From: Candidatus Nanoarchaeia archaeon
GTDB taxonomy: Archaea; Nanobdellota; Nanobdellia; SCGC-AAA011-G17; JAFCDX01
Direction of reading: 5' to 3'
NCBI GenBank assembly: GCA_028716945.1
Contig: JAQUOT010000001.1
Span: 402,471 to 466,470 of the forward strand
DNA: 64,000 nucleotides
The notes beneath the pieces are model-generated. The model saw only the letters and a list, made by a program, of their open reading frames with translations, was not told the DNA's origin and did not search any database. Below, in pieces: positions 1 through 64,000 of the stretch. How positions within the stretch are numbered: the stretch's first letter is position 1; the number at the start of each line of letters is the position of its first letter. The translations under genes were made by a program, and so were the position numbers.

Positions 1-958
1 AATTGAAAAAAGGGAGAGTATTTAATTCTTTTTCTTCTTCAAAAATATGTACAATTTCTAAATTCATTTGTTCTTCTTTAAAAAGTTCTTTAATCCCTTC
101 TATTGTTTCTCTAAATTCTTTTTCTTCTTTAAAAAATATTTGTATTAAACAATTAGGTTTAGCTAGAGAAAAACTAAGGGTGTTTATATTGGTGGCCCGT
201 TTAACAAACGTCTTTAATTTATTTTTATTTTGTTCGGATAAATTAGGAATGTTCAAAAATATTACTGAAAAAAAGTATCCTAATCTTTTCATATTGAATT
301 GAATCCTGCTTCCCAATATTATTTTTTCTTGTTTTAATTTTTTTAATTTATAAAAAGCTAATTCTGGAGATATTTTTAATTTTGATGCAATTTTTACTAA
401 GGGGGTAGTAGAATCCTTTTCTAAAATTTTTAATATTTCTATTTCTTCTTTCGTAACCTTTAATGATTTATCTCTATTTTCAATTAAAGTAATATTTTCA
501 TTAATATTTTCATTAAAAATTTTTAAAGGGTATAATTCGGCAAAATAAGGTTTTAGTATTAGGTAATCAAAAATAGGATTTTCTTTATCAGAAACTAAAT
601 TAGAAATATAATCTCCTAATTCTTTTTCATCTTTGAAAATAGCATTTATATAAATATCATATTTTCCCAGTAGTTTTCCATACGAAATACAACATTTATT
701 CTTACCTAACTTTTGTAAAAATTTGTCTGATGATGAAGATTTTTCAAATTTTAAAAAGATTAAGGAAAAACAATTATAACCTAAAGAAGAATAATTAAAA
801 ATAGTTGAGAACTTGGTTATTAAGCCTTCAGATATATATCTCTTAAGCCTATAACTTACTTGATCTTTGGTAAGATTAGTTTCTTTAGCGATACGAGAAA
901 TAGACTTATTTGCATTATGGTACATATAAGATAATAAGTTTAGGTCTTTAGTTTTTAA
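1..958 (-). CDS. Lrp/AsnC-family transcriptional regulator with two tandem HTH plus ligand-binding repeats; partial, runs off the window start
   Basis: Translation of the reverse strand from ATG at 958 gives MELKTKDLNLLSYMYHNANKSISRIAKETNLTKDQVSYRLKRYISEGLI (AsnC-type HTH). A second HTH-like block (LKVTKEEIEILKILEKDSTTPLVKIASKLKISPELAFYKLKKL) follows. No stop codon before position 1. It is absent from the ORF track because it lacks a stop. Confidence 0.55.
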
Positions 959-1070
959 TTCCATATTATAAGCAATATTCCTGCTTTTTTAAATATATCT
1001 AATATTTTATTTTAATAAAATAGGGAAATTTAGGGCTTAAATTTAAGTAGTTTAATTCATTCTTATATTT

Positions 1071-1331
1071 ATGAAAACTAACTTAAAGGAAGTAACTCCT
1101 ACCCCAATGAGATGTATTATCGGCGGTTGTCCAGCGGTTTTTAAAGATGTTACTCCTAAAACCATGAATTGTGTTATAGGTGGTTGCCCAGTAATTCATT
1201 CTACAGAAAAAAATTATTTTATAATTGGAGAAAAAGTTAATCCTAAAGACTTTGGATTAGACAAAAAAGTTGGAAATAACGAAGTTTTAGTAAAAGTTCC
1301 AAAGAAACTTATTGATGATAAAGAAGAATAA
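1071..1331 (+). CDS. small hypothetical protein with internally duplicated Cys motif (TPxxMxC[IV]IGGCP twice)
   Basis: 86 aa ORF. The motif TPTPMRCIIGGCPAVFKDV / TPKTMNCVIGGCPVIH is a direct repeat, each copy carrying two Cys. It lies between the regulator and a methyltransferase. Confidence 0.4.
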   Translation: MKTNLKEVTPTPMRCIIGGCPAVFKDVTPKTMNCVIGGCPVIHSTEKNYFIIGEKVNPKDFGLDKKVGNNEVLVKVPKKLIDDKEE

Positions 1332-1887
1332 ACCCCCCATTTTAGAAATAATTGATGAGATATTTTTAGTTAAATTTCTTGCTTATTTTAATTATAATCA
1401 GTATATTAATTCTTTTAAGTTAAACGGTAATGAAAAAATTCTTGAGTTGGGTTGTGGTTCAGGAAATATTTCAAGATTTATTATTAAAAAACTATCAAAT
1501 AAAGGGTTTTTGACTTGTGTAGACATATTTGAATATTGGATATCCAAAATTAAAAAAAGATTAGAAAAATATAACAATATAGAATTTAAGTTAGGGGATA
1601 TAAAAAAATTAAATATTAAGGATTCTTTTTATGATATTGTGGTTATACATTATGTTTTGCATGATATAACTGAAAGTGAAAGATTAGACCTCATTAAAAT
1701 AATAAAAAAGAAATTAAAGAAAGGAGGAAAATTTTACATAAGAGAACCAATAAGAAAAAGTCACGGAATTTCTCCTGGAAACATAAAAAGGTTAATGAAG
1801 TTATCTGGACTAAAAGAGGTTTATTCTAAAAACAAATTTTCTTTATTGCTTAGATCTACCTTTGAAGGAATTTTTGTAAATGTTTAA
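1312..1887 (+). CDS. class I SAM-dependent methyltransferase
   Basis: Motif I LELGCGSGNIS; Rossmann-fold methyltransferase layout; 191 aa. Confidence 0.65.
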   Translation: MMIKKNKPPILEIIDEIFLVKFLAYFNYNQYINSFKLNGNEKILELGCGSGNISRFIIKKLSNKGFLTCVDIFEYWISKIKKRLEKYNNIEFKLGDIKKLNIKDSFYDIVVIHYVLHDITESERLDLIKIIKKKLKKGGKFYIREPIRKSHGISPGNIKRLMKLSGLKEVYSKNKFSLLLRSTFEGIFVNV

Positions 1888-2112
1888 TTATTTTACTTTT
1901 CCTTCTAAACCTAACCCTTTTTGTAATGCCAAAGCAAATCTAAGAATTTCTTTTTTTTCTGCCATTCTTGCTGGAGCATCTAAGGGTCTTAGCATCATAG
2001 GCATCCTGGAACGTGAAGCATATTTTGTATTATATTCTTCCATACGAGACCTATAATATTCTCTTGCTTTAGGATCAGTTAATTCTGCAGGAATATAAAT
2101 TTCTGACATCAT
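1888..2112 (-). CDS. hypothetical small protein
   Basis: 74 aa ORF immediately downstream of glyS on the same strand; no recognisable motif. Confidence 0.3.
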   Translation of the reverse strand: MMSEIYIPAELTDPKAREYYRSRMEEYNTKYASRSRMPMMLRPLDAPARMAEKKEILRFALALQKGLGLEGKVK

Positions 2113-3566
2113 TTCACCCTAGTACTAACTAATTTTCCTGCTTTCTCAAATTTAATTTCAGAATTAATTAATTTCTTTAAAGTTTCTTTTAAATCTTTTA
2201 TTTTTACTCTGATTTGTTTTGTAGAATCTCTATCTCTAATTGTAATATCTTTTTTTGAAGGAGATTTTTCATCTATAGTAATACAATAAGGTGTTCCAGC
2301 TTCATCATTTCTTGCATATCTTTTACCAATAGAACCAGACTCATCGTAAACAACATTAAATTCTTTTTTCAAATCTTTTACAATTTCTAAAGATAATTTT
2401 TCATATTTTTTATCTTTTATTATTGGAAATACTGCTGCTTTTATTGGAGCTAATTTTGCAGGTAATTTTAAAACAACATTTTCTCTTTTTTTATCATAAT
2501 TATATGCTTTTGTTAATATTGCTAAGAAAACTCTTTCCATACCAAATGTAGGTTCAATAACTTTAGGAATTATTTTATTTTTATATTTTTCATCAAATAT
2601 CTCCATTTTTTCTCCACTATTTTTCATATGTTGGGTTAAATCAAATTGACCTCTATTAGCATTACCTGCAATTTCTTGACTTCCTATTGAAAACTCATAA
2701 TCAATATCAAAAGTAGCGCTTGAATAATGGCTTAATGCTTCTTTTGTATGTTCTCTAACTTTGATTTCTTCTAATCCTATAGACTTAAAGAATAAAATCT
2801 GTTCTGCTAACCAGTAAGCATGCCACTCTTCTAATTTTTTCTCTTGTAGCATTTTTCCAATTGTAATTTGTTTAAGAGTATCTTTTTTAGCAGTTTGTGT
2901 TCCTGCGTCTAAAATTTTTAATTTCAAATTTAAATGATTTTTAGTAAGTAAATCACATTTTTTCTCTTCTGGATTTATAAAGAATTCAAATTCTCCAATA
3001 TGGAATTCTCTGCTTCTGAATAAAAAATCTCTTGGAGCTATTTCATTTCTTAAACATCTTCCAATCTGTGCAATACCAAAAGGTAACTGCATTCTAGAAG
3101 TTTGCTGAATTAATTTAAAATCTGTAAACATTCCTTGAGCAGTTTCACCACGTAAATAAACCTCTGTAGGATTTAAAGCACCAACACTTGTCTTGAACAT
3201 TAAATTAAATTCTCCTTTTACTTCATAGTCTCCACCACAAGGACATTTTACTTTTCCAACTTCACTTTTATCAATTTTTCTAGAAAGTTTACATTTTTTG
3301 CAAATTACTGCTACATCTGAAAAGTTTTCAATATGACCAGAAGCTTTCCATATTTTAGGATGGGAAATAATAGAAGCTTCCATCCCAACAATATTATCTT
3401 TTTGATAAACAAAATAATTCCACCATTCTCTTTTGATATTATTAAATAATTCTACTCCTAAAGGCCCAAAATCCCAGAATCCAGCCAATCCTCCATATAT
3501 TTCAGAAGAAGGATAAACAAACCCCTTTTTCTTACAGAATGTAGCTAATTCCTCTATTGTAATCAT
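2109..3566 (-). CDS. glyS: glycyl-tRNA synthetase (archaeal/eukaryal-type class II)
   Basis: N-terminus FVYPSSEIYGGLAGFWDFGPLGVEL is typical of archaeal GlyRS; 485 aa; class II motifs and C-terminal anticodon-binding domain. Confidence 0.9.
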   Translation of the reverse strand: MITIEELATFCKKKGFVYPSSEIYGGLAGFWDFGPLGVELFNNIKREWWNYFVYQKDNIVGMEASIISHPKIWKASGHIENFSDVAVICKKCKLSRKIDKSEVGKVKCPCGGDYEVKGEFNLMFKTSVGALNPTEVYLRGETAQGMFTDFKLIQQTSRMQLPFGIAQIGRCLRNEIAPRDFLFRSREFHIGEFEFFINPEEKKCDLLTKNHLNLKLKILDAGTQTAKKDTLKQITIGKMLQEKKLEEWHAYWLAEQILFFKSIGLEEIKVREHTKEALSHYSSATFDIDYEFSIGSQEIAGNANRGQFDLTQHMKNSGEKMEIFDEKYKNKIIPKVIEPTFGMERVFLAILTKAYNYDKKRENVVLKLPAKLAPIKAAVFPIIKDKKYEKLSLEIVKDLKKEFNVVYDESGSIGKRYARNDEAGTPYCITIDEKSPSKKDITIRDRDSTKQIRVKIKDLKETLKKLINSEIKFEKAGKLVSTRVK

Positions 3567-4165
3567 AATTTAGGTAAATCTTCTAGATTTATAATGTTTT
3601 TGCCTTCAATTCTAGGGCAGGCAGTGTTAATCCAGATGTCTATTTTCCTAAAATTCTCTAATTCCAGTTCATTTAAGGTATTAAACATAAAAATATATGA
3701 ATTTTTTAGTTTATTTTTTAATTCCAATGCTTTTTTTAAATTATATTGTCCTGGCTTAACAGAAACTAAAATTCCATAAGAATTTGCAGAATAAAACTTG
3801 TTTAATTTTCCTTTTAATTTTTTTTCATAATCAAGAATTTCATTTCTATCTAATTTAGAAAATTCATTTGTATTTGGATTAGCAATGTAAACTGGTTTTT
3901 TTGTTTTTAGAGCAACCCAGATAGGATGGAATTTTCCAGAGCCAATATATAAATAAGAATCAACTTTTTTTTGTATTTTAATTGCATTGTCTGCTTTACA
4001 ACCAAGAACTTGTCCAGCAAATATATAATTTTTATTTTTAATTTGTTTAACTTGATCAAGAAATTGTATTGTAGTAATTAAACCAACTTTTCCAGGGATA
4101 TTTACTTTCTTTAATACTTCACTAATATCTTGTTTTGATTTTGCTTCAATAAATAATGTTTTCAT
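3563..4165 (-). CDS. short Dph2-like protein (possible 2-(3-amino-3-carboxypropyl)histidine synthase homolog, divergent)
   Basis: GSGKFHPIW and C-terminal NTACPRI resemble Dph2 domain signatures. It is only 200 aa with two Cys, whereas canonical Dph2 is about 340 aa with three Cys ligands. Confidence 0.35.
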   Translation of the reverse strand: MKTLFIEAKSKQDISEVLKKVNIPGKVGLITTIQFLDQVKQIKNKNYIFAGQVLGCKADNAIKIQKKVDSYLYIGSGKFHPIWVALKTKKPVYIANPNTNEFSKLDRNEILDYEKKLKGKLNKFYSANSYGILVSVKPGQYNLKKALELKNKLKNSYIFMFNTLNELELENFRKIDIWINTACPRIEGKNIINLEDLPKL

Positions 4166-4686
4166 TTAACTTTTAGTTTCTCAACTTTTGCTTTATCAGA
4201 TAATATAGCAGAATTTCCAGAAGGATCTTCTATAACAATTTTTAAAGGAATATCTCCACATTTTATTTTCCATATTTTTTTAAGTAAGTTTTTTGCTTTT
4301 GTCTTATCTTCATCTTCTTCTGCAGTTTCTTTTTGAGCTTTTAAAACTTCTTCGAATTTAGTAATTAATCCTTCTATATTAGAAATAAATCCAATTGAAG
4401 CCGGACCAGGAGTCATATCCATCCTTAATTCGACTAATTTTACAGAAGCACTACTAGATTTTACAACTTTAACATTTAGATCTTTTACGTTTTCAACAGT
4501 AAAAGTAATTTTTACAGGTTCTTTAACATCTACTGCTTCTACATCAGATACCTTATAATTACAATTAGAACAAACCATAGAAAATAAATATACTTTTCCA
4601 AAATGAGGAACTTCTTTTTCTTCTTCTGCCAATGTCAAATTTTTAGTTTTACACAAAGGACATTCTTGTTTTTTTAATTCTTCCAT
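4162..4686 (-). CDS. ZPR1-type zinc-finger protein
   Basis: CPLCKTK ... CSNCNYK zinc ribbon followed by a ZPR1-like beta domain; 174 aa. Confidence 0.55.
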   Translation of the reverse strand: MEELKKQECPLCKTKNLTLAEEEKEVPHFGKVYLFSMVCSNCNYKVSDVEAVDVKEPVKITFTVENVKDLNVKVVKSSSASVKLVELRMDMTPGPASIGFISNIEGLITKFEEVLKAQKETAEEDEDKTKAKNLLKKIWKIKCGDIPLKIVIEDPSGNSAILSDKAKVEKLKVK

Positions 4687-4763
4687 AATATTTTTTAGAA
4701 TTTGGTATTTATAAAATTTATCTAACTACTAAATATATGTATCAATTCAATATAATCAAGAAT

Positions 4764-5180
4764 TTAGTATGGATCTAGTTGTGGTTTTGGAGCTGCACCT
4801 ACATCTTCTGCAGGTTCTGCTGCTCTGTATACTTTAGCAAAGTTAGGAGTTGCTACAATCCAATCTTCTCCAAATCCCGCAATATCTCCTTCAATAGCAT
4901 CACAGGTTTTCTTAAGTTTACTAACAGCTCTCTTTAATTCAACTAAATCTTTATCTTTTAATGTTCTAATATTAACTAAAGCAACAGTATAACCTTCTCT
5001 TAAAGTGTCTAATACTGGCTTAATATCTGGAAAATCTTCAATGAAAAATGGTCTTATAACTATTTTTGATTTTGAAGAAGGTTGTTTTGCTGCATCAATT
5101 TCTACATAGTCTCCAAATTCATATGGGACATCAGAACTACTTCCGAATCTCTCTTTTATCTTTGAAAATATACTTGCCAT
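4764..5180 (-). CDS. sepF: SepF-like cell-division protein (FtsZ-interacting)
   Basis: C-terminal domain YTVALVNIRTLKDKDLVELKRAVSKLKKTCDAIEGDIAGFGEDWIVATPNFAKV fits the SepF/DUF552 pattern; ftsZ lies 3.4 kb away. Confidence 0.6.
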   Translation of the reverse strand: MASIFSKIKERFGSSSDVPYEFGDYVEIDAAKQPSSKSKIVIRPFFIEDFPDIKPVLDTLREGYTVALVNIRTLKDKDLVELKRAVSKLKKTCDAIEGDIAGFGEDWIVATPNFAKVYRAAEPAEDVGAAPKPQLDPY

Positions 5181-5231
5181 TTTTCTCCTACTGAATTGTT
5201 ACAATATCAAATATATAAATATTTCTAAAAG

Positions 5232-5507
5232 TTATTTATTACTGCTCTCAAGTAAACTAACCACATTCCAAATCTGCATTTTAGCATAACTTGGTAAATT
5301 AGGGTCTTCTACTACCCCATCTAATTCTTGAATAGCCTTATCTATCTTCATATTTATATTAGGATTTTTACAATCATTCATAGAACAAACAATTTCTTGA
5401 AGCTTTATTTTTATACTTTTAGGTAATGTATCCTCTTTTTCAATTTGATTTAACAAAGAAACTATATTTTCAATTTTTTCTCTGTCGTTTGTAGTTGTTT
5501 TTGTCAT
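5232..5507 (-). CDS. UPF0147-family small protein
   Basis: 91 aa helical protein resembling archaeal UPF0147; co-directional with pfdB. Confidence 0.4.
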   Translation of the reverse strand: MTKTTTNDREKIENIVSLLNQIEKEDTLPKSIKIKLQEIVCSMNDCKNPNINMKIDKAIQELDGVVEDPNLPSYAKMQIWNVVSLLESSNK

Positions 5508-5836
5508 TTTTTATTTAACTTTTTCATGATTTCTTGCTGTGCTTCTTTAGATTTTTCTTTAATACTAACTTCTTGTTTTTCTATATTCTTTAATCTTATT
5601 TCAAGAACATTCTTTTTTTCTTTCAAATCTTTTTCTAGATCTTCTTTTTTAACATTAATCATTATATTCCCTATGATTTTATAAGGAGAATCTTTAGTTT
5701 TTTTAATTTCGTCTAGAGCATTATCAATTTCTGTCAAAGCTGCTTGAAATCTTTGTTTTTGTATTGCAAAATTTTGCATATTTTGCTCCATCATCTGCAA
5801 TTCCATTATCTTCTTTTCAGTATCTGAATTTTCCAT
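5504..5836 (-). CDS. pfdB: prefoldin beta subunit
   Basis: 110 aa coiled-coil with a central beta-hairpin region; lies in the conserved archaeal L37ae-RpoP-PfdB neighbourhood. Confidence 0.65.
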   Translation of the reverse strand: MENSDTEKKIMELQMMEQNMQNFAIQKQRFQAALTEIDNALDEIKKTKDSPYKIIGNIMINVKKEDLEKDLKEKKNVLEIRLKNIEKQEVSIKEKSKEAQQEIMKKLNKK

Positions 5837-5874
5837 TTTATAATTAATTTAAAATTACTTCCCTCCCGTAAAAT

Positions 5875-6012
5875 TTAAATTGCTTTAACCTTCGAACTTA
5901 TTGTTCTTGGTTTATATAAAATTTTGCTATCACAATAAGGACATCTTATTTTCCTTTTTGCGTATTCCTCTTTTACTTGTTTTCCACATTTGAAACATTT
6001 ATAGATTGCCAT
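5875..6012 (-). CDS. rpoP: DNA-directed RNA polymerase subunit P (Rpo12)
   Basis: 45 aa: MAIYKCFKCGKQVKEEYAKRKIRCPYCDSKILYKPRTISSKVKAI. CxxC...CPYCxSKIL is the RpoP signature. It starts 2 nt after the L37ae stop. It is below the ORF-track size cutoff. Confidence 0.8.
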   Translation of the reverse strand: MAIYKCFKCGKQVKEEYAKRKIRCPYCDSKILYKPRTISSKVKAI

Positions 6013-6014
6013 TT

Positions 6015-6233
6015 TTATTCAATTGTATAAGCTTTTCCTGTGAATTTTTTTAAACATTTTTTGCAATGCCAAATACCCACTGCAATTCTTTTTACTCTTC
6101 CATGTTTTCCGCAGTAAGGACAAGTTTTTTTTGCTTTTTGTCTAACTTCAACATCTAAAACTCTTTGCTTGATTCCTCTACCATACCTAGCACCAAAACG
6201 GCCAGTTGAACCAACTTTCTTTGTCTTTACCAC
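6015..6233 (-). CDS. rpl37ae: 50S ribosomal protein L37Ae
   Basis: GRFGARYGRGIKQRV ... CPYCGK ... CKKCLKKFTGKAY zinc ribbon; 72 aa. Confidence 0.9.
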   Translation of the reverse strand: MVKTKKVGSTGRFGARYGRGIKQRVLDVEVRQKAKKTCPYCGKHGRVKRIAVGIWHCKKCLKKFTGKAYTIE

Positions 6234-6254
6234 TTTCTAACTAAAAATAGGTTA

Positions 6255-6262
6255 TTTATAAA
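6255..6262 (-). promoter_or_regulatory. TATA box (TTTATAAA), about 23 nt upstream of the rpl37ae start; leaderless-type promoter
   Basis: TTTATAAA sits 18 nt from the ATG on the minus strand. The same 20-nt block recurs upstream of proS at 45791..45810. Confidence 0.35.
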
Positions 6263-6272
6263 TTTTTGTAAA

Positions 6273-6372
6273 TGGGGCTACCCGGATTTGAACCGGGGTC
6301 GCGAGGTCCCAAACCTCGAATCATAATTGCTCTTGGTTTTATGATTACCAATCCAAGCTGGACCATAGCCCC
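6273..6372 (-). tRNA. tRNA-Pro(UGG) containing a 27-nt intron in the D-loop (non-canonical position)
   Basis: - Acceptor GGGGCUA/UAGCCCC with discriminator A.
- T-arm CCCGG-UUCAAAU-CCGGG.
- Anticodon stem CGAGG/CCUCG with loop UUUGGGA.
- D-stem GUCC/UGAU is split after AGCUUGG by AUUGGUAAUCAUAAAACCAAGAGCAAU (6326..6352).
- The intron 3' part CCAAG pairs with exon CUUGG. Confidence 0.7.
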
Positions 6373-6425
6373 ATGAGAAAACTTCTTTATTCTAAATATT
6401 TAAAGATTGCTCTTTATAGAATTCT

Positions 6426-6656
6426 TTATTTCTTTGCAATTTTCCACATATCCTCAAAAAAGACCTTATATGCTTTTGATACATGTTTAGATTCTATAAC
6501 AAAAGCAGAGGGTATCTCACCCCATATTAAAGTAGCTACTTTATTACCAAATACTATAACCCCTGTAGGCATCTTGTAAGGGAGATATTTTATTGATATA
6601 TTCTTATCCTCCTTAGTTATAACTTTTAAAAATGGCTTTTGAGAAATATGTCCCAA
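6426..6656 (-). CDS. hypothetical small protein (possible remnant of a regulator C-terminal domain)
   Basis: 76 aa ORF with TTG start, co-directional with the L11 operon. An alternating hydrophobic pattern GVIVFGNKVATLIWGEIPSAFVIESKHVSKAYKVFFEDMWK is present. The antisense ORF 6373..6579 was judged less likely. Confidence 0.3.
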   Translation of the reverse strand: MGHISQKPFLKVITKEDKNISIKYLPYKMPTGVIVFGNKVATLIWGEIPSAFVIESKHVSKAYKVFFEDMWKIAKK

Positions 6657-6661
6657 TAATT

Positions 6662-7360
6662 TTATTTTTTAGCTTTAGCTTCTTTTTTAGGCTCTTCTTT
6701 TTTAGCAGGCGCTGCTGCTGGAGCTGCTGCACCAGGTGCTGCTCCTTCTGCTCCTGGAGCTGCTAAACCAGGTTCTTTCTTAGCTTTAGCTTTTAATGAT
6801 TCAACTTCTGATTTGAATTTAGCTTGAATTTCTTCTAGACCTTTTTTTAATATTTCTTTTTTCTCAGAATCAACATCGGTTTTATTATTTTTTATTAAAT
6901 TATCAAAGTCTCCTTTTTTTACTTTTTTAATAATATTTTTTGCATTTTCATTTTCTACCATTACACCCATTTGATTACATGTTCCAAGAATACTATTTAT
7001 TACTGCTTTTATATCTTTATTTAATACAGAATCTTTTTTTATGTTTGAAATTTTAATTACTTGTTCCATTGCTAAATTTCCAATATATTCTTTGCTTGGG
7101 AAACTTGCTCCTTTTTCTGCAGAAGCTTCTTTTTTAATTAATTCTGAAGTTGGTGGTGTTCCAACAGTAATATCATAAGTTTTATCTTTATGAAGTAAAA
7201 TTTCAACAGGAACTTGCATCCCTTTCATATCTGCCGTTTTTTCATTTAATTTTTTTAGAACTTCTTGAATATTAACTCCCTTAGGTCCAAGTGCTTGTGC
7301 CATTGTTGCATTAGCACTAACTTTTCCACCTTCAACCATTAATTTAATTTTATCTGCCAT
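6662..7360 (-). CDS. rpl11: 50S ribosomal protein L11 with an Ala/Pro/Lys/Glu-rich C-terminal extension of about 70 aa
   Basis: KLMVEGGKVSANATMAQALGPKGVNIQEVLKKLNEKT is the L11 N-domain. The C-terminus is PGLAAPGAEGAAPGAAAPAAAPAKKEEPKKEAKAKK. Confidence 0.85.
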   Translation of the reverse strand: MADKIKLMVEGGKVSANATMAQALGPKGVNIQEVLKKLNEKTADMKGMQVPVEILLHKDKTYDITVGTPPTSELIKKEASAEKGASFPSKEYIGNLAMEQVIKISNIKKDSVLNKDIKAVINSILGTCNQMGVMVENENAKNIIKKVKKGDFDNLIKNNKTDVDSEKKEILKKGLEEIQAKFKSEVESLKAKAKKEPGLAAPGAEGAAPGAAAPAAAPAKKEEPKKEAKAKK

Positions 7361-7362
7361 TT

Positions 7363-7830
7363 TTAGTCTTCTTTAGGTTCTTCTGGTTCGCCTTCTCTCC
7401 TTATAACTTTAACGGCATCTAATTTTACTGTAATTGGAATAGGAACTGTTGCTTCTAATAATTCAACAACAACTTCTTCTTTTACTTCATCAATCTTTTT
7501 TACCTTAGCTTTTTCTCTTTTGAAAGGTCCTGCAATTATTTCAACAATATCATTTTTTTCAATATTAACTTGTACTTTAATTTGTTCTAGAACATTTTCT
7601 ATTTCTGAATAATTTGTAGGTTTTGGTAAAACTCCTTTAGCATATGGAACACCTGTGAAAGCTTCTTCAGCGTCTTGTTTTGTTGCTGCTTCAATTATAA
7701 TATATCCTCTCCAGCCATGAGGTCTTACAACCGCATATACATCTAGATTCTTTTTTTCTATATTAGATTCTACAAAATCCATTACTTGATCTTCCCTGTT
7801 TGCTGTTGTTTTTAAAATATATATTACCAT
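7363..7830 (-). CDS. spt5: transcription elongation factor Spt5 (NusG homolog)
   Basis: NGN domain followed by a KOW motif (IVEIIAGPFKREKAKVKKID); conserved position between secE and rpl11. Confidence 0.8.
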   Translation of the reverse strand: MVIYILKTTANREDQVMDFVESNIEKKNLDVYAVVRPHGWRGYIIIEAATKQDAEEAFTGVPYAKGVLPKPTNYSEIENVLEQIKVQVNIEKNDIVEIIAGPFKREKAKVKKIDEVKEEVVVELLEATVPIPITVKLDAVKVIRREGEPEEPKED

Positions 7831-7831
7831 T

Positions 7832-8017
7832 TTATTGTATAAATTGCCATATCATTGAGATTATAAAACCTATTAATCCTATTATTAATATTCCTATTCC
7901 TGTAACTTTTACAATACTCATATATTCTACTCTTCCTGGTTTTTTAGTTACTGTCCAAACCCTTTTACATTCAAGTATAAAGGTTTTTAGTTTAACAAGT
8001 AGGTCTTTAATATTCAT
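7832..8017 (-). CDS. secE: preprotein translocase subunit SecE (Sec61 gamma)
   Basis: 61 aa; a basic segment followed by a single TM (VTGIGILIIGLIGFIISMIW); directly upstream of spt5. Confidence 0.7.
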   Translation of the reverse strand: MNIKDLLVKLKTFILECKRVWTVTKKPGRVEYMSIVKVTGIGILIIGLIGFIISMIWQFIQ

Positions 8018-8072
8018 AGAAAATAAGGCAATTTAAGTATTTAAAAAGATTTTGTTTATTAGCTTATTCTTT

Positions 8073-8549
8073 TTAAAGGGCACCCATAATTTTGTCTATT
8101 AAACTAGGTCGTCCTTCTAAAAATTTCTGTATTCTTTTCTCATTAGGTAATATTTTTGCTAATCCAAAGTTTCCTTTCATAATATCTCCTACCTTACAAG
8201 TAGCATTCCATCCCCAATGACTTCCTTTAACAAAACCAGTTCCTTCCCACAATCTTTTTTTTCGATTAAATTTAAACTCATAACAAACACTGATTTTTTC
8301 TTTAATATATACTTTTTCAAAGTCTAATAAAGAGGTTACGTAGACTCCACGCATATATAAAGGTTTTACATAATTTCCATAAATATATGAAGAAGCATAT
8401 GTTGTCTCATCCCTCATCAAACCTAAAAATTTATTTGGAGAATTAATATCAAAGCCTTGTATAAATAACCCTTTAAATTTTTCTGTTTTAAGGTCTGCAT
8501 CGAAATTATGTTTCCAATATTCCCCAGTTATAATTTTAATTTCTTCCAT
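8073..8549 (-). CDS. hypothetical protein
   Basis: 158 aa ORF downstream of ftsZ on the same strand; contains a GSHWGWN segment; no family assignment. Confidence 0.4.
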   Translation of the reverse strand: MEEIKIITGEYWKHNFDADLKTEKFKGLFIQGFDINSPNKFLGLMRDETTYASSYIYGNYVKPLYMRGVYVTSLLDFEKVYIKEKISVCYEFKFNRKKRLWEGTGFVKGSHWGWNATCKVGDIMKGNFGLAKILPNEKRIQKFLEGRPSLIDKIMGAL

Positions 8550-9635
8550 TTAATCTAAGAATTCTATACCTAATTCTTCTTCTATTTCTTTCTTTTTGCG
8601 TGTTTGAATAGATCTTTTAGGACCAAAAATTTGTGGACTCGAAACACCTGTAATTATCAACATTGTTCTTATGGTTTTATCCAAATCTTCTGAAATTTGA
8701 GCTCCCCATATGATTCTTGCATCTTCGTCTAGTTTTTCTGAGATACTTTCCACTATTTTTCTTGCTTCATCTAGAGTAAAGTCTGGTCCTCCAGTAATAT
8801 TTACTAAAGCACCTTCTGCACCAGAAATTTCAACATCTAGTAAAGGATTGTTTAATGCCTTTTCTACAGATTCAAGAGCTCTATTATCAGTATCAGACTC
8901 TCCTAGGCCTATTACTGCAACTCCACCTTTACCCATTACAGTTCTTATATCTGCAAAGTCAAGATTAACTAGGCCTGCTTTAGTTACAAGCTCTGTAATA
9001 CCTTTAACAGCATTGGTTAAGATTTCATCTGCAACTTTGAATGCGGTTTGTAATGGTAAATCAGGAGCTAACTCCAATAATTTATCGTTAGGAATAACAA
9101 TTAAAGTATCAACAATATTTTCTAATTTTTCTAAACCCATAACAGCATTTTCATATCTTCTTTGTCCTTCCATTGAGAAAGGTAAAGTAACAATAGCAAC
9201 AGTGAGTATACCCATTTTTTTAGCAATATCAGCAACAACAGGAGCACTTCCAGTACCAGTTCCTCCACCTAAACCACAAGTAATGAAAACCATATCGGCT
9301 CCTTGTAATGATTGTTTTATATCATGTTCAGATTCACGTGCAGCTTCTTCTCCAACTTGTGGAATACTTCCTGCACCCAATCCACCTGTTAACTCTTTCC
9401 CGATTAGAATTTTTACATCAGCATTTGTGTATAATAAATCTTGAGCATCAGTATTAAGAACAATAGTTTCAGCACCAACAATACCTACTTCATTAATTCT
9501 TGCAACAGTATTGTTACCTCCACCACCACATCCAATAACTTTGATTTTAGTTTTTTGAGCACTAACTAGCTTTTCAAGCTCTTCATCTACTGCAGAAGTC
9601 TTAACGTTAGTCCCAATGTTAACTTTGTAAGCCAT
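8550..9635 (-). CDS. ftsZ: cell division GTPase FtsZ
   Basis: Tubulin signature GGGTGTG ([14 protein letters not shown]), T7 loop, [13 protein letters not shown]-terminal GTP-binding segment; 361 aa. Confidence 0.9.
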
Positions 9636-9709
9636 TAATTCATCAACCCCGACTTTTTGATTATAAATTTATATTTAAACATATCTTTAGTAGAATATAT
9701 ATGTTGATT

Positions 9710-10396
9710 TTATTGTTTTTCACTAGCTTCTTTTTTTAGTAATGGTTTTATTTTTACTTCTTTGATTTCTGGAACTAATTGTTTTATTTTTTCTTCAAAA
9801 GCTTTCTTAAGAACTTCATTTTCCATGGGTGCGTGTAAATCTATCTCTGCTTTGTTATCCTTTAAATTGACTTTAAACATGTTTTCTTTGAGTCCTGTGA
9901 ACTTTAAACAAGCATCAACTTTTTCTTTTACATCATTAATTTTCTTCAAAATTTTAACTTTGTATAATAATTTCTTGCCTGCTAAAGGGTGGTTGAAATC
10001 TACAATTACACGTCCTCCAGAAACAGAACGAATAGTGCCTAACATTCCATCAAGGTTTAATTGTAATCCTGGAAAAGGTCTTATATTATTTTGTAAAAAA
10101 ACTTTCATACCAACTAATTGCAGGGCTTTTGGATTTTTATTTCCAAAACCTTCTTCTGCAGAAACTTCAAATTCATATTCTTTTCCGATTTCTTTGTCAA
10201 TTAAATTTTTATCTAAGCCTTTAATTATATTTTTTTCTCCAATACAAATAATTATTGGACCATATTTGAAATTTTTATTGTAAATATTATTCTTTTTAGC
10301 AATTTCTTCAGAAGTTAAATCAAAGATTTTTCTATCTTCTTTGATCATTCCTACATAATCTATTTCAATAAAATCTCCTTTTGTTACTTTTACCAT
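9710..10396 (-). CDS. FKBP-type peptidyl-prolyl cis-trans isomerase (archaeal long FKBP with IF domain)
   Basis: VDFNHPLAGKKLLYKVKIL and YGPIIICIGEKNIIKGLDKNLIDKEIGKE FKBP motifs; 228 aa. Confidence 0.75.
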   Translation of the reverse strand: MVKVTKGDFIEIDYVGMIKEDRKIFDLTSEEIAKKNNIYNKNFKYGPIIICIGEKNIIKGLDKNLIDKEIGKEYEFEVSAEEGFGNKNPKALQLVGMKVFLQNNIRPFPGLQLNLDGMLGTIRSVSGGRVIVDFNHPLAGKKLLYKVKILKKINDVKEKVDACLKFTGLKENMFKVNLKDNKAEIDLHAPMENEVLKKAFEEKIKQLVPEIKEVKIKPLLKKEASEKQ

Positions 10397-10470
10397 TTTA
10401 AATTCGTTATATTTTCTATTTAAATAGGTTTCTTAGCTAGAAAATTTACTTTTTAGAGTATACAAAACCT

Positions 10471-10478
10471 TTATAAAT
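10471..10478 (+). promoter_or_regulatory. TATA box (TTTATAAA), about 25 nt upstream of the aIF5A start
   Basis: TTTATAAATAAT precedes the ATG at 10500 by about 22 nt. Confidence 0.3.
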
Positions 10479-10499
10479 AATCTTTTTATAAAAATTATT

Positions 10500-10889
10500 A
10501 TGGGAGAAATAAGATTAGTTGATGCAGGGTCAATAAAAGTAGGTAATTACATCATAATAGAGGGAGTTGCTTGCATAGTAAAAAGATTAGATGTTTCTAG
10601 GCCTGGAAAGCATGGACACGCTAAATGTAGAATAGAAGCATCGGGATTAATAGATGGAACTAAGAAAATTATTGTAAAACCTTCTCATGATACTATTGAA
10701 ATTCCAATTATTGAAAAAAAAGTAGCACAAGTATTAAGTATCAGCGATAATAAAGCAACAGTGATGGATTCAGTGTCGTATGAAACATTTGATATTATTA
10801 TACCTGAAGAATTCAAAGGAAAAATAAAAGAGGGAGAAGAAGTAGGTTATTGGGTTATACTTAACGATAAAGTATTTAAACCAAAATAA
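10500..10889 (+). CDS. eif5a: translation initiation factor 5A (aIF-5A)
   Basis: Hypusine loop SRPGKHGHAKCRIE; 129 aa. Confidence 0.9.
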   Translation: MGEIRLVDAGSIKVGNYIIIEGVACIVKRLDVSRPGKHGHAKCRIEASGLIDGTKKIIVKPSHDTIEIPIIEKKVAQVLSISDNKATVMDSVSYETFDIIIPEEFKGKIKEGEEVGYWVILNDKVFKPK

Positions 10890-10893
10890 AAAA

Positions 10894-11058
10894 ATGGTAA
10901 AATTTCCAGAAGCAGCTAGAAGACTTTTTGCAGGAGTATTCGTTTGTAGAAAATGCAAATCTAAAAAAAGAGCTCCTATACAAAAGATTTTACAAGGAAA
11001 AGTAATTTGTGGAAAATGTGGTAGTAGACACTTTAGACCTATTAAAAAAGGTAAGTAA
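10894..11058 (+). CDS. rpl40e: 50S ribosomal protein L40e
   Basis: 54 aa: MVKFPEAARRLFAGVFVCRKCKSKKRAPIQKILQGKVICGKCGSRHFRPIKKGK. The C4 ribbon and FPEA start are typical of L40e. It is below the ORF-track cutoff. Confidence 0.6.
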   Translation: MVKFPEAARRLFAGVFVCRKCKSKKRAPIQKILQGKVICGKCGSRHFRPIKKGK

Positions 11059-11060
11059 GA

Positions 11061-12245
11061 ATGAATTTAGATTTATTATTCGTAATCTTGTTTTTTTTGA
11101 TATTATTAGGAATTTATTTTAAATATAAGAATAAGTTTGAAGTCCAAAGCAAGGTTTTTGTTCTATATAAAACTAAATGGGGATTAAAATTGATGGATAA
11201 ACTTGCTAGTAAATTTCCTAGATTTTTAAAATATTTAAGTTATGTTTCTGTTTTCATTGGTTTTGCTGGAATGGTATTTATATTCTATTTTTTAATTATG
11301 GGGACTTATAATTTATTATTTATACCTAAATCTCAACCTTTACTTGCACCAGTACTTCCTGGAGTTAAAGTTGCTGGTTTACCTACTTTATCTTTCTTCC
11401 ATTGGATTATTGCAATATTATTTATAGCAGGAATTCATGAATTTTTTCATGGTGTTTATGCAAGGGCTGTTGGTGTAAAAATAAAATCTTCTGGATTTGC
11501 TTTTTTAGGACCAATTTTAGCAGCTTTTGTAGAACCTGATGAAAAACAACTTGCTAAAAAGAAAAAATTTGATCAATTAGCAGTATTTTCTGCAGGTCCT
11601 TTCATTAATATTATTGCGGCATTTTTAATTTTATTATGCACTTTATATATAGTAAATCCTGTAGCTTATAATTTTGTAGAACAAACAGGAGTTCAAGTTG
11701 TTTCTTTAGTTCCAGGAAATCCTGCAGAATTATCTGGAATAAAAGTAGGAGAAGAAATTAAATTCATAAATAATTTTTCTGTAAATAATATAGATGATTT
11801 TTCTAAATCTTTAGCAAATATTAAACCAAATGAAAAAATAATAATACAAACTTTAAATTCGACTTATACTTTAACTACAACACAAAATCCAAAAAATTCT
11901 AAAGAAGGATATTTAGGAATTTCTGTTTCAGCAAATAAAGTTGTTGCAAAAGGAAATTATGGAAATGTAACTGTTTTAATCTTAAATTGGATAATGAAAT
12001 TATTTTTCTGGTTGTATGCAATTAGTTTGGGTGTTGGATTATTTAATTTATTGCCTCTTGGTCCCGTCGATGGAGGAAGAATGTTCAATACAGGAATTTT
12101 ATATTTTATAAAAAATAAAAAGATAGCAAGAAAAGTTTATATTACTACAAGTTTATTTTGTTTATTATTAATTTTTATTAATTTATTTCCTTATTTAATA
12201 AAACTTCTTTTGTTTATAGTAAAACCAATTTTATTTTTAATTTAA
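11061..12245 (+). CDS. site-2 protease family (M50) membrane metalloprotease with PDZ domain
   Basis: HEFFHGVYARAVG is an HExxH in a TM helix; a PDZ-like segment VVSLVPGNPAELSGIKVGEEI is present; LLPLGPVDGGRMF is the LDG motif; 394 aa, multi-TM. Confidence 0.7.
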   Translation: MNLDLLFVILFFLILLGIYFKYKNKFEVQSKVFVLYKTKWGLKLMDKLASKFPRFLKYLSYVSVFIGFAGMVFIFYFLIMGTYNLLFIPKSQPLLAPVLPGVKVAGLPTLSFFHWIIAILFIAGIHEFFHGVYARAVGVKIKSSGFAFLGPILAAFVEPDEKQLAKKKKFDQLAVFSAGPFINIIAAFLILLCTLYIVNPVAYNFVEQTGVQVVSLVPGNPAELSGIKVGEEIKFINNFSVNNIDDFSKSLANIKPNEKIIIQTLNSTYTLTTTQNPKNSKEGYLGISVSANKVVAKGNYGNVTVLILNWIMKLFFWLYAISLGVGLFNLLPLGPVDGGRMFNTGILYFIKNKKIARKVYITTSLFCLLLIFINLFPYLIKLLLFIVKPILFLI

Positions 12246-12393
12246 TTCTCCGACGGATAAAAATTTCTTAAATTTTTACAAAAATTAAATTTTTCCTCAA
12301 AAAATGCAAAATAGAAACATATTTAAATGATTTTATACAACAATATAATATAAGTTTTTAAAATTTGTTTGGGAAAAGAGGTGAAAAAAACAA

Positions 12394-12462
12394 ATGGCAA
12401 AAAGAAAAAAGGCAAAGAAAAGAAGTGCTAAAAAATCTAGCAAAAAGAAAAAGAGAAGATAA
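12394..12462 (+). CDS. tiny highly basic ORF (22 aa, MAKRKKAKKRSAKKSSKKKKRR), possibly ribosomal L41e-like
   Basis: Preceded by GAGGTG about 8 nt upstream. The composition resembles L41e-type basic micro-proteins. This is speculative. Confidence 0.25.
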   Translation: MAKRKKAKKRSAKKSSKKKKRR

Positions 12463-12485
12463 TTTTTTATTTTCTTTTTCTTTTT

Positions 12486-13091
12486 TTATATTATGATTAT
12501 TTGTCCTGGACTTCCTGTGTTTATTATCAGTGAAGTTCCAATTTTATCCATTGTTCTTGCAGTATCATGAAAATGTCCACACAAAACTAATTTTGGTTGA
12601 ATTTCCTCAATAAAATTTCTTATAGCTTTATTTCCTTGGTGTCCTAAATTAGATAAATAATCTGTTTTCGTTTTGTAAACTGGAGCATGTACAACTAAAA
12701 TTATTTTTTTATTTGGATTCTCTTTAATGTATTTTTTAAATTTTTTAGCTAGATCCTCAAAATCTTGATCTTCTATTGAAAAACCTCCTCCACCATAACC
12801 AAAAAAACAATAATCATTTATTTCATAACAGCCCCTATCTATATCTACTGCAAATTTAAATTTTTTACACAATTCATGAATTTCTTTATCAGTTTCATGA
12901 TTTCCAGGGATAATTAACATTGGAATTTTTAGATTTTCAAGAGTTTTAAAAATATCAATTATATGTCTACCAAAATCAGAAATATCTCCTGCACAAACTA
13001 AAAAATCAGGCTTTTCTTTTTTAGAAATTTCTATAATTTTTTTCAAGTCGTGTGTATTGCTGTGTAAATCTACAAATGCTAATAATTTCAT
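12486..13091 (-). CDS. calcineurin-like metallophosphoesterase
   Basis: Motifs DLH, GDISDFG, GNHE, VVHAP, GHFH; 201 aa. Confidence 0.7.
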   Translation of the reverse strand: MKLLAFVDLHSNTHDLKKIIEISKKEKPDFLVCAGDISDFGRHIIDIFKTLENLKIPMLIIPGNHETDKEIHELCKKFKFAVDIDRGCYEINDYCFFGYGGGGFSIEDQDFEDLAKKFKKYIKENPNKKIILVVHAPVYKTKTDYLSNLGHQGNKAIRNFIEEIQPKLVLCGHFHDTARTMDKIGTSLIINTGSPGQIIII

Positions 13092-13125
13092 AGAAATAAG
13101 AAAATAAAAAAGATTTAATAAGCTT

Positions 13126-13326
13126 ATGCTTCTAAGTAACCTTTCATAAATGCTGCTTCGTTAAGTCCGATGCCATCTTCTTCAAGCTTTTCATCTATAT
13201 AATCTTCAGAGTACATATCTTCTCTCATTGTAATCACCTCTTTTATCAGTAGGTAAGGTTTTAATCATATTACTGACAATTCTAGTTATTGCTTCTTGGT
13301 CCATTTCTTGTGGGATTATTCTCATT
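13126..13326 (-). CDS. two overlapping micro-ORFs (39 aa and 34 aa) behind a strong AGGAGGT ribosome-binding site; possibly one small frameshifted gene
   Basis: AAAAGGAGGTAAAAAATG precedes MRIIPQEMDQEAITRIVSNMIKTLPTDKRGDYNERRYVL. A second ORF, MREDMYSEDYIDEKLEEDGIGLNEAAFMKGYLEA, starts inside the first, after its own GGTGAT. A TTTATAA element lies about 50 nt upstream. Confidence 0.25.
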
Positions 13327-13488
13327 TTTTACCTCCTTTTTTGTTTCTAAATAGTAAAGAGAAATTTACCTTATAAACCTCACACGCACATCTCGCAAGT
13401 TGCAATTTGATGTAATATATATTTTATAGAATATACTTTTTAATTAAAAATGACTCATAAATGTCTTTAGTAAGGATTATATGAACCT

Positions 13489-14553
13489 TTAGAACTCATT
13501 TAGTTTTTTTACAGTTCCGTAAGTTACAATATTTGACTTGCCAGGACCTTCTTTATCTTTTGTAGAAATATTTCCTATTCTCTCTAATTGTTTTATTCTA
13601 TCAAAGAAAGTTCTATATGGAACTTGACCATATCTCTTTTCATAAATTTCATGTAATTCTTTAATTGATTTTCCCGAATTTTCTTTTACTAAAGAAAGAG
13701 TTATTTTTTGATCTTCTGTTAATTCTGTAGAATCTTTTAATTTGTAAGCTTTTAAATTTTCTATTATTTTAGTAGCATGCTCATTCTTAATTTTTTTAGA
13801 AGATGTATTCTCAGCCAAAACTCCTGCTTCTTTCATTAAATGTAATCCTGTTCTTATATCTTTTAATTCATAAGATTTTTTTACTATATTTTCAAAAGCT
13901 ACTTCTTCCCAAACATTTTTAGCGAATGCAAAATCTCTTCTTTCTTTCAATATACTTTTAGTTTCTTCAAAATTGTAAGGTCTGAATACTAAAGCATCTA
14001 ATAATAATCTTGATTTTATTCTAGGGTCTAATTCAGAGATATAATTTTCGTCGTTAGTAATTAAAATAATTGATTTTTTATTTATTTCTTCAAATAAATT
14101 ATAAATTACTCCAGGTTCTTGTAATTTATCTGCTTCATCAAATACAAAAACGGCAGCTTTTTTATTAATTATTGCTGCAACATTATTCATTAATTCATCT
14201 GTTTTTTTGTTGTGCGTGAAAGTATAACCTAGCTGTTCACAAATATAATTTACAATTTTAAAACTGGTATCATGTTTCCAACAATTTATAAAAATAGGAT
14301 AAATATCATTGGTTTCTTGTTTTAATTCTCTGAGAACCCATTTAATTGCAGCAGTTTTTCCTATTCCTGGTTTTCCTGTTATAAATAAATTTCTTCCACT
14401 TCTTTCTTGTAATAATGGTTTAATGCAAGTTGCAACATACTGTTGTTCGTTTTCTCTATGTTTTAGAACTTTTGGAATATAATCAAAATCTAGTGCAATT
14501 TCATCTAAGAATAAACTCTCGTCTCCCTTTAAGATATTATCAAACAACCCCAT
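13489..14553 (-). CDS. cdc6: Orc1/Cdc6 replication initiator (AAA+ plus winged helix)
   Basis: Walker A GKPGIGKT, Walker B VFVFDEAD, C-terminal winged-helix domain; 354 aa. Confidence 0.85.
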   Translation of the reverse strand: MGLFDNILKGDESLFLDEIALDFDYIPKVLKHRENEQQYVATCIKPLLQERSGRNLFITGKPGIGKTAAIKWVLRELKQETNDIYPIFINCWKHDTSFKIVNYICEQLGYTFTHNKKTDELMNNVAAIINKKAAVFVFDEADKLQEPGVIYNLFEEINKKSIILITNDENYISELDPRIKSRLLLDALVFRPYNFEETKSILKERRDFAFAKNVWEEVAFENIVKKSYELKDIRTGLHLMKEAGVLAENTSSKKIKNEHATKIIENLKAYKLKDSTELTEDQKITLSLVKENSGKSIKELHEIYEKRYGQVPYRTFFDRIKQLERIGNISTKDKEGPGKSNIVTYGTVKKLNEF

Positions 14554-14634
14554 ATTTAATTAGGTATATTTTAACTTTATAAAGATTGTTATAAAAATAA
14601 CAGATTTTATATTCTTTTCTTATATAGTTAAATT

Positions 14635-15666
14635 ATGATAGAAATAAAACCAGAAATAGTTGTATGGGAGTATACTTTAAAATGTAATTCTAAATGTCTT
14701 CATTGTGGTTCTAGTGCTGGACATTCAAGAAAAAACGAATTAACAAAAGAAGAAGATTTAGATTTAGTTGACCAAATTAAAAGAATAGGTTTTAAAAAAA
14801 TAATCTTGTCTGGGGGAGAACCTACATTAAAAAAAGATTGGATAACTGTTGCAGAAAAAATAAAAGAAAAAGAGATAGATTTAGGAATAATAAGTAATGG
14901 TCTTGCTTGGAATAAAAATACAGTTGGTGCTTTGGTTGCTTTAGAACCTTTTTCAATAGGGTTTAGTGTGGATGGAACAAAAAATTTGCATGATTATATG
15001 CGGGGAGTTCCAGGATCTTATAATAAAATTTTTAATAATATATCAACACTAAAAGAAAAAAATCAGGTTGTTTGTGCAATTACTTCTGTAAACAAATTAA
15101 ATTTAGAACAATTATCTGATATAAGAACCGCATTAGTAGTATATGGAATTGATGCTTGGCAAATACAACTAGCTTCTCCTATGGGAAGAATGTCTAAAAA
15201 TAAAAATTTAGTTCTTAACGAAAAAGAATATTATGAACTTGGAAAATTTGTTGTAGAAACAAGAGAGATGTTAAAACAAATAAATATTGGTGCAGGAGAT
15301 TGTATAGGTTATTATGGTTTTTTAGAAAGAAGGCTAAGAGATACAGAATGGCAGGGTTGTCATGCCGGATTAAAAGGATTAGGAATTGATTCTGATGGAA
15401 CAGTTAGGGGTTGTTTATCCATGAGGTCTAAGAAAGCTGTCGAAGGCAATATAAGAACAGATAGTTTAGAAAATATATGGAAAAATACAACAAAATTTAA
15501 ATATAACAGAGACTTTAATGTTAATAATTTAAAAGGCAACTGTAAAGGTTGTGAATATGGAATACAATGCAAGGGGGGCTGTCAAAGTCAATCACTAGCA
15601 TTTTTTGATGAATTTCATAAAGCACCTTATTGTCTATCTAACTATGAAAAAAATGGAAAAGAGTAA
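14635..15666 (+). CDS. radical SAM enzyme with C-terminal SPASM/twitch Cys-rich domain
   Basis: CNSKCLHCG is a CX3CX2C motif; GGEPTL; C-terminal CKGCEYGIQCKGGCQSQS; 343 aa. Confidence 0.75.
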   Translation: MIEIKPEIVVWEYTLKCNSKCLHCGSSAGHSRKNELTKEEDLDLVDQIKRIGFKKIILSGGEPTLKKDWITVAEKIKEKEIDLGIISNGLAWNKNTVGALVALEPFSIGFSVDGTKNLHDYMRGVPGSYNKIFNNISTLKEKNQVVCAITSVNKLNLEQLSDIRTALVVYGIDAWQIQLASPMGRMSKNKNLVLNEKEYYELGKFVVETREMLKQINIGAGDCIGYYGFLERRLRDTEWQGCHAGLKGLGIDSDGTVRGCLSMRSKKAVEGNIRTDSLENIWKNTTKFKYNRDFNVNNLKGNCKGCEYGIQCKGGCQSQSLAFFDEFHKAPYCLSNYEKNGKE

Positions 15667-15772
15667 AGTATAATTATATGAAGTAGACCAAGGACGTAAT
15701 CTAGTTCCTATCATCCAAACTTGTCTCGAAGAACACAAAGTTCTTATTTCTAATGGGAAAATTACTGTTCCG

Positions 15773-16708
15773 ATGTTTTTAGTACAAGAAAATGTATTTG
15801 GAAATTTATTTAATGATTTTACCCAAGTTTATTCTGAAAAAGATGGTTTTAAATTAGAACTTGCTAAAAAATTAATGGCAGATAAACAATTTTTACAAAC
15901 TTATGGTCTTTTAATTGATCCAGATTTAAAATATAGTTACGCTTTTAATAGAAAATTTGCAGATTATGATCCTAAAAATAAAAAAATTGTTTTTAAAACC
16001 TCTGAAGAAATTTTACTTAATTTAATGTCTAATTTAGAAGAAATGGCACAAGGTAAAAAAGAAAGAGGATTAGTTGAATTTCATTTTGGACTAGATCAAC
16101 AAACACGGCCTATTGATGTTGTCCCAGAGGACGATAATGATGATAATGGTGTGGGGGATTTAATTATAAAATATTCTTTAATAGGAGATAAGAATTCGCA
16201 TAAGCTTCCAAAAACTTCTAAAGCAATGCAATTAACCTTTGAAAAACCTTCTTTATTAGAAAGAATAGAATCTAATTATCGGGATGGAAGATTAATTAAA
16301 TTGAATGTGATAATTGATGGACAAGTTAAAACCGAAGATTTCTTTTTAACAGAAACCTCATATCAAACAAATACTTTTGATGATTTTATAAAAACATATG
16401 CTAATAGTATTGATAGTTTTAAAATACAAACTGCAAAGCAAGTATTTGGAGAAACAAAAAAAGAAAATGGATATGGTTTAATCTTAACAACTGATTTACA
16501 GATAATATTTGCATTTAATAAAGCGTTCGCAAATTATAATCCAGAATCAAAAACCGTCGTTTATATTCCTGCTGAAAAATTATTATTAAATTCTTTCAAA
16601 GAAAAATTTGATAAGCCTACTTTTTCTATTACCACAAAACCTTCTGGATTAGGAGGACAGGGTGGTCCATTAATAAGGTATGCTTTGATAGGTAAAAAAG
16701 AAAATTAA
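15773..16708 (+). CDS. hypothetical protein with two homologous internal repeats
   Basis: Repeat 1 (YSYAFNRKFADYDPKNKKIVFKTSEEILLNLMSN ... LIIKYSLIGDKN) aligns with repeat 2 (IIFAFNKAFANYNPESKTVVYIPAEKLLLNSFKE ... LIRYALIGKKEN). Confidence 0.45.
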   Translation: MFLVQENVFGNLFNDFTQVYSEKDGFKLELAKKLMADKQFLQTYGLLIDPDLKYSYAFNRKFADYDPKNKKIVFKTSEEILLNLMSNLEEMAQGKKERGLVEFHFGLDQQTRPIDVVPEDDNDDNGVGDLIIKYSLIGDKNSHKLPKTSKAMQLTFEKPSLLERIESNYRDGRLIKLNVIIDGQVKTEDFFLTETSYQTNTFDDFIKTYANSIDSFKIQTAKQVFGETKKENGYGLILTTDLQIIFAFNKAFANYNPESKTVVYIPAEKLLLNSFKEKFDKPTFSITTKPSGLGGQGGPLIRYALIGKKEN

Positions 16709-17058
16709 ATTTCTTCTATTCCATCCTTTGTTAGTGCAGTAAGCCTTATTCCAACTCCCAACCTCAATAAAGCAGATAGAATAGCCATATGCTCTTTTCC
16801 TATACCCGAAACCAAGTTTAAAGCAACTTCACTCTTTAATTTACCATTTAATTGATTTTGTATAGAATCTCTGAGTTCTTTAAGACCTTGATTTGAATCT
16901 GCAATTATAAATTCACAATTCTTTTTTGGATGAAAATTTTCTTTACCAAATTCATTTGTAATTAAATAGATATTTTCCCATTCTGAATCTTCTATCAATC
17001 TATTTACATGACCCCAAGTACCTTTTCCAGAACTTAGACAAGCAACTAATTGTACCAT
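16705..17058 (-). CDS. hypothetical protein
   Basis: 117 aa ORF of unknown family; contains LVACLSSGKGTWGHV. Confidence 0.35.
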   Translation of the reverse strand: MVQLVACLSSGKGTWGHVNRLIEDSEWENIYLITNEFGKENFHPKKNCEFIIADSNQGLKELRDSIQNQLNGKLKSEVALNLVSGIGKEHMAILSALLRLGVGIRLTALTKDGIEEI

Positions 17059-17169
17059 AACTAAAATTTGAAATATTTACTTATAAATCTTGTTCTTATC
17101 GAATATATATTTTGTAGTCGATTATTTAGAAAACTAAAAATATTTAAATCCTCGAGGATACCAATAATC

Positions 17170-17622
17170 ATGGTAAAAAAGAGGCTAATTGCCAAAGACA
17201 TTCCTTTTGCAGAAATTACTTTAAGAAAATACGAAAAACCAGGAAAATTACCAAAAAGAGAGTTGATAAGAAAATTATGTTTATCTTCTGGATTATTACA
17301 ACCTGGAGATTCAAGAGATATTATTGTTGATATATTATTTGTATTAACAAATTCTAAAACTGCTATAACCTCTGAAGAAATTAAATCTATGGTTATACAA
17401 ACTAGAAAAAAGAATAAATTACAACTAAAAGGGATTGCTTCTTCAAATATTAGAAGACAATTAAAGAGATTAAAAACAATGTTTTTAGTAGAAAAATACA
17501 ACGAAGGATATAGAATTACCGAAGATGAAAAATTAATTACATTATTCGAAGAAAAAATAGAAAAATATTATTTAAATTCAATAATTTCGAGAGTAAAAGA
17601 ATATTATGGAGCAATAAAATAA
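17170..17622 (+). CDS. putative winged-helix DNA-binding protein
   Basis: The internal ATG at 17170 was chosen because the longer upstream extension is hydrophobic junk. Basic/helical pattern IRRQLKRLKTMFLVEKYNEGYRITED suggests a wHTH wing. The antisense ORF 17061..17501 was rejected. Confidence 0.35.
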   Translation: MVKKRLIAKDIPFAEITLRKYEKPGKLPKRELIRKLCLSSGLLQPGDSRDIIVDILFVLTNSKTAITSEEIKSMVIQTRKKNKLQLKGIASSNIRRQLKRLKTMFLVEKYNEGYRITEDEKLITLFEEKIEKYYLNSIISRVKEYYGAIK

Positions 17623-17623
17623 A

Positions 17624-18199
17624 ATGGTAAAAGATCCTGGAGAAGATTCATATTTCTTAAGCGAATATGTTAAAAAATATGCATTTGGAAATGTTCTTGA
17701 TATGGGAACAGGTTCTGGAGTGCAATCAGAAGCAGCAAAACAAAATAAGCAAGTAAAATCTATATTGGCTGTAGATGTAGATAAAGATGCTATTCATCAT
17801 GTAAAGAAAAAAGGATTTGATGTAAGACATTCAAATTTATTTTCTAAGATAGATCCAAAAGAAAAATTTGATTTTGTAATATTCAATGCTCCGTATATGC
17901 CAGATTCTGATAAAGGTGTTAATGATAATGTAAGTTCTCTATTTAAGAATTCTGGTGGGGTTTATGGTTTTATTTTATTAGATAAATTTTTATCAGATGC
18001 AGTAAATCACTTAAATCCAAATGGAAGAGTTTTAATCGCTTGTTCTTCTTTAATTGGAGATATAGAAAAATTATTCATGAAGTATAATTTAAAATATTCT
18101 AAGCTTGGAACTAAAAAATTATTCTTTGATGAGTTTTGGGTATATATGGCTGGTTTTACAGCAGAAGATTTTCCTAATAAAGGAGATTACCCTTTCTAA
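17624..18199 (+). CDS. HemK/Mtq2-like protein (glutamine-N5) methyltransferase
   Basis: Motif I LDMGTGSGVQS and the FNAPYMP (NPPY-type) motif; 191 aa. Confidence 0.6.
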   Translation: MVKDPGEDSYFLSEYVKKYAFGNVLDMGTGSGVQSEAAKQNKQVKSILAVDVDKDAIHHVKKKGFDVRHSNLFSKIDPKEKFDFVIFNAPYMPDSDKGVNDNVSSLFKNSGGVYGFILLDKFLSDAVNHLNPNGRVLIACSSLIGDIEKLFMKYNLKYSKLGTKKLFFDEFWVYMAGFTAEDFPNKGDYPF

Positions 18200-18236
18200 A
18201 CAAACATTTAAATATTTTTTTGTATAAATTAATATT

Positions 18237-18611
18237 ATGGGTCAACTTTTTTTAGATGATTTTATAAGAGAACAAGGATTTAATTCTACTGAAGAATATA
18301 TTTACTGTAGGTTAGAAGAACAAAGTGCTTTATATTTTCAAAGTTTAGATCATTATAAGAATTTATTTGAGAATGGATTAATAAAAGAAGGAATGGTAAT
18401 ACGCACTTCTGATAGAGGATTAATAGATAGAACCTATTCTGTAGATAATCAAGGAAATTTAGTAGGAATTACTAGTGGTACTTATCCTGGAGAAAATGGA
18501 ATTTTTAAACCAGAAGAAATACTTGTTGGAAATAGGATTTCTGATGGTTGGACAATAGAATCTCCAAGATTATTTGGTAAACTTTTTCAAGAATGGCGTT
18601 TAAAACAATAA
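18237..18611 (+). CDS. hypothetical protein
   Basis: 124 aa ORF with no recognisable motif. Confidence 0.4.
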   Translation: MGQLFLDDFIREQGFNSTEEYIYCRLEEQSALYFQSLDHYKNLFENGLIKEGMVIRTSDRGLIDRTYSVDNQGNLVGITSGTYPGENGIFKPEEILVGNRISDGWTIESPRLFGKLFQEWRLKQ

Positions 18612-18676
18612 AGCTTATAAATAACCTTATTTTCAAGAATAAATCCGTAAAACTACCTTTGGTAGGAGGATTATAA

Positions 18677-19477
18677 ATGGAAAAGAAAGAATTTTTAGAG
18701 GCATTAAAAGCAGTAAAAGAATCTAATAAAAGAAAGTTTTCACAAACTATCGATTTAATCATAAATTTAAAAGGTATTGATTTTAAAAAAGATGAAAATA
18801 AAATTGATTTCTTTATGACTCTCCCTTCTGGAAGAGGTAAAAAAACAAAAGTATGTGCATTCGTTGATAAAGAATTATCCAAACAAGCAAAAGAAACTTG
18901 TGATTTTGTTGTTACAAGAGATGAATTTCCAAAATATTCTTCAAATAAAAAATCTGTAAAATCTCTTTTAAGAGAATGTTCATTTTTCATAGCTCAAGCA
19001 AACATTATGACTGAAGTTGCTAAGAACTTTGGTAAAACTCTTGGAGCAAAAGGAAAAATGCCAAATCCAAAAGCAGGATGCGTTGTTCCTCCAGAATTTC
19101 CAGCAATGGCAGGTTTAGTAAAAAGATTACAAAGCACTACAAGAATCTTAACTAAAAATGAACCTTCAATTAAAGTTGCTGTTGGTACAGAAACTATGAA
19201 AGAAGAAGAAATCGTAGAAAATATTTTAGCAATACAAAGTCAATTACTTCATTTATTGCCTCAACAAGAAAATAATATCAAAGACATTTATATTAAATCA
19301 ACAATGGGTGTTCCTTATAAAATAGGAACTGGTTTTGTTAAAAAAGAAATTAAAGTTGTTGAGAAAAAACCACAACCTAAACCAGAAGTTAAACACGAAC
19401 ATAAAGTTGAAGTAAAAAAAGAAGAACACAAAGAAAAGAAAGCAGAAAAACCAAAAAAAGAAGTTAAAGAGAAATGA
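18677..19477 (+). CDS. rpl1: 50S ribosomal protein L1 with Lys/Glu-rich C-terminal tail
   Basis: KRKFSQTIDLIINLKGIDFKK ... FFMTLPSGRGK matches the L1 fold; the tail is KKPQPKPEVKHEHKVEVKKEEHKEKKAEKPKKEVKEK. Confidence 0.85.
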   Translation: MEKKEFLEALKAVKESNKRKFSQTIDLIINLKGIDFKKDENKIDFFMTLPSGRGKKTKVCAFVDKELSKQAKETCDFVVTRDEFPKYSSNKKSVKSLLRECSFFIAQANIMTEVAKNFGKTLGAKGKMPNPKAGCVVPPEFPAMAGLVKRLQSTTRILTKNEPSIKVAVGTETMKEEEIVENILAIQSQLLHLLPQQENNIKDIYIKSTMGVPYKIGTGFVKKEIKVVEKKPQPKPEVKHEHKVEVKKEEHKEKKAEKPKKEVKEK

Positions 19478-20511
19478 AAGGATTAGAAAGGAAAAAAAGA
19501 ATAGTTGAAGATTTAGCTAATTTGATGAATAAAAATCAAGTAGTTGGAATTATTGATTTAACTAATTTACCTTCATCTACTTTACAAAAAATAAGAAGCA
19601 AATTAAGAGATGATGCTAAGATAATTACTGTTAAAAAAATATTAATACAAAAAGCTATTGAAAAAGCAAAAGAAGGTAAAAAAGGATTAGAAAAATTAGA
19701 AGAGTTCTTGGGTGGAATACCTGCATTAATACTTACTAATAAAGATTCATTTAGATTATCAAAATTATTATTGCAACACAAAAGTTCAGCAGTAGCAAAG
19801 CCTGGTCAAATAGCACCAAATGATATTGTTATACCTGCAGGTCCAACAGAATTTACTCCAGGACCAGTTATTGGAGAATTGGGACAAATTGGATTAAAAA
19901 CTGCAGTTGAAAATGGAAAAATTGCAATCAAAGAAGATAAATTAATTGTTAAAAAAGGGGATATAATCAACCAAAAAATTTCAGCAGTTATTGCTAAATT
20001 AGGAATAGAACCCATGACAATTACTATGAATTTAGTAGGAACTTTTGAAAATGGATTAATCTATAAGCACGATGTATTATCAATAACAGAGGAAGAATAT
20101 ATGAACAATTTAAAACTAGCAGCATTACAAGCTTACACTTTAGCATTAAAAATAGAATATCCTGCTGAAAAAGTAATAAAGCAGATAGTAACAAATGCTG
20201 CTTTAGAAGAGAAAGCATTGGCTGCAAAATTAAATTTAAGTTTTGAAGAAACAAAAGAAGAACCTAAAATAGAAGTAAAACATGAACCTAAAATAGAAAT
20301 TAAAAAAGAAGAACCTAAAGTTGAAATTAAACAAGAACCGATAATACAAGAAAAATCTGTTAAAGTTAAAGAAGTAAAACCAGAAATAATTGAAAAAGAA
20401 GTACAGAAAGCTCCTTTGACAACTCATGATAGATTTGATGAATCTGTTGACAAAGCTCAAGAAGTATTAAAAAAACTTCAAGATCAAAAAATGAAAAAGG
20501 GTAAAACATAA
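19474..20511 (+). CDS. rpl10: 50S ribosomal protein L10 / acidic stalk protein P0
   Basis: L10 N-domain KKRIVEDLANLMNKNQVVGIIDLTNLPSSTLQKIRSKLRD. The C-terminus carries KE-rich repeats (EPKIEVKHEPKIEIKKEEPKVEIKQEP) and does not end in the P1-like GLGALFG tail. Confidence 0.85.
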   Translation: MKGLERKKRIVEDLANLMNKNQVVGIIDLTNLPSSTLQKIRSKLRDDAKIITVKKILIQKAIEKAKEGKKGLEKLEEFLGGIPALILTNKDSFRLSKLLLQHKSSAVAKPGQIAPNDIVIPAGPTEFTPGPVIGELGQIGLKTAVENGKIAIKEDKLIVKKGDIINQKISAVIAKLGIEPMTITMNLVGTFENGLIYKHDVLSITEEEYMNNLKLAALQAYTLALKIEYPAEKVIKQIVTNAALEEKALAAKLNLSFEETKEEPKIEVKHEPKIEIKKEEPKVEIKQEPIIQEKSVKVKEVKPEIIEKEVQKAPLTTHDRFDESVDKAQEVLKKLQDQKMKKGKT

Positions 20512-20531
20512 AATTTGAACAGGAGGTCAAA

Positions 20532-20813
20532 ATGGAATTAATACACGCAGCAATTTTATTGCATGAAGCCAAGAAAGATATAACTGAAGACAATGTAAAC
20601 AAACTGCTTAGTTCAGTAGGAATACACAAAGAAGCAGCACAAGTAAAATCATTGATTGCAGCGCTTGAAGGCGTAAATATCGATGATGTTATTAAAAATG
20701 CAACAGTGGCACAAGTAGCAGCTCCTGCAGCAGCAGAAGCGAAACCTAAGAAAGAAGAAAAGAAAGAAGAAGTAAAAGAAGCTGCAGCTGGATTAGGTGC
20801 ATTATTTGGATAA
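20532..20813 (+). CDS. rpl12: 50S ribosomal stalk protein L12/P1
   Basis: MELIHAAILLHEAKKDITEDNVNKLL ... AAAGLGALFG is the canonical archaeal P1. Confidence 0.85.
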   Translation: MELIHAAILLHEAKKDITEDNVNKLLSSVGIHKEAAQVKSLIAALEGVNIDDVIKNATVAQVAAPAAAEAKPKKEEKKEEVKEAAAGLGALFG

Positions 20814-20841
20814 TTTTTTTTATTTATTTTAAGGTTTTATA

Positions 20842-21729
20842 ATGGAAAATAAAAATTTAAAAAATCCGGATTCGCAACCAAAGGAAAACAATCTTAATAA
20901 AGATATGTCTATTCTAAAAAACAAACTTTCTGATTTAAACAATAAAAAAGAATTCTGGTTTAAGAAAAAAGAAGATTTGAAGAAAGATATAAATGTTTTA
21001 ATAGTGGATATTAAAAAAATAAAATTACACAGCGATAAATCTAATCAAAATCTTGAAGTAATGAAAAAAGAAAGAGACAAATATAATCATCAAGTTAAAG
21101 GTTTATTAGATCAATTATCTAAGTTGCATAAAGAAAAGACTAAAGTATTTTATAAATATCAGATAACTGAAGATCCATATAAAATTCAAAAAAGAATAGA
21201 AGCAATAGAAAAAAGATTAGAGACAGAAGTTTCTTTTGAAAATGAAAAAAAATTAATGAAACAGTTAAATGCTTTAAAAGCCATATTTAAAGAGAGTAAA
21301 ATTCGTGAATTAATAGAAAAAATAGATACAGTAGAAAAACAAGTTAGAGAATCTAAGAAAAAAGCTCAAGAATTTCATAATAGTGTAGTAAATACTTTAA
21401 AAGATACAAATGGTTATGCTTCTTTTATAGGATTATCCAGAAAAATTAATAATTTAAGATCAGAACAAGAAGCAGCTTTTGCTAAATTCATCGAATATAA
21501 ACAGGAATTTTTAAAAGTTAATGAACAATTAAAACAAAAATTAAATCAATCTAAATCAGTTTACGAAGTAATTCAAAAGAAGAAAAAAGAAGAAGTAATG
21601 AAACATGAAGTTTCTATGAGGGAAAAATTAAAAGAAAAAACCCAACATGTTCTTGAAAAATTCAGAAAGAAAAAGAGATTAGATACTAACGATATACTAA
21701 TTTTACAAGGTATGGATAAAAAAGAATAG
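20842..21729 (+). CDS. coiled-coil protein, function unknown
   Basis: 295 aa with heptad-rich K/E/L composition throughout. Confidence 0.4.
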   Translation: MENKNLKNPDSQPKENNLNKDMSILKNKLSDLNNKKEFWFKKKEDLKKDINVLIVDIKKIKLHSDKSNQNLEVMKKERDKYNHQVKGLLDQLSKLHKEKTKVFYKYQITEDPYKIQKRIEAIEKRLETEVSFENEKKLMKQLNALKAIFKESKIRELIEKIDTVEKQVRESKKKAQEFHNSVVNTLKDTNGYASFIGLSRKINNLRSEQEAAFAKFIEYKQEFLKVNEQLKQKLNQSKSVYEVIQKKKKEEVMKHEVSMREKLKEKTQHVLEKFRKKKRLDTNDILILQGMDKKE

Positions 21730-22242
21730 TTATCTTTTAAAAATACTTTTTTTATATAATTCTTTTAAATCAGAATATATAGGGATTGATTTGATTTTAA
21801 ATACCAATACTAAGAAAATCCACACGAAAGCAACATAAACTCCTGAGATTAATTTCCAAAACACCATATGTATTGCTTCAAAGTAATTTGTTCTAAACTC
21901 AATTAAAACAAATATCAATATTAATATTCTTGATATATTCATAATTAATATTAATAAACTCCCTGATAAAAACATTAAAATCCTGGTTTTGAATTTAATA
22001 TCTTTTGTAAATAATATTAGTATATATAATAGGTAATAAGCACTTCCTGCTATACAGGCGTTTATTATGTCTATACTATACTCATTGATAAAAATAGTAT
22101 TTCCTATAAGGGCAGCGTGTTTGAGTGTATATAATATATAATACACTGGGTAAATTGTTAAAGGACCAAATATTAAATAAAATAAACTTATAGGTAAAAA
22201 TATTAGAATGCACCTCAGAAATATATTATAATAATACTTCAT
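21730..22242 (-). CDS. exosortase/archaeosortase-family membrane protein (short form)
   Basis: Multi-TM, 170 aa. The Cys motif INACIAGSAYY precedes the NxxR motif IMNISRILIL, in the order seen in exosortase/archaeosortase active sites. It is divergent from the surface-protein gene. Confidence 0.45.
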   Translation of the reverse strand: MKYYYNIFLRCILIFLPISLFYLIFGPLTIYPVYYILYTLKHAALIGNTIFINEYSIDIINACIAGSAYYLLYILILFTKDIKFKTRILMFLSGSLLILIMNISRILILIFVLIEFRTNYFEAIHMVFWKLISGVYVAFVWIFLVLVFKIKSIPIYSDLKELYKKSIFKR

Positions 22243-22360
22243 AATTTTAATTTAATAAATAGTTTTAAAAATGTTTCTAAAAAAAGCCAATACCAAAACC
22301 TTTATAAATAAGATACCCTCCAAGAATAGTAACAATAAAAGAGTGAGGGGTTAGTCAATA

Positions 22361-23923
22361 ATGAAAAAACTAAATTTATTGTTGGGAATTTTGTTCCTAG
22401 TTATATTAAGTACAAGTGTTTTTAGTTTAAGTTTACCTTCAACAGTAACCTTAGATGAAAAACAAGCAGGTGAAACTGCAACAGGTTCTCTTATAATTAC
22501 AAATAATGGTGCAAACACTGTTACATTATCAGTTTATTTACAAGATTCTTCTGATTTCGAAGATGAAGACGAAGATGCTATAAGCGTTTCTTTTAATCCT
22601 GCTTCAGGTATATCAATACCTGCAACCCAAAGCAAGACAATTGCAATTTCAGCCATTATAGATGATAATGTGGATTCAGCAACTTATAAAGGAAACATAG
22701 TAATATTTGATGGTACTACTACAAGTACAGTTAAATTAGCTGTTCCAGTAGCTCCAGAAATATGTGAATCTGGAAAACAAGGAGATTTAAAAATTTCTGA
22801 TTATTCAATAAAGAAAAACCCAGATACTGATGCAGATGATGAATTTTACTTAGGTAATGATATTGAAGTAGAAATTGATGTTGATAATAATGGAGACGAT
22901 GAAGTTACTGATATCGTTGTTGAAGCTATATTATATGATTTAACAGAAGGAGAAGATGTTGCTTCAGCACAAGCAGATAAATTTGATTTACAAGACGGTA
23001 AAGATGAAACAGGAATTAAATTAACCTTAAAAGTTCCTACAGATGCAGATCCTGATGACACTTACGCAGTTTACTTTAAAGCATCCGAAGATGGTTCTGA
23101 AGAAGATAACTGTCAATATGAAAGTCAAGAAGTTGATGTTAAAACAAAAGATTATGATATGTCTATTGATTTACAAAGTATAAATCCTTCAACTGTTAAT
23201 TGTGGTTCAAATGTTGATTTCAATGTATTAGTTAAAAATACAGGAAGCAAAGATGAATCAAATGTTTATGTTAAAGTACAAGATAGTACAAAATATTTAC
23301 AAGGAACTACAGCTTCATTCGATTTAGATTCAGATGAAGATACTTCCAAAATAATTACAATAGCAGTTCCTAATAATATTACAGCAGGATCTTACACTTT
23401 TGAAGCATTCATATATTTCCACGATGGAGAATATAAATCAGATTTAAACACAGCAAACAAAATAACTGTTTCATGTGAAGTGCCAAACAAAGCACCAGTA
23501 GCAAATGCTGGTCAAGATCAAACTGTTTCAGCTAATACTTTAGTTATATTAGATGGATCACAAAGTTCAGATGCAGATGGAAATCAATTAACTTATAAAT
23601 GGGAACAAATAGGTGGAATGCAAACTCAACTAACAAATGCAAATGCAAACATAGCAACATTTACTCCAACAAGTTCAGGAGCATACTTATTCAAATTAAC
23701 TGTTAACGACGGTAAATTAGAAAGTTCAGATAATATTTTAATTACTGTTAGTGGTTCAACTTTACCAACAGGAAATGTTGTATATGAAGAAGATTCAATC
23801 TTCGGAAGCATGAGAGATGCTTTACCCACAATTGCTTGGGTATTAGGAATTATAATTTTATTACTAGGAATAACTTTCTTAGTTAAAATGATTTTCTTCA
23901 ATAGAAAATACGAACCATTATAA
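22361..23923 (+). CDS. secreted acidic cell-surface protein with PKD domain and C-terminal TM anchor
   Basis: Signal peptide MKKLNLLLGILFLVILSTSVFS. PKD motif PVANAGQDQTVSANTLVILDGSQSSDADGNQLTYKWEQ ... FKLTVNDG. C-terminal AWVLGIIILLLGITFLVKMIFFNRK. Confidence 0.7.
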   Translation: MKKLNLLLGILFLVILSTSVFSLSLPSTVTLDEKQAGETATGSLIITNNGANTVTLSVYLQDSSDFEDEDEDAISVSFNPASGISIPATQSKTIAISAIIDDNVDSATYKGNIVIFDGTTTSTVKLAVPVAPEICESGKQGDLKISDYSIKKNPDTDADDEFYLGNDIEVEIDVDNNGDDEVTDIVVEAILYDLTEGEDVASAQADKFDLQDGKDETGIKLTLKVPTDADPDDTYAVYFKASEDGSEEDNCQYESQEVDVKTKDYDMSIDLQSINPSTVNCGSNVDFNVLVKNTGSKDESNVYVKVQDSTKYLQGTTASFDLDSDEDTSKIITIAVPNNITAGSYTFEAFIYFHDGEYKSDLNTANKITVSCEVPNKAPVANAGQDQTVSANTLVILDGSQSSDADGNQLTYKWEQIGGMQTQLTNANANIATFTPTSSGAYLFKLTVNDGKLESSDNILITVSGSTLPTGNVVYEEDSIFGSMRDALPTIAWVLGIIILLLGITFLVKMIFFNRKYEPL

Positions 23924-23943
23924 ATTTTTAATTTCTTTTTAAA

Positions 23944-24522
23944 ATGAAACCAAGAAGAGAATTAACTAAACAAGAACAACTAGATTTAAATTTATTTCTT
24001 TCAAAAGCAGTTCCATTGTGTGCACAAGGTAAGCCACACATATTTCAAGCTAGTAAGGGATCGATGATGTTTATTAAAGAATCAAAAGATATCAAGACAA
24101 AGGAAAAAGGCCCTCTCGTACTTCCTTCAGGAAATTTAATTATTGTTGATGAATACTGGGGAAATATAGAAAAACTTACCGGACAATATATAATTTGTTT
24201 AGAAGATATAGATAATCCCATTTTTAAATTAGATTACCGTTCAGAAGCAATGACAAGGGGTCTGGAAAAGAATGATAAAGGAGAATTTTTACATAAAAAT
24301 AATATTAAAGAATGTATGCATGCTGCTTTATCTCAAGAAGGAAAAAAATATCCTTGGAGAGGTCCCGAATCTTTTAATTATAAGGGATATAATTATGTTC
24401 ATATTCCATCATGTACTAATATGTATTACTTGGATGGTAGAGAGTATGTTATTGAATCTAGGACCGGAGAACAACTACTTAGAACAAAATATGTTGCATC
24501 AATAATAAACCCTTTTGCATAA
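23944..24522 (+). CDS. hypothetical protein
   Basis: 192 aa ORF with no family-level motif. Confidence 0.4.
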   Translation: MKPRRELTKQEQLDLNLFLSKAVPLCAQGKPHIFQASKGSMMFIKESKDIKTKEKGPLVLPSGNLIIVDEYWGNIEKLTGQYIICLEDIDNPIFKLDYRSEAMTRGLEKNDKGEFLHKNNIKECMHAALSQEGKKYPWRGPESFNYKGYNYVHIPSCTNMYYLDGREYVIESRTGEQLLRTKYVASIINPFA

Positions 24523-24533
24523 ATTCTAAAAAG

Positions 24534-24618
24534 AGGGCGCAGCAGGACTCGAACCTGCGGATATTCGGGTACTACAACATTTTGCAGCCGAACGCGTTAG
24601 CCGCTTCGCCATACGCCC
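24534..24618 (-). tRNA. tRNA-Cys(GCA) with canonical 12-nt intron after position 37
   Basis: - Acceptor GGGCGUA/UGCGCCC with discriminator U73.
- D-arm GCGA-AGCGGCUA-ACGC.
- Anticodon stem UUCGG/CCGAA with loop CUGCAA[AAUGUUGUAGUA]C.
- T-arm GCAGG-UUCGAGU-CCUGC. Confidence 0.85.
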
Positions 24619-24711
24619 AGATTTTTGAGTATATATGCTTTCTTTATATTTGATTATAAAGCGGGCCTGGTGGGATTTGAACCCACGACCACCTGCTATC
24701 TTCCGATATGG

Positions 24712-25017
24712 CTAGAAGGCAGGTACGCTCTCTGGGGAAGAAGGAAATATATTATTTGACACTTCGCTTAATATAATATCCATAACCCTTCTTAGTAATA
24801 CATCACTTACATATATGCTCGCCGTACCATATTTTGATTTTTTTTCTTTTTGTGGTTTTGAAGCAATTTCAATTAATTTTTTATTTAATTTTAAATTTTT
24901 GCTCCAATATTCTTTTAGTAATAATGTATTACATTTTTTTCCATACTTAATTTTTATTGATTTTTGAGGTAAGTCTTCAATTTTTAAAATTTCAGTTTCA
25001 TTTAAAACTTGTATACC
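24712..25017 (-). pseudogene. continuation of the homing-endonuclease reading frame in a different frame (apparent frameshift); ends at UAG inside the tRNA-Arg anticodon loop
   Basis: The open frame encodes ETEILKIEDLPQKSIKIKYGKKCNTLLLKEYWSKN ... SNNIFPSSPESVPAF, about 100 aa. It overlaps the N-terminal ORF by about 15 nt. Together the two frames give about 200 aa, typical of a single-motif LAGLIDADG enzyme. Confidence 0.4.
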
Positions 25018-25328
25018 CTAAAAATTGTTTTAGGGTCATTATTTGTTACTGAAAATCTATACATACTTGATTTTACTCCTTTACTTTTTAAACCCTCTCC
25101 TTCAATAAAACCCATTGCCCAAATAAATTTTTCATTTATTTTGAGGTATCTAGGAAACTTTCTTGAAATTTCTCTTTTTATTCTTCCTTCCGTGATATAG
25201 GAAACTAAAACTTCATTTTTATTTATCGGTTTTACTTTTAAGGGATGTTCATACCCATTTCTATTCAGATAGGTATATTTCCCTTCTAATGTCCTTATCA
25301 GGTCTATATTCAAATTTCCTTCTTCCTA
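24731..25328 (-). mobile_element. large tRNA-Arg D-loop intron carrying a homing-endonuclease ORF
   Basis: Bounded by the two tRNA-Arg exons; a 9-bp terminal helix; contains the two ORF halves below. Confidence 0.55.
25002..25313 (-). CDS. intron-encoded LAGLIDADG-type homing endonuclease, N-terminal part (TTG start; ORF continues in another frame)
   Basis: INEKFIWAMGFIEGEGLKSKGV matches the LAGLIDADG pattern; compare I-CreI NKEFLLYLAGFVDGDGS. 103 aa, then a stop. Confidence 0.5.
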   Translation of the reverse strand: MNIDLIRTLEGKYTYLNRNGYEHPLKVKPINKNEVLVSYITEGRIKREISRKFPRYLKINEKFIWAMGFIEGEGLKSKGVKSSMYRFSVTNNDPKTIFRVYKF

Positions 25329-25434
25329 TCCAGCCTGCGCTACAGGCCCATATAATACTTCTTATAGTTTTATTTATAAACGTTTTGTTATTAAGTATAG
25401 AAAGATTTTAATATATTCTAAATTACTTGATTTT

Positions 25435-28341
25435 ATGGTTAATAAACTATTAAAGATAGATAAAAAGTGGCAGAAAGCTTGGGAAGATAAAAAGGCTTTC
25501 AAAGTAAAAGAAGATCCTAAAAAAAAGAAGTATTATGTTCTTGAGATGTATCCTTATCCTTCAGCTTCTTTCTTACATATGGGACATGTGAGAAATTATA
25601 CTATTGGAGATATTTATGCTAGATTCAAAAGAATGCAAGGTTTTAATATACTTTATCCAATGGGGTATGATTCATTTGGATTGCCTGCTGAAACTGCAGC
25701 AAAAAAAGAAGGAATACACCCAAAAAAATATGCAGAAAGTTCTATAAAAAAAATAATGGAATATCAGAAAGCTTTAGGCAATAGTTATGATTGGAGCAGG
25801 ATTCTTTCAAGTCACGATGTTAATTATTACAAATGGAACCAATATTTTTTCTTGAAATTATTTGAAAAAGGTTTAACTTATAGAAAAAATGCACCTGTAA
25901 ATTGGTGTGAAAAATGTCAATCAGTTCTTGCTAACGAAGAATCTGAAGGAGGAAAATGTTGGAGATGTGACAGCGAAGTTGTACAAAAACCTCTTGAACA
26001 GTGGTTCTTTAAGATAACTGCATATGCTGACAGACTTCTTAATGATTTAAATAAAATAGATTGGCCAGAAAAAATAAAATTAATGCAGAAAAATTGGATA
26101 GGTAAATCTCATGGAACAGAAATTTTATTTAAGATTAATAATGAAAATTGGCCAATATTTACAACAAGAGCAGATACAATTTATGGAGTAACTTTTATGG
26201 TTATCTCTGCACAACATCCAAAATTATTTGATTTAGTTACAAAAGAACAGAAAAAAGACGTTGATTCTTTCTTAAAGAAATTAAAAACAGTTTCTAAAGA
26301 AGAACTTGAAGAATTAGAAAAAGAAGGAGTATTTACTGGAAGTTATGCAATTAATCCTATAACCAAAGAAAAAGTTCCTGTTTACGCTGGAAATTTTGTT
26401 ATTGCAGATTATGGTTCTGGAATGGTTATGGCAGTTCCTGCTCATGATCAAAGAGATTTTGAATTTGCAAAAAAATATAATATTCCAATTAAAATTGTTA
26501 TTATACCTGAGAAAGAGTTAATTAAAGAAGACGACATGATAAATCGAATGTTCTTAGAAATAAAAAAAATAAATGAATTGATGCAAAAAAATAAGATAAA
26601 AGTTTGGTTCAATGGAACTTTTGGTGTAATCGGGCACTCTAAGAAGATATTCATTAAACCAAGAGATGTTGATTTTGGAGTTTTAGAAAAAGATTATGAA
26701 AAAGCAAAAAAGCTTCTTGTTGGTTTGGGTTACTCAAAAATAGAAGAGAAAGAAAATGAAAAATTTAAATATACATCTTATAAATATGAGGATTTATTTC
26801 TCGAGGTAGGAACATTTGATCACGATTTGGGTAATGAAGTAGCAAATATTAAAGGAATTACTTATCCAATCCCAAATGCAAGGTGGTTAGCTGAATGTTA
26901 TGAGATTACTAAAAACAAAGAGCGTCGACAGGGAAGAGGAGACGACTTTTCTGCTTTATTATTGGGATTACTTTCAGGAAGTATGAAAGAAGCATTTACA
27001 GGTAATGGAACACTAATAAATTCTAAAGAATTCAATGGTACAAATAATTTAGATGCAATAGAAGAAATTACAAAACATCTTGAAAAATTAAAATTAGGTA
27101 AAAAAGTTACTCAATACAAACTAAGAGATTGGATGATTTCTCGTCAGAGGTACTGGGGGACACCAATTCCAATAATTTATTGTGATAAATGTGGAGTAGT
27201 TCCTGTTCCAGAAAAAGATTTACCAGTAACTTTACCTGAAAAAGTTAAATTCGATACAGGAAATCCTTTATCAACAAATAAAGAATTTGTAAATGTTAAA
27301 TGCCCAAAATGTAAAGGTCCTGGAAGAAGAGAAACAGATACTATGGGCGGATTTGTAGATTCTTCATGGTATTTCATAAGATTCTGCGACAATACAAATA
27401 AAAAACAACCTTTTGATAAGAAAAAAGCAAATTATTGGATGCCTGTTGATCAATATATTGGTGGAGCAGAGCATGCAGTTATGCATCTTATGTATGCTAG
27501 ATTCTTTGTAAAAGCACTAAAAGATTTAGGTATAGTTAGTTTTGATGAACCATTTTCAAAACTTTTCAACCAAGGAATTGTTTACAAAGATGGTGCAAAA
27601 ATGTCAAAGAGCAAAGGAAATGTTGTTTATCAAACAGAAATTTCAGAAAAATATGGTATTGATACTGCAAGATTATTCTTAATGTCAATTGCTGCTCCAG
27701 ATGCAGTTATGGAATGGAGAGATGAAGGTGTTGAAAGTAGTTTTAAATTCATAAATAAAGTTATAACTTATTATGAAAACGTAAAATTAGGAAAATCTTC
27801 TGAAAAAGTAGAATCAAAATTAAATAAAACCATAAAAGAAGTTACCGAAGATATAGAATCTTTTAATTATAATATTGCAATAATAAAAATAAGAAAATTA
27901 TTTGAATCTTTTAATAAAGAAGAATCTAAAAATACTTTAGAACCATTCTTGAAATTATTCCATCCTTTCTGTCCACATATCACAGAAGAACTCTGGAGTA
28001 AATTAAAAAATAAAGAATTTTTGAGCTTGGAAGATTGGCCAAAAGCAGATTTGAAAAAAATCAATGAAAAATTCGAACAAGAAGATAAATTAATAGATAA
28101 TTTAACAGAAGATATTAATAATGTTGTTAGAATAATAAAAGAAAAAGGCAATGAACCTAAAAAAGTATTTATTTATACAATTCCAAAAGAAAAAGAAATT
28201 TATTCTAATGAAATAGAATCAATTAAACTAAGAACCACTTTGGATGTAGAAGTATTTGCAGTAAATGATCCTAAGAAACATGATCCTCAGAATAAAGCCA
28301 TTAAATCAAAACCAGGAAAACCAGCATTATATTTGGAATAA
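25435..28341 (+). CDS. leuS: leucyl-tRNA synthetase (archaeal type)
   Basis: HIGH motif (HMGHVRNYTIGD); KMSKS present; CP1 editing domain; 968 aa. Confidence 0.9.
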   Translation: MVNKLLKIDKKWQKAWEDKKAFKVKEDPKKKKYYVLEMYPYPSASFLHMGHVRNYTIGDIYARFKRMQGFNILYPMGYDSFGLPAETAAKKEGIHPKKYAESSIKKIMEYQKALGNSYDWSRILSSHDVNYYKWNQYFFLKLFEKGLTYRKNAPVNWCEKCQSVLANEESEGGKCWRCDSEVVQKPLEQWFFKITAYADRLLNDLNKIDWPEKIKLMQKNWIGKSHGTEILFKINNENWPIFTTRADTIYGVTFMVISAQHPKLFDLVTKEQKKDVDSFLKKLKTVSKEELEELEKEGVFTGSYAINPITKEKVPVYAGNFVIADYGSGMVMAVPAHDQRDFEFAKKYNIPIKIVIIPEKELIKEDDMINRMFLEIKKINELMQKNKIKVWFNGTFGVIGHSKKIFIKPRDVDFGVLEKDYEKAKKLLVGLGYSKIEEKENEKFKYTSYKYEDLFLEVGTFDHDLGNEVANIKGITYPIPNARWLAECYEITKNKERRQGRGDDFSALLLGLLSGSMKEAFTGNGTLINSKEFNGTNNLDAIEEITKHLEKLKLGKKVTQYKLRDWMISRQRYWGTPIPIIYCDKCGVVPVPEKDLPVTLPEKVKFDTGNPLSTNKEFVNVKCPKCKGPGRRETDTMGGFVDSSWYFIRFCDNTNKKQPFDKKKANYWMPVDQYIGGAEHAVMHLMYARFFVKALKDLGIVSFDEPFSKLFNQGIVYKDGAKMSKSKGNVVYQTEISEKYGIDTARLFLMSIAAPDAVMEWRDEGVESSFKFINKVITYYENVKLGKSSEKVESKLNKTIKEVTEDIESFNYNIAIIKIRKLFESFNKEESKNTLEPFLKLFHPFCPHITEELWSKLKNKEFLSLEDWPKADLKKINEKFEQEDKLIDNLTEDINNVVRIIKEKGNEPKKVFIYTIPKEKEIYSNEIESIKLRTTLDVEVFAVNDPKKHDPQNKAIKSKPGKPALYLE

Positions 28342-28399
28342 CTTCAATCTAAACTAAAGTCTTAACTATCTTTATAAATAAGGTTTACTTCTAAAAATC

Positions 28400-28978
28400 A
28401 TGGCAGAAGATAAATTTTTATTGGTGTCTTTAGGAGAAGAGAAATCAAAGAAGCTTGCTCAAGTGATTTCTTCAGATACAGCAAGAAAGATAATTAATTT
28501 ATTAGCAGAAAAGGATTTTACTGAAACCGAAATAGCTGAAAGATTAAATTTACCTTTAACAACTGCCCATTATAATACACAACAACTAGAAGATGCAGGT
28601 TTGATAGAATCAAAAGGATTTAAATGGTCTGAGAAAGGTAAGAAAATAAAATATTATCAGTTAGTTAACAAATTAATTATAGTAACACCTAAATCTACAA
28701 AAAACTTTTCAGATATATTAAAGGGAATATTGCCTGTAACTTTAATTGGAGCTTTAGGTTCTTTAGGAATTTACCTTTATGAGAAATCACAATTAATTAC
28801 AACTAACTTGGATTCTACTGGTGGACAAATGTTAAAGTCAGTAACAGAAGAAGCAGTTTTAGCAGCACCAGCAGTTGTACAACAATCAATGATGAATTAT
28901 GGTCTATACTTTTTTATTGGAGTCATATTCACAACATTTTTATATATAGGAATACAATATATTAAGAGGAAAAAATGA
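28400..28978 (+). CDS. ArsR-family wHTH regulator with C-terminal transmembrane anchor
   Basis: HTH region FTETEIAERLNLPLTTAHYNTQQLEDAGLIE; C-terminal TM helices LPVTLIGALGSLGIYLY and GLYFFIGVIFTTFLYI. Confidence 0.5.
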   Translation: MAEDKFLLVSLGEEKSKKLAQVISSDTARKIINLLAEKDFTETEIAERLNLPLTTAHYNTQQLEDAGLIESKGFKWSEKGKKIKYYQLVNKLIIVTPKSTKNFSDILKGILPVTLIGALGSLGIYLYEKSQLITTNLDSTGGQMLKSVTEEAVLAAPAVVQQSMMNYGLYFFIGVIFTTFLYIGIQYIKRKK

Positions 28979-30243
28979 AAATATTAAATCTATTTTTGGT
29001 TTTATTATTGGTATTACCTATTAGTTTAGCAGCAGAAGAAATGGCACAAACTAAGATTATGGCTTATCCTCCATACCAAGCAAATACTGGATTGAACCAA
29101 TATTATACTGTTGATTTTGATGAAGAAGGAGATGCAACAGTTGCTGCTAAGATAGAAATACAAAATTTTGATAAAGAAGGTGTATCTCAATTACAATTTG
29201 AAATTCCTGGAACAAATGTAAGAATGATTAATTTAGTTCAAGAATATTTCTTATATACCGAAGATTGTTCAAATTGGCAGAAAGTTTGTAATTCTATGGG
29301 TTGCTTAGATCAGTGTACTTCTTATTATCCAAGGCAAATATGGCCTCCGCAATATGAATCTATAAATTATGAAACAGATACTTTATCTAATTCTGTTTTA
29401 TATAGGATGAAACTTCCTCATAAAATAAATCAGAGTGAAACCAGTTCAATTATTGTATATTACAAAACAAGATCTTATACACAAAAAAATTTAGGTATAT
29501 TTGATTTTAATTTTGAAACCATAAAATTAAATTATGATACAAATAGTGTAAATGTTGGAGTTTCTGTAAGTGGAGATTTACATTTAAAAGGAACTAGCCA
29601 AAACGTAAATTATTTACCTGAATTTGAAAGAGCTGCACAAGACTTTTCTATGGGAAAAGTAGGAGAAATGGCAAATGTAGTTGGATATATTGGTCAAGGT
29701 TCTTATTCTAGAAATGCAAATTCTTTAGATCCAATGGAAAGTTTTAGTTTAACTGGAAGTTATGCAAAATCTTGGTTAAATTTATACAGGTTTAGAATAT
29801 TTATTGGATTATTAATTGCAATAGGTTTAATTTTCGGAGCTTATTATGCATTAAAAAAATTAGAAGTATTTGAACAAAAAAATGCAAAAAAATGTATTTG
29901 GTCTGGAATAGCAAGTTCATTAGCTTTAATTATATTATGGACATTAACTTCTCTATTCTTAAATTTAATAAATAAATATGCTGCTTATAATGTTCAATCT
30001 ATGATATTTTTAATGGTTTTATTGTTAATTGGAATAATATCTTTATTTGTAATGTTTGGACCAATAGTCTACTTTGGCTTAAAATATGGTCTTAAAGAAG
30101 CAGTAATCGCTACTATATCTTTTTTAATCTCTTTGGTGATATTTGGTATTATTGCAACAATAATTCTTGTTTTATTGATGCCTTCTAATTCTGGACCAAT
30201 TTATAGATATGCTATGGAAACCGCAAAAGCGGTAATGGCTTAA
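28975..30243 (+). CDS. membrane protein: signal peptide, Cys-containing extracytoplasmic domain, four C-terminal TM helices
   Basis: Signal peptide MKILNLFLVLLLVLPISLAAE; Cys cluster CSNWQKVCNSMGCLDQC; TM helices from about residue 265; translationally coupled to the upstream regulator (ATGA overlap). Confidence 0.5.
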   Translation: MKILNLFLVLLLVLPISLAAEEMAQTKIMAYPPYQANTGLNQYYTVDFDEEGDATVAAKIEIQNFDKEGVSQLQFEIPGTNVRMINLVQEYFLYTEDCSNWQKVCNSMGCLDQCTSYYPRQIWPPQYESINYETDTLSNSVLYRMKLPHKINQSETSSIIVYYKTRSYTQKNLGIFDFNFETIKLNYDTNSVNVGVSVSGDLHLKGTSQNVNYLPEFERAAQDFSMGKVGEMANVVGYIGQGSYSRNANSLDPMESFSLTGSYAKSWLNLYRFRIFIGLLIAIGLIFGAYYALKKLEVFEQKNAKKCIWSGIASSLALIILWTLTSLFLNLINKYAAYNVQSMIFLMVLLLIGIISLFVMFGPIVYFGLKYGLKEAVIATISFLISLVIFGIIATIILVLLMPSNSGPIYRYAMETAKAVMA

Positions 30244-30314
30244 TTGTTACCACTCTAAAATAATATCAATAGAAAAGTTTATAAGCAATTATCCGCAATT
30301 CTTTTTAACTTAAA

Positions 30315-31151
30315 ATGGTAAAGAAATTTTTTGTAGGAGATAGACAGATATATCTTAATAGATTTGACAAAATTAAGGATATTTTTAAAGAGAATTTGGA
30401 TGTTTTTTATGATGCTTGTAGAGACATTAAGAATAATAAATGGCTTTCTATAGCTTGTGTTTTATTAACTGTTGAAAGTTTTCATTTAACAAATAATATT
30501 TTAGAAAAGTATCATACCAAAAAACAAAATCTTGAAGCAAAGGTTATGGTACAACCTATACCAAAATATGAACCTCAACCAGTTCCTATTCCTGTAGTTA
30601 AACCAGTTGAAACTGTAGAAAAATTTGTTCTTCCAACAGAAGTTGTAAAATCTATGGATTATTGGGCTTCATCTTATAATAATGATAAACTTCTGACAGA
30701 AGCTATCGCTTTTAAGGAAAGTGGAGGAGATATATATAAAGTTAGTAAAGATGGAGCAGTAGGAGTAATGCAAATAATGCCTTGTACTGCTTTAGATGTT
30801 GGACTTGATATTCCAACTAGCGAATATGAAGTTATAAAAGGGGTTTGTTATAACACTCCTACTTGTGTTAAAGAAAACGAACAAAATTGTGATTATCAAA
30901 ATGATCAGAGATTTAGTTTAAATTATAATATTCGTGCAGGAATGTATTACCAACAATATTTAAGAAAACTGCCTTATATTGGAAAAGACAGAGAAAAAAT
31001 GTTGGCTGCTTATAATTATGGACCGGGACATATAAACGAACTTTGTGATGGTTTAAGTTATAAACAATGTGAACCAAATTTACCTATAGAAACTAAAAAT
31101 TATGTAAATAAAGTCCTTGAAATATATAATTATAAAAGAAATAAAAGTTAA
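30315..31151 (+). CDS. membrane-anchored SLT-domain lytic transglycosylase-like protein
   Basis: N-terminal TM WLSIACVLLTVESF. SLT catalytic block AFKESGGDIYKVSKDGAVGVMQIMPCTALDVGL (ES ... GxMQxMPxTA). Downstream AAYNYGPGHI (AYNxG). Confidence 0.65.
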   Translation: MVKKFFVGDRQIYLNRFDKIKDIFKENLDVFYDACRDIKNNKWLSIACVLLTVESFHLTNNILEKYHTKKQNLEAKVMVQPIPKYEPQPVPIPVVKPVETVEKFVLPTEVVKSMDYWASSYNNDKLLTEAIAFKESGGDIYKVSKDGAVGVMQIMPCTALDVGLDIPTSEYEVIKGVCYNTPTCVKENEQNCDYQNDQRFSLNYNIRAGMYYQQYLRKLPYIGKDREKMLAAYNYGPGHINELCDGLSYKQCEPNLPIETKNYVNKVLEIYNYKRNKS

Positions 31152-31717
31152 TAACTAAAGAAACTGATTTTTGCATTCTTCATTTTTCTATAAAAAATAT
31201 ATTCTGGTTTATTTTCTTTAGATTTAATAAACTCTTTTGATAAACCTTCCCATACAAAGAACCACCCTGCCGGTTCAAATATTATAAACATTAATTTTTC
31301 TAAAAACGAGGGTCCGGATGAATGTAAAAATGTTACAGATATTAACATTAAAATAATTCCAGCAATAAACCATATTATTCCTTCTTTTTTAACTTCTTTT
31401 ATTTCATTTTCTTTTTCTTTAAAGTGGTGATCAAAATGTTCTTTTAATCTTCTTCTTATTTTTGCTTCGTGTTCTAAGCTTCTTTTTTGTTTGGGTATTA
31501 ATAATCTTAATTCTAATCCTTCTTCTGGTTTGTCTATAGAAGCTCTTTTACATTCTGTTAAAAAATCAGTTGATAACGATCTTTCTGAATAAGCTCTTGG
31601 ATCAAACCCAGAAAATAAATCACCATAAGAATCAAGAACTAGACTAATATTTCCTTCCCTTAGCGTATATTCATAAACTTTTTCTGTTTTTTTAACAAAT
31701 TTACCTCTTTTTTTCAT
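31148..31717 (-). CDS. hypothetical membrane protein
   Basis: 189 aa; one central TM (IIWFIAGIILMLISVTFL) plus a hydrophobic C-terminal segment. Confidence 0.4.
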   Translation of the reverse strand: MKKRGKFVKKTEKVYEYTLREGNISLVLDSYGDLFSGFDPRAYSERSLSTDFLTECKRASIDKPEEGLELRLLIPKQKRSLEHEAKIRRRLKEHFDHHFKEKENEIKEVKKEGIIWFIAGIILMLISVTFLHSSGPSFLEKLMFIIFEPAGWFFVWEGLSKEFIKSKENKPEYIFYRKMKNAKISFFSY

Positions 31718-31763
31718 ATAACACCTATAAATTATTAAGTTTTTTATTTTAAATAGCTTTTGT

Positions 31764-33902
31764 TTATTCTAAAATAGCTTTTATTCTTCTAATTCCTGCA
31801 GCTATTGATTCTTCCTTAATAATTTTGAACTTTCCTAATTCTTTTGTATTTTTAACATGAGGACCCATACATATTTCTTTTGAATAGTCTCCAATTGAAT
31901 ATACAGAAACCTTTTCAGGATATTTAGCTCCAAATTCATGTTGTGCTCCAGATTTTATTGCTCTGTCTAGAGGCATTTCTTCTCTTATTATATCTAATTT
32001 TTTATTAATTACTTTATTTACTTCATCTTCTACTTTTTTAACTTCTTCATCTGTTAGTTTTCTATCAAAGTTAAAATCAAATCTTAATCTTTCTGGAGTA
32101 ATATTAGAACCTTTTTGTTTTATTTCTTTGGATAAAATTCTTCTTAATGCTTCGTTCAATAGATGTGTAGCAGTATGTAATTTTGCAGTTATTTCAGATG
32201 CTTCAGATAATCCGCCTTTGAATTTCTTTTCAGCTCCGACTCTGGATAATTCTTGATGTTTTTCAAACTCTTTATTAAAACCTTTTTCATCTACATCAAT
32301 TCCTTTTTCTTTTGCTAATTCTTGAACCATTTCTAATGGAAAACCATAACTTTGGAATAATAAGAAGGCATCTTTACCAGAAATATTTTTATCAGATATT
32401 TTTTCAAATTGTTTGATTCCTTTTTCAAGTGTTTCTCTAAATCTTACTTCTTCGTTTTCAAGTTCTTTCATAATGAAATTATATTTTTGCTTTAATTCAG
32501 GATAATCTTCTTTGTACATTTCAATTACAATTTTTGCAATAGGTTTTGTTAAATTATCTTTAATTCCTAATAAATTTCCATGTCTTATTGCTCTTCTGAT
32601 AAATCTTCTTAAAATATATCCTTGATCTACATTGCTTGGAAGAACATCTCTTTCATCACCTAAAATAAAAGTTGCTGCTCTCATATGATCTGAAATAATT
32701 CTAACGCTTTTTTCATTTTCTTTTGAAATTGATTTTAGTTTAGCTAATTTTTTAATTTCTTCAATTAAAGGTAAGAAAAGTTCTGTTTCATAAACATTTT
32801 TTTTACCTTCCAACATAGCAGAAGTTCTTTCTACTCCCATTCCTGTATCAACATTCTTTTGTTTAAGAGGAATGAAAGCAATTAAGTGATCTTCTATAAC
32901 TTTTTTTATTGATTTGATGTCGGTGTAATGTTTAGATAAGATGCCTAATTTTGCTGCAGTTTCTATATTTTTTTCATCATGATCAAAATAAATAACTTCT
33001 TCTGGTTGAAGATCAAATGTTTTTAAGAGGGTATTAAAATACTCAGGGTTATCTTTTTTTATTCCTTTTTCTTCTAATGAAAAGGCTTGCCAATTTGTAT
33101 CTAATTCTGGATTATAATTCTGCACTAATTTAAGCCCTTTTTCTTTAAATTTATTAACAACCAATATACTATGACTATTAAAATTATTAATAGTATCTAA
33201 TAATTCCTTATTAAGGTTAAACTTATCATCATAAAGGCAATACATTCCATCAACTAATATAAGTCTCTTATCTTTTTTGTACCCCATGAAAACATCATTC
33301 CAAATTTCTATGAATTTTCCACAAGAACATCCAGGTTTGCAATTTTTAGAACATTTTTCTTTTCCTGTATCTATAAACATTTCAGTACAAGGACCACAAG
33401 GACCTGTTGTTCCTGCAGGACCCCACCAATTATCTACCTTTGGTAGGAAATATATTCTTTCTTTTGGTATTCCTAAAGATTGCCAAGTTTTTGCACTTTC
33501 TTCATCTTTTGGAGCATCTTTATCTCCTGCGAATACTGTAACAGATAACAAATTTTTATCAAATTTTAAGACTTTAGTTAAAAATTCAAAGCTATATTCA
33601 ATTGCTTCTTTTTTAAAATAATCTCCTAAAGACCAATTTCCTAACATTTCAAAGAAAGTTAAATGAGCAGGATCACCTACAGAATCAATATCTCCTGTTC
33701 TAATACATTTTTGTACATCAGCAAGTCTTTTACCTAAAGGATGCTTTTGACCCATTAAAAAAGGGACTAATGGATGCATACCTGCCGTTGTAAATAACAC
33801 TGTAGGATCAAATTCTGGTATCAAAGAAGCTGATTTTATAATAGCATGACCTTTAGATTTAAAGAATTCTAGATATTTTTGCTTTAATTCATGTGCTTTC
33901 AT
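31764..33902 (-). CDS. alaS: alanyl-tRNA synthetase, short form lacking the C-Ala domain, with an insertion of about 130 aa in the catalytic domain
   Basis: FTTAGMHPLVPF, GTTGPCGPCTEMF, KNVDTGMGVERT and a C-terminal editing domain ending HVKNTKELGKFKIIKEE. The inserted segment KRLILVDGMYCLYDD ... VIYFDHDEKNIETAAKLGI lies between FMGY and PLKQKNVDTGMG. Confidence 0.85.
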   Translation of the reverse strand: MKAHELKQKYLEFFKSKGHAIIKSASLIPEFDPTVLFTTAGMHPLVPFLMGQKHPLGKRLADVQKCIRTGDIDSVGDPAHLTFFEMLGNWSLGDYFKKEAIEYSFEFLTKVLKFDKNLLSVTVFAGDKDAPKDEESAKTWQSLGIPKERIYFLPKVDNWWGPAGTTGPCGPCTEMFIDTGKEKCSKNCKPGCSCGKFIEIWNDVFMGYKKDKRLILVDGMYCLYDDKFNLNKELLDTINNFNSHSILVVNKFKEKGLKLVQNYNPELDTNWQAFSLEEKGIKKDNPEYFNTLLKTFDLQPEEVIYFDHDEKNIETAAKLGILSKHYTDIKSIKKVIEDHLIAFIPLKQKNVDTGMGVERTSAMLEGKKNVYETELFLPLIEEIKKLAKLKSISKENEKSVRIISDHMRAATFILGDERDVLPSNVDQGYILRRFIRRAIRHGNLLGIKDNLTKPIAKIVIEMYKEDYPELKQKYNFIMKELENEEVRFRETLEKGIKQFEKISDKNISGKDAFLLFQSYGFPLEMVQELAKEKGIDVDEKGFNKEFEKHQELSRVGAEKKFKGGLSEASEITAKLHTATHLLNEALRRILSKEIKQKGSNITPERLRFDFNFDRKLTDEEVKKVEDEVNKVINKKLDIIREEMPLDRAIKSGAQHEFGAKYPEKVSVYSIGDYSKEICMGPHVKNTKELGKFKIIKEESIAAGIRRIKAILE

Positions 33903-33940
33903 TACAATTCCTTTTATAATTAGTTATATAAAATTTTCTA

Positions 33941-34441
33941 TTATTTTATAGAATGCAATTTCTTTTGAATATTCATTATTTCATCTGCAAGTTTTTTAGA
34001 TTCATAATTTTCTTCTAAATTAATATCTTCTATTATTTCTTCGGGTTCTTCGTATATTGGTTCTACTTGATGAGGTTCTTGTTTTTTATGAATTTCATGA
34101 GGTGCTAGTTTGTGTTCTACTTTATGAATTACAGGACGTTCTATTTTCTTTGGAATTGTATTATGAACTTCATGAAGTTCTGGAACTTTTTCTACTTTAA
34201 TTTCTAATACAGGAAGGGATTTTTTAAAACTTAATTTTGATCTTCTAATATCTCTTACCTTTATCTTTAAATCTTGTAAAGCCTGCATTCTATACTTCAT
34301 TACTTTACTCTGTCCTACTTTTTTAAGTAAATTTGCTGTTTCTAGAGCAGCACCTAGAACTTCCTTCCTAATTGCTATAGGATTATCAACATGAGTATAA
34401 ACAACACTCGATTTTTGTTCTACCATTTTACTGAGATTCAA
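33941..34441 (-). CDS. hypothetical K/E-rich protein
   Basis: 166 aa, charged and low-complexity; overlaps the upstream ORF by 14 nt. Confidence 0.35.
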   Translation of the reverse strand: MNLSKMVEQKSSVVYTHVDNPIAIRKEVLGAALETANLLKKVGQSKVMKYRMQALQDLKIKVRDIRRSKLSFKKSLPVLEIKVEKVPELHEVHNTIPKKIERPVIHKVEHKLAPHEIHKKQEPHQVEPIYEEPEEIIEDINLEENYESKKLADEIMNIQKKLHSIK

Positions 34442-35153
34442 ATATTTTTCTATCTATTTCCAATAGTTTAGTTTTTATTTTTTCTAATTCTACTTTCCAA
34501 GAACCAATTTCTTTTTCTTCTTCTAATCTTATTCTATTAAGTTCATCAAGAATTAAATCTGCTTCTCTTATTCTTAATTTTATATTTTCTAAATCATTAA
34601 GAGCATCTTTAAAATTTTCTATTCTTACAAATAAAGGTTGTTTATCATCTAGTTCAACTCTCCTAGGCATTAATTTTTCAATTCTTTCAGGAACAGCTCT
34701 TTCTCTTACCGGAATTATATATTCTATACATTCTGGTTTTGGATGATGATGTACTGTCTTTTTTGTTTCTGGTTTTTTATATTGTGTCATTTTTTTATCG
34801 CGTTGTATTGGTTTAAATTCTGGTTGAGGAAAATCTTCCACTCTTGGTTCTTCAATACCTTCTTCATCTATTGAAAAAGGCAATGGTTCTTCATTATATG
34901 ATTCATATATTGGTTCTTTATAACTATAAACAGGTTCTTTTTTAGTTTCTTTAACCATTTCTTTTAATGTAGGTAAAGAAATTCTCTTTCTCATTTCTTC
35001 ATGAGTTTCATCTTCAGGTATATCTGGTTCTGGACCTGGAAGCTCTAATTTTTTATTTTCAAATTGAGATTCATAAGTAGGAAGTTCTAAATCTGGTAAT
35101 TTTGGTAGAGTTAAAGATACGTCCTCTCTTTTCTTTTTTGTAAACCAACCCAT
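34428..35153 (-). CDS. hypothetical acidic/K-rich protein
   Basis: 241 aa with a Pro/Glu-rich N-half and a coiled-coil C-half. Confidence 0.35.
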   Translation of the reverse strand: MGWFTKKKREDVSLTLPKLPDLELPTYESQFENKKLELPGPEPDIPEDETHEEMRKRISLPTLKEMVKETKKEPVYSYKEPIYESYNEEPLPFSIDEEGIEEPRVEDFPQPEFKPIQRDKKMTQYKKPETKKTVHHHPKPECIEYIIPVRERAVPERIEKLMPRRVELDDKQPLFVRIENFKDALNDLENIKLRIREADLILDELNRIRLEEEKEIGSWKVELEKIKTKLLEIDRKIFESQ

Positions 35154-35244
35154 ACTCTTTCTACTTTTAAGAGGTTATTAAAGCTTTCTTTATTATTATT
35201 CTGTAGTAAATTAGTAATCAATACATTTTTATATTTCTTATATC

Positions 35245-35835
35245 ATGAAATTTTATTATCCTATGTCTAAAAAAACTAAATCTAAGAAGAAAAAGGTTTC
35301 TCCCAAAAAAGAAAAACCTATCTCTATCTATGACAAAGAATTTAAGACTCTTTTAACGAATTTAATCGGTCCAGAAGCAGTTACTGTTGTAGATCAATTG
35401 ATAAAAAGAAAGAATGTTTCTGAATTTACTGTTGCAGAAAATTTAGAAATGAATATTAATCAATTTAGGAGTATTATTTACAAGCTTGATGCTTATAATT
35501 TGGTTTCTGGAACAAGAAAAAAAGATAAGAAAAAAGGTTGGTATATTTATTATTGGACTTTTCATCCAGAAAGACTGGAAAACTTGTATTGGAACATTAA
35601 ATTGAGAAAATTAAAGAAATTAAAAGAGAGATTAGCTCAAGAATCAAAAACTTTGTTTTACGTTTGTCCTAACAAATGCATAAGGGTTAATTTACATGAA
35701 GGCATGGAGATGAATTTTAGATGTCCTGAATGTAATTCTTTGTTGAAAGAAGATATTCCTAATATAAAAAAGTTTGAGAAAGAAATAAAAGAACTTGAAG
35801 AAGAATTAAAAAAAGCAGGAAAATTACAATATTAA
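35245..35835 (+). CDS. tfe: transcription factor E (TFIIE alpha homolog)
   Basis: Winged-helix segment followed by zinc ribbon CPNKC ... CPECN; 196 aa. Confidence 0.6.
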   Translation: MKFYYPMSKKTKSKKKKVSPKKEKPISIYDKEFKTLLTNLIGPEAVTVVDQLIKRKNVSEFTVAENLEMNINQFRSIIYKLDAYNLVSGTRKKDKKKGWYIYYWTFHPERLENLYWNIKLRKLKKLKERLAQESKTLFYVCPNKCIRVNLHEGMEMNFRCPECNSLLKEDIPNIKKFEKEIKELEEELKKAGKLQY

Positions 35836-36386
35836 AACAAACTAATTATTCCTTGTAAAACTTTTGCTCCATCAAATGGTCCTAATGGAATCATGTTGAA
35901 TATGAATAATATCATATTTATTTTTTGAGTTAATAATAATATAATTGCGGTGTTTCTTTTTAAGTGCCTTGCTCTATTTAGTATTAACCAAGAACCTAAC
36001 CATAAAACTAAATTAACAAAAGGTCCTGCAAATGCAATTATTCCAGTTTGCCAACCTATTGTCATGGCAGGTATAACTACTGCACCTGGAGCTATGATTA
36101 AAAAAGGACTTTTTATCCACTTCAAAAATAATCCTAAAAATAGACCAAAGAAAAATATTTCAAAAGTAGCAGAATATCCAAATCCCATTGCAACAAACTT
36201 ATGAGCAAGTTCATGTAAAATTACACCTGGAGCAGCCACTAATATCGCTAATTTAAAAGCTTTCCAATCAAATCTCTTTTTCTTGAAATAATCTGTATCA
36301 GGAACCTTTAGAAAACTCATAAAAATATATCCAATTACTAAAATAGTAATACTCATATATAATATTTCTAGTAGGCTTATAAGCAT
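35832..36386 (-). CDS. small M50/site-2-protease-like membrane metalloprotease
   Basis: HELAHKFVAMGFG is an HExxH in a TM; MIPLGPFDGAKV is the LDG motif; 184 aa, multi-TM. Confidence 0.55.
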   Translation of the reverse strand: MLISLLEILYMSITILVIGYIFMSFLKVPDTDYFKKKRFDWKAFKLAILVAAPGVILHELAHKFVAMGFGYSATFEIFFFGLFLGLFLKWIKSPFLIIAPGAVVIPAMTIGWQTGIIAFAGPFVNLVLWLGSWLILNRARHLKRNTAIILLLTQKINMILFIFNMIPLGPFDGAKVLQGIISLF

Positions 36387-36486
36387 TTTAACCTATAAAA
36401 ATTAAATAGAGGTTATTTAAATAATTTTTTATAATATACTTTTTAGTACGAGAATGTATTTAAATTTAATTATCTCAATTTTATGA

Positions 36487-36888
36487 ATGAAGTATAAAAT
36501 TAGAAGAGAAAGAATTGGTTTTGAAGGACAGCAGAGAGATTATGAAGCTATATATCCTGAAAAACATAGTAGAATTAAAGGAATAATTTTAAATTATTGG
36601 GATGATAATAAAGATGATTCTTATGCAAATAGAAAAGATTATCACTCTGTCTGCGAAGTTCTTTATAAAGGAGATATTTTTTGGAAAAAGGTATTTGATG
36701 GAAGAGGACTTTATTTTAAGATAGATAATGTAGAAATTAATGCTAATGATAGTATAGACGAAATTTTATTGAAATTAGAAGACGAGAAAACCAGAGAAAA
36801 ATTAGTAAAAAAAGATAGAATTTCAGAACTAAAAGTTTTGATAAAAAAGTCTAAAAGAGAATTAAAAAGCTTAGAACATAGCTTATAA
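36487..36888 (+). CDS. hypothetical protein
   Basis: 133 aa; no recognisable motif. Confidence 0.4.
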   Translation: MKYKIRRERIGFEGQQRDYEAIYPEKHSRIKGIILNYWDDNKDDSYANRKDYHSVCEVLYKGDIFWKKVFDGRGLYFKIDNVEINANDSIDEILLKLEDEKTREKLVKKDRISELKVLIKKSKRELKSLEHSL

Positions 36889-36951
36889 GGCCTACCAAAA
36901 CCTTTAAATATATTTCTAATAAATTCTTTAATACTCTTATTAAGGCTTAAA

Positions 36952-37527
36952 ATGGGAATTTACAAATATATTAACAAAACCTGGAGAAAACCTAAAATAA
37001 ACTTAGGTTATGTATGGCAAACTAGATTAATCAATTGGAGAAAAGAGCCTGCTGTTATTAAAATAGAAAAACCAACAAGAATAGATAAAGCAAGAATGCT
37101 TGGTTATAAAGCTAAAATAGGAGTTATTGTTGCTAGAGTCAGAGTTCCTCGTGGTGGAAGAATGAGGATACAGATAAGAGCAGGAAGAAAATCTAAGAAA
37201 TTTAGACATAGAAAAATTGTTGGTAAAAGTTATCAATGGGTTGCAGAAGAAAGAGCAAATAAATTCTTTAGAAATCTGGAAGTATTAAATTCATATTGGG
37301 TTACAGAAGATGCATTACATTACTGGTATGAAGTTATTTTAATTGATCCTGAAAAACCTGAAATTCAAAAAGATCCTAAATACAAAGGTATTCTAACTCA
37401 AAGAGGAAGAGTTTTCAGAGGATTAACAAGTGCTGGAACAAAATCAAGAGGTCTGGGTGGTAAAGGAAAAGGTTATGAGAAAAATAGACCTAGTTTAAGA
37501 GCACACGATAGACAGGGAAAGAATTAA
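36952..37527 (+). CDS. rpl15e: 50S ribosomal protein L15e
   Basis: MGIYKYINKTWRKPK is the canonical L15e N-terminus; basic; 191 aa. Confidence 0.9.
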   Translation: MGIYKYINKTWRKPKINLGYVWQTRLINWRKEPAVIKIEKPTRIDKARMLGYKAKIGVIVARVRVPRGGRMRIQIRAGRKSKKFRHRKIVGKSYQWVAEERANKFFRNLEVLNSYWVTEDALHYWYEVILIDPEKPEIQKDPKYKGILTQRGRVFRGLTSAGTKSRGLGGKGKGYEKNRPSLRAHDRQGKN

Positions 37528-37557
37528 ATTTATATATTCTACTGAATATTTTTATGT

Positions 37558-38280
37558 ATGACTAAGTATGATTTCTGGGAACCTTGGAGAGCTAAGACCC
37601 TTATAGAAAAAAAGGCAATAAAATCTATTTTAAAAGCAAGAAAGTTAATTATAAATTCCATCCCCAATAAGACACTTGTCTCGATCTATATTAAGGGAAG
37701 TTTTGTGCGTAGAGATATGAACAAAAGTAGTGATGTAGATATTGTCCCAATTGTGACTAAAAATAAATATGAAAAATCAATTTTTAAAATTAATGATTAT
37801 AACCTTTTTCCTGCTTGTGTAGTACCCCTCTCAATTTCTGAACTTAAGCATAACAAACTTTTTACTAAAGGTATTTGTAGCCCTGATTTAAGGGCAGAAC
37901 CTGATTTATTTATATTAAACTTAAAAGAATATAAGTTAATTTATGGTAAAAAATTAAATCCTAAAGATTATCCTCATAGGAAAAACTATCAAATTATAAA
38001 GGATGAAATAAATAAAATTAAAAAAGGGTACATTCCAGCTTATAAAGAAGGAATTATAAAATTTGAATCGTTACTAAAAGAAGTATTTTGGTTAATAGAG
38101 TGGGAACAAAAATTAAAACATAAAAAGATTAAACATTCATTTAAAAATATAAAAAATTCTTTAAAAGATAAAAATCATATTATCCATGATGCATATGCCT
38201 TCAGAATTGGGAAATATAAAAGTAAATTGGAAAAACAAAAATTCATCGATTCTCTTAATAAATATTTAGAAAATAAATAA
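37558..38280 (+). CDS. nucleotidyltransferase-domain protein (Pol-beta superfamily, KNTase-like)
   Basis: GSFVRRDMNKSSDVDIV is the GS ... DxD NTase motif; C-terminal helical domain; 240 aa. Confidence 0.6.
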   Translation: MTKYDFWEPWRAKTLIEKKAIKSILKARKLIINSIPNKTLVSIYIKGSFVRRDMNKSSDVDIVPIVTKNKYEKSIFKINDYNLFPACVVPLSISELKHNKLFTKGICSPDLRAEPDLFILNLKEYKLIYGKKLNPKDYPHRKNYQIIKDEINKIKKGYIPAYKEGIIKFESLLKEVFWLIEWEQKLKHKKIKHSFKNIKNSLKDKNHIIHDAYAFRIGKYKSKLEKQKFIDSLNKYLENK

Positions 38281-38281
38281 A

Positions 38282-38503
38282 TTATTCCATTAAATTCTTT
38301 ATTAATAATATTAATCCTAAACCAATTACAATAAAAGAAAGATAGTTTATTTCAAAATTAATATAGTTAATTTCTTTTGCATACAAATATCCACCAACTA
38401 AAATTAATAATATTGGAGCAATAACATCTTTTTTTCCATACTTGCCTTTATATTCATGCTCTAAATGTTTTAAATCTCTTTTACTTAACCGCAAGTTTAA
38501 CAT
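38282..38503 (-). CDS. small membrane protein
   Basis: 73 aa with two predicted TM helices. Confidence 0.3.
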   Translation of the reverse strand: MLNLRLSKRDLKHLEHEYKGKYGKKDVIAPILLILVGGYLYAKEINYINFEINYLSFIVIGLGLILLIKNLME

Positions 38504-38684
38504 CCCCTGCTTTTACTGTTTTTCTTTTAGAATGTTGTGCTATCTTTATTGCTTTGTCAGAAATTTGATCTGCATAATCTTCAAGAATTTCAGCTAATGC
38601 TCTTTTAGCATCATCGCTTACTCTTGGTGCACCTGCTTTTTTAAGCAATTTCTCCATTGCCGCTAAAGGTAAAATTCCTTTCAT
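38481..38684 (-). CDS. archaeal histone (HMf-like histone fold)
   Basis: LPLAAMEKLLKKAGAPRVSDDAKRALAEILEDYADQISDKAIKIAQHSKRKTVKAGDVKLA is near-identical in pattern to HMfA/B. Confidence 0.85.
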   Translation of the reverse strand: MKGILPLAAMEKLLKKAGAPRVSDDAKRALAEILEDYADQISDKAIKIAQHSKRKTVKAGDVKLAVK

Positions 38685-38690
38685 ATGTCT

Positions 38691-38993
38691 TTATTTGTTA
38701 ATTACCTTATATATTTTTCTTTTTTTCTTAAAAGAAGGCAATTTAAGTTTTTTTCCATAAAATCTGGATAAAATTGCTGTTAATAATATAATAAATCCTA
38801 CAGTTAATGCTAAAGCTAATATAACCGAACTTAATAAAAATAATAAAACAAAAACCAAAGGAAAAAATAAAGCTAATAATATTCTATATTTTAAACTAAT
38901 TAAATTATGTCCATTAACTTTTATTTGAGAAGTCTTTACAAAAATAAATAAACTTACAAGTATAAATGCATAAAGTAAAAGTTCCTGCCACAT
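38691..38993 (-). CDS. small membrane protein
   Basis: 100 aa, three TM helices. Confidence 0.3.
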   Translation of the reverse strand: MWQELLLYAFILVSLFIFVKTSQIKVNGHNLISLKYRILLALFFPLVFVLLFLLSSVILALALTVGFIILLTAILSRFYGKKLKLPSFKKKRKIYKVINK

Positions 38994-39012
38994 TTTTAAT
39001 CACCTAAGTATT

Positions 39013-40233
39013 TCATCTCTTTTTATAATTATGTTTTTTATTTTTTATTAAATAATAAAATATTATCGAAGGAATTAATAAAAATGAAGAGTAAAATATT
39101 GTTAATTTTGGGCCAATTACGTCTATCATATAACCTGCGGTCAACATTCCAATGCTCGCAGCGATACTAGTAACAACAGATTTAAAAGAAGTTATTGTTG
39201 CCCTATATTTACTTATAGTATAATCTTGGAAAAACTTGTTTTTTATTGGGACCATTAGATCTATTAAAAATGAACTTGTACAAAAAATCAAAAGAGCTAT
39301 TTTCCAATTAGATATTAAAATTATTGGAAGTATAGTTAAAAAAAGTATAAAATGTACTAAAACTAAATAATTCTTTTCTTTTTTAATTATTTTTAATAAA
39401 GGTTTTGATAAAAATGAGGATATAATTTTCAATAATCCACAAAAAGAAATTAAATAACCCAACCAATAAACTTTAAAATTTAAACTTAATAAGAAAGGTT
39501 GCCATGAAACATCGCTACTTAAACTAAAACTTATTACAGTAAAAAACCAAGCCAATAACAAATATAATAAAATGGGGTGTGTAAGGCTATACTTAATAGA
39601 AAATTTAGAGTAGTTCCAAGATTTTTTAATTGAGGATATCTTTATTTTATTTCTTTTAAAATTTTCATTAATAAAAATCCAAATAAATAAAGTTCCTAGT
39701 AGCATAGAAAGTCCAGTAGATATCCAAATGATATTTAATCCAAAATATTTTACTAAAAGTGCTCCAATAAATCCATTTAATATTATACTTAATCCTAGTA
39801 TACTGCTTTCTTTTATATAATAGTTATGTACTAAATCTACTCTTTTATTATTTTTTAAATGATCTACAATTAATGTTTCATCCGCTCCAGAAATTAATGT
39901 TCCTGAAATGCTTAATAAAGCAAAAAGGAGTAATAATATATAATAACTCTGGAATAATCCTATTAATATAAATATAAAACCAAATAATATTGACCCTAGT
40001 ACAACAGAGAATTTTCTCCCAAAAATGTCAGCTATAACCCCTGTAGGAATTTCAAAAATTATTCCAAAAAGATAATATATTGAAAGAAAAGAAGATATTT
40101 GAAGAAAAGTTAATCCTAATTGATTAAAGTATACTACATAAAATATAGTCCAAATAAAAAATAAACCTTGTGTAATAATACTTAAATAAAAAGGCCATAA
40201 TAATTTTAACTCACCTTTTTCAAAAAGTTTCAT
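39013..40233 (-). CDS. MFS-family transporter
   Basis: 406 aa, 12 predicted TM; GxxADxxGRK-like motif ADIFGRKF in loop 2-3. Confidence 0.7.
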   Translation of the reverse strand: MKLFEKGELKLLWPFYLSIITQGLFFIWTIFYVVYFNQLGLTFLQISSFLSIYYLFGIIFEIPTGVIADIFGRKFSVVLGSILFGFIFILIGLFQSYYILLLLFALLSISGTLISGADETLIVDHLKNNKRVDLVHNYYIKESSILGLSIILNGFIGALLVKYFGLNIIWISTGLSMLLGTLFIWIFINENFKRNKIKISSIKKSWNYSKFSIKYSLTHPILLYLLLAWFFTVISFSLSSDVSWQPFLLSLNFKVYWLGYLISFCGLLKIISSFLSKPLLKIIKKEKNYLVLVHFILFLTILPIILISNWKIALLIFCTSSFLIDLMVPIKNKFFQDYTISKYRATITSFKSVVTSIAASIGMLTAGYMIDVIGPKLTIFYSSFLLIPSIIFYYLIKNKKHNYKKR

Positions 40234-40740
40234 TTATAACACCTTTCTAAGTTTTACAGAATAAGGTTTAAAACCCAAATATTCATGTAATCTTATAGAG
40301 GGTTTGTTCAAAGCAAAAATTCCAGATTGTATTTTTTTAACTCCCTTCTTTTTTAGTAATCTAAATATAAATTTGCAAAGTTTTACTGCCAATCCTTTTC
40401 CTCTAAACTCCTTTAAAATATATACTTTTTCTAATTCTGCAAATTTTTTGTCATTTTTATTAATTTGTGCATGAATAAAACCAGCAATTTTATTTTCTAC
40501 TTTTATGAAATACCAGAGATTTCTTTTTGTAGCTTTGAGCTCTTTTAAAAATCCTATCTTTCTTTCTTTTTTGTGTTTTTTTAAATCTAATAACATTTCT
40601 TTTTTAGGAACATTTGGGAATTGTAACCTTCCTTCATCTATTGACATTTGGATATAAAATTCATTAAGTATATTCAAATCTACCATAGAACATTTAATAA
40701 AACTTATTTTCATCTTAATCCATAACAAGTCTAGCATCAA
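40234..40740 (-). CDS. GNAT-family N-acetyltransferase
   Basis: Motif A region LKEFRGKGLAVKLCKF; 168 aa. Confidence 0.7.
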   Translation of the reverse strand: MMLDLLWIKMKISFIKCSMVDLNILNEFYIQMSIDEGRLQFPNVPKKEMLLDLKKHKKERKIGFLKELKATKRNLWYFIKVENKIAGFIHAQINKNDKKFAELEKVYILKEFRGKGLAVKLCKFIFRLLKKKGVKKIQSGIFALNKPSIRLHEYLGFKPYSVKLRKVL

Positions 40741-41314
40741 CTATTAATGCTTCTTTATCGTTTGCAATCAAAGGATTTATATCCAATTCAGTTATTTTTG
40801 GATTCTTTTTTATAAGATTATTTAATTTTAAAATATTCTCAATAATACTTTTCTTATTGACTTTGACATTTCTTGCATCAAAAATTTTTGAGAATTTTAT
40901 TTCATTTATCATTTCTTCTGCATCTTCTTCTTTTATAGGATAAACTCTAAATGAAACATCTTTGAAAATTTCTGTATAAATTCCACCCAAACCAAAAGTA
41001 ATTACATGACCAAAAGTATTGTCTTTTTTAATTCCCATCAAAAATTCTACTCCAGAGGTTTGTTTTTGAACTAAAATATTATTTGATTTTAATTCTTTAA
41101 ACACTTTTTCAAAATCATCTTTATTAACATTTAGTTTAACACCTTGTTTTTCAGTCTTATGTAGTAAGTTAGTATTTTTCAGAACAACAGGAAAACCTAT
41201 TTTAGTAGCAATATCTAAAGTACTCTTATAATCCTTAGAAAAGCCTCTTTTAACTACTTTAAAGCCATTTTTCTCAAGAAAGTCCTCTGCTTCATCCTCT
41301 TTTAGGATTTTCAT
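40715..41314 (-). CDS. acdB: ADP-forming acetyl-CoA synthetase beta subunit (ATP-grasp)
   Basis: FPVVLKNTNLLHKTEKQGVKLN ... ITELDINPLIA, the ATP-grasp ligase pattern; 199 aa. Confidence 0.6.
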   Translation of the reverse strand: MKILKEDEAEDFLEKNGFKVVKRGFSKDYKSTLDIATKIGFPVVLKNTNLLHKTEKQGVKLNVNKDDFEKVFKELKSNNILVQKQTSGVEFLMGIKKDNTFGHVITFGLGGIYTEIFKDVSFRVYPIKEEDAEEMINEIKFSKIFDARNVKVNKKSIIENILKLNNLIKKNPKITELDINPLIANDKEALIVDARLVMD

Positions 41315-41365
41315 TATTTCTAAATAGGCATAAACCTTTTTAAATCTTTTCTAACTTGAATTTAT

Positions 41366-42403
41366 ATGATTCCTACTTCACAATTAAAAGAAATTAAAGA
41401 TTATCTTGTAAATGCTGAAAATCCGTTAATTTTCTTTGATGATGATCCTGATGGATTATGTTCATATTTGTTAATGAAGCAACTAAATGATAATGCTAAA
41501 GGTATAGTAATAAAAAGTTCTCCTGTTTTAGATGTGCAATACTTAAAAAAGATAGAAGAATTAAGTCCAGATATAGTTTTTGTTTTAGATAAGCCATTAA
41601 TAAGCCAGGAATTTATTGATAATGTTCATGTTCCTATAATTTGGGTAGACCATCATCCTTTAGTTCAAAGAAAAGGAGTTAATTATTATAATCCTAGGAT
41701 AAAAGATGAAAAAGATAATTCTCCTACTACTTATTTAGTTTACAAGGCTCTTAATAATAATTTATGGATTGCTACAGTCGGTTCTATTGCAGATTGGTAT
41801 ATTCCAGATTTCTTGCCAGAATTTAAAAAACAATTTCCAGGTTTATTAGAAGATCAAAAAAAACCAGAAGATATTCTATTTAATTCTAAACTTGGAACTT
41901 TAGTAAAATTATTTTCTTTTAATTTGAAAGGAAAGACTTCAGATGTAAGAAAAAATATAGCTATCTTATCTAAGATAGAAACTCCTTATGAAATATTAAA
42001 TCAGGAAACTTCTAAAGGAAAATTATTATATAAAAATTATACAAAGATTAATAAAGCATATGAAGAATTATTAGCAAAAGCAATAGAATCCATGAAATAT
42101 CAAAAAGATAAAAGAATATTATTATTTATTTACCCTAGTGCAAAAACAAGTTTTACAACAGAATTATCAAATGAATTACTTTATAAATATCCTGATAGGT
42201 TAATTATTATAGGAAGAGAAAAAGGCGATGAAATAAAAATGAGTTTAAGATCAAGCAAATTAATTTTACCTGGAATAATTGAAAAAGCCTTGGTAAATGT
42301 AAAAGGATATGGTGGTGGCCATGATTATGCTTGTGGTTCGAGTGTTGCTAAAGAAGATTTTCCAATATTCATAGATAACATAAAAAATCAGATAGGTGAG
42401 TAA
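41366..42403 (+). CDS. DHH-family phosphoesterase (NrnA/RecJ-like) with DHHA1 domain
   Basis: Motif I FFDDDPDGLCS, DHH motif IWVDHHP, DHHA1 GGGHDYACGS; 345 aa. Confidence 0.65.
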   Translation: MIPTSQLKEIKDYLVNAENPLIFFDDDPDGLCSYLLMKQLNDNAKGIVIKSSPVLDVQYLKKIEELSPDIVFVLDKPLISQEFIDNVHVPIIWVDHHPLVQRKGVNYYNPRIKDEKDNSPTTYLVYKALNNNLWIATVGSIADWYIPDFLPEFKKQFPGLLEDQKKPEDILFNSKLGTLVKLFSFNLKGKTSDVRKNIAILSKIETPYEILNQETSKGKLLYKNYTKINKAYEELLAKAIESMKYQKDKRILLFIYPSAKTSFTTELSNELLYKYPDRLIIIGREKGDEIKMSLRSSKLILPGIIEKALVNVKGYGGGHDYACGSSVAKEDFPIFIDNIKNQIGE

Positions 42404-44342
42404 AATAAAAAATAAATTAATACTTTTCATAATTTCTGTAATAATTCTATCTCAATTTACTTCAGCAATAAATATAGAAGAGCCAAGTTCTTATTCTTGG
42501 TTTAGAATGTACCTAACTTTATCTACGAATTTATCTTTAGATCCAACTAAAGATGATGCAAAAGTTGATGCCATCATTTCTGAATTAAAAATATATCCTA
42601 AAAATACAGAATTGCAAAGTGTTTCAAATTTAAACATAATTTCAAATCCAACAGCAGCAACTTCTACAAATAATGCAATAACTTACGAATGGGAAAAGCC
42701 TGAATCTAAAATATTAAACTTAGGTTTTACTTCAGAGGTAGTATCTGAAAATAAAATAACTCCTATCCAAACAAAATTAGAATTTCCATCTACATCAGCA
42801 GATCCTCAAGCAGTTTCTTATTTAGAAGCTACTGAACATATTGATATAAATGAAAATATAAGAAATAAAGCAAATGAACTTGCTGCAGGAGAAGATGATG
42901 TTTATGTTGTTGTTTTTAAAATAGCAGAATATGTAAGAACTAATGTAAATTATAATCTTACAACTTTAACAGAAAACGTTGTACAAAAATCTTCTTGGGT
43001 ATATGAAAATAAACAAGGAGTTTGTGATGAAATTACAAGTTTATTTATTTCTATGTTAAGATCAATAAAAATACCTGCAAAATTCGTTGAAGGGGTTGCA
43101 TATACAAATACTTTAGGAACTTGGGGAAATCACGGATGGGCAGAAGTTTATCTTCATGGATATGGATGGGTTCCATTTGATGTAACTTATGGACAATATG
43201 GTTTTGTTGATGCTACTCACATTAGACTTGGAGAATCAAGTGATTCTTCTATGCCTTCTTTGACTATTACTGGAAGAACTTATAACACAGAAATTAATAC
43301 ACAAGAACTTGTTTTAAATACAGAATTACTTGCTCGTGGAGAAAAATTACCTAAACTAGAATTAATTAAGATAGAACCCTTAACTAATCAAGTTGGTCCA
43401 GGTAGTTATGTTCCTATAAAAGTAGAACTAGAAAATTTACAATCTTATTATGTTCCAGTTCAATTAAGAATTACAAAAGCGCCAGAATTAACAGAATCTA
43501 ATATAAAAACAGTTTTATTAAAACCTTTACAGAAAAAAACAGTATTTTGGATAGTAAAAATTCCAAATGATTTAGAAAATAATTATATTTATTCTACTTT
43601 AATAGAAGTTATAGATTCTTTTGGATTAGTTGCTTCAGAAAAAATAAATTATGCAGATGAATATGATACTTTTACTCAAGAACAAGCAAATACCTTATTA
43701 GCTAAAAATTCAGAAAAAGAAAGTTTGATTTATTCAGAAAAATTAAGTCTAAACTGTAAGCCCGGAAAAAATTATTATTTTGATTATGAAAAAGCAGAGC
43801 TAACTTGTATTGTTCTTAATACAGGAAATGTGGTTTTGAATGATTTACAAGTTTGTTTAAACCAAGATTGCAAGACTTTTGGATTGACAATAGCAGACTC
43901 TAAAAATTTAGTATTTACAGATTTGTCTAGTAATGAAGAAATAAAAATAACTGCAAAAAATAACGTCATTGATGTTGCTAGTTTTGTTACTATAAAACAA
44001 TTGAATGATCCCAATCTAAAAATATCTAATTTAAATTTTCCAGATTTAATACTATACAAACAACCTACTAATTTGACTTTTTTACTAAGTGTGGATACTC
44101 CTGTTAAAAATATTATTTTCAAATTAAATGGAGAAGAATTTTTTAAATTGGATAATTTTGTAAAACAAGAAAATAGAATTTTTATATTTACAGGAAAAAA
44201 ATTATATGGTCCAACTTATAATAATTTATCAATAACTTATGAAGATGAAAATGGGCATTCATATCAAACAAGTAAATCCTTTTTAGTTAATGTAAAAAAA
44301 GTTCCATTTTATGCAAGAATTTTATATTGGTTAGGATTCTAA
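42396..44342 (+). CDS. secreted transglutaminase-like (Cys protease fold) domain protein with beta-rich C-terminal region
   Basis: Signal/TM LILFIISVIILSQFTSA. Transglutaminase core NKQGVCDEITSLFISMLRSIKIPAKFVEG ... GNHGWAEVYLHGYGWVPFDVT (Cys-His-Asp). Confidence 0.6.
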   Translation: MSKIKNKLILFIISVIILSQFTSAINIEEPSSYSWFRMYLTLSTNLSLDPTKDDAKVDAIISELKIYPKNTELQSVSNLNIISNPTAATSTNNAITYEWEKPESKILNLGFTSEVVSENKITPIQTKLEFPSTSADPQAVSYLEATEHIDINENIRNKANELAAGEDDVYVVVFKIAEYVRTNVNYNLTTLTENVVQKSSWVYENKQGVCDEITSLFISMLRSIKIPAKFVEGVAYTNTLGTWGNHGWAEVYLHGYGWVPFDVTYGQYGFVDATHIRLGESSDSSMPSLTITGRTYNTEINTQELVLNTELLARGEKLPKLELIKIEPLTNQVGPGSYVPIKVELENLQSYYVPVQLRITKAPELTESNIKTVLLKPLQKKTVFWIVKIPNDLENNYIYSTLIEVIDSFGLVASEKINYADEYDTFTQEQANTLLAKNSEKESLIYSEKLSLNCKPGKNYYFDYEKAELTCIVLNTGNVVLNDLQVCLNQDCKTFGLTIADSKNLVFTDLSSNEEIKITAKNNVIDVASFVTIKQLNDPNLKISNLNFPDLILYKQPTNLTFLLSVDTPVKNIIFKLNGEEFFKLDNFVKQENRIFIFTGKKLYGPTYNNLSITYEDENGHSYQTSKSFLVNVKKVPFYARILYWLGF

Positions 44343-45772
44343 TAACTTTTTCCAATATATACAGAATAATCTGCTTTTTTTCCACAATAAACACATTTTC
44401 CTAAATTAGTTTTTTGTTTAAAAGGAATATTCAAAGTTTTAGCACCATTTGTTTTTGATTTAATCCATTCTTCACATTCTTCGCTTTTACATAATTGTGT
44501 AAGAGCAATTTTTTTATTTTCTATAACTTTTATCAATTCATTTAAATTATTGGTTTCAACTATACTATTTTTCATAAGTTTTTCTGCGTTTTTATATAAT
44601 TCTTCATGCATTTCTTCTAATATTTTTGGAATTTTCTTTGATAATTCAGAGATTTTTATATTTAGTTTCTTTCCAAGTCTTGTTACAAGAACAACTTGTT
44701 TTGCTTTCAAGTCTTTTGGACCTATTTCTAGTCTTAATGGAATTCCTTTTAATTCCCATTCGCTAAATTTCCATCCAGGGGAATATCCTTCTCTATCGTC
44801 TAAAATTGGATTATATATTCCTAATTCTTTTTTAATTTTTTCAGCTTCTTTGAAAACTTTTGCTTTTGAATCTTCAAATATAATTGGAACAATAACTAAT
44901 TTATTTTCTGCTAATTTTGGAGGTAAAACTAATCCTTTATTATCAGAATGTATAGCAAACATTACTCCTAACATCCTAGTCGTTATAGCATAAGTTGCTT
45001 GTAAAACATATTGTTCTTTTTCTTTTTCATCCAAATATTTTATATTATAAGCTTTTGCAAAATTATTTCCATCATCATGGAAATCAGGTCCTTGTATTGC
45101 TTTTCCATTTGGAATTATAATTTCTATAGAGTAAGTTGCTTTAGCTCCAGCAAATTTTTCTCTATCTGTTTTTCTTCCAATTAATCCAGGTAAAGCCATA
45201 TAATCTTTTAAGAAATCAGAATAAATTTTTAAGATAATATCTCTATCTTTATCTAAATCTTTTTCATTAGAATAAACATTGTGTCCTTCATTCCATAAAA
45301 ATTCTCTTGTTCTTAAAAAAGGAACCGGATTTTTAAATTCCCATCTTACAACGTTGTTCCATTGATTTAATTTTAATGGTAAATCTCTATAACTTCTAAT
45401 CCATTTTGAATAACTATCATACATTATTGCTTCTGATGTAGGTCTTACTGCTAATCTTTCATTTAATTTTTCTTCTCCAGATTGTGTAACCCATGCTACT
45501 TCTGGAGTAAATCCTTTAACATGTTCTTGTTCTCTTGATAATAATGATTCTGGAATAAATAAAGGAAAATAAGAATTCTGTATACCTATTTTTTTAAATT
45601 CTAAATCAATTACTTTTTGTACTTTTTCCCATACTTGATAAGATCTTGGTCTAAATACAATACAACCAGAAACTTGAGTATAATCTGCTAGTTCTGATTT
45701 TAATATTAATTGCTGATACCATTCAGAAAAATCCTGCTCTTTTTTAACTGTAATTCCCTCTTGTTTTGACAT
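44339..45772 (-). CDS. proS: prolyl-tRNA synthetase (archaeal/eukaryal type with C-terminal zinc-binding domain)
   Basis: QVSGCIVFRPRSYQVWEKVQ; class II motifs; C-terminal CVYCGKKADYSVYIGKSY; 477 aa. Confidence 0.9.
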   Translation of the reverse strand: MSKQEGITVKKEQDFSEWYQQLILKSELADYTQVSGCIVFRPRSYQVWEKVQKVIDLEFKKIGIQNSYFPLFIPESLLSREQEHVKGFTPEVAWVTQSGEEKLNERLAVRPTSEAIMYDSYSKWIRSYRDLPLKLNQWNNVVRWEFKNPVPFLRTREFLWNEGHNVYSNEKDLDKDRDIILKIYSDFLKDYMALPGLIGRKTDREKFAGAKATYSIEIIIPNGKAIQGPDFHDDGNNFAKAYNIKYLDEKEKEQYVLQATYAITTRMLGVMFAIHSDNKGLVLPPKLAENKLVIVPIIFEDSKAKVFKEAEKIKKELGIYNPILDDREGYSPGWKFSEWELKGIPLRLEIGPKDLKAKQVVLVTRLGKKLNIKISELSKKIPKILEEMHEELYKNAEKLMKNSIVETNNLNELIKVIENKKIALTQLCKSEECEEWIKSKTNGAKTLNIPFKQKTNLGKCVYCGKKADYSVYIGKSY

Positions 45773-45794
45773 GTTTAATGAAAATGGTTGTATT

Positions 45795-45802
45795 TTATAA
45801 AT
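45795..45802 (-). promoter_or_regulatory. TATA box (TTTATAAA), about 21 nt upstream of the proS start; duplicate of the block upstream of rpl37ae
   Basis: tataaatttttgtaaatggg is shared with 6251..6275. Confidence 0.35.
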
Positions 45803-45811
45803 TTTTGTAAA

Positions 45812-45897
45812 TGGGACTGCCCGGATTTGAACCGGGGTCGCGAGGTTTTTAGCATAGTCCCTAACCTCGAATCATGACCAAGCTGGACCACAATCCC
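45812..45897 (-). tRNA. tRNA-Pro-like paralog with enlarged 19-nt anticodon loop (probable intron); anticodon unresolved (A at nominal position 34)
   Basis: Acceptor GGGAUUG/CAGUCCC-A. D-arm, anticodon stem (CGAGG/CCUCG), variable loop (CGAC) and T-arm are identical to the tRNA-Pro at 6273..6372. The loop is UUAGGGACUAUGCUAAAAA. The gene lies immediately upstream of proS. Confidence 0.5.
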
Positions 45898-45901
45898 TTG
45901 A

Positions 45902-45973
45902 TGGGTCTACTGGGATTCGAACCCAGATCAACTCGTCCGAGGCGAGACATGCTATCCATTGCACTATAGACCC
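45902..45973 (-). tRNA. tRNA, probably Arg(UCG), with unusual C at position 33
   Basis: GGGUCUA-UA-GUGC-AAUGGAUA-GCAU-G-UCUCG-CCUCGGA-CGAGU-UGAU-CUGGG-UUCGAAU-CCCAG-UAGACCC-A; 72 nt; no intron. Confidence 0.5.
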
Positions 45974-46042
45974 AAAATCCTAAAGAGAAACCTATTTATA
46001 TAATATATACCTTCTAAAACTAAGGATTTAAGAGGTGTAAAA

Positions 46043-47413
46043 ATTTCATTAGATAAGTTTTTTAATCCAAGTTCAATAGCAGTTATAGGTGTTTCTAGGG
46101 AAGAAAATAAGGTTGGTCATGTAGTATTCAATAACCTTATTTCGAGCTTTAAAGGCAAAATATATGGTGTAAACCCTAATGCAGATTATGTTTTAGGTTT
46201 CAAGTCTCATTCTAGTATTAAGGATATTAAAGACCCTGTAGAACTAGCTATTATCTGTATACCTGCAGGTTTTGTTTTAGAAGCAGTCAAAGATTGTGCT
46301 AAAAAAGGGGTAAAAAATGTATTAATCATAAGTTCTGGTTTTTCAGAAATTGGAAATATTGATCTTGAAAATCAATTAAAAGATTTGTTAAACAAAAATA
46401 ATATGCAAGCAGTTGGAGTAAATTGTTTGGGTGTTTTAGATACTTTTTCAAGTTTAGATACAATATTTATCCCAAAAAATAGAATGAAGCGTCCAAGAAA
46501 GGGATATATTTCTTTTGTTACTCAATCTGGAGCTTTAGGTTTAGCTTTGCTAGATTTACTTGCAACAGAAAACTATGGATTTTCAAAATTCGTTTCTTAT
46601 GGTAATGGTACAAATGTTGATGAAGCAGATTATTTAGAATTTTTAAAAGATGATGAAAATACAAAAGTAATTTGTGTTTATATTGAAGCAGTAAAAGATG
46701 GAAAAAAATTCATGAAAATTGCTTCTGAAGTTGCAAAGAAAAAACCTGTTATAATAATCAAGGGAGGAAAAACAGAAAAAGGAGCACAAGCAGCTTTATC
46801 TCATACTGGTTCTTTAGCAGGTTCTCAAGAAATTTATTCTTCTGTGTTCAAACAATGCAAATTAATTGAAGTAAACACTTTAAGAGAAATGTTTAATCTT
46901 GCTAAACTATTTGAAAAATTAGAATTGATGAATTTAAAACCCAAAGGTAAAAAAATACAAATCATTACAAATGGTGGAGGATATGGAATATTAACTGCAG
47001 ATTCTGTTTCAGAAAATAATTTGGAATTACCAGAAATTTCAATTAATTTGAAAAAAGAATTGAAGAAAAAATTAGCTCCAATAGTAACAGTAAAAAATCC
47101 TTTAGATTTAACAGGAATTGCTAAAGATTCTGATTATAAATTTGTATTAGAAAATTGTATTAAAGAAAAAGATATAGATATATTATTAACCATTGTTTTA
47201 CCTCAAACGCCGTTGATATCTGAAAACATAGTAAATTTATTTTCAGAAATTAATAATCAAAAGAAAAAACCTTTAGTTGTTATTTCTACAGGAGGAGATT
47301 TTACTAAATTTATTAAAAATAGAATGGAAGACCAAAATATTCCTGTGTTTGAATTCCCCGGAGATGCAGTAAAAGCTATTAAAAGAATGGTAGATTATTA
47401 TAATAAGAATTAA
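46043..47413 (+). CDS. acdA: ADP-forming acetyl-CoA synthetase alpha subunit; start codon uncertain (no in-frame ATG/GTG/TTG upstream of the CoA-binding domain)
   Basis: PSSIAVIGVSREENKVGHVVFNNL ... VNPN (CoA-binding) and VTQSGALGLALLDL. The frame is open from 46019. The only plausible start is ATT at 46043, 6 nt after AAGAGGTG. The track ORF begins at an internal Met (46385). Confidence 0.65.
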   Translation: MSLDKFFNPSSIAVIGVSREENKVGHVVFNNLISSFKGKIYGVNPNADYVLGFKSHSSIKDIKDPVELAIICIPAGFVLEAVKDCAKKGVKNVLIISSGFSEIGNIDLENQLKDLLNKNNMQAVGVNCLGVLDTFSSLDTIFIPKNRMKRPRKGYISFVTQSGALGLALLDLLATENYGFSKFVSYGNGTNVDEADYLEFLKDDENTKVICVYIEAVKDGKKFMKIASEVAKKKPVIIIKGGKTEKGAQAALSHTGSLAGSQEIYSSVFKQCKLIEVNTLREMFNLAKLFEKLELMNLKPKGKKIQIITNGGGYGILTADSVSENNLELPEISINLKKELKKKLAPIVTVKNPLDLTGIAKDSDYKFVLENCIKEKDIDILLTIVLPQTPLISENIVNLFSEINNQKKKPLVVISTGGDFTKFIKNRMEDQNIPVFEFPGDAVKAIKRMVDYYNKN

Positions 47414-48039
47414 ATTTCGTTTTTTCCTTTGTAACGTCCACGTTTCTCAACTTTTTCAAGTTGTTTTATAATTTCATTGTAATTTGTAGATTTTTCTTTA
47501 TAACCTTTTAAGAAATTTTCATAAGATTTTTCAAAATGAGTATAATGTTTTGATTCAAGTGCTTGTTTAAACAAGTGTATATCTACTGCCTTGTCTTCAT
47601 TTTTAATAGAAAAGAATCCTAAACCAAAATCAATGAAATAAATTTTTTCATCTTTTAATATCATATTACTTGTTGTTAAATCTCCATGAATTATATTTTC
47701 ATTATGTAACAAAGCAGTTTGATTTCCAATGATTTTTAATAATGTTTCACGTTCTTTATCATTAATAGAATCTAGATATTCAGATAATTTTTTACCATCA
47801 ATGAATTCCATATGAATTTGCATGGTTTTATCATTAGAATCAAGGACTTTTGGTATTGGTATTACTTTAGAAGCTTTTTCTAGTAATTTGGTTTCAGATC
47901 TTGTTCTTAATTTTCTTATTTTATCATCAATCTCTTTTATTCTATACTTTTTAACAATCCTATCTTTTACTAAAACTCCATCTTCATGCTTTAATACTGC
48001 TTCAGCACCTTGTCCAATTATCATCTTTTTTAATAACAA
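47410..48039 (-). CDS. bud32: KEOPS complex kinase Bud32
   Basis: IIHGDLTTSNMIL and IDFGL kinase motifs; short RIO-like kinase, 209 aa. Confidence 0.8.
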   Translation of the reverse strand: MLLKKMIIGQGAEAVLKHEDGVLVKDRIVKKYRIKEIDDKIRKLRTRSETKLLEKASKVIPIPKVLDSNDKTMQIHMEFIDGKKLSEYLDSINDKERETLLKIIGNQTALLHNENIIHGDLTTSNMILKDEKIYFIDFGLGFFSIKNEDKAVDIHLFKQALESKHYTHFEKSYENFLKGYKEKSTNYNEIIKQLEKVEKRGRYKGKNEI

Positions 48040-48107
48040 ATTAAATTTAAAAACCTTCGTATAGATAACTTTATAAAATTAAAAATTAGATATTTTATAG
48101 GTGTTAC

Positions 48108-49016
48108 ATGGTAAAAAGAGGATTAATAAACACAGTTTTAATGGTTTTATTATTTTTAATAACTATCTCTTCTGTTAAAGCAATGGGAATTGGAATGTGT
48201 TTAGAAGCACATATTACAGATATAAGTCCAACTTCAATAGATGTAGGAGAAGAATTTACAGTAGGAATTTTAATAGATAATTGTGGTTATACTGTTCCTC
48301 CTTATGTTACTTTTGAATTAAGAGAAGTAAGCCCTTACATGCAAGTTCTTGAACCCTTAAAACAACAAATAGAAAAAGTAGGTTATGCAACAAGTGATAG
48401 ATTTTTACTTTTCCATATAAAACCTACAGATGATGTTGTTCCAGGAACTTACGTTTTCAAATATAGATTAACTTATGGAAGTTTAAATGCAACAATAAAT
48501 AATGATGGAGAATTTTCTGTTAAAATAATAGGGGACAAAGCCAAATTAAATATCGCTTCAATGAAAACAAAACCAACTTTACCTAAAGAAGGAGAAGAAG
48601 TTGAATTAACTTTAAGAGTAGAAAACTATGGAGAGGGAAGTGCAAATTCAATTAAAATAATATTAGATCATCCTTTTGAAGGAATAAAAGAATCTTTTTT
48701 AGGTACTTTAGATTCTAATGAAGATGGTCCTGCTGTATTTACTTTTATTGCTCCAAAAGAAGGAGAATATAAAATTCCAGTATTAATTACCTATAAAGAT
48801 GATTTAGGTAGTCATGAAGTTAAGTCAGAAGTTAATGTAACTATTTTAAATAAACCAACAAATATTTTTAGAATATTATTAATAATCCTTACAGCAGGAT
48901 TAATAGGATATATAATTTATTATTTAATACAAATTGCTGAGAAAAAAGAAATTATAATAAAACAATTAATGAATGGAAATAATATTAAAAAAGAAAGAAC
49001 TTCTAAAAAGAAATAA
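48108..49016 (+). CDS. secreted cell-surface protein with beta-sandwich repeats and C-terminal TM anchor
   Basis: Signal peptide VLMVLLFLITISSVKA; CARDB/COG1361-like segment VELTLRVENYGEGSANSIKI; C-terminal TM ILLIILTAGLIGYIIYYLI with a basic tail. Confidence 0.5.
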   Translation: MVKRGLINTVLMVLLFLITISSVKAMGIGMCLEAHITDISPTSIDVGEEFTVGILIDNCGYTVPPYVTFELREVSPYMQVLEPLKQQIEKVGYATSDRFLLFHIKPTDDVVPGTYVFKYRLTYGSLNATINNDGEFSVKIIGDKAKLNIASMKTKPTLPKEGEEVELTLRVENYGEGSANSIKIILDHPFEGIKESFLGTLDSNEDGPAVFTFIAPKEGEYKIPVLITYKDDLGSHEVKSEVNVTILNKPTNIFRILLIILTAGLIGYIIYYLIQIAEKKEIIIKQLMNGNNIKKERTSKKK

Positions 49017-49018
49017 AA

Positions 49019-50230
49019 ATGTGGAAGGATGTAAAAGTAGGATTTGTTTTAGCTTCAAATACTTTAAAGAGAGGAAATAAAAAAACCACAATTTTTACTA
49101 TCATTGTTCTAGCTTTAATTTTTATCAATTTTGTTTTTTTGCCTGCTATGATAAATGGTATGCAGGGGATTTTTATTAATACTATGACTGATTACGTTTA
49201 TGGTTCAATTACAATAGAACCTTTAGAAGATCATCCTTATATTACAAGTGCAGATACTTTACTTAAAAAAATAACAAGTGTAACTGGAGTTCTTGCAGCA
49301 ACAAAAAGACTAGGAGCAGGAGCCACGATTACGTACAAAGAAAAATATGTTGGTTCAAATATTTATGGAATAATTCCGGGAGAAGAATCTCAAATTTCTA
49401 AATTTCAAGAGGTCATGCGTGAAGGTGATTTTTTAACTGAAATGTCTCGTGATGAAATCGTTCTTGGTAATTATGTTTCTGGAGAAGAAGGAGGACCTGA
49501 ATTATTAAAGGGCCTTGGGGGGGTTACAACAGGAACAATAGTTAATGTAACTTATAATAATGGTGTAACAAAACAATACAAAGTTAAAGGAATTTTTAAA
49601 GGAGGTTCAGAAGTTTCAGATACAGTAGCTTTAGTTCATTTCAAAGAATTAGAAGATATACTTGGAGTGCAAGGACAAGACAAAGCTTCTACTATAATTG
49701 TTAAAACAAATATTATTGGTATAGAACCCGAAGTAAAAGAAGAATTAATTTATCTTGGTGTAAAAGAAAAGATAGATACTTGGCAAGAAAAAATTAAAGA
49801 TGTTTTAAAAGATGCAATGCAAATATTTTCTTTGTTAACAATAAGTTCAAGAGTTGTTGGTATGATAATTGCAGTTTTTGTATTGTTTATGATGATTTAT
49901 ATTAATACTGTAAACAAGAGAAAACAAATTGGAATTTTAAAAGCAATAGGTATTACAGAGCAATCTATAATTTATTCAAGAATATTTATGAGTGTTTTTT
50001 ATGCAATTGGAGGAATAATTTTAGGTTCAATAATATTATTATTTTTATTATTATACTTTAAAGAAAATCCAATCCACTTTTATGAAACAATGTCTTTTTC
50101 GCCTGTATTGGAACCAAATATAACAATTCAGGCTTTGTTAAGTTTGTTAATTACAAGTTTCTTTGCAGGTTTGATTCCTGCTTGGCTTGTAACAAGAGAA
50201 CCAATATTAAAATCTATATGGGGAAGATAA
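49019..50230 (+). CDS. ABC transporter permease, FtsX/MacB family
   Basis: N-terminal TM, large periplasmic domain, three C-terminal TM helices; 403 aa. Confidence 0.7.
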   Translation: MWKDVKVGFVLASNTLKRGNKKTTIFTIIVLALIFINFVFLPAMINGMQGIFINTMTDYVYGSITIEPLEDHPYITSADTLLKKITSVTGVLAATKRLGAGATITYKEKYVGSNIYGIIPGEESQISKFQEVMREGDFLTEMSRDEIVLGNYVSGEEGGPELLKGLGGVTTGTIVNVTYNNGVTKQYKVKGIFKGGSEVSDTVALVHFKELEDILGVQGQDKASTIIVKTNIIGIEPEVKEELIYLGVKEKIDTWQEKIKDVLKDAMQIFSLLTISSRVVGMIIAVFVLFMMIYINTVNKRKQIGILKAIGITEQSIIYSRIFMSVFYAIGGIILGSIILLFLLLYFKENPIHFYETMSFSPVLEPNITIQALLSLLITSFFAGLIPAWLVTREPILKSIWGR

Positions 50231-50232
50231 AA

Positions 50233-50916
50233 ATGATGAAGGTTAAAAATTTAATTAAAGTCTACAATCCTGAAACAATTCCAGTACATGCAGTAAATGG
50301 AATTTCTTTTGAAATAGAAAAAGGAGATTTTGTGGCAATAATTGGAGCATCTGGCTCTGGAAAGTCTACTTTATTACATATGCTTGGTTTGCTCGATCTT
50401 CCTACAAAAGGAGAATACACAATAAATAATTTAAATATAGTAAAATTACCAGAAGAAGAAAAAACTCTTTATAGATTATTACAAATAGGATATGTATTTC
50501 AAGAATATGCTTTGGTAGAAGAAATGACTGCTTTGGGAAATGTTTCTATACCTTTGATAATGCAAGGAAAATCAAAAAAAGAAGCTGAAAAATTGGCTAA
50601 AGAAGCATTAGATATTGTTGGATTAAGAGGAATGTATAATAGAACAGAAGATCAGTTATCTGGAGGAGAAAGACAAAGAGTTGCTATTGCTAGAGCCATA
50701 GTTGCAAAACCAAAAATATTATTTGCAGATGAACCTTGTGCTAATCTTGATTCAAAAACTTCTGAACAGGTTTTAGAGGTTTTTAAAAAATTAAATCATG
50801 AACTAAAATTAACTATTATTATGGTTACACATGAAGAATGGCATATTAAATATGCTGATAGAGTCATAAAACTTAGAGATGGTGTAATAGAATACGATAA
50901 AAGAAAAAACCATTAG
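50233..50916 (+). CDS. ABC transporter ATP-binding protein (MacB/LolD-like)
   Basis: Walker A GASGSGKST, signature LSGGERQRVAIARA, Walker B ILFADEP. Start placed at ATGATG 50233 rather than the overlapping upstream extension. Confidence 0.85.
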   Translation: MMKVKNLIKVYNPETIPVHAVNGISFEIEKGDFVAIIGASGSGKSTLLHMLGLLDLPTKGEYTINNLNIVKLPEEEKTLYRLLQIGYVFQEYALVEEMTALGNVSIPLIMQGKSKKEAEKLAKEALDIVGLRGMYNRTEDQLSGGERQRVAIARAIVAKPKILFADEPCANLDSKTSEQVLEVFKKLNHELKLTIIMVTHEEWHIKYADRVIKLRDGVIEYDKRKNH

Positions 50917-50944
50917 ATTTATAAGATTTATTACTATCTCCTTT

Positions 50945-51283
50945 ATGGGAGTAAAAATGAAATATATACCAATACTTTTAGTTTTAAGCCTATTATTTTT
51001 GGGCGGATGTGCAGAAAAAACAGGTATGGTTACAGCGGAAACTATTAAAGTAGAAGTAAGTGATGCTGGTTATTCGCCTGCAGAAGTTACTATAAACATA
51101 GGAGACACTATTTCTTGGGTAAATATGGGAACAAATGCTCATACAATTACTACAAAAGATAGATATCTAGACCTGTCAGCATATCCAAATCAAATAGTTA
51201 CAAAAACTTTTGATAAAACTGGAACTTACGAGTACTATTGTAAGATGCACCCAAACATGAAAGGAACAGTAATAGTACAATAA
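50945..51283 (+). CDS. cupredoxin-like (plastocyanin/amicyanin-type) lipoprotein
   Basis: Lipobox LFLGGC; the C-terminal YYCKMHPNMKG carries the Cys, His and Met of a type-1 copper site; His in VNMGTNAHTI. Confidence 0.55.
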   Translation: MGVKMKYIPILLVLSLLFLGGCAEKTGMVTAETIKVEVSDAGYSPAEVTINIGDTISWVNMGTNAHTITTKDRYLDLSAYPNQIVTKTFDKTGTYEYYCKMHPNMKGTVIVQ

Positions 51284-51427
51284 GCCTATTTAAATTCATT
51301 TTTAAAAGACTTTTAATCTATTTAATTAACTTTATATACAAGTTATTTATAGGAAATAATGAGTATACTTTAATTTTTTAATTAAATTAGAGTATAACTA
51401 AATTAACAAGGTGTAAAAACAAACAAA

Positions 51428-51628
51428 ATGGAAAGAAGCGGAAATAGAAGATTTGGTGGCGGAGGCGGTGGATTCCACAAGAGTTTTGGACCCCGTGAGA
51501 TGCACAAAGCTGTATGCAGCGACTGTGGTAAGGAATGCGAAGTTCCTTTTAAGCCAAGCAATGATGCTGATGGTAACCCAAGACCTGTATATTGTAGAGA
51601 TTGCTACCAAAAACATAAAAAGTTCTAA
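51428..51628 (+). CDS. small Gly-rich zinc-ribbon protein; GC-rich island
   Basis: 66 aa: RRFGGGGGGFHKSF then CSDCGKECEV ... YCRDCYQ (two CxxC pairs). Local GC is far above the flanking sequence. AGGTG lies about 14 nt upstream. Confidence 0.45.
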   Translation: MERSGNRRFGGGGGGFHKSFGPREMHKAVCSDCGKECEVPFKPSNDADGNPRPVYCRDCYQKHKKF

Positions 51629-51667
51629 GTATTTAGAATAAGTATAAGTTTTTGTTAAATTCTTTTT

Positions 51668-52348
51668 TTATTTTTTTATTATTTCAATATGTTCTATTGT
51701 GTAAACTCCAGAATTATCTTTGAATTCTTTTTTTGCTTTTAAAATATTAATTTTTTTCTTAAATATCGGTCCATTAATTACTAAAGTTTCTGCTTCTCCA
51801 CCTTCAAAACCTAAATGAAATTGATATTTTTTACTTAATTTTTTTAATTCTTCTAAATTCTTTAAATCAATTTTTTTACCTAACCAAGATTCATCTAAAC
51901 CTTGCGCTGCAACAGCAGTTATTATTATTTCAAAGCCATTTTTTATTAATTCATTCCAATATTCTTCTATATTTTTTTTCCACAAAGGATTTATACATTT
52001 TATATTCAATTTATCACAAATTTTTTGAATTCTAGAACTTTGATAAACAGATTCAATTGCTCCTGTAACTAAACCTTCAATTTTATATTTTTTAATTGCT
52101 TCTTTAATTACTTTTTCAAGATCTTTTAGCTCTTCTTCTTTAATTCCTTTGGTTTCTTGTATTATTATTGGTAAATCTAAGCATTCTGCTTGTTTTTCAA
52201 CTAAATTTATGTTAGGAGTATGAAACATATAACTCTCTTTGTTTTTAGACATTAAAGAAATTAAACAAACCACTTCATGTTCTTGCATAGCCTTAAATAA
52301 AGCATAACAAGAATCTTTTCCACCAGAAAATAAAACACCAAGTTTCAT
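51668..52348 (-). CDS. dph6: diphthine-ammonia ligase Dph6-like PP-loop ATPase
   Basis: PP-loop VLFSGGKDS at the N-terminus; MJ0570-family layout; 226 aa. Confidence 0.65.
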   Translation of the reverse strand: MKLGVLFSGGKDSCYALFKAMQEHEVVCLISLMSKNKESYMFHTPNINLVEKQAECLDLPIIIQETKGIKEEELKDLEKVIKEAIKKYKIEGLVTGAIESVYQSSRIQKICDKLNIKCINPLWKKNIEEYWNELIKNGFEIIITAVAAQGLDESWLGKKIDLKNLEELKKLSKKYQFHLGFEGGEAETLVINGPIFKKKINILKAKKEFKDNSGVYTIEHIEIIKK

Positions 52349-52352
52349 AGAA

Positions 52353-53402
52353 TTAATCTTCGTCTTCTTTTATTTCTTTTTTTAATTCTTTTATCTCTTC
52401 TTTTTTCTTCGCTTTTTTCTTTCGTACTTTTTTATGAATCTCAGTAAGTTGTACTTTTTGTTTAAATGTAAGTAATCTATCTTTTCCTTTTTGATGTAAT
52501 TCCATTATTTTTTTCTTATTTATATGGTTTCCAATCAATTTATATGCAGTTAATATTGAGACTAAAGCTGCAGCAATACCAGCAATATAAGTTAAATTTT
52601 CTTTAATTTTTTGACCTAAAGTTTTTTCTTGTTTTTTAGCACCACTTAATTTTTCTTTTAAATCAGTTACGGTTTCAGAAGCCAAGTCTAAACTTATTTT
52701 TGCATTTTTATAATTTTCTTGATAGAAATAAGTTTGTGCACTTTTAATATTAGTATTAATATCTTCTAAATCGCCTTTGTAAATATCAACTGGGAAACCT
52801 TCTAATTTTTTATTTTGATATTCTTGTTCTAATAAATTATATTCTTTTTTTAATGCAGCTAAAGTAGTTGATAATTCTGTAATATTAAATGTTTCAGTAG
52901 GTTGTTTTTCTTCTTCTACAACATATATACTTTTGATATCTTGTTTTAATAATTCATCATCTACATATAATTTTATAACTAAATCTATACTTCCAGATTT
53001 GGAAGCATCTATTTTTACAAAAGTATAATCTTTTTGACCTACAGGTAATTTATCTATAGGTATTTCTTCTTGTGTTTCAATTCCATTTCCAGACAATTTA
53101 GCATATACATTTGCTAAATCTTGTTCTCCCATATTTTTTAAAAGAATATTAATTTGATTTAATCCTAATTGTATTTTTTCTGGAGAAATTTTTTCAATGC
53201 TTAAATCTTCTTTACATTCATAACCTTCTTTATGACAGATTTCATTATCACATTTTATACAAGCTTCATCACATCGTGTTTCATTGCAGACAGTAATTGT
53301 TTCAGTAGGAGGTTCAGTTCCATTAGTTGGCAAAGTTTCTTCTGCAAAAACAATTCCCATACTTAAAATTAAAAATAAAATTATTATACCTAATTTCTTC
53401 AT
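52353..53402 (-). CDS. secreted Cys-rich surface protein with C-terminal TM and K/E tail
   Basis: Signal peptide; CNETRCDEACIKCDNEICHKEGYECKE; TM LTYIAGIAAALVSILTAY; 349 aa. Confidence 0.45.
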   Translation of the reverse strand: MKKLGIIILFLILSMGIVFAEETLPTNGTEPPTETITVCNETRCDEACIKCDNEICHKEGYECKEDLSIEKISPEKIQLGLNQINILLKNMGEQDLANVYAKLSGNGIETQEEIPIDKLPVGQKDYTFVKIDASKSGSIDLVIKLYVDDELLKQDIKSIYVVEEEKQPTETFNITELSTTLAALKKEYNLLEQEYQNKKLEGFPVDIYKGDLEDINTNIKSAQTYFYQENYKNAKISLDLASETVTDLKEKLSGAKKQEKTLGQKIKENLTYIAGIAAALVSILTAYKLIGNHINKKKIMELHQKGKDRLLTFKQKVQLTEIHKKVRKKKAKKKEEIKELKKEIKEDED

Positions 53403-53565
53403 TTTTATATCATCTCTATATAATTATTTTTAATATAAGTTACTTAAAAATCTTTCGGTTTTAAACTCAGTTTTAATGGTTTAAATGCCTTTTAAATTAA
53501 AAACTTTCTTTTAATAAAATATATAAACCTATTACAACTTCTTAATATAATAAAAAGAGGTTAAA

Positions 53566-53838
53566 ATGGAAAAATTTGTAAAATTAAATGCTCTAAAATT
53601 CGCATTAGCTGCCGGAATTTGGCTTGGAATATGTTTTATGTTTACAACCATTTCTAGTTTAGTTGGAGTTCCTGGATTAACTGATTTTAGTAAAATTCTT
53701 GTTTCTTGGTATGGTTGGTGGGGATATTCAATCTCAATTCAAGGAATTTTTATTGGAACATTTTATGGATTTATAGAAGGATTTGTACACTTTGGAATAT
53801 TTGCTTTGATATATAATAAACTTTTAAGTTGGAAATAA
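53566..53838 (+). CDS. small membrane protein
   Basis: 90 aa, three TM helices. Confidence 0.35.
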   Translation: MEKFVKLNALKFALAAGIWLGICFMFTTISSLVGVPGLTDFSKILVSWYGWWGYSISIQGIFIGTFYGFIEGFVHFGIFALIYNKLLSWK

Positions 53839-53839
53839 A

Positions 53840-54112
53840 ATGACAAAAAAACATTTTTCTGCAGAAGAAGCTAAAAAAATAGGTGAAAAATTAGGAATTA
53901 AATGGGATAAATGGGATGTTGAACAGTTTAGAATGGGGATGGATGTTGAATTAGAACATGGAACAATAAGCCCTAAAACCAATATAACTAATGATGATCC
54001 AATTATGACAGGAAAAATAGCTCTTGCTCATTTAAATGAATTTCCCGATTATTACACCAGGTTGGATAAACTAGAAAAAGAAGCAGATGAATTCTGGGGT
54101 AAAGAAGAATAA
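53840..54112 (+). CDS. hypothetical protein
   Basis: 90 aa, acidic; VEQFRMGMDVELEHG ... DDPIMTGKIALAHLNEFPDYY block; translationally coupled to the upstream ORF. Confidence 0.4.
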   Translation: MTKKHFSAEEAKKIGEKLGIKWDKWDVEQFRMGMDVELEHGTISPKTNITNDDPIMTGKIALAHLNEFPDYYTRLDKLEKEADEFWGKEE

Positions 54113-54146
54113 CACATTTTAAATATTTTTCTTTCTTTCTTTTTAT

Positions 54147-54815
54147 ATGGATGCGATAATCTTAGCAGGGGGTAAGGGATTAAGAATGGATTCTGATGTA
54201 CCTAAAGCTTTAGTTGAAGTAAACAGAAAACCAATATTATTTCGACAACTTAATAAATTAGAAGGAAAAATCGATTCAGTAATGATTTCTTTGGGATATA
54301 AAGCTGAAGAAATAGAATCTGCTTTAATTGATAATTATATATTCAATGGTTTTGAAAATATACTTGTTTCTGCAGAAAAAAAACCTTTGGGAACTGCAGG
54401 AGCTTTAAAATACGCACTTACTCAATTTAAAAAAATAAAAAAAGAACTTTCTCATCATGTTTTAGTTTTTAATTGTGATGATTTAACAGATATAAATATA
54501 GATGAAATGAAAGAAATAAAATATAATACAATTTGCCTTGCTAATCCAATATTACCTTTTGGTTTACCTCATATTCATGGAAAGTATATTGCAGGATTTA
54601 AAGAAAAGCCAAAAATGGAAGATTGGTGGGTTTCTTGTGGTTGGTATGTTTTAAATAAAAATTTAGATATAGACTTACCAAATAAAGGTTCTTTAGAAAA
54701 AGATGTTTTCCCCAAAATGTATACTAGGTATTATAAACATTATGGATATTGGTTCCCTTTAAATAATTTAAAATCCGTTCAAGAATTTGAGAAAACTAAA
54801 ATAAAATTATCTTGA
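54147..54815 (+). CDS. nucleotidyltransferase (sugar-phosphate / MobA-like NTP-transferase fold)
   Basis: MDAIILAGGKGLRM N-terminal NTP-binding motif; 222 aa. Confidence 0.65.
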   Translation: MDAIILAGGKGLRMDSDVPKALVEVNRKPILFRQLNKLEGKIDSVMISLGYKAEEIESALIDNYIFNGFENILVSAEKKPLGTAGALKYALTQFKKIKKELSHHVLVFNCDDLTDINIDEMKEIKYNTICLANPILPFGLPHIHGKYIAGFKEKPKMEDWWVSCGWYVLNKNLDIDLPNKGSLEKDVFPKMYTRYYKHYGYWFPLNNLKSVQEFEKTKIKLS

Positions 54816-55454
54816 TTTTATAACACCAACTCTTTTACAATATTTTCTTACAGGACAAATTGAACATTTTGGTGAAATAGGAACACAGATTGACTTTCCA
54901 AACAAAATTATCGTTGTATTAAATTCCATCCAGTATTTTCTTGGTAATATTTTCATTAATTCTAATTCGGTTTGTTCTGGAGTTTTAGTTTTAACCCAAC
55001 CCAATCTATTAGGTATTCTATGGCAATGAACGTCTATGGGTAGAACTTCTTGTCCATAAGCAAAAGATAGTACAATATTTGCAGTTTTAGGTCCAATTCC
55101 TTTAATAGATAACAAATCTTCTTTATTACTAGGTACTTTTGAATTAAACCTTTCGATTAATTCTTTAGAAACAGATTTTAAAACTCTAGATTTTTTCTTG
55201 TAATGCCCAGAACTATAAATTAACTTTTCTAATTTTTTAATGTTTATTTTTACAATGTCTTGAGGAGTTTTTATATGTTCAAATAGTCTAGAAGAGGCAA
55301 TTTCTGTGTTTTTATCCTGTGTTCTTAAAGATAATAAACAAGTAATTAAAACTTTGAAAGGACTTTCTGTTTTAGAAGTTCTTCTAATAGTAGGTTGTCT
55401 ATGACTAACATACGTTTTTAATAAAATATCCATAACTTTTGAAATATTATTCAT
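54807..55454 (-). CDS. nth: endonuclease III-family HhH-GPD DNA glycosylase with 4Fe-4S cluster
   Basis: HhH LLSIKGIGPKTANIVL; C-terminal CVPISPKCSICPVRKYC Cys cluster. Confidence 0.75.
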   Translation of the reverse strand: MNNISKVMDILLKTYVSHRQPTIRRTSKTESPFKVLITCLLSLRTQDKNTEIASSRLFEHIKTPQDIVKINIKKLEKLIYSSGHYKKKSRVLKSVSKELIERFNSKVPSNKEDLLSIKGIGPKTANIVLSFAYGQEVLPIDVHCHRIPNRLGWVKTKTPEQTELELMKILPRKYWMEFNTTIILFGKSICVPISPKCSICPVRKYCKRVGVIKSR

Positions 55455-56818
55455 TAGAATTTTAATTTACCTTTGAATTGCTTCATCATTTTTTGCATGT
55501 CTTTTTCTGAAGCACCAGTTTTTCCTTTCATTAACTTCATCATTTTCTTAGATTGTTTGTATTGTTTTAATAATTCTCTTACTTCTCCTGTTGTACATCC
55601 AGAACCTTTTGCAATTCTTTCTATTCTTGAATTATCCAATATTTCTGGATCTTCAAGCTCTTCTTTAGTGCAGCTCTGCATAATATATTTCCATTTTTTT
55701 AATTTTTCTTCCTGATTTTTTATCATATCTGCAGGCAATTTTTCTTTTATTCCAGAAAATCCAGGAATCAGGTCCATTATCTTGCTTAAAGGACCCATTT
55801 TTGACATTGCACTCATTTGCTCATATAAATCAATGAAATTAAATTCTCCTTTTAACATTCTTTTTCCTAAATCTTCTGCTTGTTCTTTAGAAATTACTTC
55901 CTGAGTTTTTTGCAATAGTGCTTCTAAGTCTCCCATACCCAATAATCTAGAGACAAATCCTTTTGGATTGAACTCTTCAAGATCATCCATCTTTTCTCCA
56001 ACACCAATGAATTTTATTTTTGCTTTTGTTGCAGAACATGCTGTTAAAGAACCACCTGCTTTTGCAGTTCCATCCATTTTAGTTACAATTACTCCAGTAA
56101 CACTGCAAGCTTTATGGAATTCCTCTGCTTGTTTTTGTGCTGCTTGTCCTATATCTGCAGAAATAACCAATAAATTTTCATTAGGTTTTATTGTTTTGTT
56201 TAAATCATTCAATTCTTTTATTAAATCTTTGGATAATGCATCACGACCAGCAGTATCAATTAATAAAATATCATATTTTGAATATTCTTTTTCAAATTTT
56301 TTATAAATTTTTACAGGCTTTTTTTCTTTTTTCTCTGAGAAGCATTTTATATCTGCGGTTTTTGAAATTTGTTCTAGTTGATCTACTGCAGCAGGTCTAT
56401 GTACATCTAAAGCTAATGAAGCAACTTTAAATCCACGTTTAGAATAATATTTTGCAACCTTTCCAATTGTTGTAGTTTTACCAGAACCAAATAAACCAAC
56501 AAACATTATTTTGAAAGGTTTTGTTTTTCCTATTTTTATCTCTTGTTTTTCTTCACCTAAGAATTTAACTAACTCTTCATAAACAATTCTTACTAAATAT
56601 TCTTTTTGAGTTATACCTGCAGGAGGTTTTTCTTTTAAAGCACGTTCTTTTATATCTTTGGTTAAATTGAATACTAAAGAAACATTAACATCTGCATGTA
56701 ATAAACTTCTTTGCAAGTCTTTTATTAGCTCATCTATTAATTTTTCATCAACAAACATAGCTCTTGCTATCTTTTTTAAGGAATTCTTCAACGAACTTGA
56801 TAAATTTTCTAATACCAT
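55454..56818 (-). CDS. srp54: signal recognition particle protein SRP54
   Basis: NG domain GLFGSGKTTT, DTAGR; Met-rich M domain at the C-terminus; 454 aa. Confidence 0.9.
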   Translation of the reverse strand: MVLENLSSSLKNSLKKIARAMFVDEKLIDELIKDLQRSLLHADVNVSLVFNLTKDIKERALKEKPPAGITQKEYLVRIVYEELVKFLGEEKQEIKIGKTKPFKIMFVGLFGSGKTTTIGKVAKYYSKRGFKVASLALDVHRPAAVDQLEQISKTADIKCFSEKKEKKPVKIYKKFEKEYSKYDILLIDTAGRDALSKDLIKELNDLNKTIKPNENLLVISADIGQAAQKQAEEFHKACSVTGVIVTKMDGTAKAGGSLTACSATKAKIKFIGVGEKMDDLEEFNPKGFVSRLLGMGDLEALLQKTQEVISKEQAEDLGKRMLKGEFNFIDLYEQMSAMSKMGPLSKIMDLIPGFSGIKEKLPADMIKNQEEKLKKWKYIMQSCTKEELEDPEILDNSRIERIAKGSGCTTGEVRELLKQYKQSKKMMKLMKGKTGASEKDMQKMMKQFKGKLKF

Positions 56819-56891
56819 ATTATTCTATAGAAATAAGGGTTTATAAATATTATCTGAAAACCTTTATATATCCCCCTTTCTTATTATCGCT

Positions 56892-57581
56892 ATGAAGCGA
56901 GTTAAAAAGAGAACAAGGTTTTTTGTTATAAACTTTGATGTTTTAGACAAATCGGTAACAAAGTTATTTAAACCAATAAAAACTGCTGAAAATAAATATT
57001 TTAGAATTTTCAAAATTAAGCCAAAATCTTTTAATATAATATTAGTCTATTCCAGAAAAGAATTTGATAAATATGTAGGATTTAAGACTGAAAATTGGGT
57101 TGATGGATATGTTAAATTGGACAGTTTAATTATGTTTTCTCCTTCTGTTAAGGATAATTATTTGCAAAGAAATGTTCCTATGAGTTATAAATCTTTTTTT
57201 GACCACGAAATTAATCACTTCTTTTATATTTCTTTAGTTGGAAGTTATAGCCCTGTTTGGTTGGGGGAGGGTTATGCATGTTATATGTCAGATTCTATGC
57301 CTTCTCCATTAGAAAAAGATAGATTTAGACAAATCAAAAATCCACAAAAATTTTTATTTTATAAATATATAAAAAAGAGTTATTTTAGATATGCTAATGA
57401 ATTTTATTCAATAAGCTTTTATGTAGTAACATATCTGATTGAAAATTACGGTCATAACAAAATTTTAAAGTTGATAAAGAGGTTTGCTAAAAAACCTAAT
57501 AAAAATTCATTTGATAAAGAATTTAAACAAATATATGGTATAACAACTAAAGAAGCTGTTAAAAATTCAATTTCTAATTAA
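56892..57581 (+). CDS. putative zinc metallopeptidase (HExxH ... E)
   Basis: FFDHEINHFFY followed by WLGEGYACY; 229 aa. Confidence 0.35.
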   Translation: MKRVKKRTRFFVINFDVLDKSVTKLFKPIKTAENKYFRIFKIKPKSFNIILVYSRKEFDKYVGFKTENWVDGYVKLDSLIMFSPSVKDNYLQRNVPMSYKSFFDHEINHFFYISLVGSYSPVWLGEGYACYMSDSMPSPLEKDRFRQIKNPQKFLFYKYIKKSYFRYANEFYSISFYVVTYLIENYGHNKILKLIKRFAKKPNKNSFDKEFKQIYGITTKEAVKNSISN

Positions 57582-58102
57582 GCCCATTGACATTTATTAT
57601 CAAGGCATTTACAGGTTAAATCATAGGTTTTAGCTTCGTAACAAGGTTTGTATTCACAAGTAGTTGCTGTAGGAACTTCATTTGTTGATTGGCATATTTG
57701 ATTAGAACATCCAGAAGCAACACATTCGTTATCTGATTTACAAGTACTATTTTTAGAAGTTCCACAAAAAGTTTCTGAACAGGTTTCATTGCAGTTTATT
57801 ACAGAACCATCAGGACATTGTTGTTTACATACCTCTGGTTTAATATTGGGATATCCCGGACTACATTCTCCCCTATAATATTCCCATTCATCACATCTTG
57901 TTGAATCTTTAAAATTACAATATCCTTTTTGTCCTTGTTCGGTTTCTTCAATTGTTAAAGTTCCATTGTTTTGTTCACAATAAACAGAAGCAGGGTTTGC
58001 CATTTGTGTATTATCTTGTTCTTTAGCACATCCACTTATTAAAAATATACAAATTAAAATTCCTATAATATATTTTGTTTTCATTTTTGGGTTATTTCGC
58101 AT
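57578..58102 (-). CDS. Cys-rich lipoprotein with DUF333 (putative-hemolysin) domain
   Basis: Lipobox LISGCAK; NPASVYCEQNNGTL ... GYCNFKDSTRCDEWEYYRGEC matches the DUF333 pattern; Cys-rich C-terminus. Confidence 0.5.
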   Translation of the reverse strand: MRNNPKMKTKYIIGILICIFLISGCAKEQDNTQMANPASVYCEQNNGTLTIEETEQGQKGYCNFKDSTRCDEWEYYRGECSPGYPNIKPEVCKQQCPDGSVINCNETCSETFCGTSKNSTCKSDNECVASGCSNQICQSTNEVPTATTCEYKPCYEAKTYDLTCKCLDNKCQWA

Positions 58103-58398
58103 TTATTTGCTATACATTTTAATATATAATCTTTTGGATATTCACATGCTTGACATTCTATTCTACTGCAATCTTTTGTTAAAATAGTACTATAATCTTC
58201 AGTAAGATCAAAAACAATTAAATTACTGTTGGATTGCATTTCCTGTTTTGATACAACTTTAGGACAATTGCAGCATTCTTCTTTATTTATACTTAAAATA
58301 CAATCAGAATCTTGTGTACATTTAATATTTTCTGTAGTCTTATTACAAGCACTCATTAAAAATACACTCAATATTAAAATTATAATTATTTTTTTCAT
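58081..58398 (-). CDS. small Cys-rich secreted lipoprotein
   Basis: Lipobox LMSACNK; 10 Cys in 85 mature residues; co-transcribed with the downstream DUF333 gene. Confidence 0.4.
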   Translation of the reverse strand: MKKIIIILILSVFLMSACNKTTENIKCTQDSDCILSINKEECCNCPKVVSKQEMQSNSNLIVFDLTEDYSTILTKDCSRIECQACEYPKDYILKCIANKCEITQK

Positions 58399-58456
58399 AT
58401 TCCTTAAAATAAGAAGTAATATATAAATCTAATTAAAGCTTCAATTTGAATAGAAG

Positions 58457-59539
58457 TTATATTCCCAATTTATCTAAAATCTCTTTGGAATCAAATTTCT
58501 TTAAATCATCAAGTTCTTGACCCATTCCTAAGTATAAAATTGGTTTTTGTGTTACAAAAGATATAGAAATCATTGCTCCACCTTTTTCATCTACGTCTGC
58601 TTTTGTTAAAATAACTCCATCTAATCCAATAGATTCATCAAAATTCTTTGCTTGTTCTACACAATCATTTCCTACAATGCTTTCTGCAATTAAAATTTTC
58701 ATATCCGGTTTTGCAACTCTTATTATTTTCTCCATTTCTTGCATTAAATTTACATTTCCATGTTGTCTTCCTGCTGTATCAATTAAAACAACATCTATTC
58801 CTTTAGCTTCTGCATGTTTAATACCATCAAAAGCAACTGCTGCAGGATCAGAACCATAATTATTTGCAATAACATTTACTTTTAATTTTTCAGCCCAATT
58901 TTTTAATTGTTCTATAGAAGCAGCTCTCCAGGTATCTCCTGCTACTAAAACACAAGATAGATTATGTTTTTTTAGTAAATGAGCAACTTTAGCAATTGTA
59001 GTAGTTTTACCCGAGCCATTTACTCCTACAAATACTATAACAAAAGGTTTTTTTGTTTTAACTTTTTGAATTAAATCTATTTCAGGAACTTTAAATAAAT
59101 TTTCTATAGAATTTTTTAGACTCTCTCTAACTATCTTATCAATTTTTCCTCTTTCTATAGGTTGTTCAACTAAATCTTTTTTCAAATCGTGCTTTATTTT
59201 TTCTATGACTTCAACAGCAACATTATTTTCAAGCAATATCACTTCTAGCTCCCAGAATAGCTCTTCAAATTGTGCTTCATCAATGTGACTAGTAGTTACT
59301 TTTTCTTTTAATCTTGCAAAAAAGCCTTTTTTTTCTTTAACTTCTTCAATAGGCTCTTCAGTTTTAATTTCTTCTTTTATAATAGGTTTAGAAACTTCTT
59401 TTTTTTCTTTCTTTCTCTTTTCTTTTTTTGGTTTTTCTATAATTACTTCTTCTATGTCTTCTTTTTCTTCAACTTTTTTAAGCTTATCTGAGATAGATGA
59501 AATTGCTTTCTTTAACTTATCTTTAAATAGTCCAAACAT
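58457..59539 (-). CDS. ftsY: signal recognition particle receptor FtsY
   Basis: GVNGSGKTTT, DTAGR and GxxKADxD-equivalent LTKADVDEKGG; acidic/K-rich N-terminus; 360 aa. Confidence 0.9.
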   Translation of the reverse strand: MFGLFKDKLKKAISSISDKLKKVEEKEDIEEVIIEKPKKEKRKKEKKEVSKPIIKEEIKTEEPIEEVKEKKGFFARLKEKVTTSHIDEAQFEELFWELEVILLENNVAVEVIEKIKHDLKKDLVEQPIERGKIDKIVRESLKNSIENLFKVPEIDLIQKVKTKKPFVIVFVGVNGSGKTTTIAKVAHLLKKHNLSCVLVAGDTWRAASIEQLKNWAEKLKVNVIANNYGSDPAAVAFDGIKHAEAKGIDVVLIDTAGRQHGNVNLMQEMEKIIRVAKPDMKILIAESIVGNDCVEQAKNFDESIGLDGVILTKADVDEKGGAMISISFVTQKPILYLGMGQELDDLKKFDSKEILDKLGI

Positions 59540-59576
59540 ATTAACTCTTTAGAATTTAGATATATAAAGGTTTTCT

Positions 59577-60368
59577 TTAAACACTTTCCATTAGCTTTTG
59601 GGCGTCTTTTAAGTTGTTTTTCTTTAATAATTTATGAATTCTATTACAAATTTCTTCTGGGGTTTGTTCTACAATTACTGTTTTTTTAATTTTTGCTTTT
59701 AGCTTAAGTACTTCTTTATATTCTGGTTTTATGAATTCTGTTGAATGTTTTTCGAATAAATAATGTTTAACTTGCGCTTTGTTTGCTTCTTTACCTTCTG
59801 CTAATCTCAATTCATCTTTTAATCTCTGTAACTTATTAAATAAAAATATTTTTTTTCTGTGGAAAGAAACTTTTCTATATAAATCTTCTAGTTTGTTTAT
59901 TTCTGCTCTTGCTTTAGTAAAATCTTTTCTTTTTATTAATATATGAAAGTTAATATGTCTTGAATTAAATTGTAAATTTTCATGTAATTCATCACTTTTT
60001 TTCCTTAGATAATCTAATTGTTCTGTTGCAAAATCTATTAAATTTTGTTTATTTGGAATGTTTTCATTTATGTATTTTATAACCATTTCTATGTCTTCTA
60101 TTAATTCAGGAACTCTTGCTAATTTATTTTCTGAAACTAATATGTGTAATTCTTTTACTTTCATATAAAGAATTAGTTCTCTGTTGATATCTTCTAAAAT
60201 CTGTCGTAATTCATTTGTTTTTAAAGAAGCAGGTATAGCATCAAAAACTTCATTTGCTTTAGCATAGTAAAAAATAGCATCTTCATATCTGGCTTTGTCT
60301 ATTAATTTATCAATCTCTTTTGTTAATTCCCCAAACTTTTTTACTCTATTTTTTGACCTTGAGAACAT
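59577..60368 (-). CDS. coiled-coil hypothetical protein
   Basis: 263 aa, helical, K/E/L-rich. Confidence 0.4.
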   Translation of the reverse strand: MFSRSKNRVKKFGELTKEIDKLIDKARYEDAIFYYAKANEVFDAIPASLKTNELRQILEDINRELILYMKVKELHILVSENKLARVPELIEDIEMVIKYINENIPNKQNLIDFATEQLDYLRKKSDELHENLQFNSRHINFHILIKRKDFTKARAEINKLEDLYRKVSFHRKKIFLFNKLQRLKDELRLAEGKEANKAQVKHYLFEKHSTEFIKPEYKEVLKLKAKIKKTVIVEQTPEEICNRIHKLLKKNNLKDAQKLMESV

Positions 60369-60403
60369 ATATATTATAGAATAATCTTGGTTTATATAGC
60401 TTT

Positions 60404-61054
60404 TTATTTAATTTCGTATTCAAAATAATCATCCCAAGGATTTTCAAGTTTTATCATCTCTTTTACAGATAATTTTTCAAAATATCTTCTAAAAGGACGC
60501 ATAGAATTTCCGTGTGCAGAAATTGCAACATTCACTTTATTTTTTTTAATGAAAATAATTAAATCTTTTATAAAAGAATTTACTCTTTTTTCCACGTCTT
60601 TTATCGATTCTCCTTTTGGAGGTCTAATATCATAACTTCTATGATACTGATCAAACAATCCTTTTCCATATTTTTCTATAAAACTTTTATGACTAATTCC
60701 TTGTAAATTTCCATAAGATCTTTCCCTCATTCTATCATCTTGTATAACCAAGAAACATTCTTTATGAAATTTTAATACTTCTTTCAAAGTATCTTTAGAT
60801 CTAGATAAACTAGTACAAAAAGCAACATCTATTTCTTTATTTTTTAATTTATTTCCTACTTTTTTAGCTTCAAAAATTCCATTCTTAGTTAGTTTAGAAT
60901 CTTTCCAGCCAGTAAAAATCTTTTTTTCATTATAAACTGTTCTTCCGTGTCTGAAGATATAAATTTTACAATTTTTTTTAGGTTTGAATTTAGAATATCT
61001 TTCTTTATTATTATAAATAATCTTCTTAAAATTGTTAAGATACACCTCTTTCAT
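60404..61054 (-). CDS. histidine phosphatase family protein (phosphoglycerate-mutase-like)
   Basis: IYIFRHGRT is the RHG motif; a distal His sits in AISAHGNSMR. Confidence 0.65.
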   Translation of the reverse strand: MKEVYLNNFKKIIYNNKERYSKFKPKKNCKIYIFRHGRTVYNEKKIFTGWKDSKLTKNGIFEAKKVGNKLKNKEIDVAFCTSLSRSKDTLKEVLKFHKECFLVIQDDRMRERSYGNLQGISHKSFIEKYGKGLFDQYHRSYDIRPPKGESIKDVEKRVNSFIKDLIIFIKKNKVNVAISAHGNSMRPFRRYFEKLSVKEMIKLENPWDDYFEYEIK

Positions 61055-61087
61055 ATTTTTTAATAGATTTATACTAATTTAAACGTT

Positions 61088-61564
61088 TTGGTTGATTCTT
61101 TAGAAAGAGTTATATACCCCCCAATGTCGGAATTTTATATGGTATATGACTTTTTTAAACTAGTAAAAAAACAATTTCCAGGAGAGAAAGGCTATAAAAT
61201 TGCTTGTTATAAACATGAGAGATACAAGTATGAACAGATTACTCTTTCAAGAGAAGATAAACCTCTTAGACCTCTTAAAATAGAAGAACTTCAAGAAATA
61301 GCTGAACATTCTCTTGGAAACTTAGAAGAAATATTTATTGCATGTAATCCAAATAAATCTCTTAAGGGAGTAAACAAAAAAGATATAGTTATTCTTCCAG
61401 GCAGTCTTAAATTTGGACAAAATCATTTCTTCTCAATTAACCCTTCAGGAAATCCAGTTTTAATTAATTTGGGTGGAAACATTGCCATATCTGATTCTAA
61501 AACAGATAAATATATCAAATTTTTATATAATTATTATACTTGGTTATATCCTAATTTTAAATAA
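61088..61564 (+). CDS. hypothetical protein
   Basis: 158 aa; no motif. Confidence 0.4.
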   Translation: MVDSLERVIYPPMSEFYMVYDFFKLVKKQFPGEKGYKIACYKHERYKYEQITLSREDKPLRPLKIEELQEIAEHSLGNLEEIFIACNPNKSLKGVNKKDIVILPGSLKFGQNHFFSINPSGNPVLINLGGNIAISDSKTDKYIKFLYNYYTWLYPNFK

Positions 61565-61604
61565 ATTAAGGTAGTTTTATATATTTATTTTACTTATATA
61601 TATT

Positions 61605-62009
61605 ATGGGACAAAGAAGCGTTGCTATAATAATATTTTATGATTCTGAAAATAGAATTCTTATGCAAAGCAGAAAAAATATAAGTAAACATGGTGAAGAA
61701 TGGGGATTCTTTGGAGGAGGAATAGAACTAGGAGAAACCCCAGAACAAGCATTAAAACGAGAAATAAAAGAAGAATTAACTTATGATATAAAAGAATTTA
61801 AATTTTTTAAGAAATACGGACCAACGATATATGGAGATATGAAAATAACTTATTTTGTATTTTTATCAAAATTACCTTTAATTTCTAAATTTAAACAGGT
61901 CGAAGGGGATTCAATGAAGCTTTTTACAGTTAAAGAAACAAAAGAATTGAAGTTGGTTTCAGGGGATTACCCTATCTTGGACGATTTAGAAGAATTCTTT
62001 AAAAGATAA
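61605..62009 (+). CDS. NUDIX hydrolase
   Basis: Nudix box GGGIELGETPEQALKREIKEELT. Confidence 0.75.
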   Translation: MGQRSVAIIIFYDSENRILMQSRKNISKHGEEWGFFGGGIELGETPEQALKREIKEELTYDIKEFKFFKKYGPTIYGDMKITYFVFLSKLPLISKFKQVEGDSMKLFTVKETKELKLVSGDYPILDDLEEFFKR

Positions 62010-62063
62010 TATATCCATTAAAAAACATAAAACTATTTAAACAAATTTTTTATTAAAATAGAC

Positions 62064-62714
62064 ATGGAAAGTCTAGAAGAAGTAAAAGAATTGATTACCT
62101 ATGAATCTTTGTATGAAACTCTAAGAAAAGAGAAAATTAATCCAGAATTACAAGAATTAAACCCTATATTTTTCAAACAAGTTCAAATGTATGTAAAAGA
62201 TAAAGAAGCTATTTTAAAATCTCAGGAAGGAAAAGATAGTGTATTTTCTAGCGTAGAAGCTCAAAAAACAAGAAAACAGATTGAAAATTCTCAGAAGATA
62301 ATGATAGAATTATATGAAAGAAGAGAAAGCAAAATAATACAACTAGCAATGTTTCATTCAAGAACAAATTCACCAAATGAATTTAATAATATGTTGCCTG
62401 AAGAAATGGAATTATACAAAAGGGTATCTAATGAATTGAATGCTTTTAGAGGAAGCATTTTAAACACTTTATTAACCGGTAATTTGCCCAGTTTACCCCT
62501 ATCTACTGAAACAAAAGACTTAAAAATCCCTGAAAACCAAGAAAATACACAGAATACAAGCTTAAAACTGGTAAAGTTTTTAAATGCTGTTCCAAAATTC
62601 GTGGGTGATGACTTAAAGGTTTACGGACCTTTTGAGGAAGAGGATATGGCAAACTTACCAATAAAAGTAGCAAATGTATTACTAGAAAATCAAAGAGTTG
62701 AATTAATACAATGA
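62064..62714 (+). CDS. possible GINS-subunit-like helical protein
   Basis: An N-terminal alpha-helical block with R/E/K spacing (YESLYETLRKE ... ELYERRESKIIQLAM) resembles the GINS A-domain. This is weak. Confidence 0.3.
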   Translation: MESLEEVKELITYESLYETLRKEKINPELQELNPIFFKQVQMYVKDKEAILKSQEGKDSVFSSVEAQKTRKQIENSQKIMIELYERRESKIIQLAMFHSRTNSPNEFNNMLPEEMELYKRVSNELNAFRGSILNTLLTGNLPSLPLSTETKDLKIPENQENTQNTSLKLVKFLNAVPKFVGDDLKVYGPFEEEDMANLPIKVANVLLENQRVELIQ

Positions 62715-63022
62715 AATTTCCAAAAGCAATAAAAAGATATTGTCCAAAGTGTAATAAAACTACAAATCAAAAAGTATCTCAAGTTAAATCAGGAAAGAAA
62801 AGAAGCTCCTTAAAAAAAGGTTCCTTACAAAGAGGACATAAAAGAGGAAGAGGAAGAGGTTATGGTAATATGGGAAGGTGGGGTTCAAAACCAACCAAAG
62901 CAAAGAGAATGGGAGCAAAACAAGGAAAGAACGTTAATTTAAAATATCAATGCACTGTTTGCAATAAAAGTTCTGTTGCAACAATAGGGAGAGCAAAGAA
63001 ATTCGAATTAAAACAAGGTTAA
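62711..63022 (+). CDS. rpl44e: 50S ribosomal protein L44e
   Basis: MKFPKAIKRYCPKCNKTTNQ ... CTVCNKS zinc ribbon; basic; 103 aa. Confidence 0.85.
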   Translation: MKFPKAIKRYCPKCNKTTNQKVSQVKSGKKRSSLKKGSLQRGHKRGRGRGYGNMGRWGSKPTKAKRMGAKQGKNVNLKYQCTVCNKSSVATIGRAKKFELKQG

Positions 63023-63023
63023 A

Positions 63024-63263
63024 ATGACAGAACAAGAAATATATAATATGGGATGGGGTTTACCTAATGAATTTGCAAACTTATATTATGACTTTTTAAA
63101 AGAATATAATAAGGAAATGCAAAGACAAATGACTGAAAAAGCAATTAAAAAATTAGGAGGACTTGAAGTAAAACTTCCAAGTCAATCATCTAACCCTATA
63201 AATTTTAAACAACTAAAGTATATTGCTTTTCTTCCAAGAAGAAATTGTAATGGGCATTGTTAA
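63024..63263 (+). CDS. hypothetical small protein between rpl44e and rps27e
   Basis: 79 aa ORF overlapping the rps27e start by 14 nt; no motif. Confidence 0.3.
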   Translation: MTEQEIYNMGWGLPNEFANLYYDFLKEYNKEMQRQMTEKAIKKLGGLEVKLPSQSSNPINFKQLKYIAFLPRRNCNGHC

Positions 63264-63453
63264 AATGAGAAAACTAATAGAATCAGAATCAAAATTTGTA
63301 AAAGTTCGTTGTAATAAATGCAAGAACGAACAAATTATATTTGGGAAAACTGCAACAAGAATAGATTGCTTAGTTTGTAATACTCCTTTGGCAGAACCTA
63401 CTGGGGGTAAGAGTAAAATAAAAGCCAAGGTTCTGGAGATCTTAGGCAATTAA
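63250..63453 (+). CDS. rps27e: 30S ribosomal protein S27e
   Basis: FVKVRCNKCKNEQIIFGKTATRIDCLVCNTPLAEPTGGKSKI is a C4 zinc ribbon with the PTGGK motif. The internal ATG at 63250 was used. Confidence 0.8.
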   Translation: MGIVKMRKLIESESKFVKVRCNKCKNEQIIFGKTATRIDCLVCNTPLAEPTGGKSKIKAKVLEILGN

Positions 63454-63455
63454 AA

Positions 63456-64000
63456 TGTTTTATCATAAGAAAGGATTACCTGAATCAGGGGAAATAGTTC
63501 TTTGTACTGTTAAAAAAGTAGGATCTCATTCTGTTTTTGTAACCTTAGATGAATATCATGATAATCTTGAAGGATTGATTAATTTGCCAGAAATTGCTCC
63601 TGGAAGAATAAGAAATGTTAGAGATTATGTATCAGAAGGAAAAGTTGTTGTTTGTAAGGTTCTTGACGCAAGAGATAAATTCCATATTATATTATCTTTA
63701 AGAAGAGTTACTTTAAATGTTAAATTAAACAAACAATCCGATTATAAACAAGCAATAAAAGCAGAAAAAATGCTTGAGATTGTAGGTAAAGAATTTAAAT
63801 TAACAATAGAAGATATGTATAATAAATTTGGTTATAAAGCAATAGAACAATTTGGTTCTGTAAATTCATTTTTTCAAGAAGTTTTAACTAACAAAAAATT
63901 ATTAGATGATTTTAATTTAAATCCAGATTTAACTAAAAAATTATTTTCTCTAATTCAAGATAAATATACAATTCCTGAAGTAGAAGTAAAAGGAACCTTA
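63456..64000 (+). CDS. eif2a: translation initiation factor 2 alpha subunit (aIF2alpha); partial, runs off the window end
   Basis: MFYHKKGLPESGEIVLCTVKKVGSHSVFVTLDEY ... GLINLPEIAPGRIRNV S1 domain; the conserved L44e-S27e-aIF2alpha order. Confidence 0.85.

Follow-up and report, generated by a model that had tools for sequence, protein, structure and literature searches.

A tRNA-Arg(UCU) gene of a DPANN archaeon with a putatively mobile, protein-spliced D-loop intron and a disrupted LAGLIDADG-type reading frame

Organization of the Interrupted tRNA-Arg(UCU) Gene

Direct reading of the 64-kb stretch of DNA analyzed here (the window) places a single tRNA-Arg(UCU) gene, split into three exons, at 25349..24662 on the minus strand. 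The exons are parted by a 598-nt intron in the D-loop (25327..24730) and by a canonical 15-nt intron (24712..24698), and the whole interrupted unit spans 688 nt. Exon 1 (25328..25349, minus strand; GGGCCUGUAGCGCAGGCUGGAU) supplies the acceptor 5' strand, the D-stem 5' strand, and the D-loop up to position 20a, as delimited by sequence, in silico splicing, and covariation. Its first part, GGGCCUG-UA-GCGC-AGGCUGG, occupies 25349..25330; a preliminary description of this DNA had the same piece at 25348..25329, one position off. The 3' body (24729..24662) reads as had been described there, with the D-stem 3' strand GCGU, an anticodon arm with UCU and a 15-nt intron at 37/38, a T-arm, the acceptor strand CAGGCCC, and the discriminator G. 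It is divided into exon 2 (24713..24729, minus strand; A21, D-stem 3' strand, anticodon stem 5' strand, and anticodon loop to A37, with the anticodon at 24716..24714), assigned from sequence and in silico splicing, and exon 3 (24662..24697, minus strand; A38, anticodon stem 3' strand, variable loop, T-arm, acceptor 3' strand, and discriminator), for which covariation was also used. Within the 64 kb, the pattern GGGCCTGNNGCGC is unique, with 0 occurrences expected in 100 shuffles.

Joining the exons in silico yields a cloverleaf of 75 nt, rather than the 74 nt given previously, which ARAGORN calls as tRNA-Arg(tct); the unspliced gene receives no call from ARAGORN and none from Rfam. The D-loop of the joined product is the canonical AGGCUGGAUA with A21 in place. 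The predicted joints (marked by a slash) are GGCUGGAU/AGCGU between exons 1 and 2 (GGAU/AGCG) and CUUCUA/AGCAGG between exons 2 and 3, and an intron-less tRNA-Arg(UCU) gene would read ...GTAGCGCAGCCTGGAT/AGCGCATCTGCC... around the D-loop insertion point, where no palindromic target site is evident by eye.

Upstream of the tRNA 5' end, at a distance of 22-31 nt, lies a TATA-box-like archaeal element, TTTATAAATA (25371..25380, minus strand). An element at equal distance precedes the tRNAs of the two orthologous loci described below (TTTATAAATA in L001 and TTTTTAAA in L006), and the element probably serves as the promoter. The host is assigned to the archaea because of its TATA-type promoters, the canonical introns in neighboring tRNAs, a PACE-CTERM S-layer protein, and the NCBI name of the genome, Candidatus Nanoarchaeia archaeon (a MAG).

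Boundaries and Fold of the D-Loop Intron

The D-loop intron (24730..25327, minus strand) starts with AUAGGAAGAAGG and ends with CCUUCUUCCCCAGA; it is of the bulge-helix-bulge (BHB) type and nearly all coding, its noncoding part amounting to only 14 nt. A central 4-bp helix is formed between CUGG at the end of exon 1 (25330..25333) and CCAG near the intron 3' end (24735..24732). CUGG is followed by a 3-nt bulge, AUA (25329..25327), which holds the predicted 5' splice site between 25328 and 25327, and the 3-nt AGA (24731..24729), opposite A14-G16, holds the predicted 3' splice site between 24730 and 24729. Both sites were set by the rule that each 3-nt bulge is cleaved behind its second nucleotide, a rule that reproduces the 37/38 site of the canonical intron in the same tRNA. 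That smaller intron (24698..24712, minus strand; GCCAUAUCGGAAGAU), delimited by sequence and in silico splicing, has a central helix of C32-C35 (CUUC) paired with GAAG and is missing from the orthologs L001 and L006.

Beyond the central helix, the termini of the large intron pair as an inner closing helix of GGAAGAAGGAAAU (25314..25326, minus strand) with AUUUCCUUCUUCC (24736..24748, minus strand). The terminal pairing had been recognized earlier at a length of 9 bp, and its actual length is 13 bp. CUGG and CCAG, which had likewise been proposed to pair, do so in the fold of a mini-precursor (-64.8 kcal/mol, z = -6.2). In each of the three loci, the architecture of CUGG/CCAG, AUA bulge, and 13-bp helix comes out as the fold of minimum energy, with CUGG/CCAG invariant among them. 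Measured against the architecture of a BHB motif (a 4-bp central helix in an hBHBh' or a relaxed HBh' setting), the junction corresponds to the relaxed form. The 3' splice site is situated in a 3x3 internal loop adjoining the D-stem, not in a clean bulge, and would therefore call for a splicing endonuclease of broad specificity, such as the (alpha-beta)2 or epsilon2 type. Other intron-containing tRNAs in the window imply that the host carries a tRNA splicing endonuclease. No Rfam model for a group I or group II intron matches the region 24400..25500 at E<=10. A T5 run within the intron (25024..25020) could end some archaeal transcripts.

The Intron Reading Frame and Its Frameshift

The intron ORF is divided between two frames, both defined by alignment with homologs. 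The N-terminal part (25002..25313, minus strand) starts with TTG and encodes 103 aa, including the motif AMGFIEGEG, before an out-of-frame TAA that follows a frameshift. The C-terminal part (24712..25017, minus strand) continues in the -1 frame for ~100 stop-free codons, crosses the 3' splice site of the intron, and ends at a UAG (24714..24712) whose first two bases are U36 and A37 and whose third opens the small intron. In tblastn, residues 1-100 and 101-200 of an intact homolog fall in these separate frames, which meet at 25014, and nucleotide alignment with intact relatives reveals a single base missing between 25014 and 25013 (GGGTA^TACAAG on the minus strand, where intact relatives encode R-V-L-Q). 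Both the overlapping frames, the second closing in the anticodon loop, and a frameshift near 25002..25017 had been anticipated in the preliminary description.

The window copy of the ORF is thus not intact, as it carries the 1-nt deletion and has TTG instead of ATG. A real lesion is more likely than a random error, because the 103-aa product is identical to MDD5133132.1 and MDD5587976.1, the truncated products in two NCBI MAG records, where it is named "hypothetical protein". The candidate endonuclease gene appears to have been just inactivated: after the frameshift the frame stays open for ~100 codons with every invariant residue kept, and the GC content of the intron is 26%, against 27% for the whole window. 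With the ORF broken, no endonuclease can be made from this locus. Since the ORF runs past the 3' splice site, a full-length product could come only from the unspliced precursor or, with another tail, from a circular intron. A programmed frameshift was rejected, since a slippery site is absent and the ORF of the orthologs is unshifted. An endless ORF on a circular intron was likewise discarded, given that circular reading of L001 and L006 stops after 10-20 extra codons.

Orthologous Loci and Covariation

The repaired ORF is 59-61% identical to intact 200-aa proteins of two other metagenomic archaea, encoded in introns at the same site. Both loci (L001/L021, from JGI 3300002502 and Ga0209542, and L006, from GCA_017973895.1) contain tRNA-Arg(UCU) with the same junction motif and a 598-nt intron with an intact 200-aa ORF. 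L001/L021 is syntenic with the window locus, in that it adjoins a divergently transcribed class I aminoacyl-tRNA synthetase. In L001 and L006, a GGAGG Shine-Dalgarno-like sequence lies within the 5' strand of the closing helix, 8-9 nt before the ATG, and the ORF terminates at a UAA in the anticodon loop; neither intron has the T5 run.

Across the three sequences, 99% of the cells in paired positions are paired, and 6 pairs are changed on both sides. Two of the compensatory pairs belong to the intron closing helix and four to tRNA stems (acceptor, T-stem, and anticodon stem). Among the latter, acceptor pair 6:67 (U-A vs C-G) joins exons 650 nt apart. This level of covariation was reached by 0/500 shuffles and by no slid control. 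The anatomy of the gene, together with two independent orthologous loci of identical intron length and these compensatory changes, upholds the proposal that the insertion is a BHB-like cis-intron of the D-loop. No intron-less tRNA-Arg(UCU) allele of the same lineage was found; in L007/L008, an uninterrupted tRNA-Arg(UCU) gene has a member of the ORF family 26 nt upstream.

A Family of Small Proteins Linked to tRNA Genes

Over its full length, the repaired product can be aligned with 6 intact proteins, with identities of 36-61%; it belongs to a family of ~190-aa proteins for which there is no Pfam or NCBIfam model. G68, G72, E73, and G74 are invariant in 16 family members and the window copy. 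AMGFIEGEG has the form of a LAGLIDADG motif that ends the first helix and carries a conserved acidic residue, and in the predicted model it comes after a helix at 61-67. E73 aligns with the catalytic D21 of I-DmoI, and GEG falls on the GDG of the first LAGLIDADG motif of that enzyme. When a core-domain profile was compared with 177,635 PDB sequences, the best six matches were all I-DmoI entries, but at E = 0.023-0.045. Profile searches also matched, at E = 1e-11 to 1e-8, proteins of two domains in which Pfam finds LAGLIDADG_3 above the cut-off, and a joint profile built with these relatives matches PI-PfuI.

The earlier assignment of the ORF to the LAGLIDADG type is favored by the motif and by the ranking of I-DmoI, whereas the Pfam check of the joined translation came back empty: the window protein has no match to LAGLIDADG_1, _2, or _3 at E<=10. 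Only one of the 16 members (P0001) matches LAGLIDADG_3, at E = 0.18, which is below the cut-off, so that Pfam support is transitive only. Single-sequence searches of Pfam and PDB with the repaired ORF and with each half gave no match, nor did PDB searches with a first six-sequence family profile or with family member P0036. Foldseek against PDB with full-length and core-domain models returned nothing significant, the top matches being FtsZ and IspF-like folds at E>=0.003. An hhalign comparison of the family with the Pfam-recognized second domains of the two-domain relatives gave a probability of 2%. NCBIfam has no match for ten family members or relatives, and all are unnamed in their source databases. 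In none of the standard tests, taken singly, does the LAGLIDADG assignment reach significance. The family also has an added N-terminal β-rich region (~55 aa) and an inserted helix that separates strands 3 and 4.

A locus search with the six-sequence family alignment showed that most family members are free-standing genes adjoining tRNA genes. In Woesearchaeota and other archaea, such members have their own promoter and lie ~100 nt or less from genes for tRNA-Met/Ile(CAU), tRNA-Ser, or tRNA-Arg. Relatives in Nitrososphaerales (L014, L022, L009, and L028) display a copy of a tRNA 5' end, followed by the ORF and a complete tRNA; the complete tRNA is tRNA-Arg(CCU), with a mini-intron kept at the same D-loop site. 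The gene family is patchy across distant archaeal phyla and often fragmentary. For one member (P0002), the public JGI gene call begins inside tRNA exon 1.

Proposed Mechanism and Alternative Explanations

The locus is probably a functional tRNA-Arg(UCU) gene of a DPANN archaeon that carries a mobile, protein-spliced D-loop intron. From the gene anatomy, the conservation and covariation across loci, and the homology of the ORF, we infer the following course. The tRNA promoter would drive transcription of the whole 688-nt unit, as an ORF that begins 14 nt into the intron leaves no space for an internal promoter. In the transcript, the intron ends would pair as the 13-bp helix and, with CUGG/CCAG and the D-stem, form the relaxed BHB. 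The archaeal tRNA splicing endonuclease would then cut at both D-loop splice sites and also take out the 15-nt canonical intron, after which an RNA ligase would join the exons to the 75-nt tRNA; the intron is probably circularized. The intron is predicted to encode a homing endonuclease of the single-motif LAGLIDADG type, whose intact form (as in L001 and L006) would cut an intron-less tRNA-Arg(UCU) gene near the D-loop, and repair would copy the intron in. Loss of the endonuclease gene after fixation of the intron is the expected next stage of such elements. In the window copy, that gene, which has TTG instead of ATG, would have been just inactivated by the 1-nt deletion, while the intron would still be spliced.

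It is decidedly unlikely that the tRNA is instead assembled in trans, from two separate transcripts that meet via the 13-bp helix as "leader" in the manner of Nanoarchaeum split tRNAs, with a promoter for the 3' piece and the ORF as an ordinary gene between the tRNA halves. In three lineages the halves are co-linear on one strand with a spacing of exactly 598 nt, and they are bridged by an ORF that begins 14 nt past exon 1 without a promoter of its own, hence co-transcribed with exon 1, and that reads straight into exon 2. A closing helix beside a splice motif does resemble a split-tRNA leader duplex. The T5 run could terminate transcription, but the intact introns of L001 and L006 lack it, and the AT-rich, TATA-like AATAATATATTT ~20 nt upstream of the helix 3' strand is one of the TATA-like strings that occur everywhere in a genome of 27% GC. 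Another possibility is that a small mobile cassette has destroyed the gene and a copy elsewhere supplies the tRNA. The portion of the genome examined is 64 kb of a 536-kb contig, and another, uninterrupted tRNA-Arg(UCU) gene may lie outside it. In Nitrososphaerales, moreover, the ORF lies between a second copy of a tRNA 5' fragment and a whole tRNA, as at the integration sites of mobile elements (PMC3293823). At the window locus, however, there is no duplicated fragment, the halves are perfectly complementary and co-vary in three lineages (acceptor 6:67, T-stem, anticodon stem), a conserved splice motif with a co-varying closing helix delimits the insertion, and in silico splicing gives back the canonical D-loop; a dead gene is very unlikely.

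The spliced intron might also encode something other than an endonuclease, namely a LAGLIDADG-derived maturase, a DNA- or RNA-binding factor, or an unrelated GxxxGEG fold with a tRNA-linked role. WhiA is a non-nuclease LAGLIDADG derivative. The lack of a significant match to any standard LAGLIDADG model or in Foldseek, the additional N-terminal region and inserted helix, and the mostly free-standing genes with their own promoters beside tRNAs, which could mean a tRNA-related cellular function, speak for such a protein. This is nevertheless unlikely: the residue aligned with the catalytic D21 of I-DmoI is invariant throughout the family, the nearest recognizable relatives are two-domain LAGLIDADG_3 proteins and endonucleases encoded by introns or inteins, and the patchy, often fragmentary distribution with a broken copy here matches a selfish element rather than a housekeeping factor. 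A self-splicing intron of group I or group II is exceedingly improbable, in view of the absence of an Rfam intron match, the 14 noncoding nucleotides that give no space for a ribozyme core, the BHB junctions, and the insertion in the D-loop rather than the anticodon loop, even though homing-endonuclease group I introns are found in bacterial tRNA (PMC13011429) and archaeal rRNA genes (PMC6125680).

Comparison with Known Introns

For a mobile, protein-spliced intron, the closest precedents are archaeal rRNA BHB introns that encode LAGLIDADG enzymes, such as I-DmoI (Desulfurococcus mobilis 23S), I-PorI, I-ApeI, and I-Tsp061I. In Thermoproteales, 16S rRNA introns are of the BHB type with LAGLIDADG homing endonucleases (PMC4496867). 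Our search of the open-access literature could not find a description of an archaeal tRNA intron bearing an endonuclease gene, a situation known for archaeal rRNA introns; within the scope of that search, the undescribed status suggested in the preliminary description holds. The window intron shares with the rRNA introns its predicted splicing by protein enzymes, an interior nearly filled by a LAGLIDADG-type ORF, and the expected cycle of invasion, fixation, and ORF decay. Unlike them, it sits in a tRNA gene, at a D-loop site, and its ORF extends over the closing helix and across the 3' splice site to a stop in the anticodon loop. The protein also differs from rRNA intron endonucleases in being too divergent for Pfam and, with one LAGLIDADG motif, would be expected to form a homodimer, whereas I-DmoI has two motifs.

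Short noncanonical tRNA introns in the D-loop, T-loop, and other positions have been described in Thermoproteales, ARMAN, and DPANN archaea (PMC4090602, PMC4033280). Such introns abound in archaeal tRNA genes, above all in Thermoproteales and DPANN lineages. The window intron resembles them in its relaxed BHB, in the canonical 37/38 intron of the same tRNA, and in the need for a broad-specificity splicing endonuclease (PMC5829648). The known examples are tens of nucleotides long and noncoding, in contrast to 598 nt with a candidate mobility gene. These reviews refer to the spread of such introns as "intron transposition" and give no mechanism, mentioning neither homing nor ORFs (PMC4033280, PMC4090602). 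Among bacterial tRNA group I introns, 12/333 have homing-endonuclease genes, including a LAGLIDADG gene in cyanobacterial tRNA-Arg(CCU) (PMC13011429). Those introns share with the window locus a tRNA host gene (in the cyanobacterial case again a tRNA-Arg), an intron of >500 nt, an endonuclease ORF, and escape from standard tRNA finders, but they are self-splicing ribozymes in the anticodon loop, while the window intron has no ribozyme match and occupies the D-loop of an archaeal tRNA. Finally, Caldiarchaeum subterraneum has a tRNA fragment, an insertion, and a complete tRNA, with an ORF of 813 bp predicted to be recombinase-like (PMC3293823). The Nitrososphaerales relatives resemble this layout, with their tRNA 5'-end copy, ORF, and complete tRNA, and the long closing helix of the window intron resembles the split-tRNA leaders of Nanoarchaeum. 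Unlike both systems, the window locus has co-linear halves and no duplicated fragment.

Implications for tRNA Intron Mobility

Homing endonucleases mobilize archaeal rRNA introns and bacterial group I tRNA introns. An endonuclease-bearing, protein-spliced tRNA intron would link these two kinds of mobility and make the question testable. We suggest only tentatively, and with somewhat more doubt than confidence, that an undescribed single-motif LAGLIDADG clade drives the mobility of noncanonical archaeal tRNA introns and has been caught in three states: the DPANN D-loop intron, the relic-tRNA arrangement of Nitrososphaerales, and free-standing genes near tRNAs. If this last reading is true, it would provide the first concrete mechanism for the spread and shrinkage of protein-spliced archaeal tRNA introns, by homing and then ORF loss, and a present-day example of the endonuclease-bearing mobile introns from which such introns have been proposed to descend. 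New small homing endonucleases directed at tRNA-gene sequences might be drawn from the ~190-aa family. As the tRNA-Arg gene was missed by ARAGORN and Rfam, the tRNA sets of such reduced genomes may look wrongly incomplete.

A second tRNA in the window, tRNA-Pro (6273..6372), had been reported to have an intron at the same D-loop position. The gene does hold ~26-28 extra nt there, with exact splice sites that are ambiguous; a clean BHB was rejected for this insert, because two registers compete and neither is canonical. Its junction (CUUGG-AU...CCAAG-AG) is similar to that of tRNA-Arg (CUGG-AU...CCAG-AG), and from this likeness, the sole basis for the comparison, the mini-intron may be a relative that arose by spread between tRNAs.

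An ORF-Bearing D-Loop Intron in tRNA-Arg(UCU)

A minus-strand tRNA-Arg(UCU) gene was read directly as three exons separated by two introns. Downstream of a TATA-like box (TTTATAAATA, 25380..25371), exon 1 (GGGCCUG-UA-GCGC-AGGCUGGAU, 25349..25328) is followed by an AT-rich intron of 598 nt (25327..24730), exon 2 (A-GCGU-A-CCUGC-CUUCUA, 24729..24713), a small 15-nt insert (GCCAUAUCGGAAGAU, 24712..24698), and exon 3 (A-GCAGG-UGGUC-GUGGG-UUCAAAU-CCCAC-CAGGCCC-G, 24697..24662). The preliminary description had identified these pieces accurately, apart from coordinates for the 5′ piece that were shifted by one relative to the actual sequence. This 5′ piece is unique in the window, its pattern GGGCCTGNNGCGC giving one match with none expected (100 shuffles). 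We judge it likely that a functional tRNA-Arg(UCU) here carries a mobile D-loop intron, spliced by endonuclease, whose homing-endonuclease gene has been freshly inactivated in this genome. The earlier reading of a spliceable D-loop cis-intron with an endonuclease ORF was essentially right, with splicing, ORF translation, and DNA cleavage all predicted.

In open-access full texts, we found no description of a protein-coding intron of the bulge-helix-bulge (BHB) type in an archaeal tRNA, in keeping with the earlier statement that ORF-bearing tRNA D-loop introns are rarely if ever described; an earlier description outside these texts is conceivable. Two broad reviews, on tRNA introns and on tRNA gene diversity, contain neither the word "homing" nor the word "ORF". 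LAGLIDADG genes occur in archaeal rRNA introns (PMC4496867, PMC6125680), bacterial tRNA genes carry group I introns with endonuclease genes (PMC13011429), and Caldiarchaeum displays a tRNA fragment, an ORF-bearing insertion, and then a tRNA (PMC3293823). Like I-DmoI-type elements, the present one is of a known kind, but its host gene is a tRNA.

Splice Sites

The motif of the archaeal tRNA splicing endonuclease comprises a 4-bp helix between two 3-nt bulges, with cleavage after the second bulge nucleotide. This rule was calibrated on the 15-nt intron of the same tRNA before use on the large one: C32–C35 (CUUC) pairs with intron GAAG, U36-A37-G and A-U-A38 form the bulges, and the canonical 37/38 site is returned. 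In the large intron, the central helix CUGG/CCAG pairs 25333..25330 with 24735..24732, the 5′ bulge is AUA (25329..25327), and the inner helix is a 13-bp duplex (GGAAGAAGGAAAU/AUUUCCUUCUUCC). The 3′ site falls in AGA (24731..24729), opposite A14-G16 beside the D-stem, and the motif is a relaxed BHB, its 5′ bulge clean and its 3′ site in an internal loop. When the junctions were folded, as the preliminary description had proposed, a mini-precursor adopted the predicted BHB architecture (−64.8 kcal/mol, z = −6.2). Cuts between 25328 and 25327 and between 24730 and 24729, with removal of the 15-nt intron, afforded in silico a 75-nt RNA with the D-loop AGGCUGGAUA. ARAGORN, also proposed earlier, called this RNA as tRNA-Arg(tct) and made no call on the unspliced gene, which the Rfam tRNA model missed as well; both detected the window's four other tRNAs. 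Self-splicing introns were considered through the Rfam group I and II families, which gave no match in 24400..25500 even at E ≤ 10; together with the mere 14 nt of the large intron that lie outside the ORF, this means that splicing must rely on protein enzymes.

Frameshift in the Intron ORF

Frame A (103 aa, containing FIWAMGFIEGEG) runs from TTG at 25313 to TAA at 25002, and frame B has no stop from 25017 until a UAG at 24714..24712, in which U36 and A37 are joined by the initial base of the small intron. The frameshift suspected from these overlapping frames was traced to a 1-nt deletion at 25014/25013. A tblastn search with P0001, an intact 200-aa protein from the metagenomic archaeal locus L006, placed residues 1–100 on 25313..25014 and residues 101–200 on 25014..24715; nucleotide alignment revealed one base absent between 25014 and 25013 (GGGTA-TACAAG versus GTACTTAAG and GTATTACAA). 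With the deletion undone, the joined product matches six full-length proteins of 186–213 aa (36–61% identity, coverage up to 100%) in alignments unbroken over the frame junction. The start codon is TTG in the window copy and ATG in relatives.

The lesion is recent, since the 100 codons downstream of it are stop-free at low GC (intron, 26%; window, 27%) and retain all invariant residues. NCBI has two accessions for an identical truncated 103-aa product, from two contigs belonging to Candidatus Nanoarchaeia MAGs, both labeled "hypothetical protein". This recurrence argues for a real mutation over a sequencing error; the two records could have one shared population as their source.

A Probable Divergent LAGLIDADG Domain

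Pfam and PDB sequence searches with the ORF product returned no match, including none between the joined translation and the Pfam LAGLIDADG families against which the preliminary description had suggested comparing it. NCBIfam yielded no match for the family, no source database names the proteins, and Foldseek gave nothing significant for either structure model. Other comparisons gave positive evidence for such a domain. G68, G72, E73, and G74 are invariant in all 16 members, in a motif located where a helix ends and followed by a strand. A core-domain profile searched against 177,635 PDB sequences retrieved I-DmoI as all of its top six matches (E = 0.023–0.045), aligning lwvlGflkGEG on I-DmoI AYLLGLIIGDG, the aspartate of which is catalytic residue D21. 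A profile search run exhaustively over 1.84 billion representatives found 186 proteins: 14 close members, followed by 350–470-aa proteins at E = 1e-11 to 1e-4. Among ten of the latter scanned, Pfam LAGLIDADG_3 scored above cut-off in six and below it in one, mostly as a second domain just after the family-matching region and in two on that region itself. Their joint profile matches the intein endonuclease PI-PfuI (E = 2.4e-4), and P0001 by itself matches LAGLIDADG_3 at E = 0.18 with the right residues aligned; a profile–profile comparison of the family with the LAGLIDADG_3 second domains was negative. Each supporting line is modest taken singly, and the ORF product is very probably a divergent single-motif LAGLIDADG domain. 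In the family, this domain is extended by ~55 aa of beta-rich N-terminal sequence, and strands 3 and 4 are separated by an inserted helix. That the acidic residue is invariant leads us to infer a putative nuclease activity.

Orthologous Copies

P0001 and P0002, the latter from locus L001 (identical to L021), occupy the same position as the window ORF. At each locus there is a tRNA-Arg(UCU), its exon 1 terminating in ...CCUGGAU; exactly 598 nt of intron follow, and then AGCGC... Both ORFs are intact (200 aa each), start with an ATG 8–9 nt past a GGAGG carried by the closing helix's 5′ strand, and terminate at an anticodon-loop UAA; both genes are without the small 37/38 intron. L001 and the window are syntenic: upstream in L001 is a divergently transcribed class I aminoacyl-tRNA synthetase that matches LeuRS at 25435..28341. 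All three loci have a TATA-like box ~22–32 nt upstream of the tRNA and fold into identical junction architectures.

Covariation was assessed in a small sample, the junctions and exons of these three sequences, with 99% of cells paired. Six pairs carry changes on both sides (acceptor 6:67, 27:43, two closing-helix pairs, and two T-stem pairs), a level reached in 0 of 500 shuffles; slid controls were without such changes. Pair 6:67 spans pieces 650 nt apart and would be hard to explain unless they form one working tRNA.

The 598-nt length is kept in the window (25327..24730), L001 (3024..3621), and L006 despite 39–41% amino-acid divergence of the window copy from the other two, its internal deletion being compensated by one extra base ahead of the start codon. 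In all three loci the ORF crosses the 3′ splice site and stops at U36-A37 plus the next base, in the anticodon loop. The public gene call for P0002 (L001 3001..3642) begins within tRNA exon 1 (LWACSAAWIGGRR...); annotation pipelines therefore read the tRNA 5′ end as coding and miss the tRNA.

Relatives across Archaea

Genome and metagenome scans retrieved relatives in archaea only (Nitrososphaerales, Methanosarcinales, Nanoarchaeia, Woesearchaeota, and one unclassified archaeon), nearly all adjoining tRNA genes. At Nitrososphaerales-type loci (L014 1393..2300; L022 800..1750; L009 220..913; L028 1177..1800), the ORF is preceded by a 15–24-nt copy of the tRNA 5′ end (GGGCCCGUAGCGCAG-UCC...) and followed by a complete multi-intron tRNA-Arg(CCU). 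The mini-intron in the D-loop of this tRNA and the sequence following the upstream copy share their first bases. This order resembles the Caldiarchaeum arrangement (PMC3293823). TATA-like boxes lie upstream of the 5′-end copy, the ORF, and the tRNA. At L007/L008, the tRNA-Arg(UCU) is uninterrupted, and the ORF lies 26 nt upstream of it. Woesearchaeota-type ORFs have their own TATA box; some lie 70–110 nt downstream of a tRNA(CAU), others are convergent with such a gene, and others shortly precede a tRNA-Ser(GCU). The loci suggest a single endonuclease clade with intronic, transitional, and free-standing members.

Free-standing members have a tRNA(CAU) or tRNA-Ser(GCU) gene within ~100 nt, listed as "upstream" (L015/L030, L016/L029, L018, L019, L031, L026, L027, L033), "downstream, opposite strand" (L010–L013, L024), or "downstream" (L036, L037, L020). 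The neighboring tRNA(CAU) of L026, L027, and L033 is interrupted by a T-loop intron. Woesearchaeota-type loci also share a repeated motif, CACTGGACA, sometimes doubled, 6–10 nt upstream of GTGAAGTATATAAA-type TATA boxes and 50–100 nt upstream of the ORF or neighboring gene (L002 2940..2990; L015/L030, L019, L020, L031, L035, L039). It also precedes a different gene in L035, and its role may be that of a regulator site or of a promoter element particular to the lineage.

Other Features of the Window

The source organism is Candidatus Nanoarchaeia archaeon according to NCBI. The window holds intron-containing tRNAs with BHB motifs and encodes a PACE-CTERM S-layer protein, archaeal-type ProRS and GlyRS, and bacterial-type LeuRS and AlaRS. 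For tRNA-Pro(UGG) (6273..6372, minus strand), the preliminary description had reported a 27-nt intron at the same D-loop position. Some 26–28 extra nucleotides do directly follow G18-G19 (Rfam insert, 35 nt), and the junctions CUUGG-AU/U ... CCAAG-AG/C resemble CUGG-AU/A ... CCAG-AG/A of tRNA-Arg (slashes mark boundaries). The splice register is less clear-cut: the tRNA-Arg-like one leaves a 15-nt D-loop, and in the one restoring a normal D-loop the central helix shrinks to 3 bp. The insert and the large tRNA-Arg intron may be related, the former having shrunk.

A second tRNA-Pro (45812..45897, minus strand), 2 nt from tRNA-Arg(UCG) at 45900..45974, has a 12-nt intron whose central helix, UUAG/CUAA, agrees with splicing at the canonical 37/38 site. 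Its spliced anticodon loop, UUAGGGA, has the anticodon AGG with A34; few A34 tRNAs are known from Archaea. Lying 43 nt downstream of tRNA-Arg, another tRNA (24534..24618, minus strand), given by ARAGORN as "tRNA-???" with anticodon "caaa", reads manually as tRNA-Cys(GCA) with a 14-nt canonical intron. LeuRS (25435..28341, plus strand) is of bacterial type by TIGR00396 (903 bits); the match is broken into three stretches, pointing to a large insertion. AlaRS (31764..33902, minus strand) is matched by PRK01584, a short model of bacterial type, and its residues ~232–337 resemble a HAD hydrolase; the two enzymes suggest horizontally acquired or remodeled synthetases in a DPANN genome.

Follow-up and report, generated by a model that had tools for sequence, protein, structure and literature searches.

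A predicted family-1 lytic transglycosylase encoded by a DPANN archaeon and apparent replacement of its catalytic domain between strains

The SLT gene and its surroundings

The DNA analyzed here, referred to throughout as the window, is a stretch of 64,000 nucleotides from a contig assigned to a Candidatus Nanoarchaeia archaeon. An ORF at positions 30315..31151 of the forward strand encodes an SLT-domain protein of 278 amino acids and is complete from its ATG start through its stop codon. This ORF contains both strings that had been quoted in an earlier, sequence-only reading of the region, namely AFKESGGDIYKVSKDGAVGVMQIMPCTA and AAYNYGPGHI, and the identical protein is already named [quoted passage not shown] by NCBI. 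Its neighbors are genes for LeuRS, a winged-HTH protein with a transmembrane helix, a 422-amino acid protein, a 189-amino acid protein and AlaRS. That the encoding organism is an archaeon of the DPANN type, as had been proposed, was corroborated by this NCBI name and by the archaeal marker genes carried in the window (aIF5A, Orc1/Cdc6, P0, L1, L11, Spt5, Dph2, ZPR1, prefoldin, TFE and L15e). The tRNA genes of the window measure 85–100 nt and probably hold introns.

The two genes upstream of the SLT gene were found to be much as the sequence-only reading had described them. The first encodes a winged-HTH protein with a C-terminal transmembrane helix (28400..28978), and the second encodes the 422-amino acid protein, which has a hydrophobic N-terminal leader followed by several transmembrane helices (28975..30243). 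The two genes overlap by 4 nt and form a unit of their own. Because the host is archaeal, promoter assignment relied on the position of TATA boxes and not on a sigma-70 promoter scan. A TATA-box-like TTTATAA, preceded by a purine-rich GAAAAG, is located at 30278..30284 (+), 37 nt upstream of the SLT start codon. Upstream of 62 window genes, TTTAWA boxes peak at −30..−26 (24 genes) and at −40..−36 (8 genes); the box of the SLT gene falls in the second zone and probably serves as the gene's own promoter.

The same earlier reading had joined the HTH protein, the 422-amino acid membrane protein and the SLT protein into a three-gene surface-interaction module, and this grouping was refuted by comparison with related loci. 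In the syntenic relative L090, the HTH gene, a 407-amino acid counterpart and AlaRS are all present with no SLT gene between them, more distant SLT relatives have quite different neighbors, and the SLT gene has the TATA-like box described above. The gene that travels with SLT is not the HTH/422-amino acid pair but the convergent 189-amino acid gene (31148..31717, −), which overlaps the SLT stop codon by 4 nt. Both genes were present together in all four loci that carry SLT, and both are absent from L090; this co-occurrence hints at a possible functional link between them. The 189-amino acid protein consists of a soluble N-terminal part followed by two C-terminal transmembrane helices. It had no credible match among Pfam, NCBIfam, PHROGs or PADLOC profiles, and its single-sequence structure model (pLDDT 67) was too poor for a fold search.

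Catalytic domain and predicted architecture of the protein

For the catalytic domain, profile searches, an alignment of 36 sequences and a structure model were combined. The Pfam SLT profile (PF01464), also on record as a precomputed hit for this protein, matched the 278-amino acid sequence with E = 2.4e-14 and a score of 53.4 bits (gathering cut-off 21.3), and the C-terminal 179 residues (residues 100–278; 30612..31148, +) make up the SLT/GH23 family-1 lytic transglycosylase catalytic domain. Within it, E135 of the E-S motif (codon at 30717..30719, +) is predicted to act as the catalytic general acid/base. Columns E135, G150, Q153, T158, Y233 and G236 were invariant across the 36 sequences, and S136, N234, E259, T260 and Y263 were near-invariant; the motifs G150-V-M-Q153, A232-Y-N-Y-G236 and E259-T260...Y263 were each invariant or at least 90% conserved in the same alignment. 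A profile comparison with Escherichia coli Slt70 gave E = 1.9e-33, and the invariant Glu column fell on Slt70 E478.

The structure model was of high confidence across residues 100–278 (pLDDT 90–98) and placed E135 at the end of helix 125–136, as expected for the first long helix of a family-1 domain. The fold was goose-lysozyme-like and all-alpha, nearest to solved lytic transglycosylases, and the best 50 Foldseek matches were all family-1 lytic transglycosylases; neither a closer similarity to GH23 chitinases or goose-type lysozymes nor a second catalytic acidic residue was found. The profile score, the invariance of E135 and its coincidence with Slt70 E478 uphold the earlier assignment of the ORF to the SLT-type lytic transglycosylases with a catalytic Glu. 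The protein is accordingly described here as a predicted small family-1 lytic transglycosylase with an SLT domain (CAZy GH23) and its catalytic Glu in place. Because GH23 also includes chitinases and lysozymes that share the fold, its specificity for murein is only putative.

Comparison with bacterial enzymes showed several differences. Relative to Slt70, Pseudomonas aeruginosa Slt and Neisseria LtgA (family 1A), with which it shares 22–27% identity, the protein has no superhelical U and L domains, carries an additional Cys-pair insert of ~24 residues as well as a second Cys pair before the ET motif, and belongs to a host presumed to have no sacculus to remodel. Scores against MltE/EmtA, EtgA, VirB1-type proteins and Borrelia BB0259 were far under the family cut-offs (25.7 bits for NF047373, the BB0259 family, where 234 is required; E = 0.073 for EtgA by phmmer), and the protein lacks a lipoprotein signal. 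Genes of a secretion, pilus or flagellar machine were not found beside the SLT gene, and no ATPase or platform genes were recognized among the ORFs of the window, which were read by eye and of which a subset was scanned with profiles.

The insert lies between the GxMQxMPxTA and DQRF motifs (residues 167–192; 30813..30890, +) and contains the Cys pair C184/C192. Aligned with Slt70 and P. aeruginosa Slt, it faces a gap of ~24 residues, and canonical bacterial SLT domains are without it. Spacer length at this position is bimodal among homologues, the long spacer with at least two Cys being present in 37 retrieved homologues. The second pair, C244/C252, was placed by alignment at 31044..31070 (+). 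Both pairs are conserved throughout a DPANN-borne subgroup that is marked by the insert and the two pairs, and to which the SLT protein belongs; both may form disulfides.

The region preceding the catalytic domain comprises three parts. Residues 1–40 (30315..30434, +) form a charged N-terminal region, M[VI]KKF[DF]VG[DE]RQIY..., that is conserved in all four known alleles and specific to their small family; an exhaustive protein search found no match to it in any protein outside that family. It was modeled as a β-hairpin (residues 4–13) and a helix (residues 16–36) at pLDDT 58–76 and is presumed to be cytoplasmic. It is followed by the sole hydrophobic stretch of the protein, residues 43–63 (WLSIACVLLTVESFHLTNNIL; 30441..30503, +), a putative signal anchor that belongs to a single long helix (residues 42–77) in the model. 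The third part, residues 78–107 (30546..30635, +; MVQPIPKYEPQPVPIPVVKPVET...), is a proline-rich disordered linker that differs in length and sequence among the alleles, is modeled without secondary structure and has pLDDT values below 50 at residues 77–87.

The hydrophobicity of residues 43–63 was weak on both scales used. Kyte–Doolittle windows of 19–21 residues reached at best ~1.2–1.3, under the usual 1.6, and the additive Hessa-scale sum was +7.2 kcal/mol, where cytoplasmic control proteins encoded in the window gave +6.5 to +10.6 and real transmembrane helices of neighboring proteins gave −5.5 to +0.2. The matching segment in three homologues was better, yet marginal (Kyte–Doolittle 1.74–1.87; Hessa +2.7 to +2.8), and a strongly hydrophobic leader is present at the N terminus of most other subgroup members. 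The N terminus of the 278-amino acid protein itself carries neither a Sec or Tat signal nor a classical signal peptide. Of the N-terminal transmembrane helix that had been claimed, a hydrophobic segment could be confirmed, whereas a convincing transmembrane helix could not, and the predicted membrane anchor of this allele is marginal. The two conserved Cys pairs, the proline-rich disordered linker and the hydrophobic segment at the level of the family would favor export.

Archaeal origin and divergence between strains

A bacterial or phage transfer had been offered as one possible source of the gene, and the searches returned no recognizable donor. Best matches among phages, plasmids and IMG/VR were 28–37% identical (≤34.5% for phages and ≤37% for IMG/VR), and the composition of the gene (GC 28.1%, GC3 12.5%) resembles that of housekeeping genes. 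The nearest relatives having a name or a readable context are all archaeal, those closest among the ones of known origin being other DPANN proteins, and have the derived Cys-pair insert in common; genes adjoining the SLT relatives include those for Alba, FEN-1, CDP-archaeol synthase, RtcB, archease and OapB/C. Composition and relatives together indicate a gene native to the archaeal chromosome and not recently acquired.

The family to which the protein belongs is small, with four known alleles among ~15 billion proteins. A single-sequence, word-indexed protein search gave three matches, and further relatives came from exhaustive HMMER and profile searches; patterns derived from the family-specific N terminus, applied to GTDB species genomes, re-found only the known relative. 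Some of the SLT relatives are large, for example P0031 (2,051 amino acids) and P0115 (2,579 amino acids).

SLT domains are overwhelmingly borne by bacteria or phages, and the flanking LeuRS and AlaRS appear bacterial-like by eye, both of which would fit an assembly or binning error that had placed DNA of bacterial or phage origin in an archaeal contig. Against this, the gene lies among archaeal genes on a contig of uniformly 27% GC, the relatives sit beside archaeal genes such as those listed above, and the junctions are repeated in three other assemblies as well as in three further diverged loci; the five-gene context around SLT was assembled identically from three other sequencing runs. The probability that such an artifact explains the gene is close to nil, and contamination or a chimera was rejected on the uniform GC and on the recurrence of the context in other assemblies and loci.

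Within the syntenic block, the SLT protein was 53% identical between orthologues, whereas 13 of the 14 remaining pairs compared gave 77–97.5%, and nucleotide identity was ~50–79% (31% over the insert) against 87–97%. SLT is the most diverged gene by a wide margin in a block that is otherwise conserved. The loci L092 and L093, on two near-identical contigs, allowed the divergence to be placed within the gene. Their flanks differ by 14 mismatches in 1119 nt, whereas the catalytic domain differs by 145 mismatches and 75 gap columns in 533 columns (Fisher p = 1e-68 versus the flanks), with putative breakpoints at nt 486–558 and 1065–1098. Identity is 98% over the first 114 codons and falls to 56% over the domain. 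Values of dS were 0.016 for the N-terminal part, 0.009–0.016 for the flanks and 1.09 for the domain, a value near 1 being close to saturation; the synonymous divergence of the domain is ~70–100 times that of the flanks. The dN/dS of the domain was 0.29. The catalytic Glu is present in all four alleles, and the motifs are kept except for G150C and M152T in L092. The adjacent 189-amino acid gene is 98.9% identical between L092 and L093.

These comparisons suggest that the catalytic domain alone was replaced by recombination with a divergent allele and that it is still under purifying selection. The SLT locus appears to be a divergence hot spot and to behave like a cell-cell interaction gene. The population signal comes from four alleles in total, and the source of three of these is a short metagenomic contig. 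In populations of Nanoarchaeota, the greatest variability has been found in genes for cell-surface proteins (PMC6142677). Two other sources of variation were considered. A diversity-generating retroelement was rejected, given that the divergence extends over all 520 nt of the domain, includes indels and affects synonymous sites equally, unlike a short adenine-specific variable region. A paralogue that could have served as donor in gene conversion was looked for in the 64 kb, and no further SLT-like sequence was found there.

The arrangement of a conserved N-terminal part and a recombinationally replaced C-terminal catalytic domain is shared with polymorphic toxins (Rhs, CDI and T6SS effectors). 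It differs from these in that the incoming domain is of the same fold and family and not a different toxin, and in that the adjacent 189-amino acid gene does not co-vary with the domain, so that a cognate immunity gene is lacking.

Proposed function and its implications

SLT/GH23 genes in DPANN archaea have been described by Castelle 2021 (PMC8204110) and Vigneron 2022 (PMC9723730), with the earliest observations credited there to Rinke 2013 and Castelle 2015. Bacterial peptidoglycan as the substrate of DPANN SLT proteins has likewise been published (PMC8204110, PMC9723730, PMC10936187), a reading with which none of the present observations conflicts, and experiments on these proteins are still called for (PMC10936187). 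The protein described here resembles the published ones in having a murein-less DPANN encoder and bacterial peptidoglycan as the proposed substrate. The published proteins, however, have been stressed as large and extracellular, up to 3,000 amino acids in length, whereas the present one is a single-domain protein of 278 amino acids. It has a private N-terminal region of 40 residues and only a weak hydrophobic segment, and so departs from the large multi-domain form with a clear export signal.

The best overall explanation, and one that we regard as reasonably probable, is that the gene encodes an exported, weakly anchored DPANN lytic transglycosylase that cleaves bacterial peptidoglycan. The SLT gene would be transcribed alone, outside any module with the HTH and 422-amino acid genes. 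The protein would reside outside the cytoplasmic membrane, held by the weakly hydrophobic residues 43–63, and the proline-rich linker would set the domain off from the membrane. The domain would then cleave MurNAc-β-1,4-GlcNAc bonds in bacterial peptidoglycan, with E135 protonating the glycosidic oxygen and subsequently activating the C6-OH of MurNAc to produce 1,6-anhydro-MurNAc ends. DPANN archaea are not known to make murein, and the archaeon itself is presumed to have none. For an archaeon without its own murein, the target would be the wall, or wall debris, of bacteria to which it attaches, on which it preys or from which it feeds.

Phage proteins offer partial parallels to such a mode of action. 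In phage SLT proteins (T7 gp16, tape-measure proteins, "lytic tail" proteins and phiKZ gp144), an SLT domain also breaches the wall of another cell from the outside, but identity to the present protein is at most 37%, and the SLT gene here lies in a conserved chromosomal block. SAR endolysins have a weakly hydrophobic, releasable signal anchor, which residues 43–63 may resemble; the segment here differs in that it follows a 40-residue N-terminal region and is not at the extreme N terminus. A phage lysis cassette was not recognized around the gene, as there are no phage genes in the syntenic block and the 189-amino acid neighbor is without a match in PHROGs.

The same enzyme could be put to a use other than attachment to, or predation on, a living bacterial partner: it might scavenge the peptidoglycan of dead cells, which would supply amino sugars and amino acids, or it might serve as a weapon against competing bacteria. 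Peptidoglycan of dead bacteria has been proposed to feed Pacearchaeota (PMC11537232), archaea are known to make peptidoglycan hydrolases that kill bacteria (PMC12352652), and no feature of the window links the SLT gene to an attachment apparatus. An enzyme tethered by a short linker is, however, ill-suited to reaching distant targets or acting on a diffusible substrate, the replacement of the domain at the level of strains fits an arms race with living cells better than it fits the digestion of debris, and neither a muropeptide transporter nor a downstream catabolic gene was found nearby; we regard these uses as unlikely, if plausible. A substrate other than murein seems improbable to us: this would be a GlcNAc-type β-1,4 glycan, candidates being chitin and chito-oligosaccharides or else a glycan displayed on the surface of either an archaeal host or the archaeon.

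It is also conceivable that the protein is not exported at all and is a cytoplasmic remnant of an old bacterial transfer, with its function lost or non-catalytic, or that it is released only by lysis. In this allele the hydrophobic segment scores no higher than segments of cytoplasmic proteins, a classical signal peptide is absent, dN/dS (0.4–0.5) is above that of the neighbors, and the L092 allele is without the otherwise invariant G150. On the other hand, dN/dS is well under 1 in all comparisons, the catalytic Glu and the motifs persist across four alleles despite differences at roughly half of the residues, and the two Cys pairs are conserved subgroup-wide. The corresponding segments of the homologues are more hydrophobic, and strong N-terminal leaders are present in most other subgroup members. 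With the evidence on both sides considered, we hold a non-exported protein to be very improbable.

As an annotation, the gene is ordinary, being correctly named in NCBI and belonging to an idea set out in several papers. What is new here is the divergence hot spot apparent at the SLT locus and the catalytic-domain-only replacement seen between two near-identical contigs. A more speculative reading, which we put forward tentatively and consider rather unlikely, is that the SLT domain acts as a recombination-shuffled specificity cassette, whereby strains of this nanoarchaeal lineage swap divergent yet functional alleles that track changes in the walls of their bacterial partners or prey, such as those in stem peptides or O-acetylation, or else track the inhibitors that bacteria direct at lytic transglycosylases. 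If this were true, the 278-amino acid protein would set which bacteria the archaeon can exploit and would be deployed by way of a weak, possibly releasable anchor and the co-inherited 189-amino acid membrane protein.

The question of whether some DPANN archaea live on bacteria, beyond archaeal hosts, is one for which the case rests almost entirely on genes of this kind. The protein would make a practical test case, being small and single-domain with a high-confidence model, and E135Q would serve as a catalytic-dead control. If the pattern survives the addition of more genomes, domain-only replacement together with purifying selection would be an independent sign of a gene in use under changing outside pressure.

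Identity of the gene and its archaeal host

An SLT-type lytic transglycosylase had been proposed from the sequence alone, and profile searches bore this out. The ORF (30315..31151, + strand, ATG start, 278 amino acids) contains AFKESGGDIYKVSKDGAVGVMQIMPCTA and AAYNYGPGHI where they had been placed and was matched by Pfam PF01464 (SLT) at E = 2.4e-14 and 53.4 bits (gathering score 21.3), which is far beyond chance. NCBIfam gave weak partial matches to the lytic transglycosylase equivalogs BB0259, Slt70, MltF, EmtA and MltC; because all of these fell far below their cut-offs, this is an SLT-domain protein, yet the orthologue of no named bacterial enzyme. NCBI lists an identical protein, located on a 535,886-bp contig, under the name 'MAG: lytic transglycosylase domain-containing protein [Candidatus Nanoarchaeia archaeon]'.

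An AlphaFold model with a 36-sequence alignment as input (mean pLDDT 85) predicts a β-hairpin (residues 4–13), a helix (16–36), one long helix (42–77), a proline-rich disordered linker (78–107) and a compact helical domain (108–277, pLDDT 90–98). Among the 50 best matches of a Foldseek search of the PDB there was no protein other than a family-1 lytic transglycosylase (Slt, Slt70, LtgA, MltC, MltE, MltF and Cj0843), and the predicted fold places the SLT domain firmly among these enzymes. Every family-1 motif (ES, GxMQ, AYNxG and ET..Y) is present. Across the 36 aligned sequences E135, G150, Q153, T158, Y233 and G236 are invariant, and S136, S144, G147, A148, P156, A159, N205, G209, A231, N234, E259, T260 and Y263 show conservation of 90% or more. 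When the profile of this alignment was compared with E. coli Slt70 (E = 1.9e-33), the invariant Glu column, E135, fell on E478, the catalytic residue established from Slt70 structures; the assignment of the catalytic Glu was upheld.

The host is an archaeon, as had been assumed. The window encodes aIF5A with its hypusine motif, Orc1/Cdc6, ribosomal proteins P0, L1, L11 and L15e, archaeal Spt5, Dph2, a ZPR1-type zinc finger, prefoldin β and TFE, as well as FtsZ, SRP54 and FtsY. Contamination or chimerism of the SLT locus was rejected on the basis of these archaeal genes, a uniform GC content (23–31%), the NCBI record and recovery of the five-gene SLT context in assemblies of three further sequencing runs. 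Of the four tRNA genes, three (6273..6372, 24533..24618 and 45812..45897, all − strand) are 85–100 nt long, the length expected of intron-bearing archaeal tRNAs, so that introns are probable; the first of them escaped ARAGORN, which left the anticodon of the second unnamed.

Gene neighbourhood and origin

The sequence-only reading had tentatively joined the SLT gene to the two genes 5′ of it, the HTH-TM gene (28400..28978) and that of a 422-amino acid protein (28975..30243), in a three-gene surface module, which was refuted. These two genes overlap by 4 nt and form one unit; the SLT gene, which starts 71 nt further on, has a TTTATAA of its own at −37 (TATA-like boxes lie at −30..−26 in 24 of the 62 genes of the window and at −40..−36 in 8). 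Since the whole 20-kb region of locus L004 is collinear with the window, conservation there is uninformative on the three genes specifically. In L090 (GCA_975850245.1), a syntenic locus at a greater distance, the genes run HTH (191 amino acids), a 407-amino acid protein, AlaRS, TFE, M50 and L15e; the 407-amino acid gene stops 3 nt short of AlaRS, and the locus has neither an SLT gene nor a 189-amino acid gene, so that the upstream pair is kept without SLT. Distant SLT relatives (loci L007, L008 and L009) have unrelated neighbours.

The gene that accompanies SLT is the convergent 189-amino acid gene (31148..31717, − strand). The two overlap by 4 nt at the SLT stop in each of the four loci, and L090 lacks both. 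The 189-amino acid product had no credible family match in four profile libraries, and its structure model was poor. The adjacent AlaRS (31764..33902, − strand, 712 amino acids) carries an in-frame insertion of ~135 amino acids (residues ~211–345, nt ~32870–33300) inside the catalytic domain that the orthologues in L004 (585 amino acids) and L090 (586 amino acids) lack; the only match to it was a faint one to HAD hydrolases (PF00702, E = 0.0098).

When 1.84 billion representatives were searched exhaustively with HMMER, the result was 7,125 SLT proteins at E ≤ 1e-3 and only the query's own cluster at E ≤ 1e-30, the next match being at 1.2e-27. The immediate family consists of four known alleles: that of the window, P0002 (loci L004/L006), P0003 (locus L093) and P0165 (locus L092). 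The next-nearest relatives span 178–5,647 amino acids, and those that are named all come from archaeal MAGs (P0006 and P0010, 'Nanoarchaeota archaeon'; P0015 and P0018, 'archaeon'). Two relatives without a name, one in L007 (with Alba, FEN-1, aEF-1β, CDP-archaeol synthase, PTH2 and TruD) and one in L008 and L009 (with RtcB, archease and OapB/C), sit unmistakably among archaeal genes. The L007 homologue, P0056, closes a series of nine closely spaced ORFs in the same direction (328..7460, + strand) without Pfam matches, including ORFs of 44 and 41 amino acids, and this series may be an undescribed surface apparatus ending in a wall-cutting enzyme.

Two features are shared by the DPANN relatives: an insert of ~24–40 residues that carries a Cys pair and separates the GxMQxMPxTA motif from the DERF motif, and another Cys pair ahead of the ET motif. 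Neither occurs in Slt70, P. aeruginosa Slt or short bacterial SLT domains. Spacer length is bimodal (30–49 residues in 115 sequences, 60–99 in 63). The recognisable bacterial or phage donor that had been envisaged did not emerge: no close donor was found in 50,697 phage genomes (34.5% identity at best, E = 7e-8), 72,556 plasmids (best ~33%) or IMG/VR (at most 37%), and in GC (28.1%) and GC3 (12.5%) the SLT gene does not differ from housekeeping genes. Ultimately the domain surely came from bacteria; these comparisons point to long residence in DPANN and disfavour a recent transfer.

Putative membrane anchor and export

The N-terminal transmembrane helix was not confirmed as described. No N-terminal signal peptide was found in the SLT protein, and its only hydrophobic stretch is WLSIACVLLTVESFHLTNNIL (residues 43–63). 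Hydropathy was assessed by the best 19-residue Kyte–Doolittle window and by an additive Hessa sum over 19 residues, with internal controls that rank in the expected order. The window allele reached ~1.2–1.3 on the Kyte–Doolittle scale (best 19–21-residue windows) and +7.2 kcal/mol, within the range of the cytoplasmic controls FtsZ, Orc1, SRP54, LeuRS and GlyRS (+6.5 to +10.6 kcal/mol); the equivalent segment of three homologues gave 1.74–1.87 and +2.7 to +2.8 kcal/mol, and true transmembrane helices of neighbouring proteins −5.5 to +0.2 kcal/mol. Because this segment is weak, we infer export from other features, namely the Cys pairs C184/C192 and C244/C252, kept across the whole aligned SLT subgroup, the Pro-rich linker and the type of enzyme. 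The segment may be a weak, 'SAR-like' anchor that can be released.

In many of the DPANN SLT proteins nearest to it (P0004, P0008, P0009, P0011, P0020, P0021, P0026, P0027 and P0029), a few basic residues at the N-terminus, often with K/R-G, are followed by a long hydrophobic run, e.g. MKRKGQLSAGTLTLIGLIVGVVIVIIFF. Such N-termini, absent from the window protein, resemble archaeal class III (type IV pilin-like) signal peptides, which hints that pilin-like proteins display some of the DPANN SLT domains. Also encoded in the window are a 648-amino acid protein (42396..44342, + strand) that combines a hydrophobic leader at its N-terminus with a transglutaminase-like core (PF01841, E = 6e-25) and has a homologue in the syntenic part of L090, and several leader-bearing CARDB- or PKD-domain proteins (22361..23923, 48108..49016 and 52353..53402).

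Divergence of the catalytic domain and proposed function

Orthologues in the window and L004 share 77–97.5% amino acid identity (LeuRS, 97.5%; L15e, 96.9%; AlaRS, 94%; 422-amino acid protein, 88.6%; 189-amino acid protein, 83%; HTH-TM, 77%), with the exception of SLT (53%) and the DUF5680 protein (43%), the only one about as diverged. The latter (23944..24522, + strand; L004 3164..4719) lies among neighbours at ~90%, and in L004 it is separated from LeuRS by an extra LAGLIDADG gene, which is missing from the window. Nucleotide identity is 87–97% in the flanks and roughly 50–79%, with indels, in the SLT gene, falling to 31% in one comparison window over the SLT insert. Nei–Gojobori estimates were dN 0.33–0.35, dS 0.66–0.84 and dN/dS 0.40–0.53 for SLT, against 0.01–0.135, 0.14–0.50 and 0.08–0.27 for its neighbours. 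A second identity trough (28750..28920, + strand; 62%, flanks ~90%) covers the linker and transmembrane part of the membrane-anchored winged-HTH protein, in the C-terminal part of the HTH-TM gene. LeuRS (25435..28341, + strand) has an unusually low dS (0.14; neighbours 0.37–0.50); with HMGH...GLPAE it looks bacterial-type by eye, as does AlaRS with FTTAGM.

Domain replacement is plainest between the L092 and L093 loci, which are 97–100% identical upstream, over SLT codons 1–114 and over the 189-amino acid gene, but 60–75% identical, with indels, across exactly the catalytic domain (145 mismatches and 75 gap columns in 533 columns, against 14 mismatches in 1,119 flanking positions; Fisher p = 1e-68). 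The breakpoints fall at nt 486–558 and 1065–1098 of L092, the second at the stop codon. The dS is 1.09 in the domain (dN/dS 0.29) and 0.009–0.016 in the flanks. The divergence data as a whole comprise only four alleles, three of them from short metagenomic contigs, and a dS near 1 approaches saturation. The pattern means that a divergent SLT-domain allele was imported by recombination, because the synonymous jump is too large for local selection. No paralogous SLT donor was found within the window.

ESGGD, Q, PxTA, DQRF, AAYxxGP and ETxxYV are kept in all four alleles. That of L092 (207..1070, P0165) is the sole one with Cys at the otherwise invariant G150 and has Thr for M152 in the GxMQ motif; its insert is longer and more Cys-rich, and its Pfam score is faint. 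Activity or specificity may be altered in this allele. Raised variation in single-pass surface proteins has been described in Nanoarchaeota populations (PMC6142677).

The SLT gene is a native archaeal gene with a complete, conserved family-1 domain under purifying selection. The domain would sit outside the membrane on a ~45-residue stalk and linker and would cut the MurNAc-β-1,4-GlcNAc bonds of bacterial peptidoglycan by the standard family-1 mechanism, in which a single Glu acts as acid and then as base and attack by the MurNAc C6-OH yields 1,6-anhydro-MurNAc. Pseudomurein was ruled out chemically as a substrate, because it is β-1,3-linked and contains talosaminuronic acid, which lacks a C6-OH; chitin-like glycans are a possible but unlikely substrate. 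The enzyme may serve in attachment to or feeding on a living bacterial partner, in killing competitors or in scavenging wall debris.

SLT/GH23 domains have repeatedly been reported in Woesearchaeota, Pacearchaeota and Nanoarchaeota with the same interpretation (Castelle et al. 2021, PMC8204110, citing Rinke 2013 and Castelle 2015; Vigneron et al. 2022, PMC9723730; PMC10936187; PMC11537232), and other archaeal peptidoglycan hydrolases kill bacteria (PMC12352652); none of these published accounts contains experiments on an SLT protein from DPANN archaea. The core claim is not new, and the gene is already annotated. The published proteins are 'large extracellular' ones, whereas that of the window is small, with a private N-terminal region and a weak anchor, and its family differs from them in strain-level replacement of the catalytic domain. 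This recombination pattern is a small, testable addition to the known picture of DPANN SLT proteins, and it favours an interaction of the enzyme with living, varying targets.
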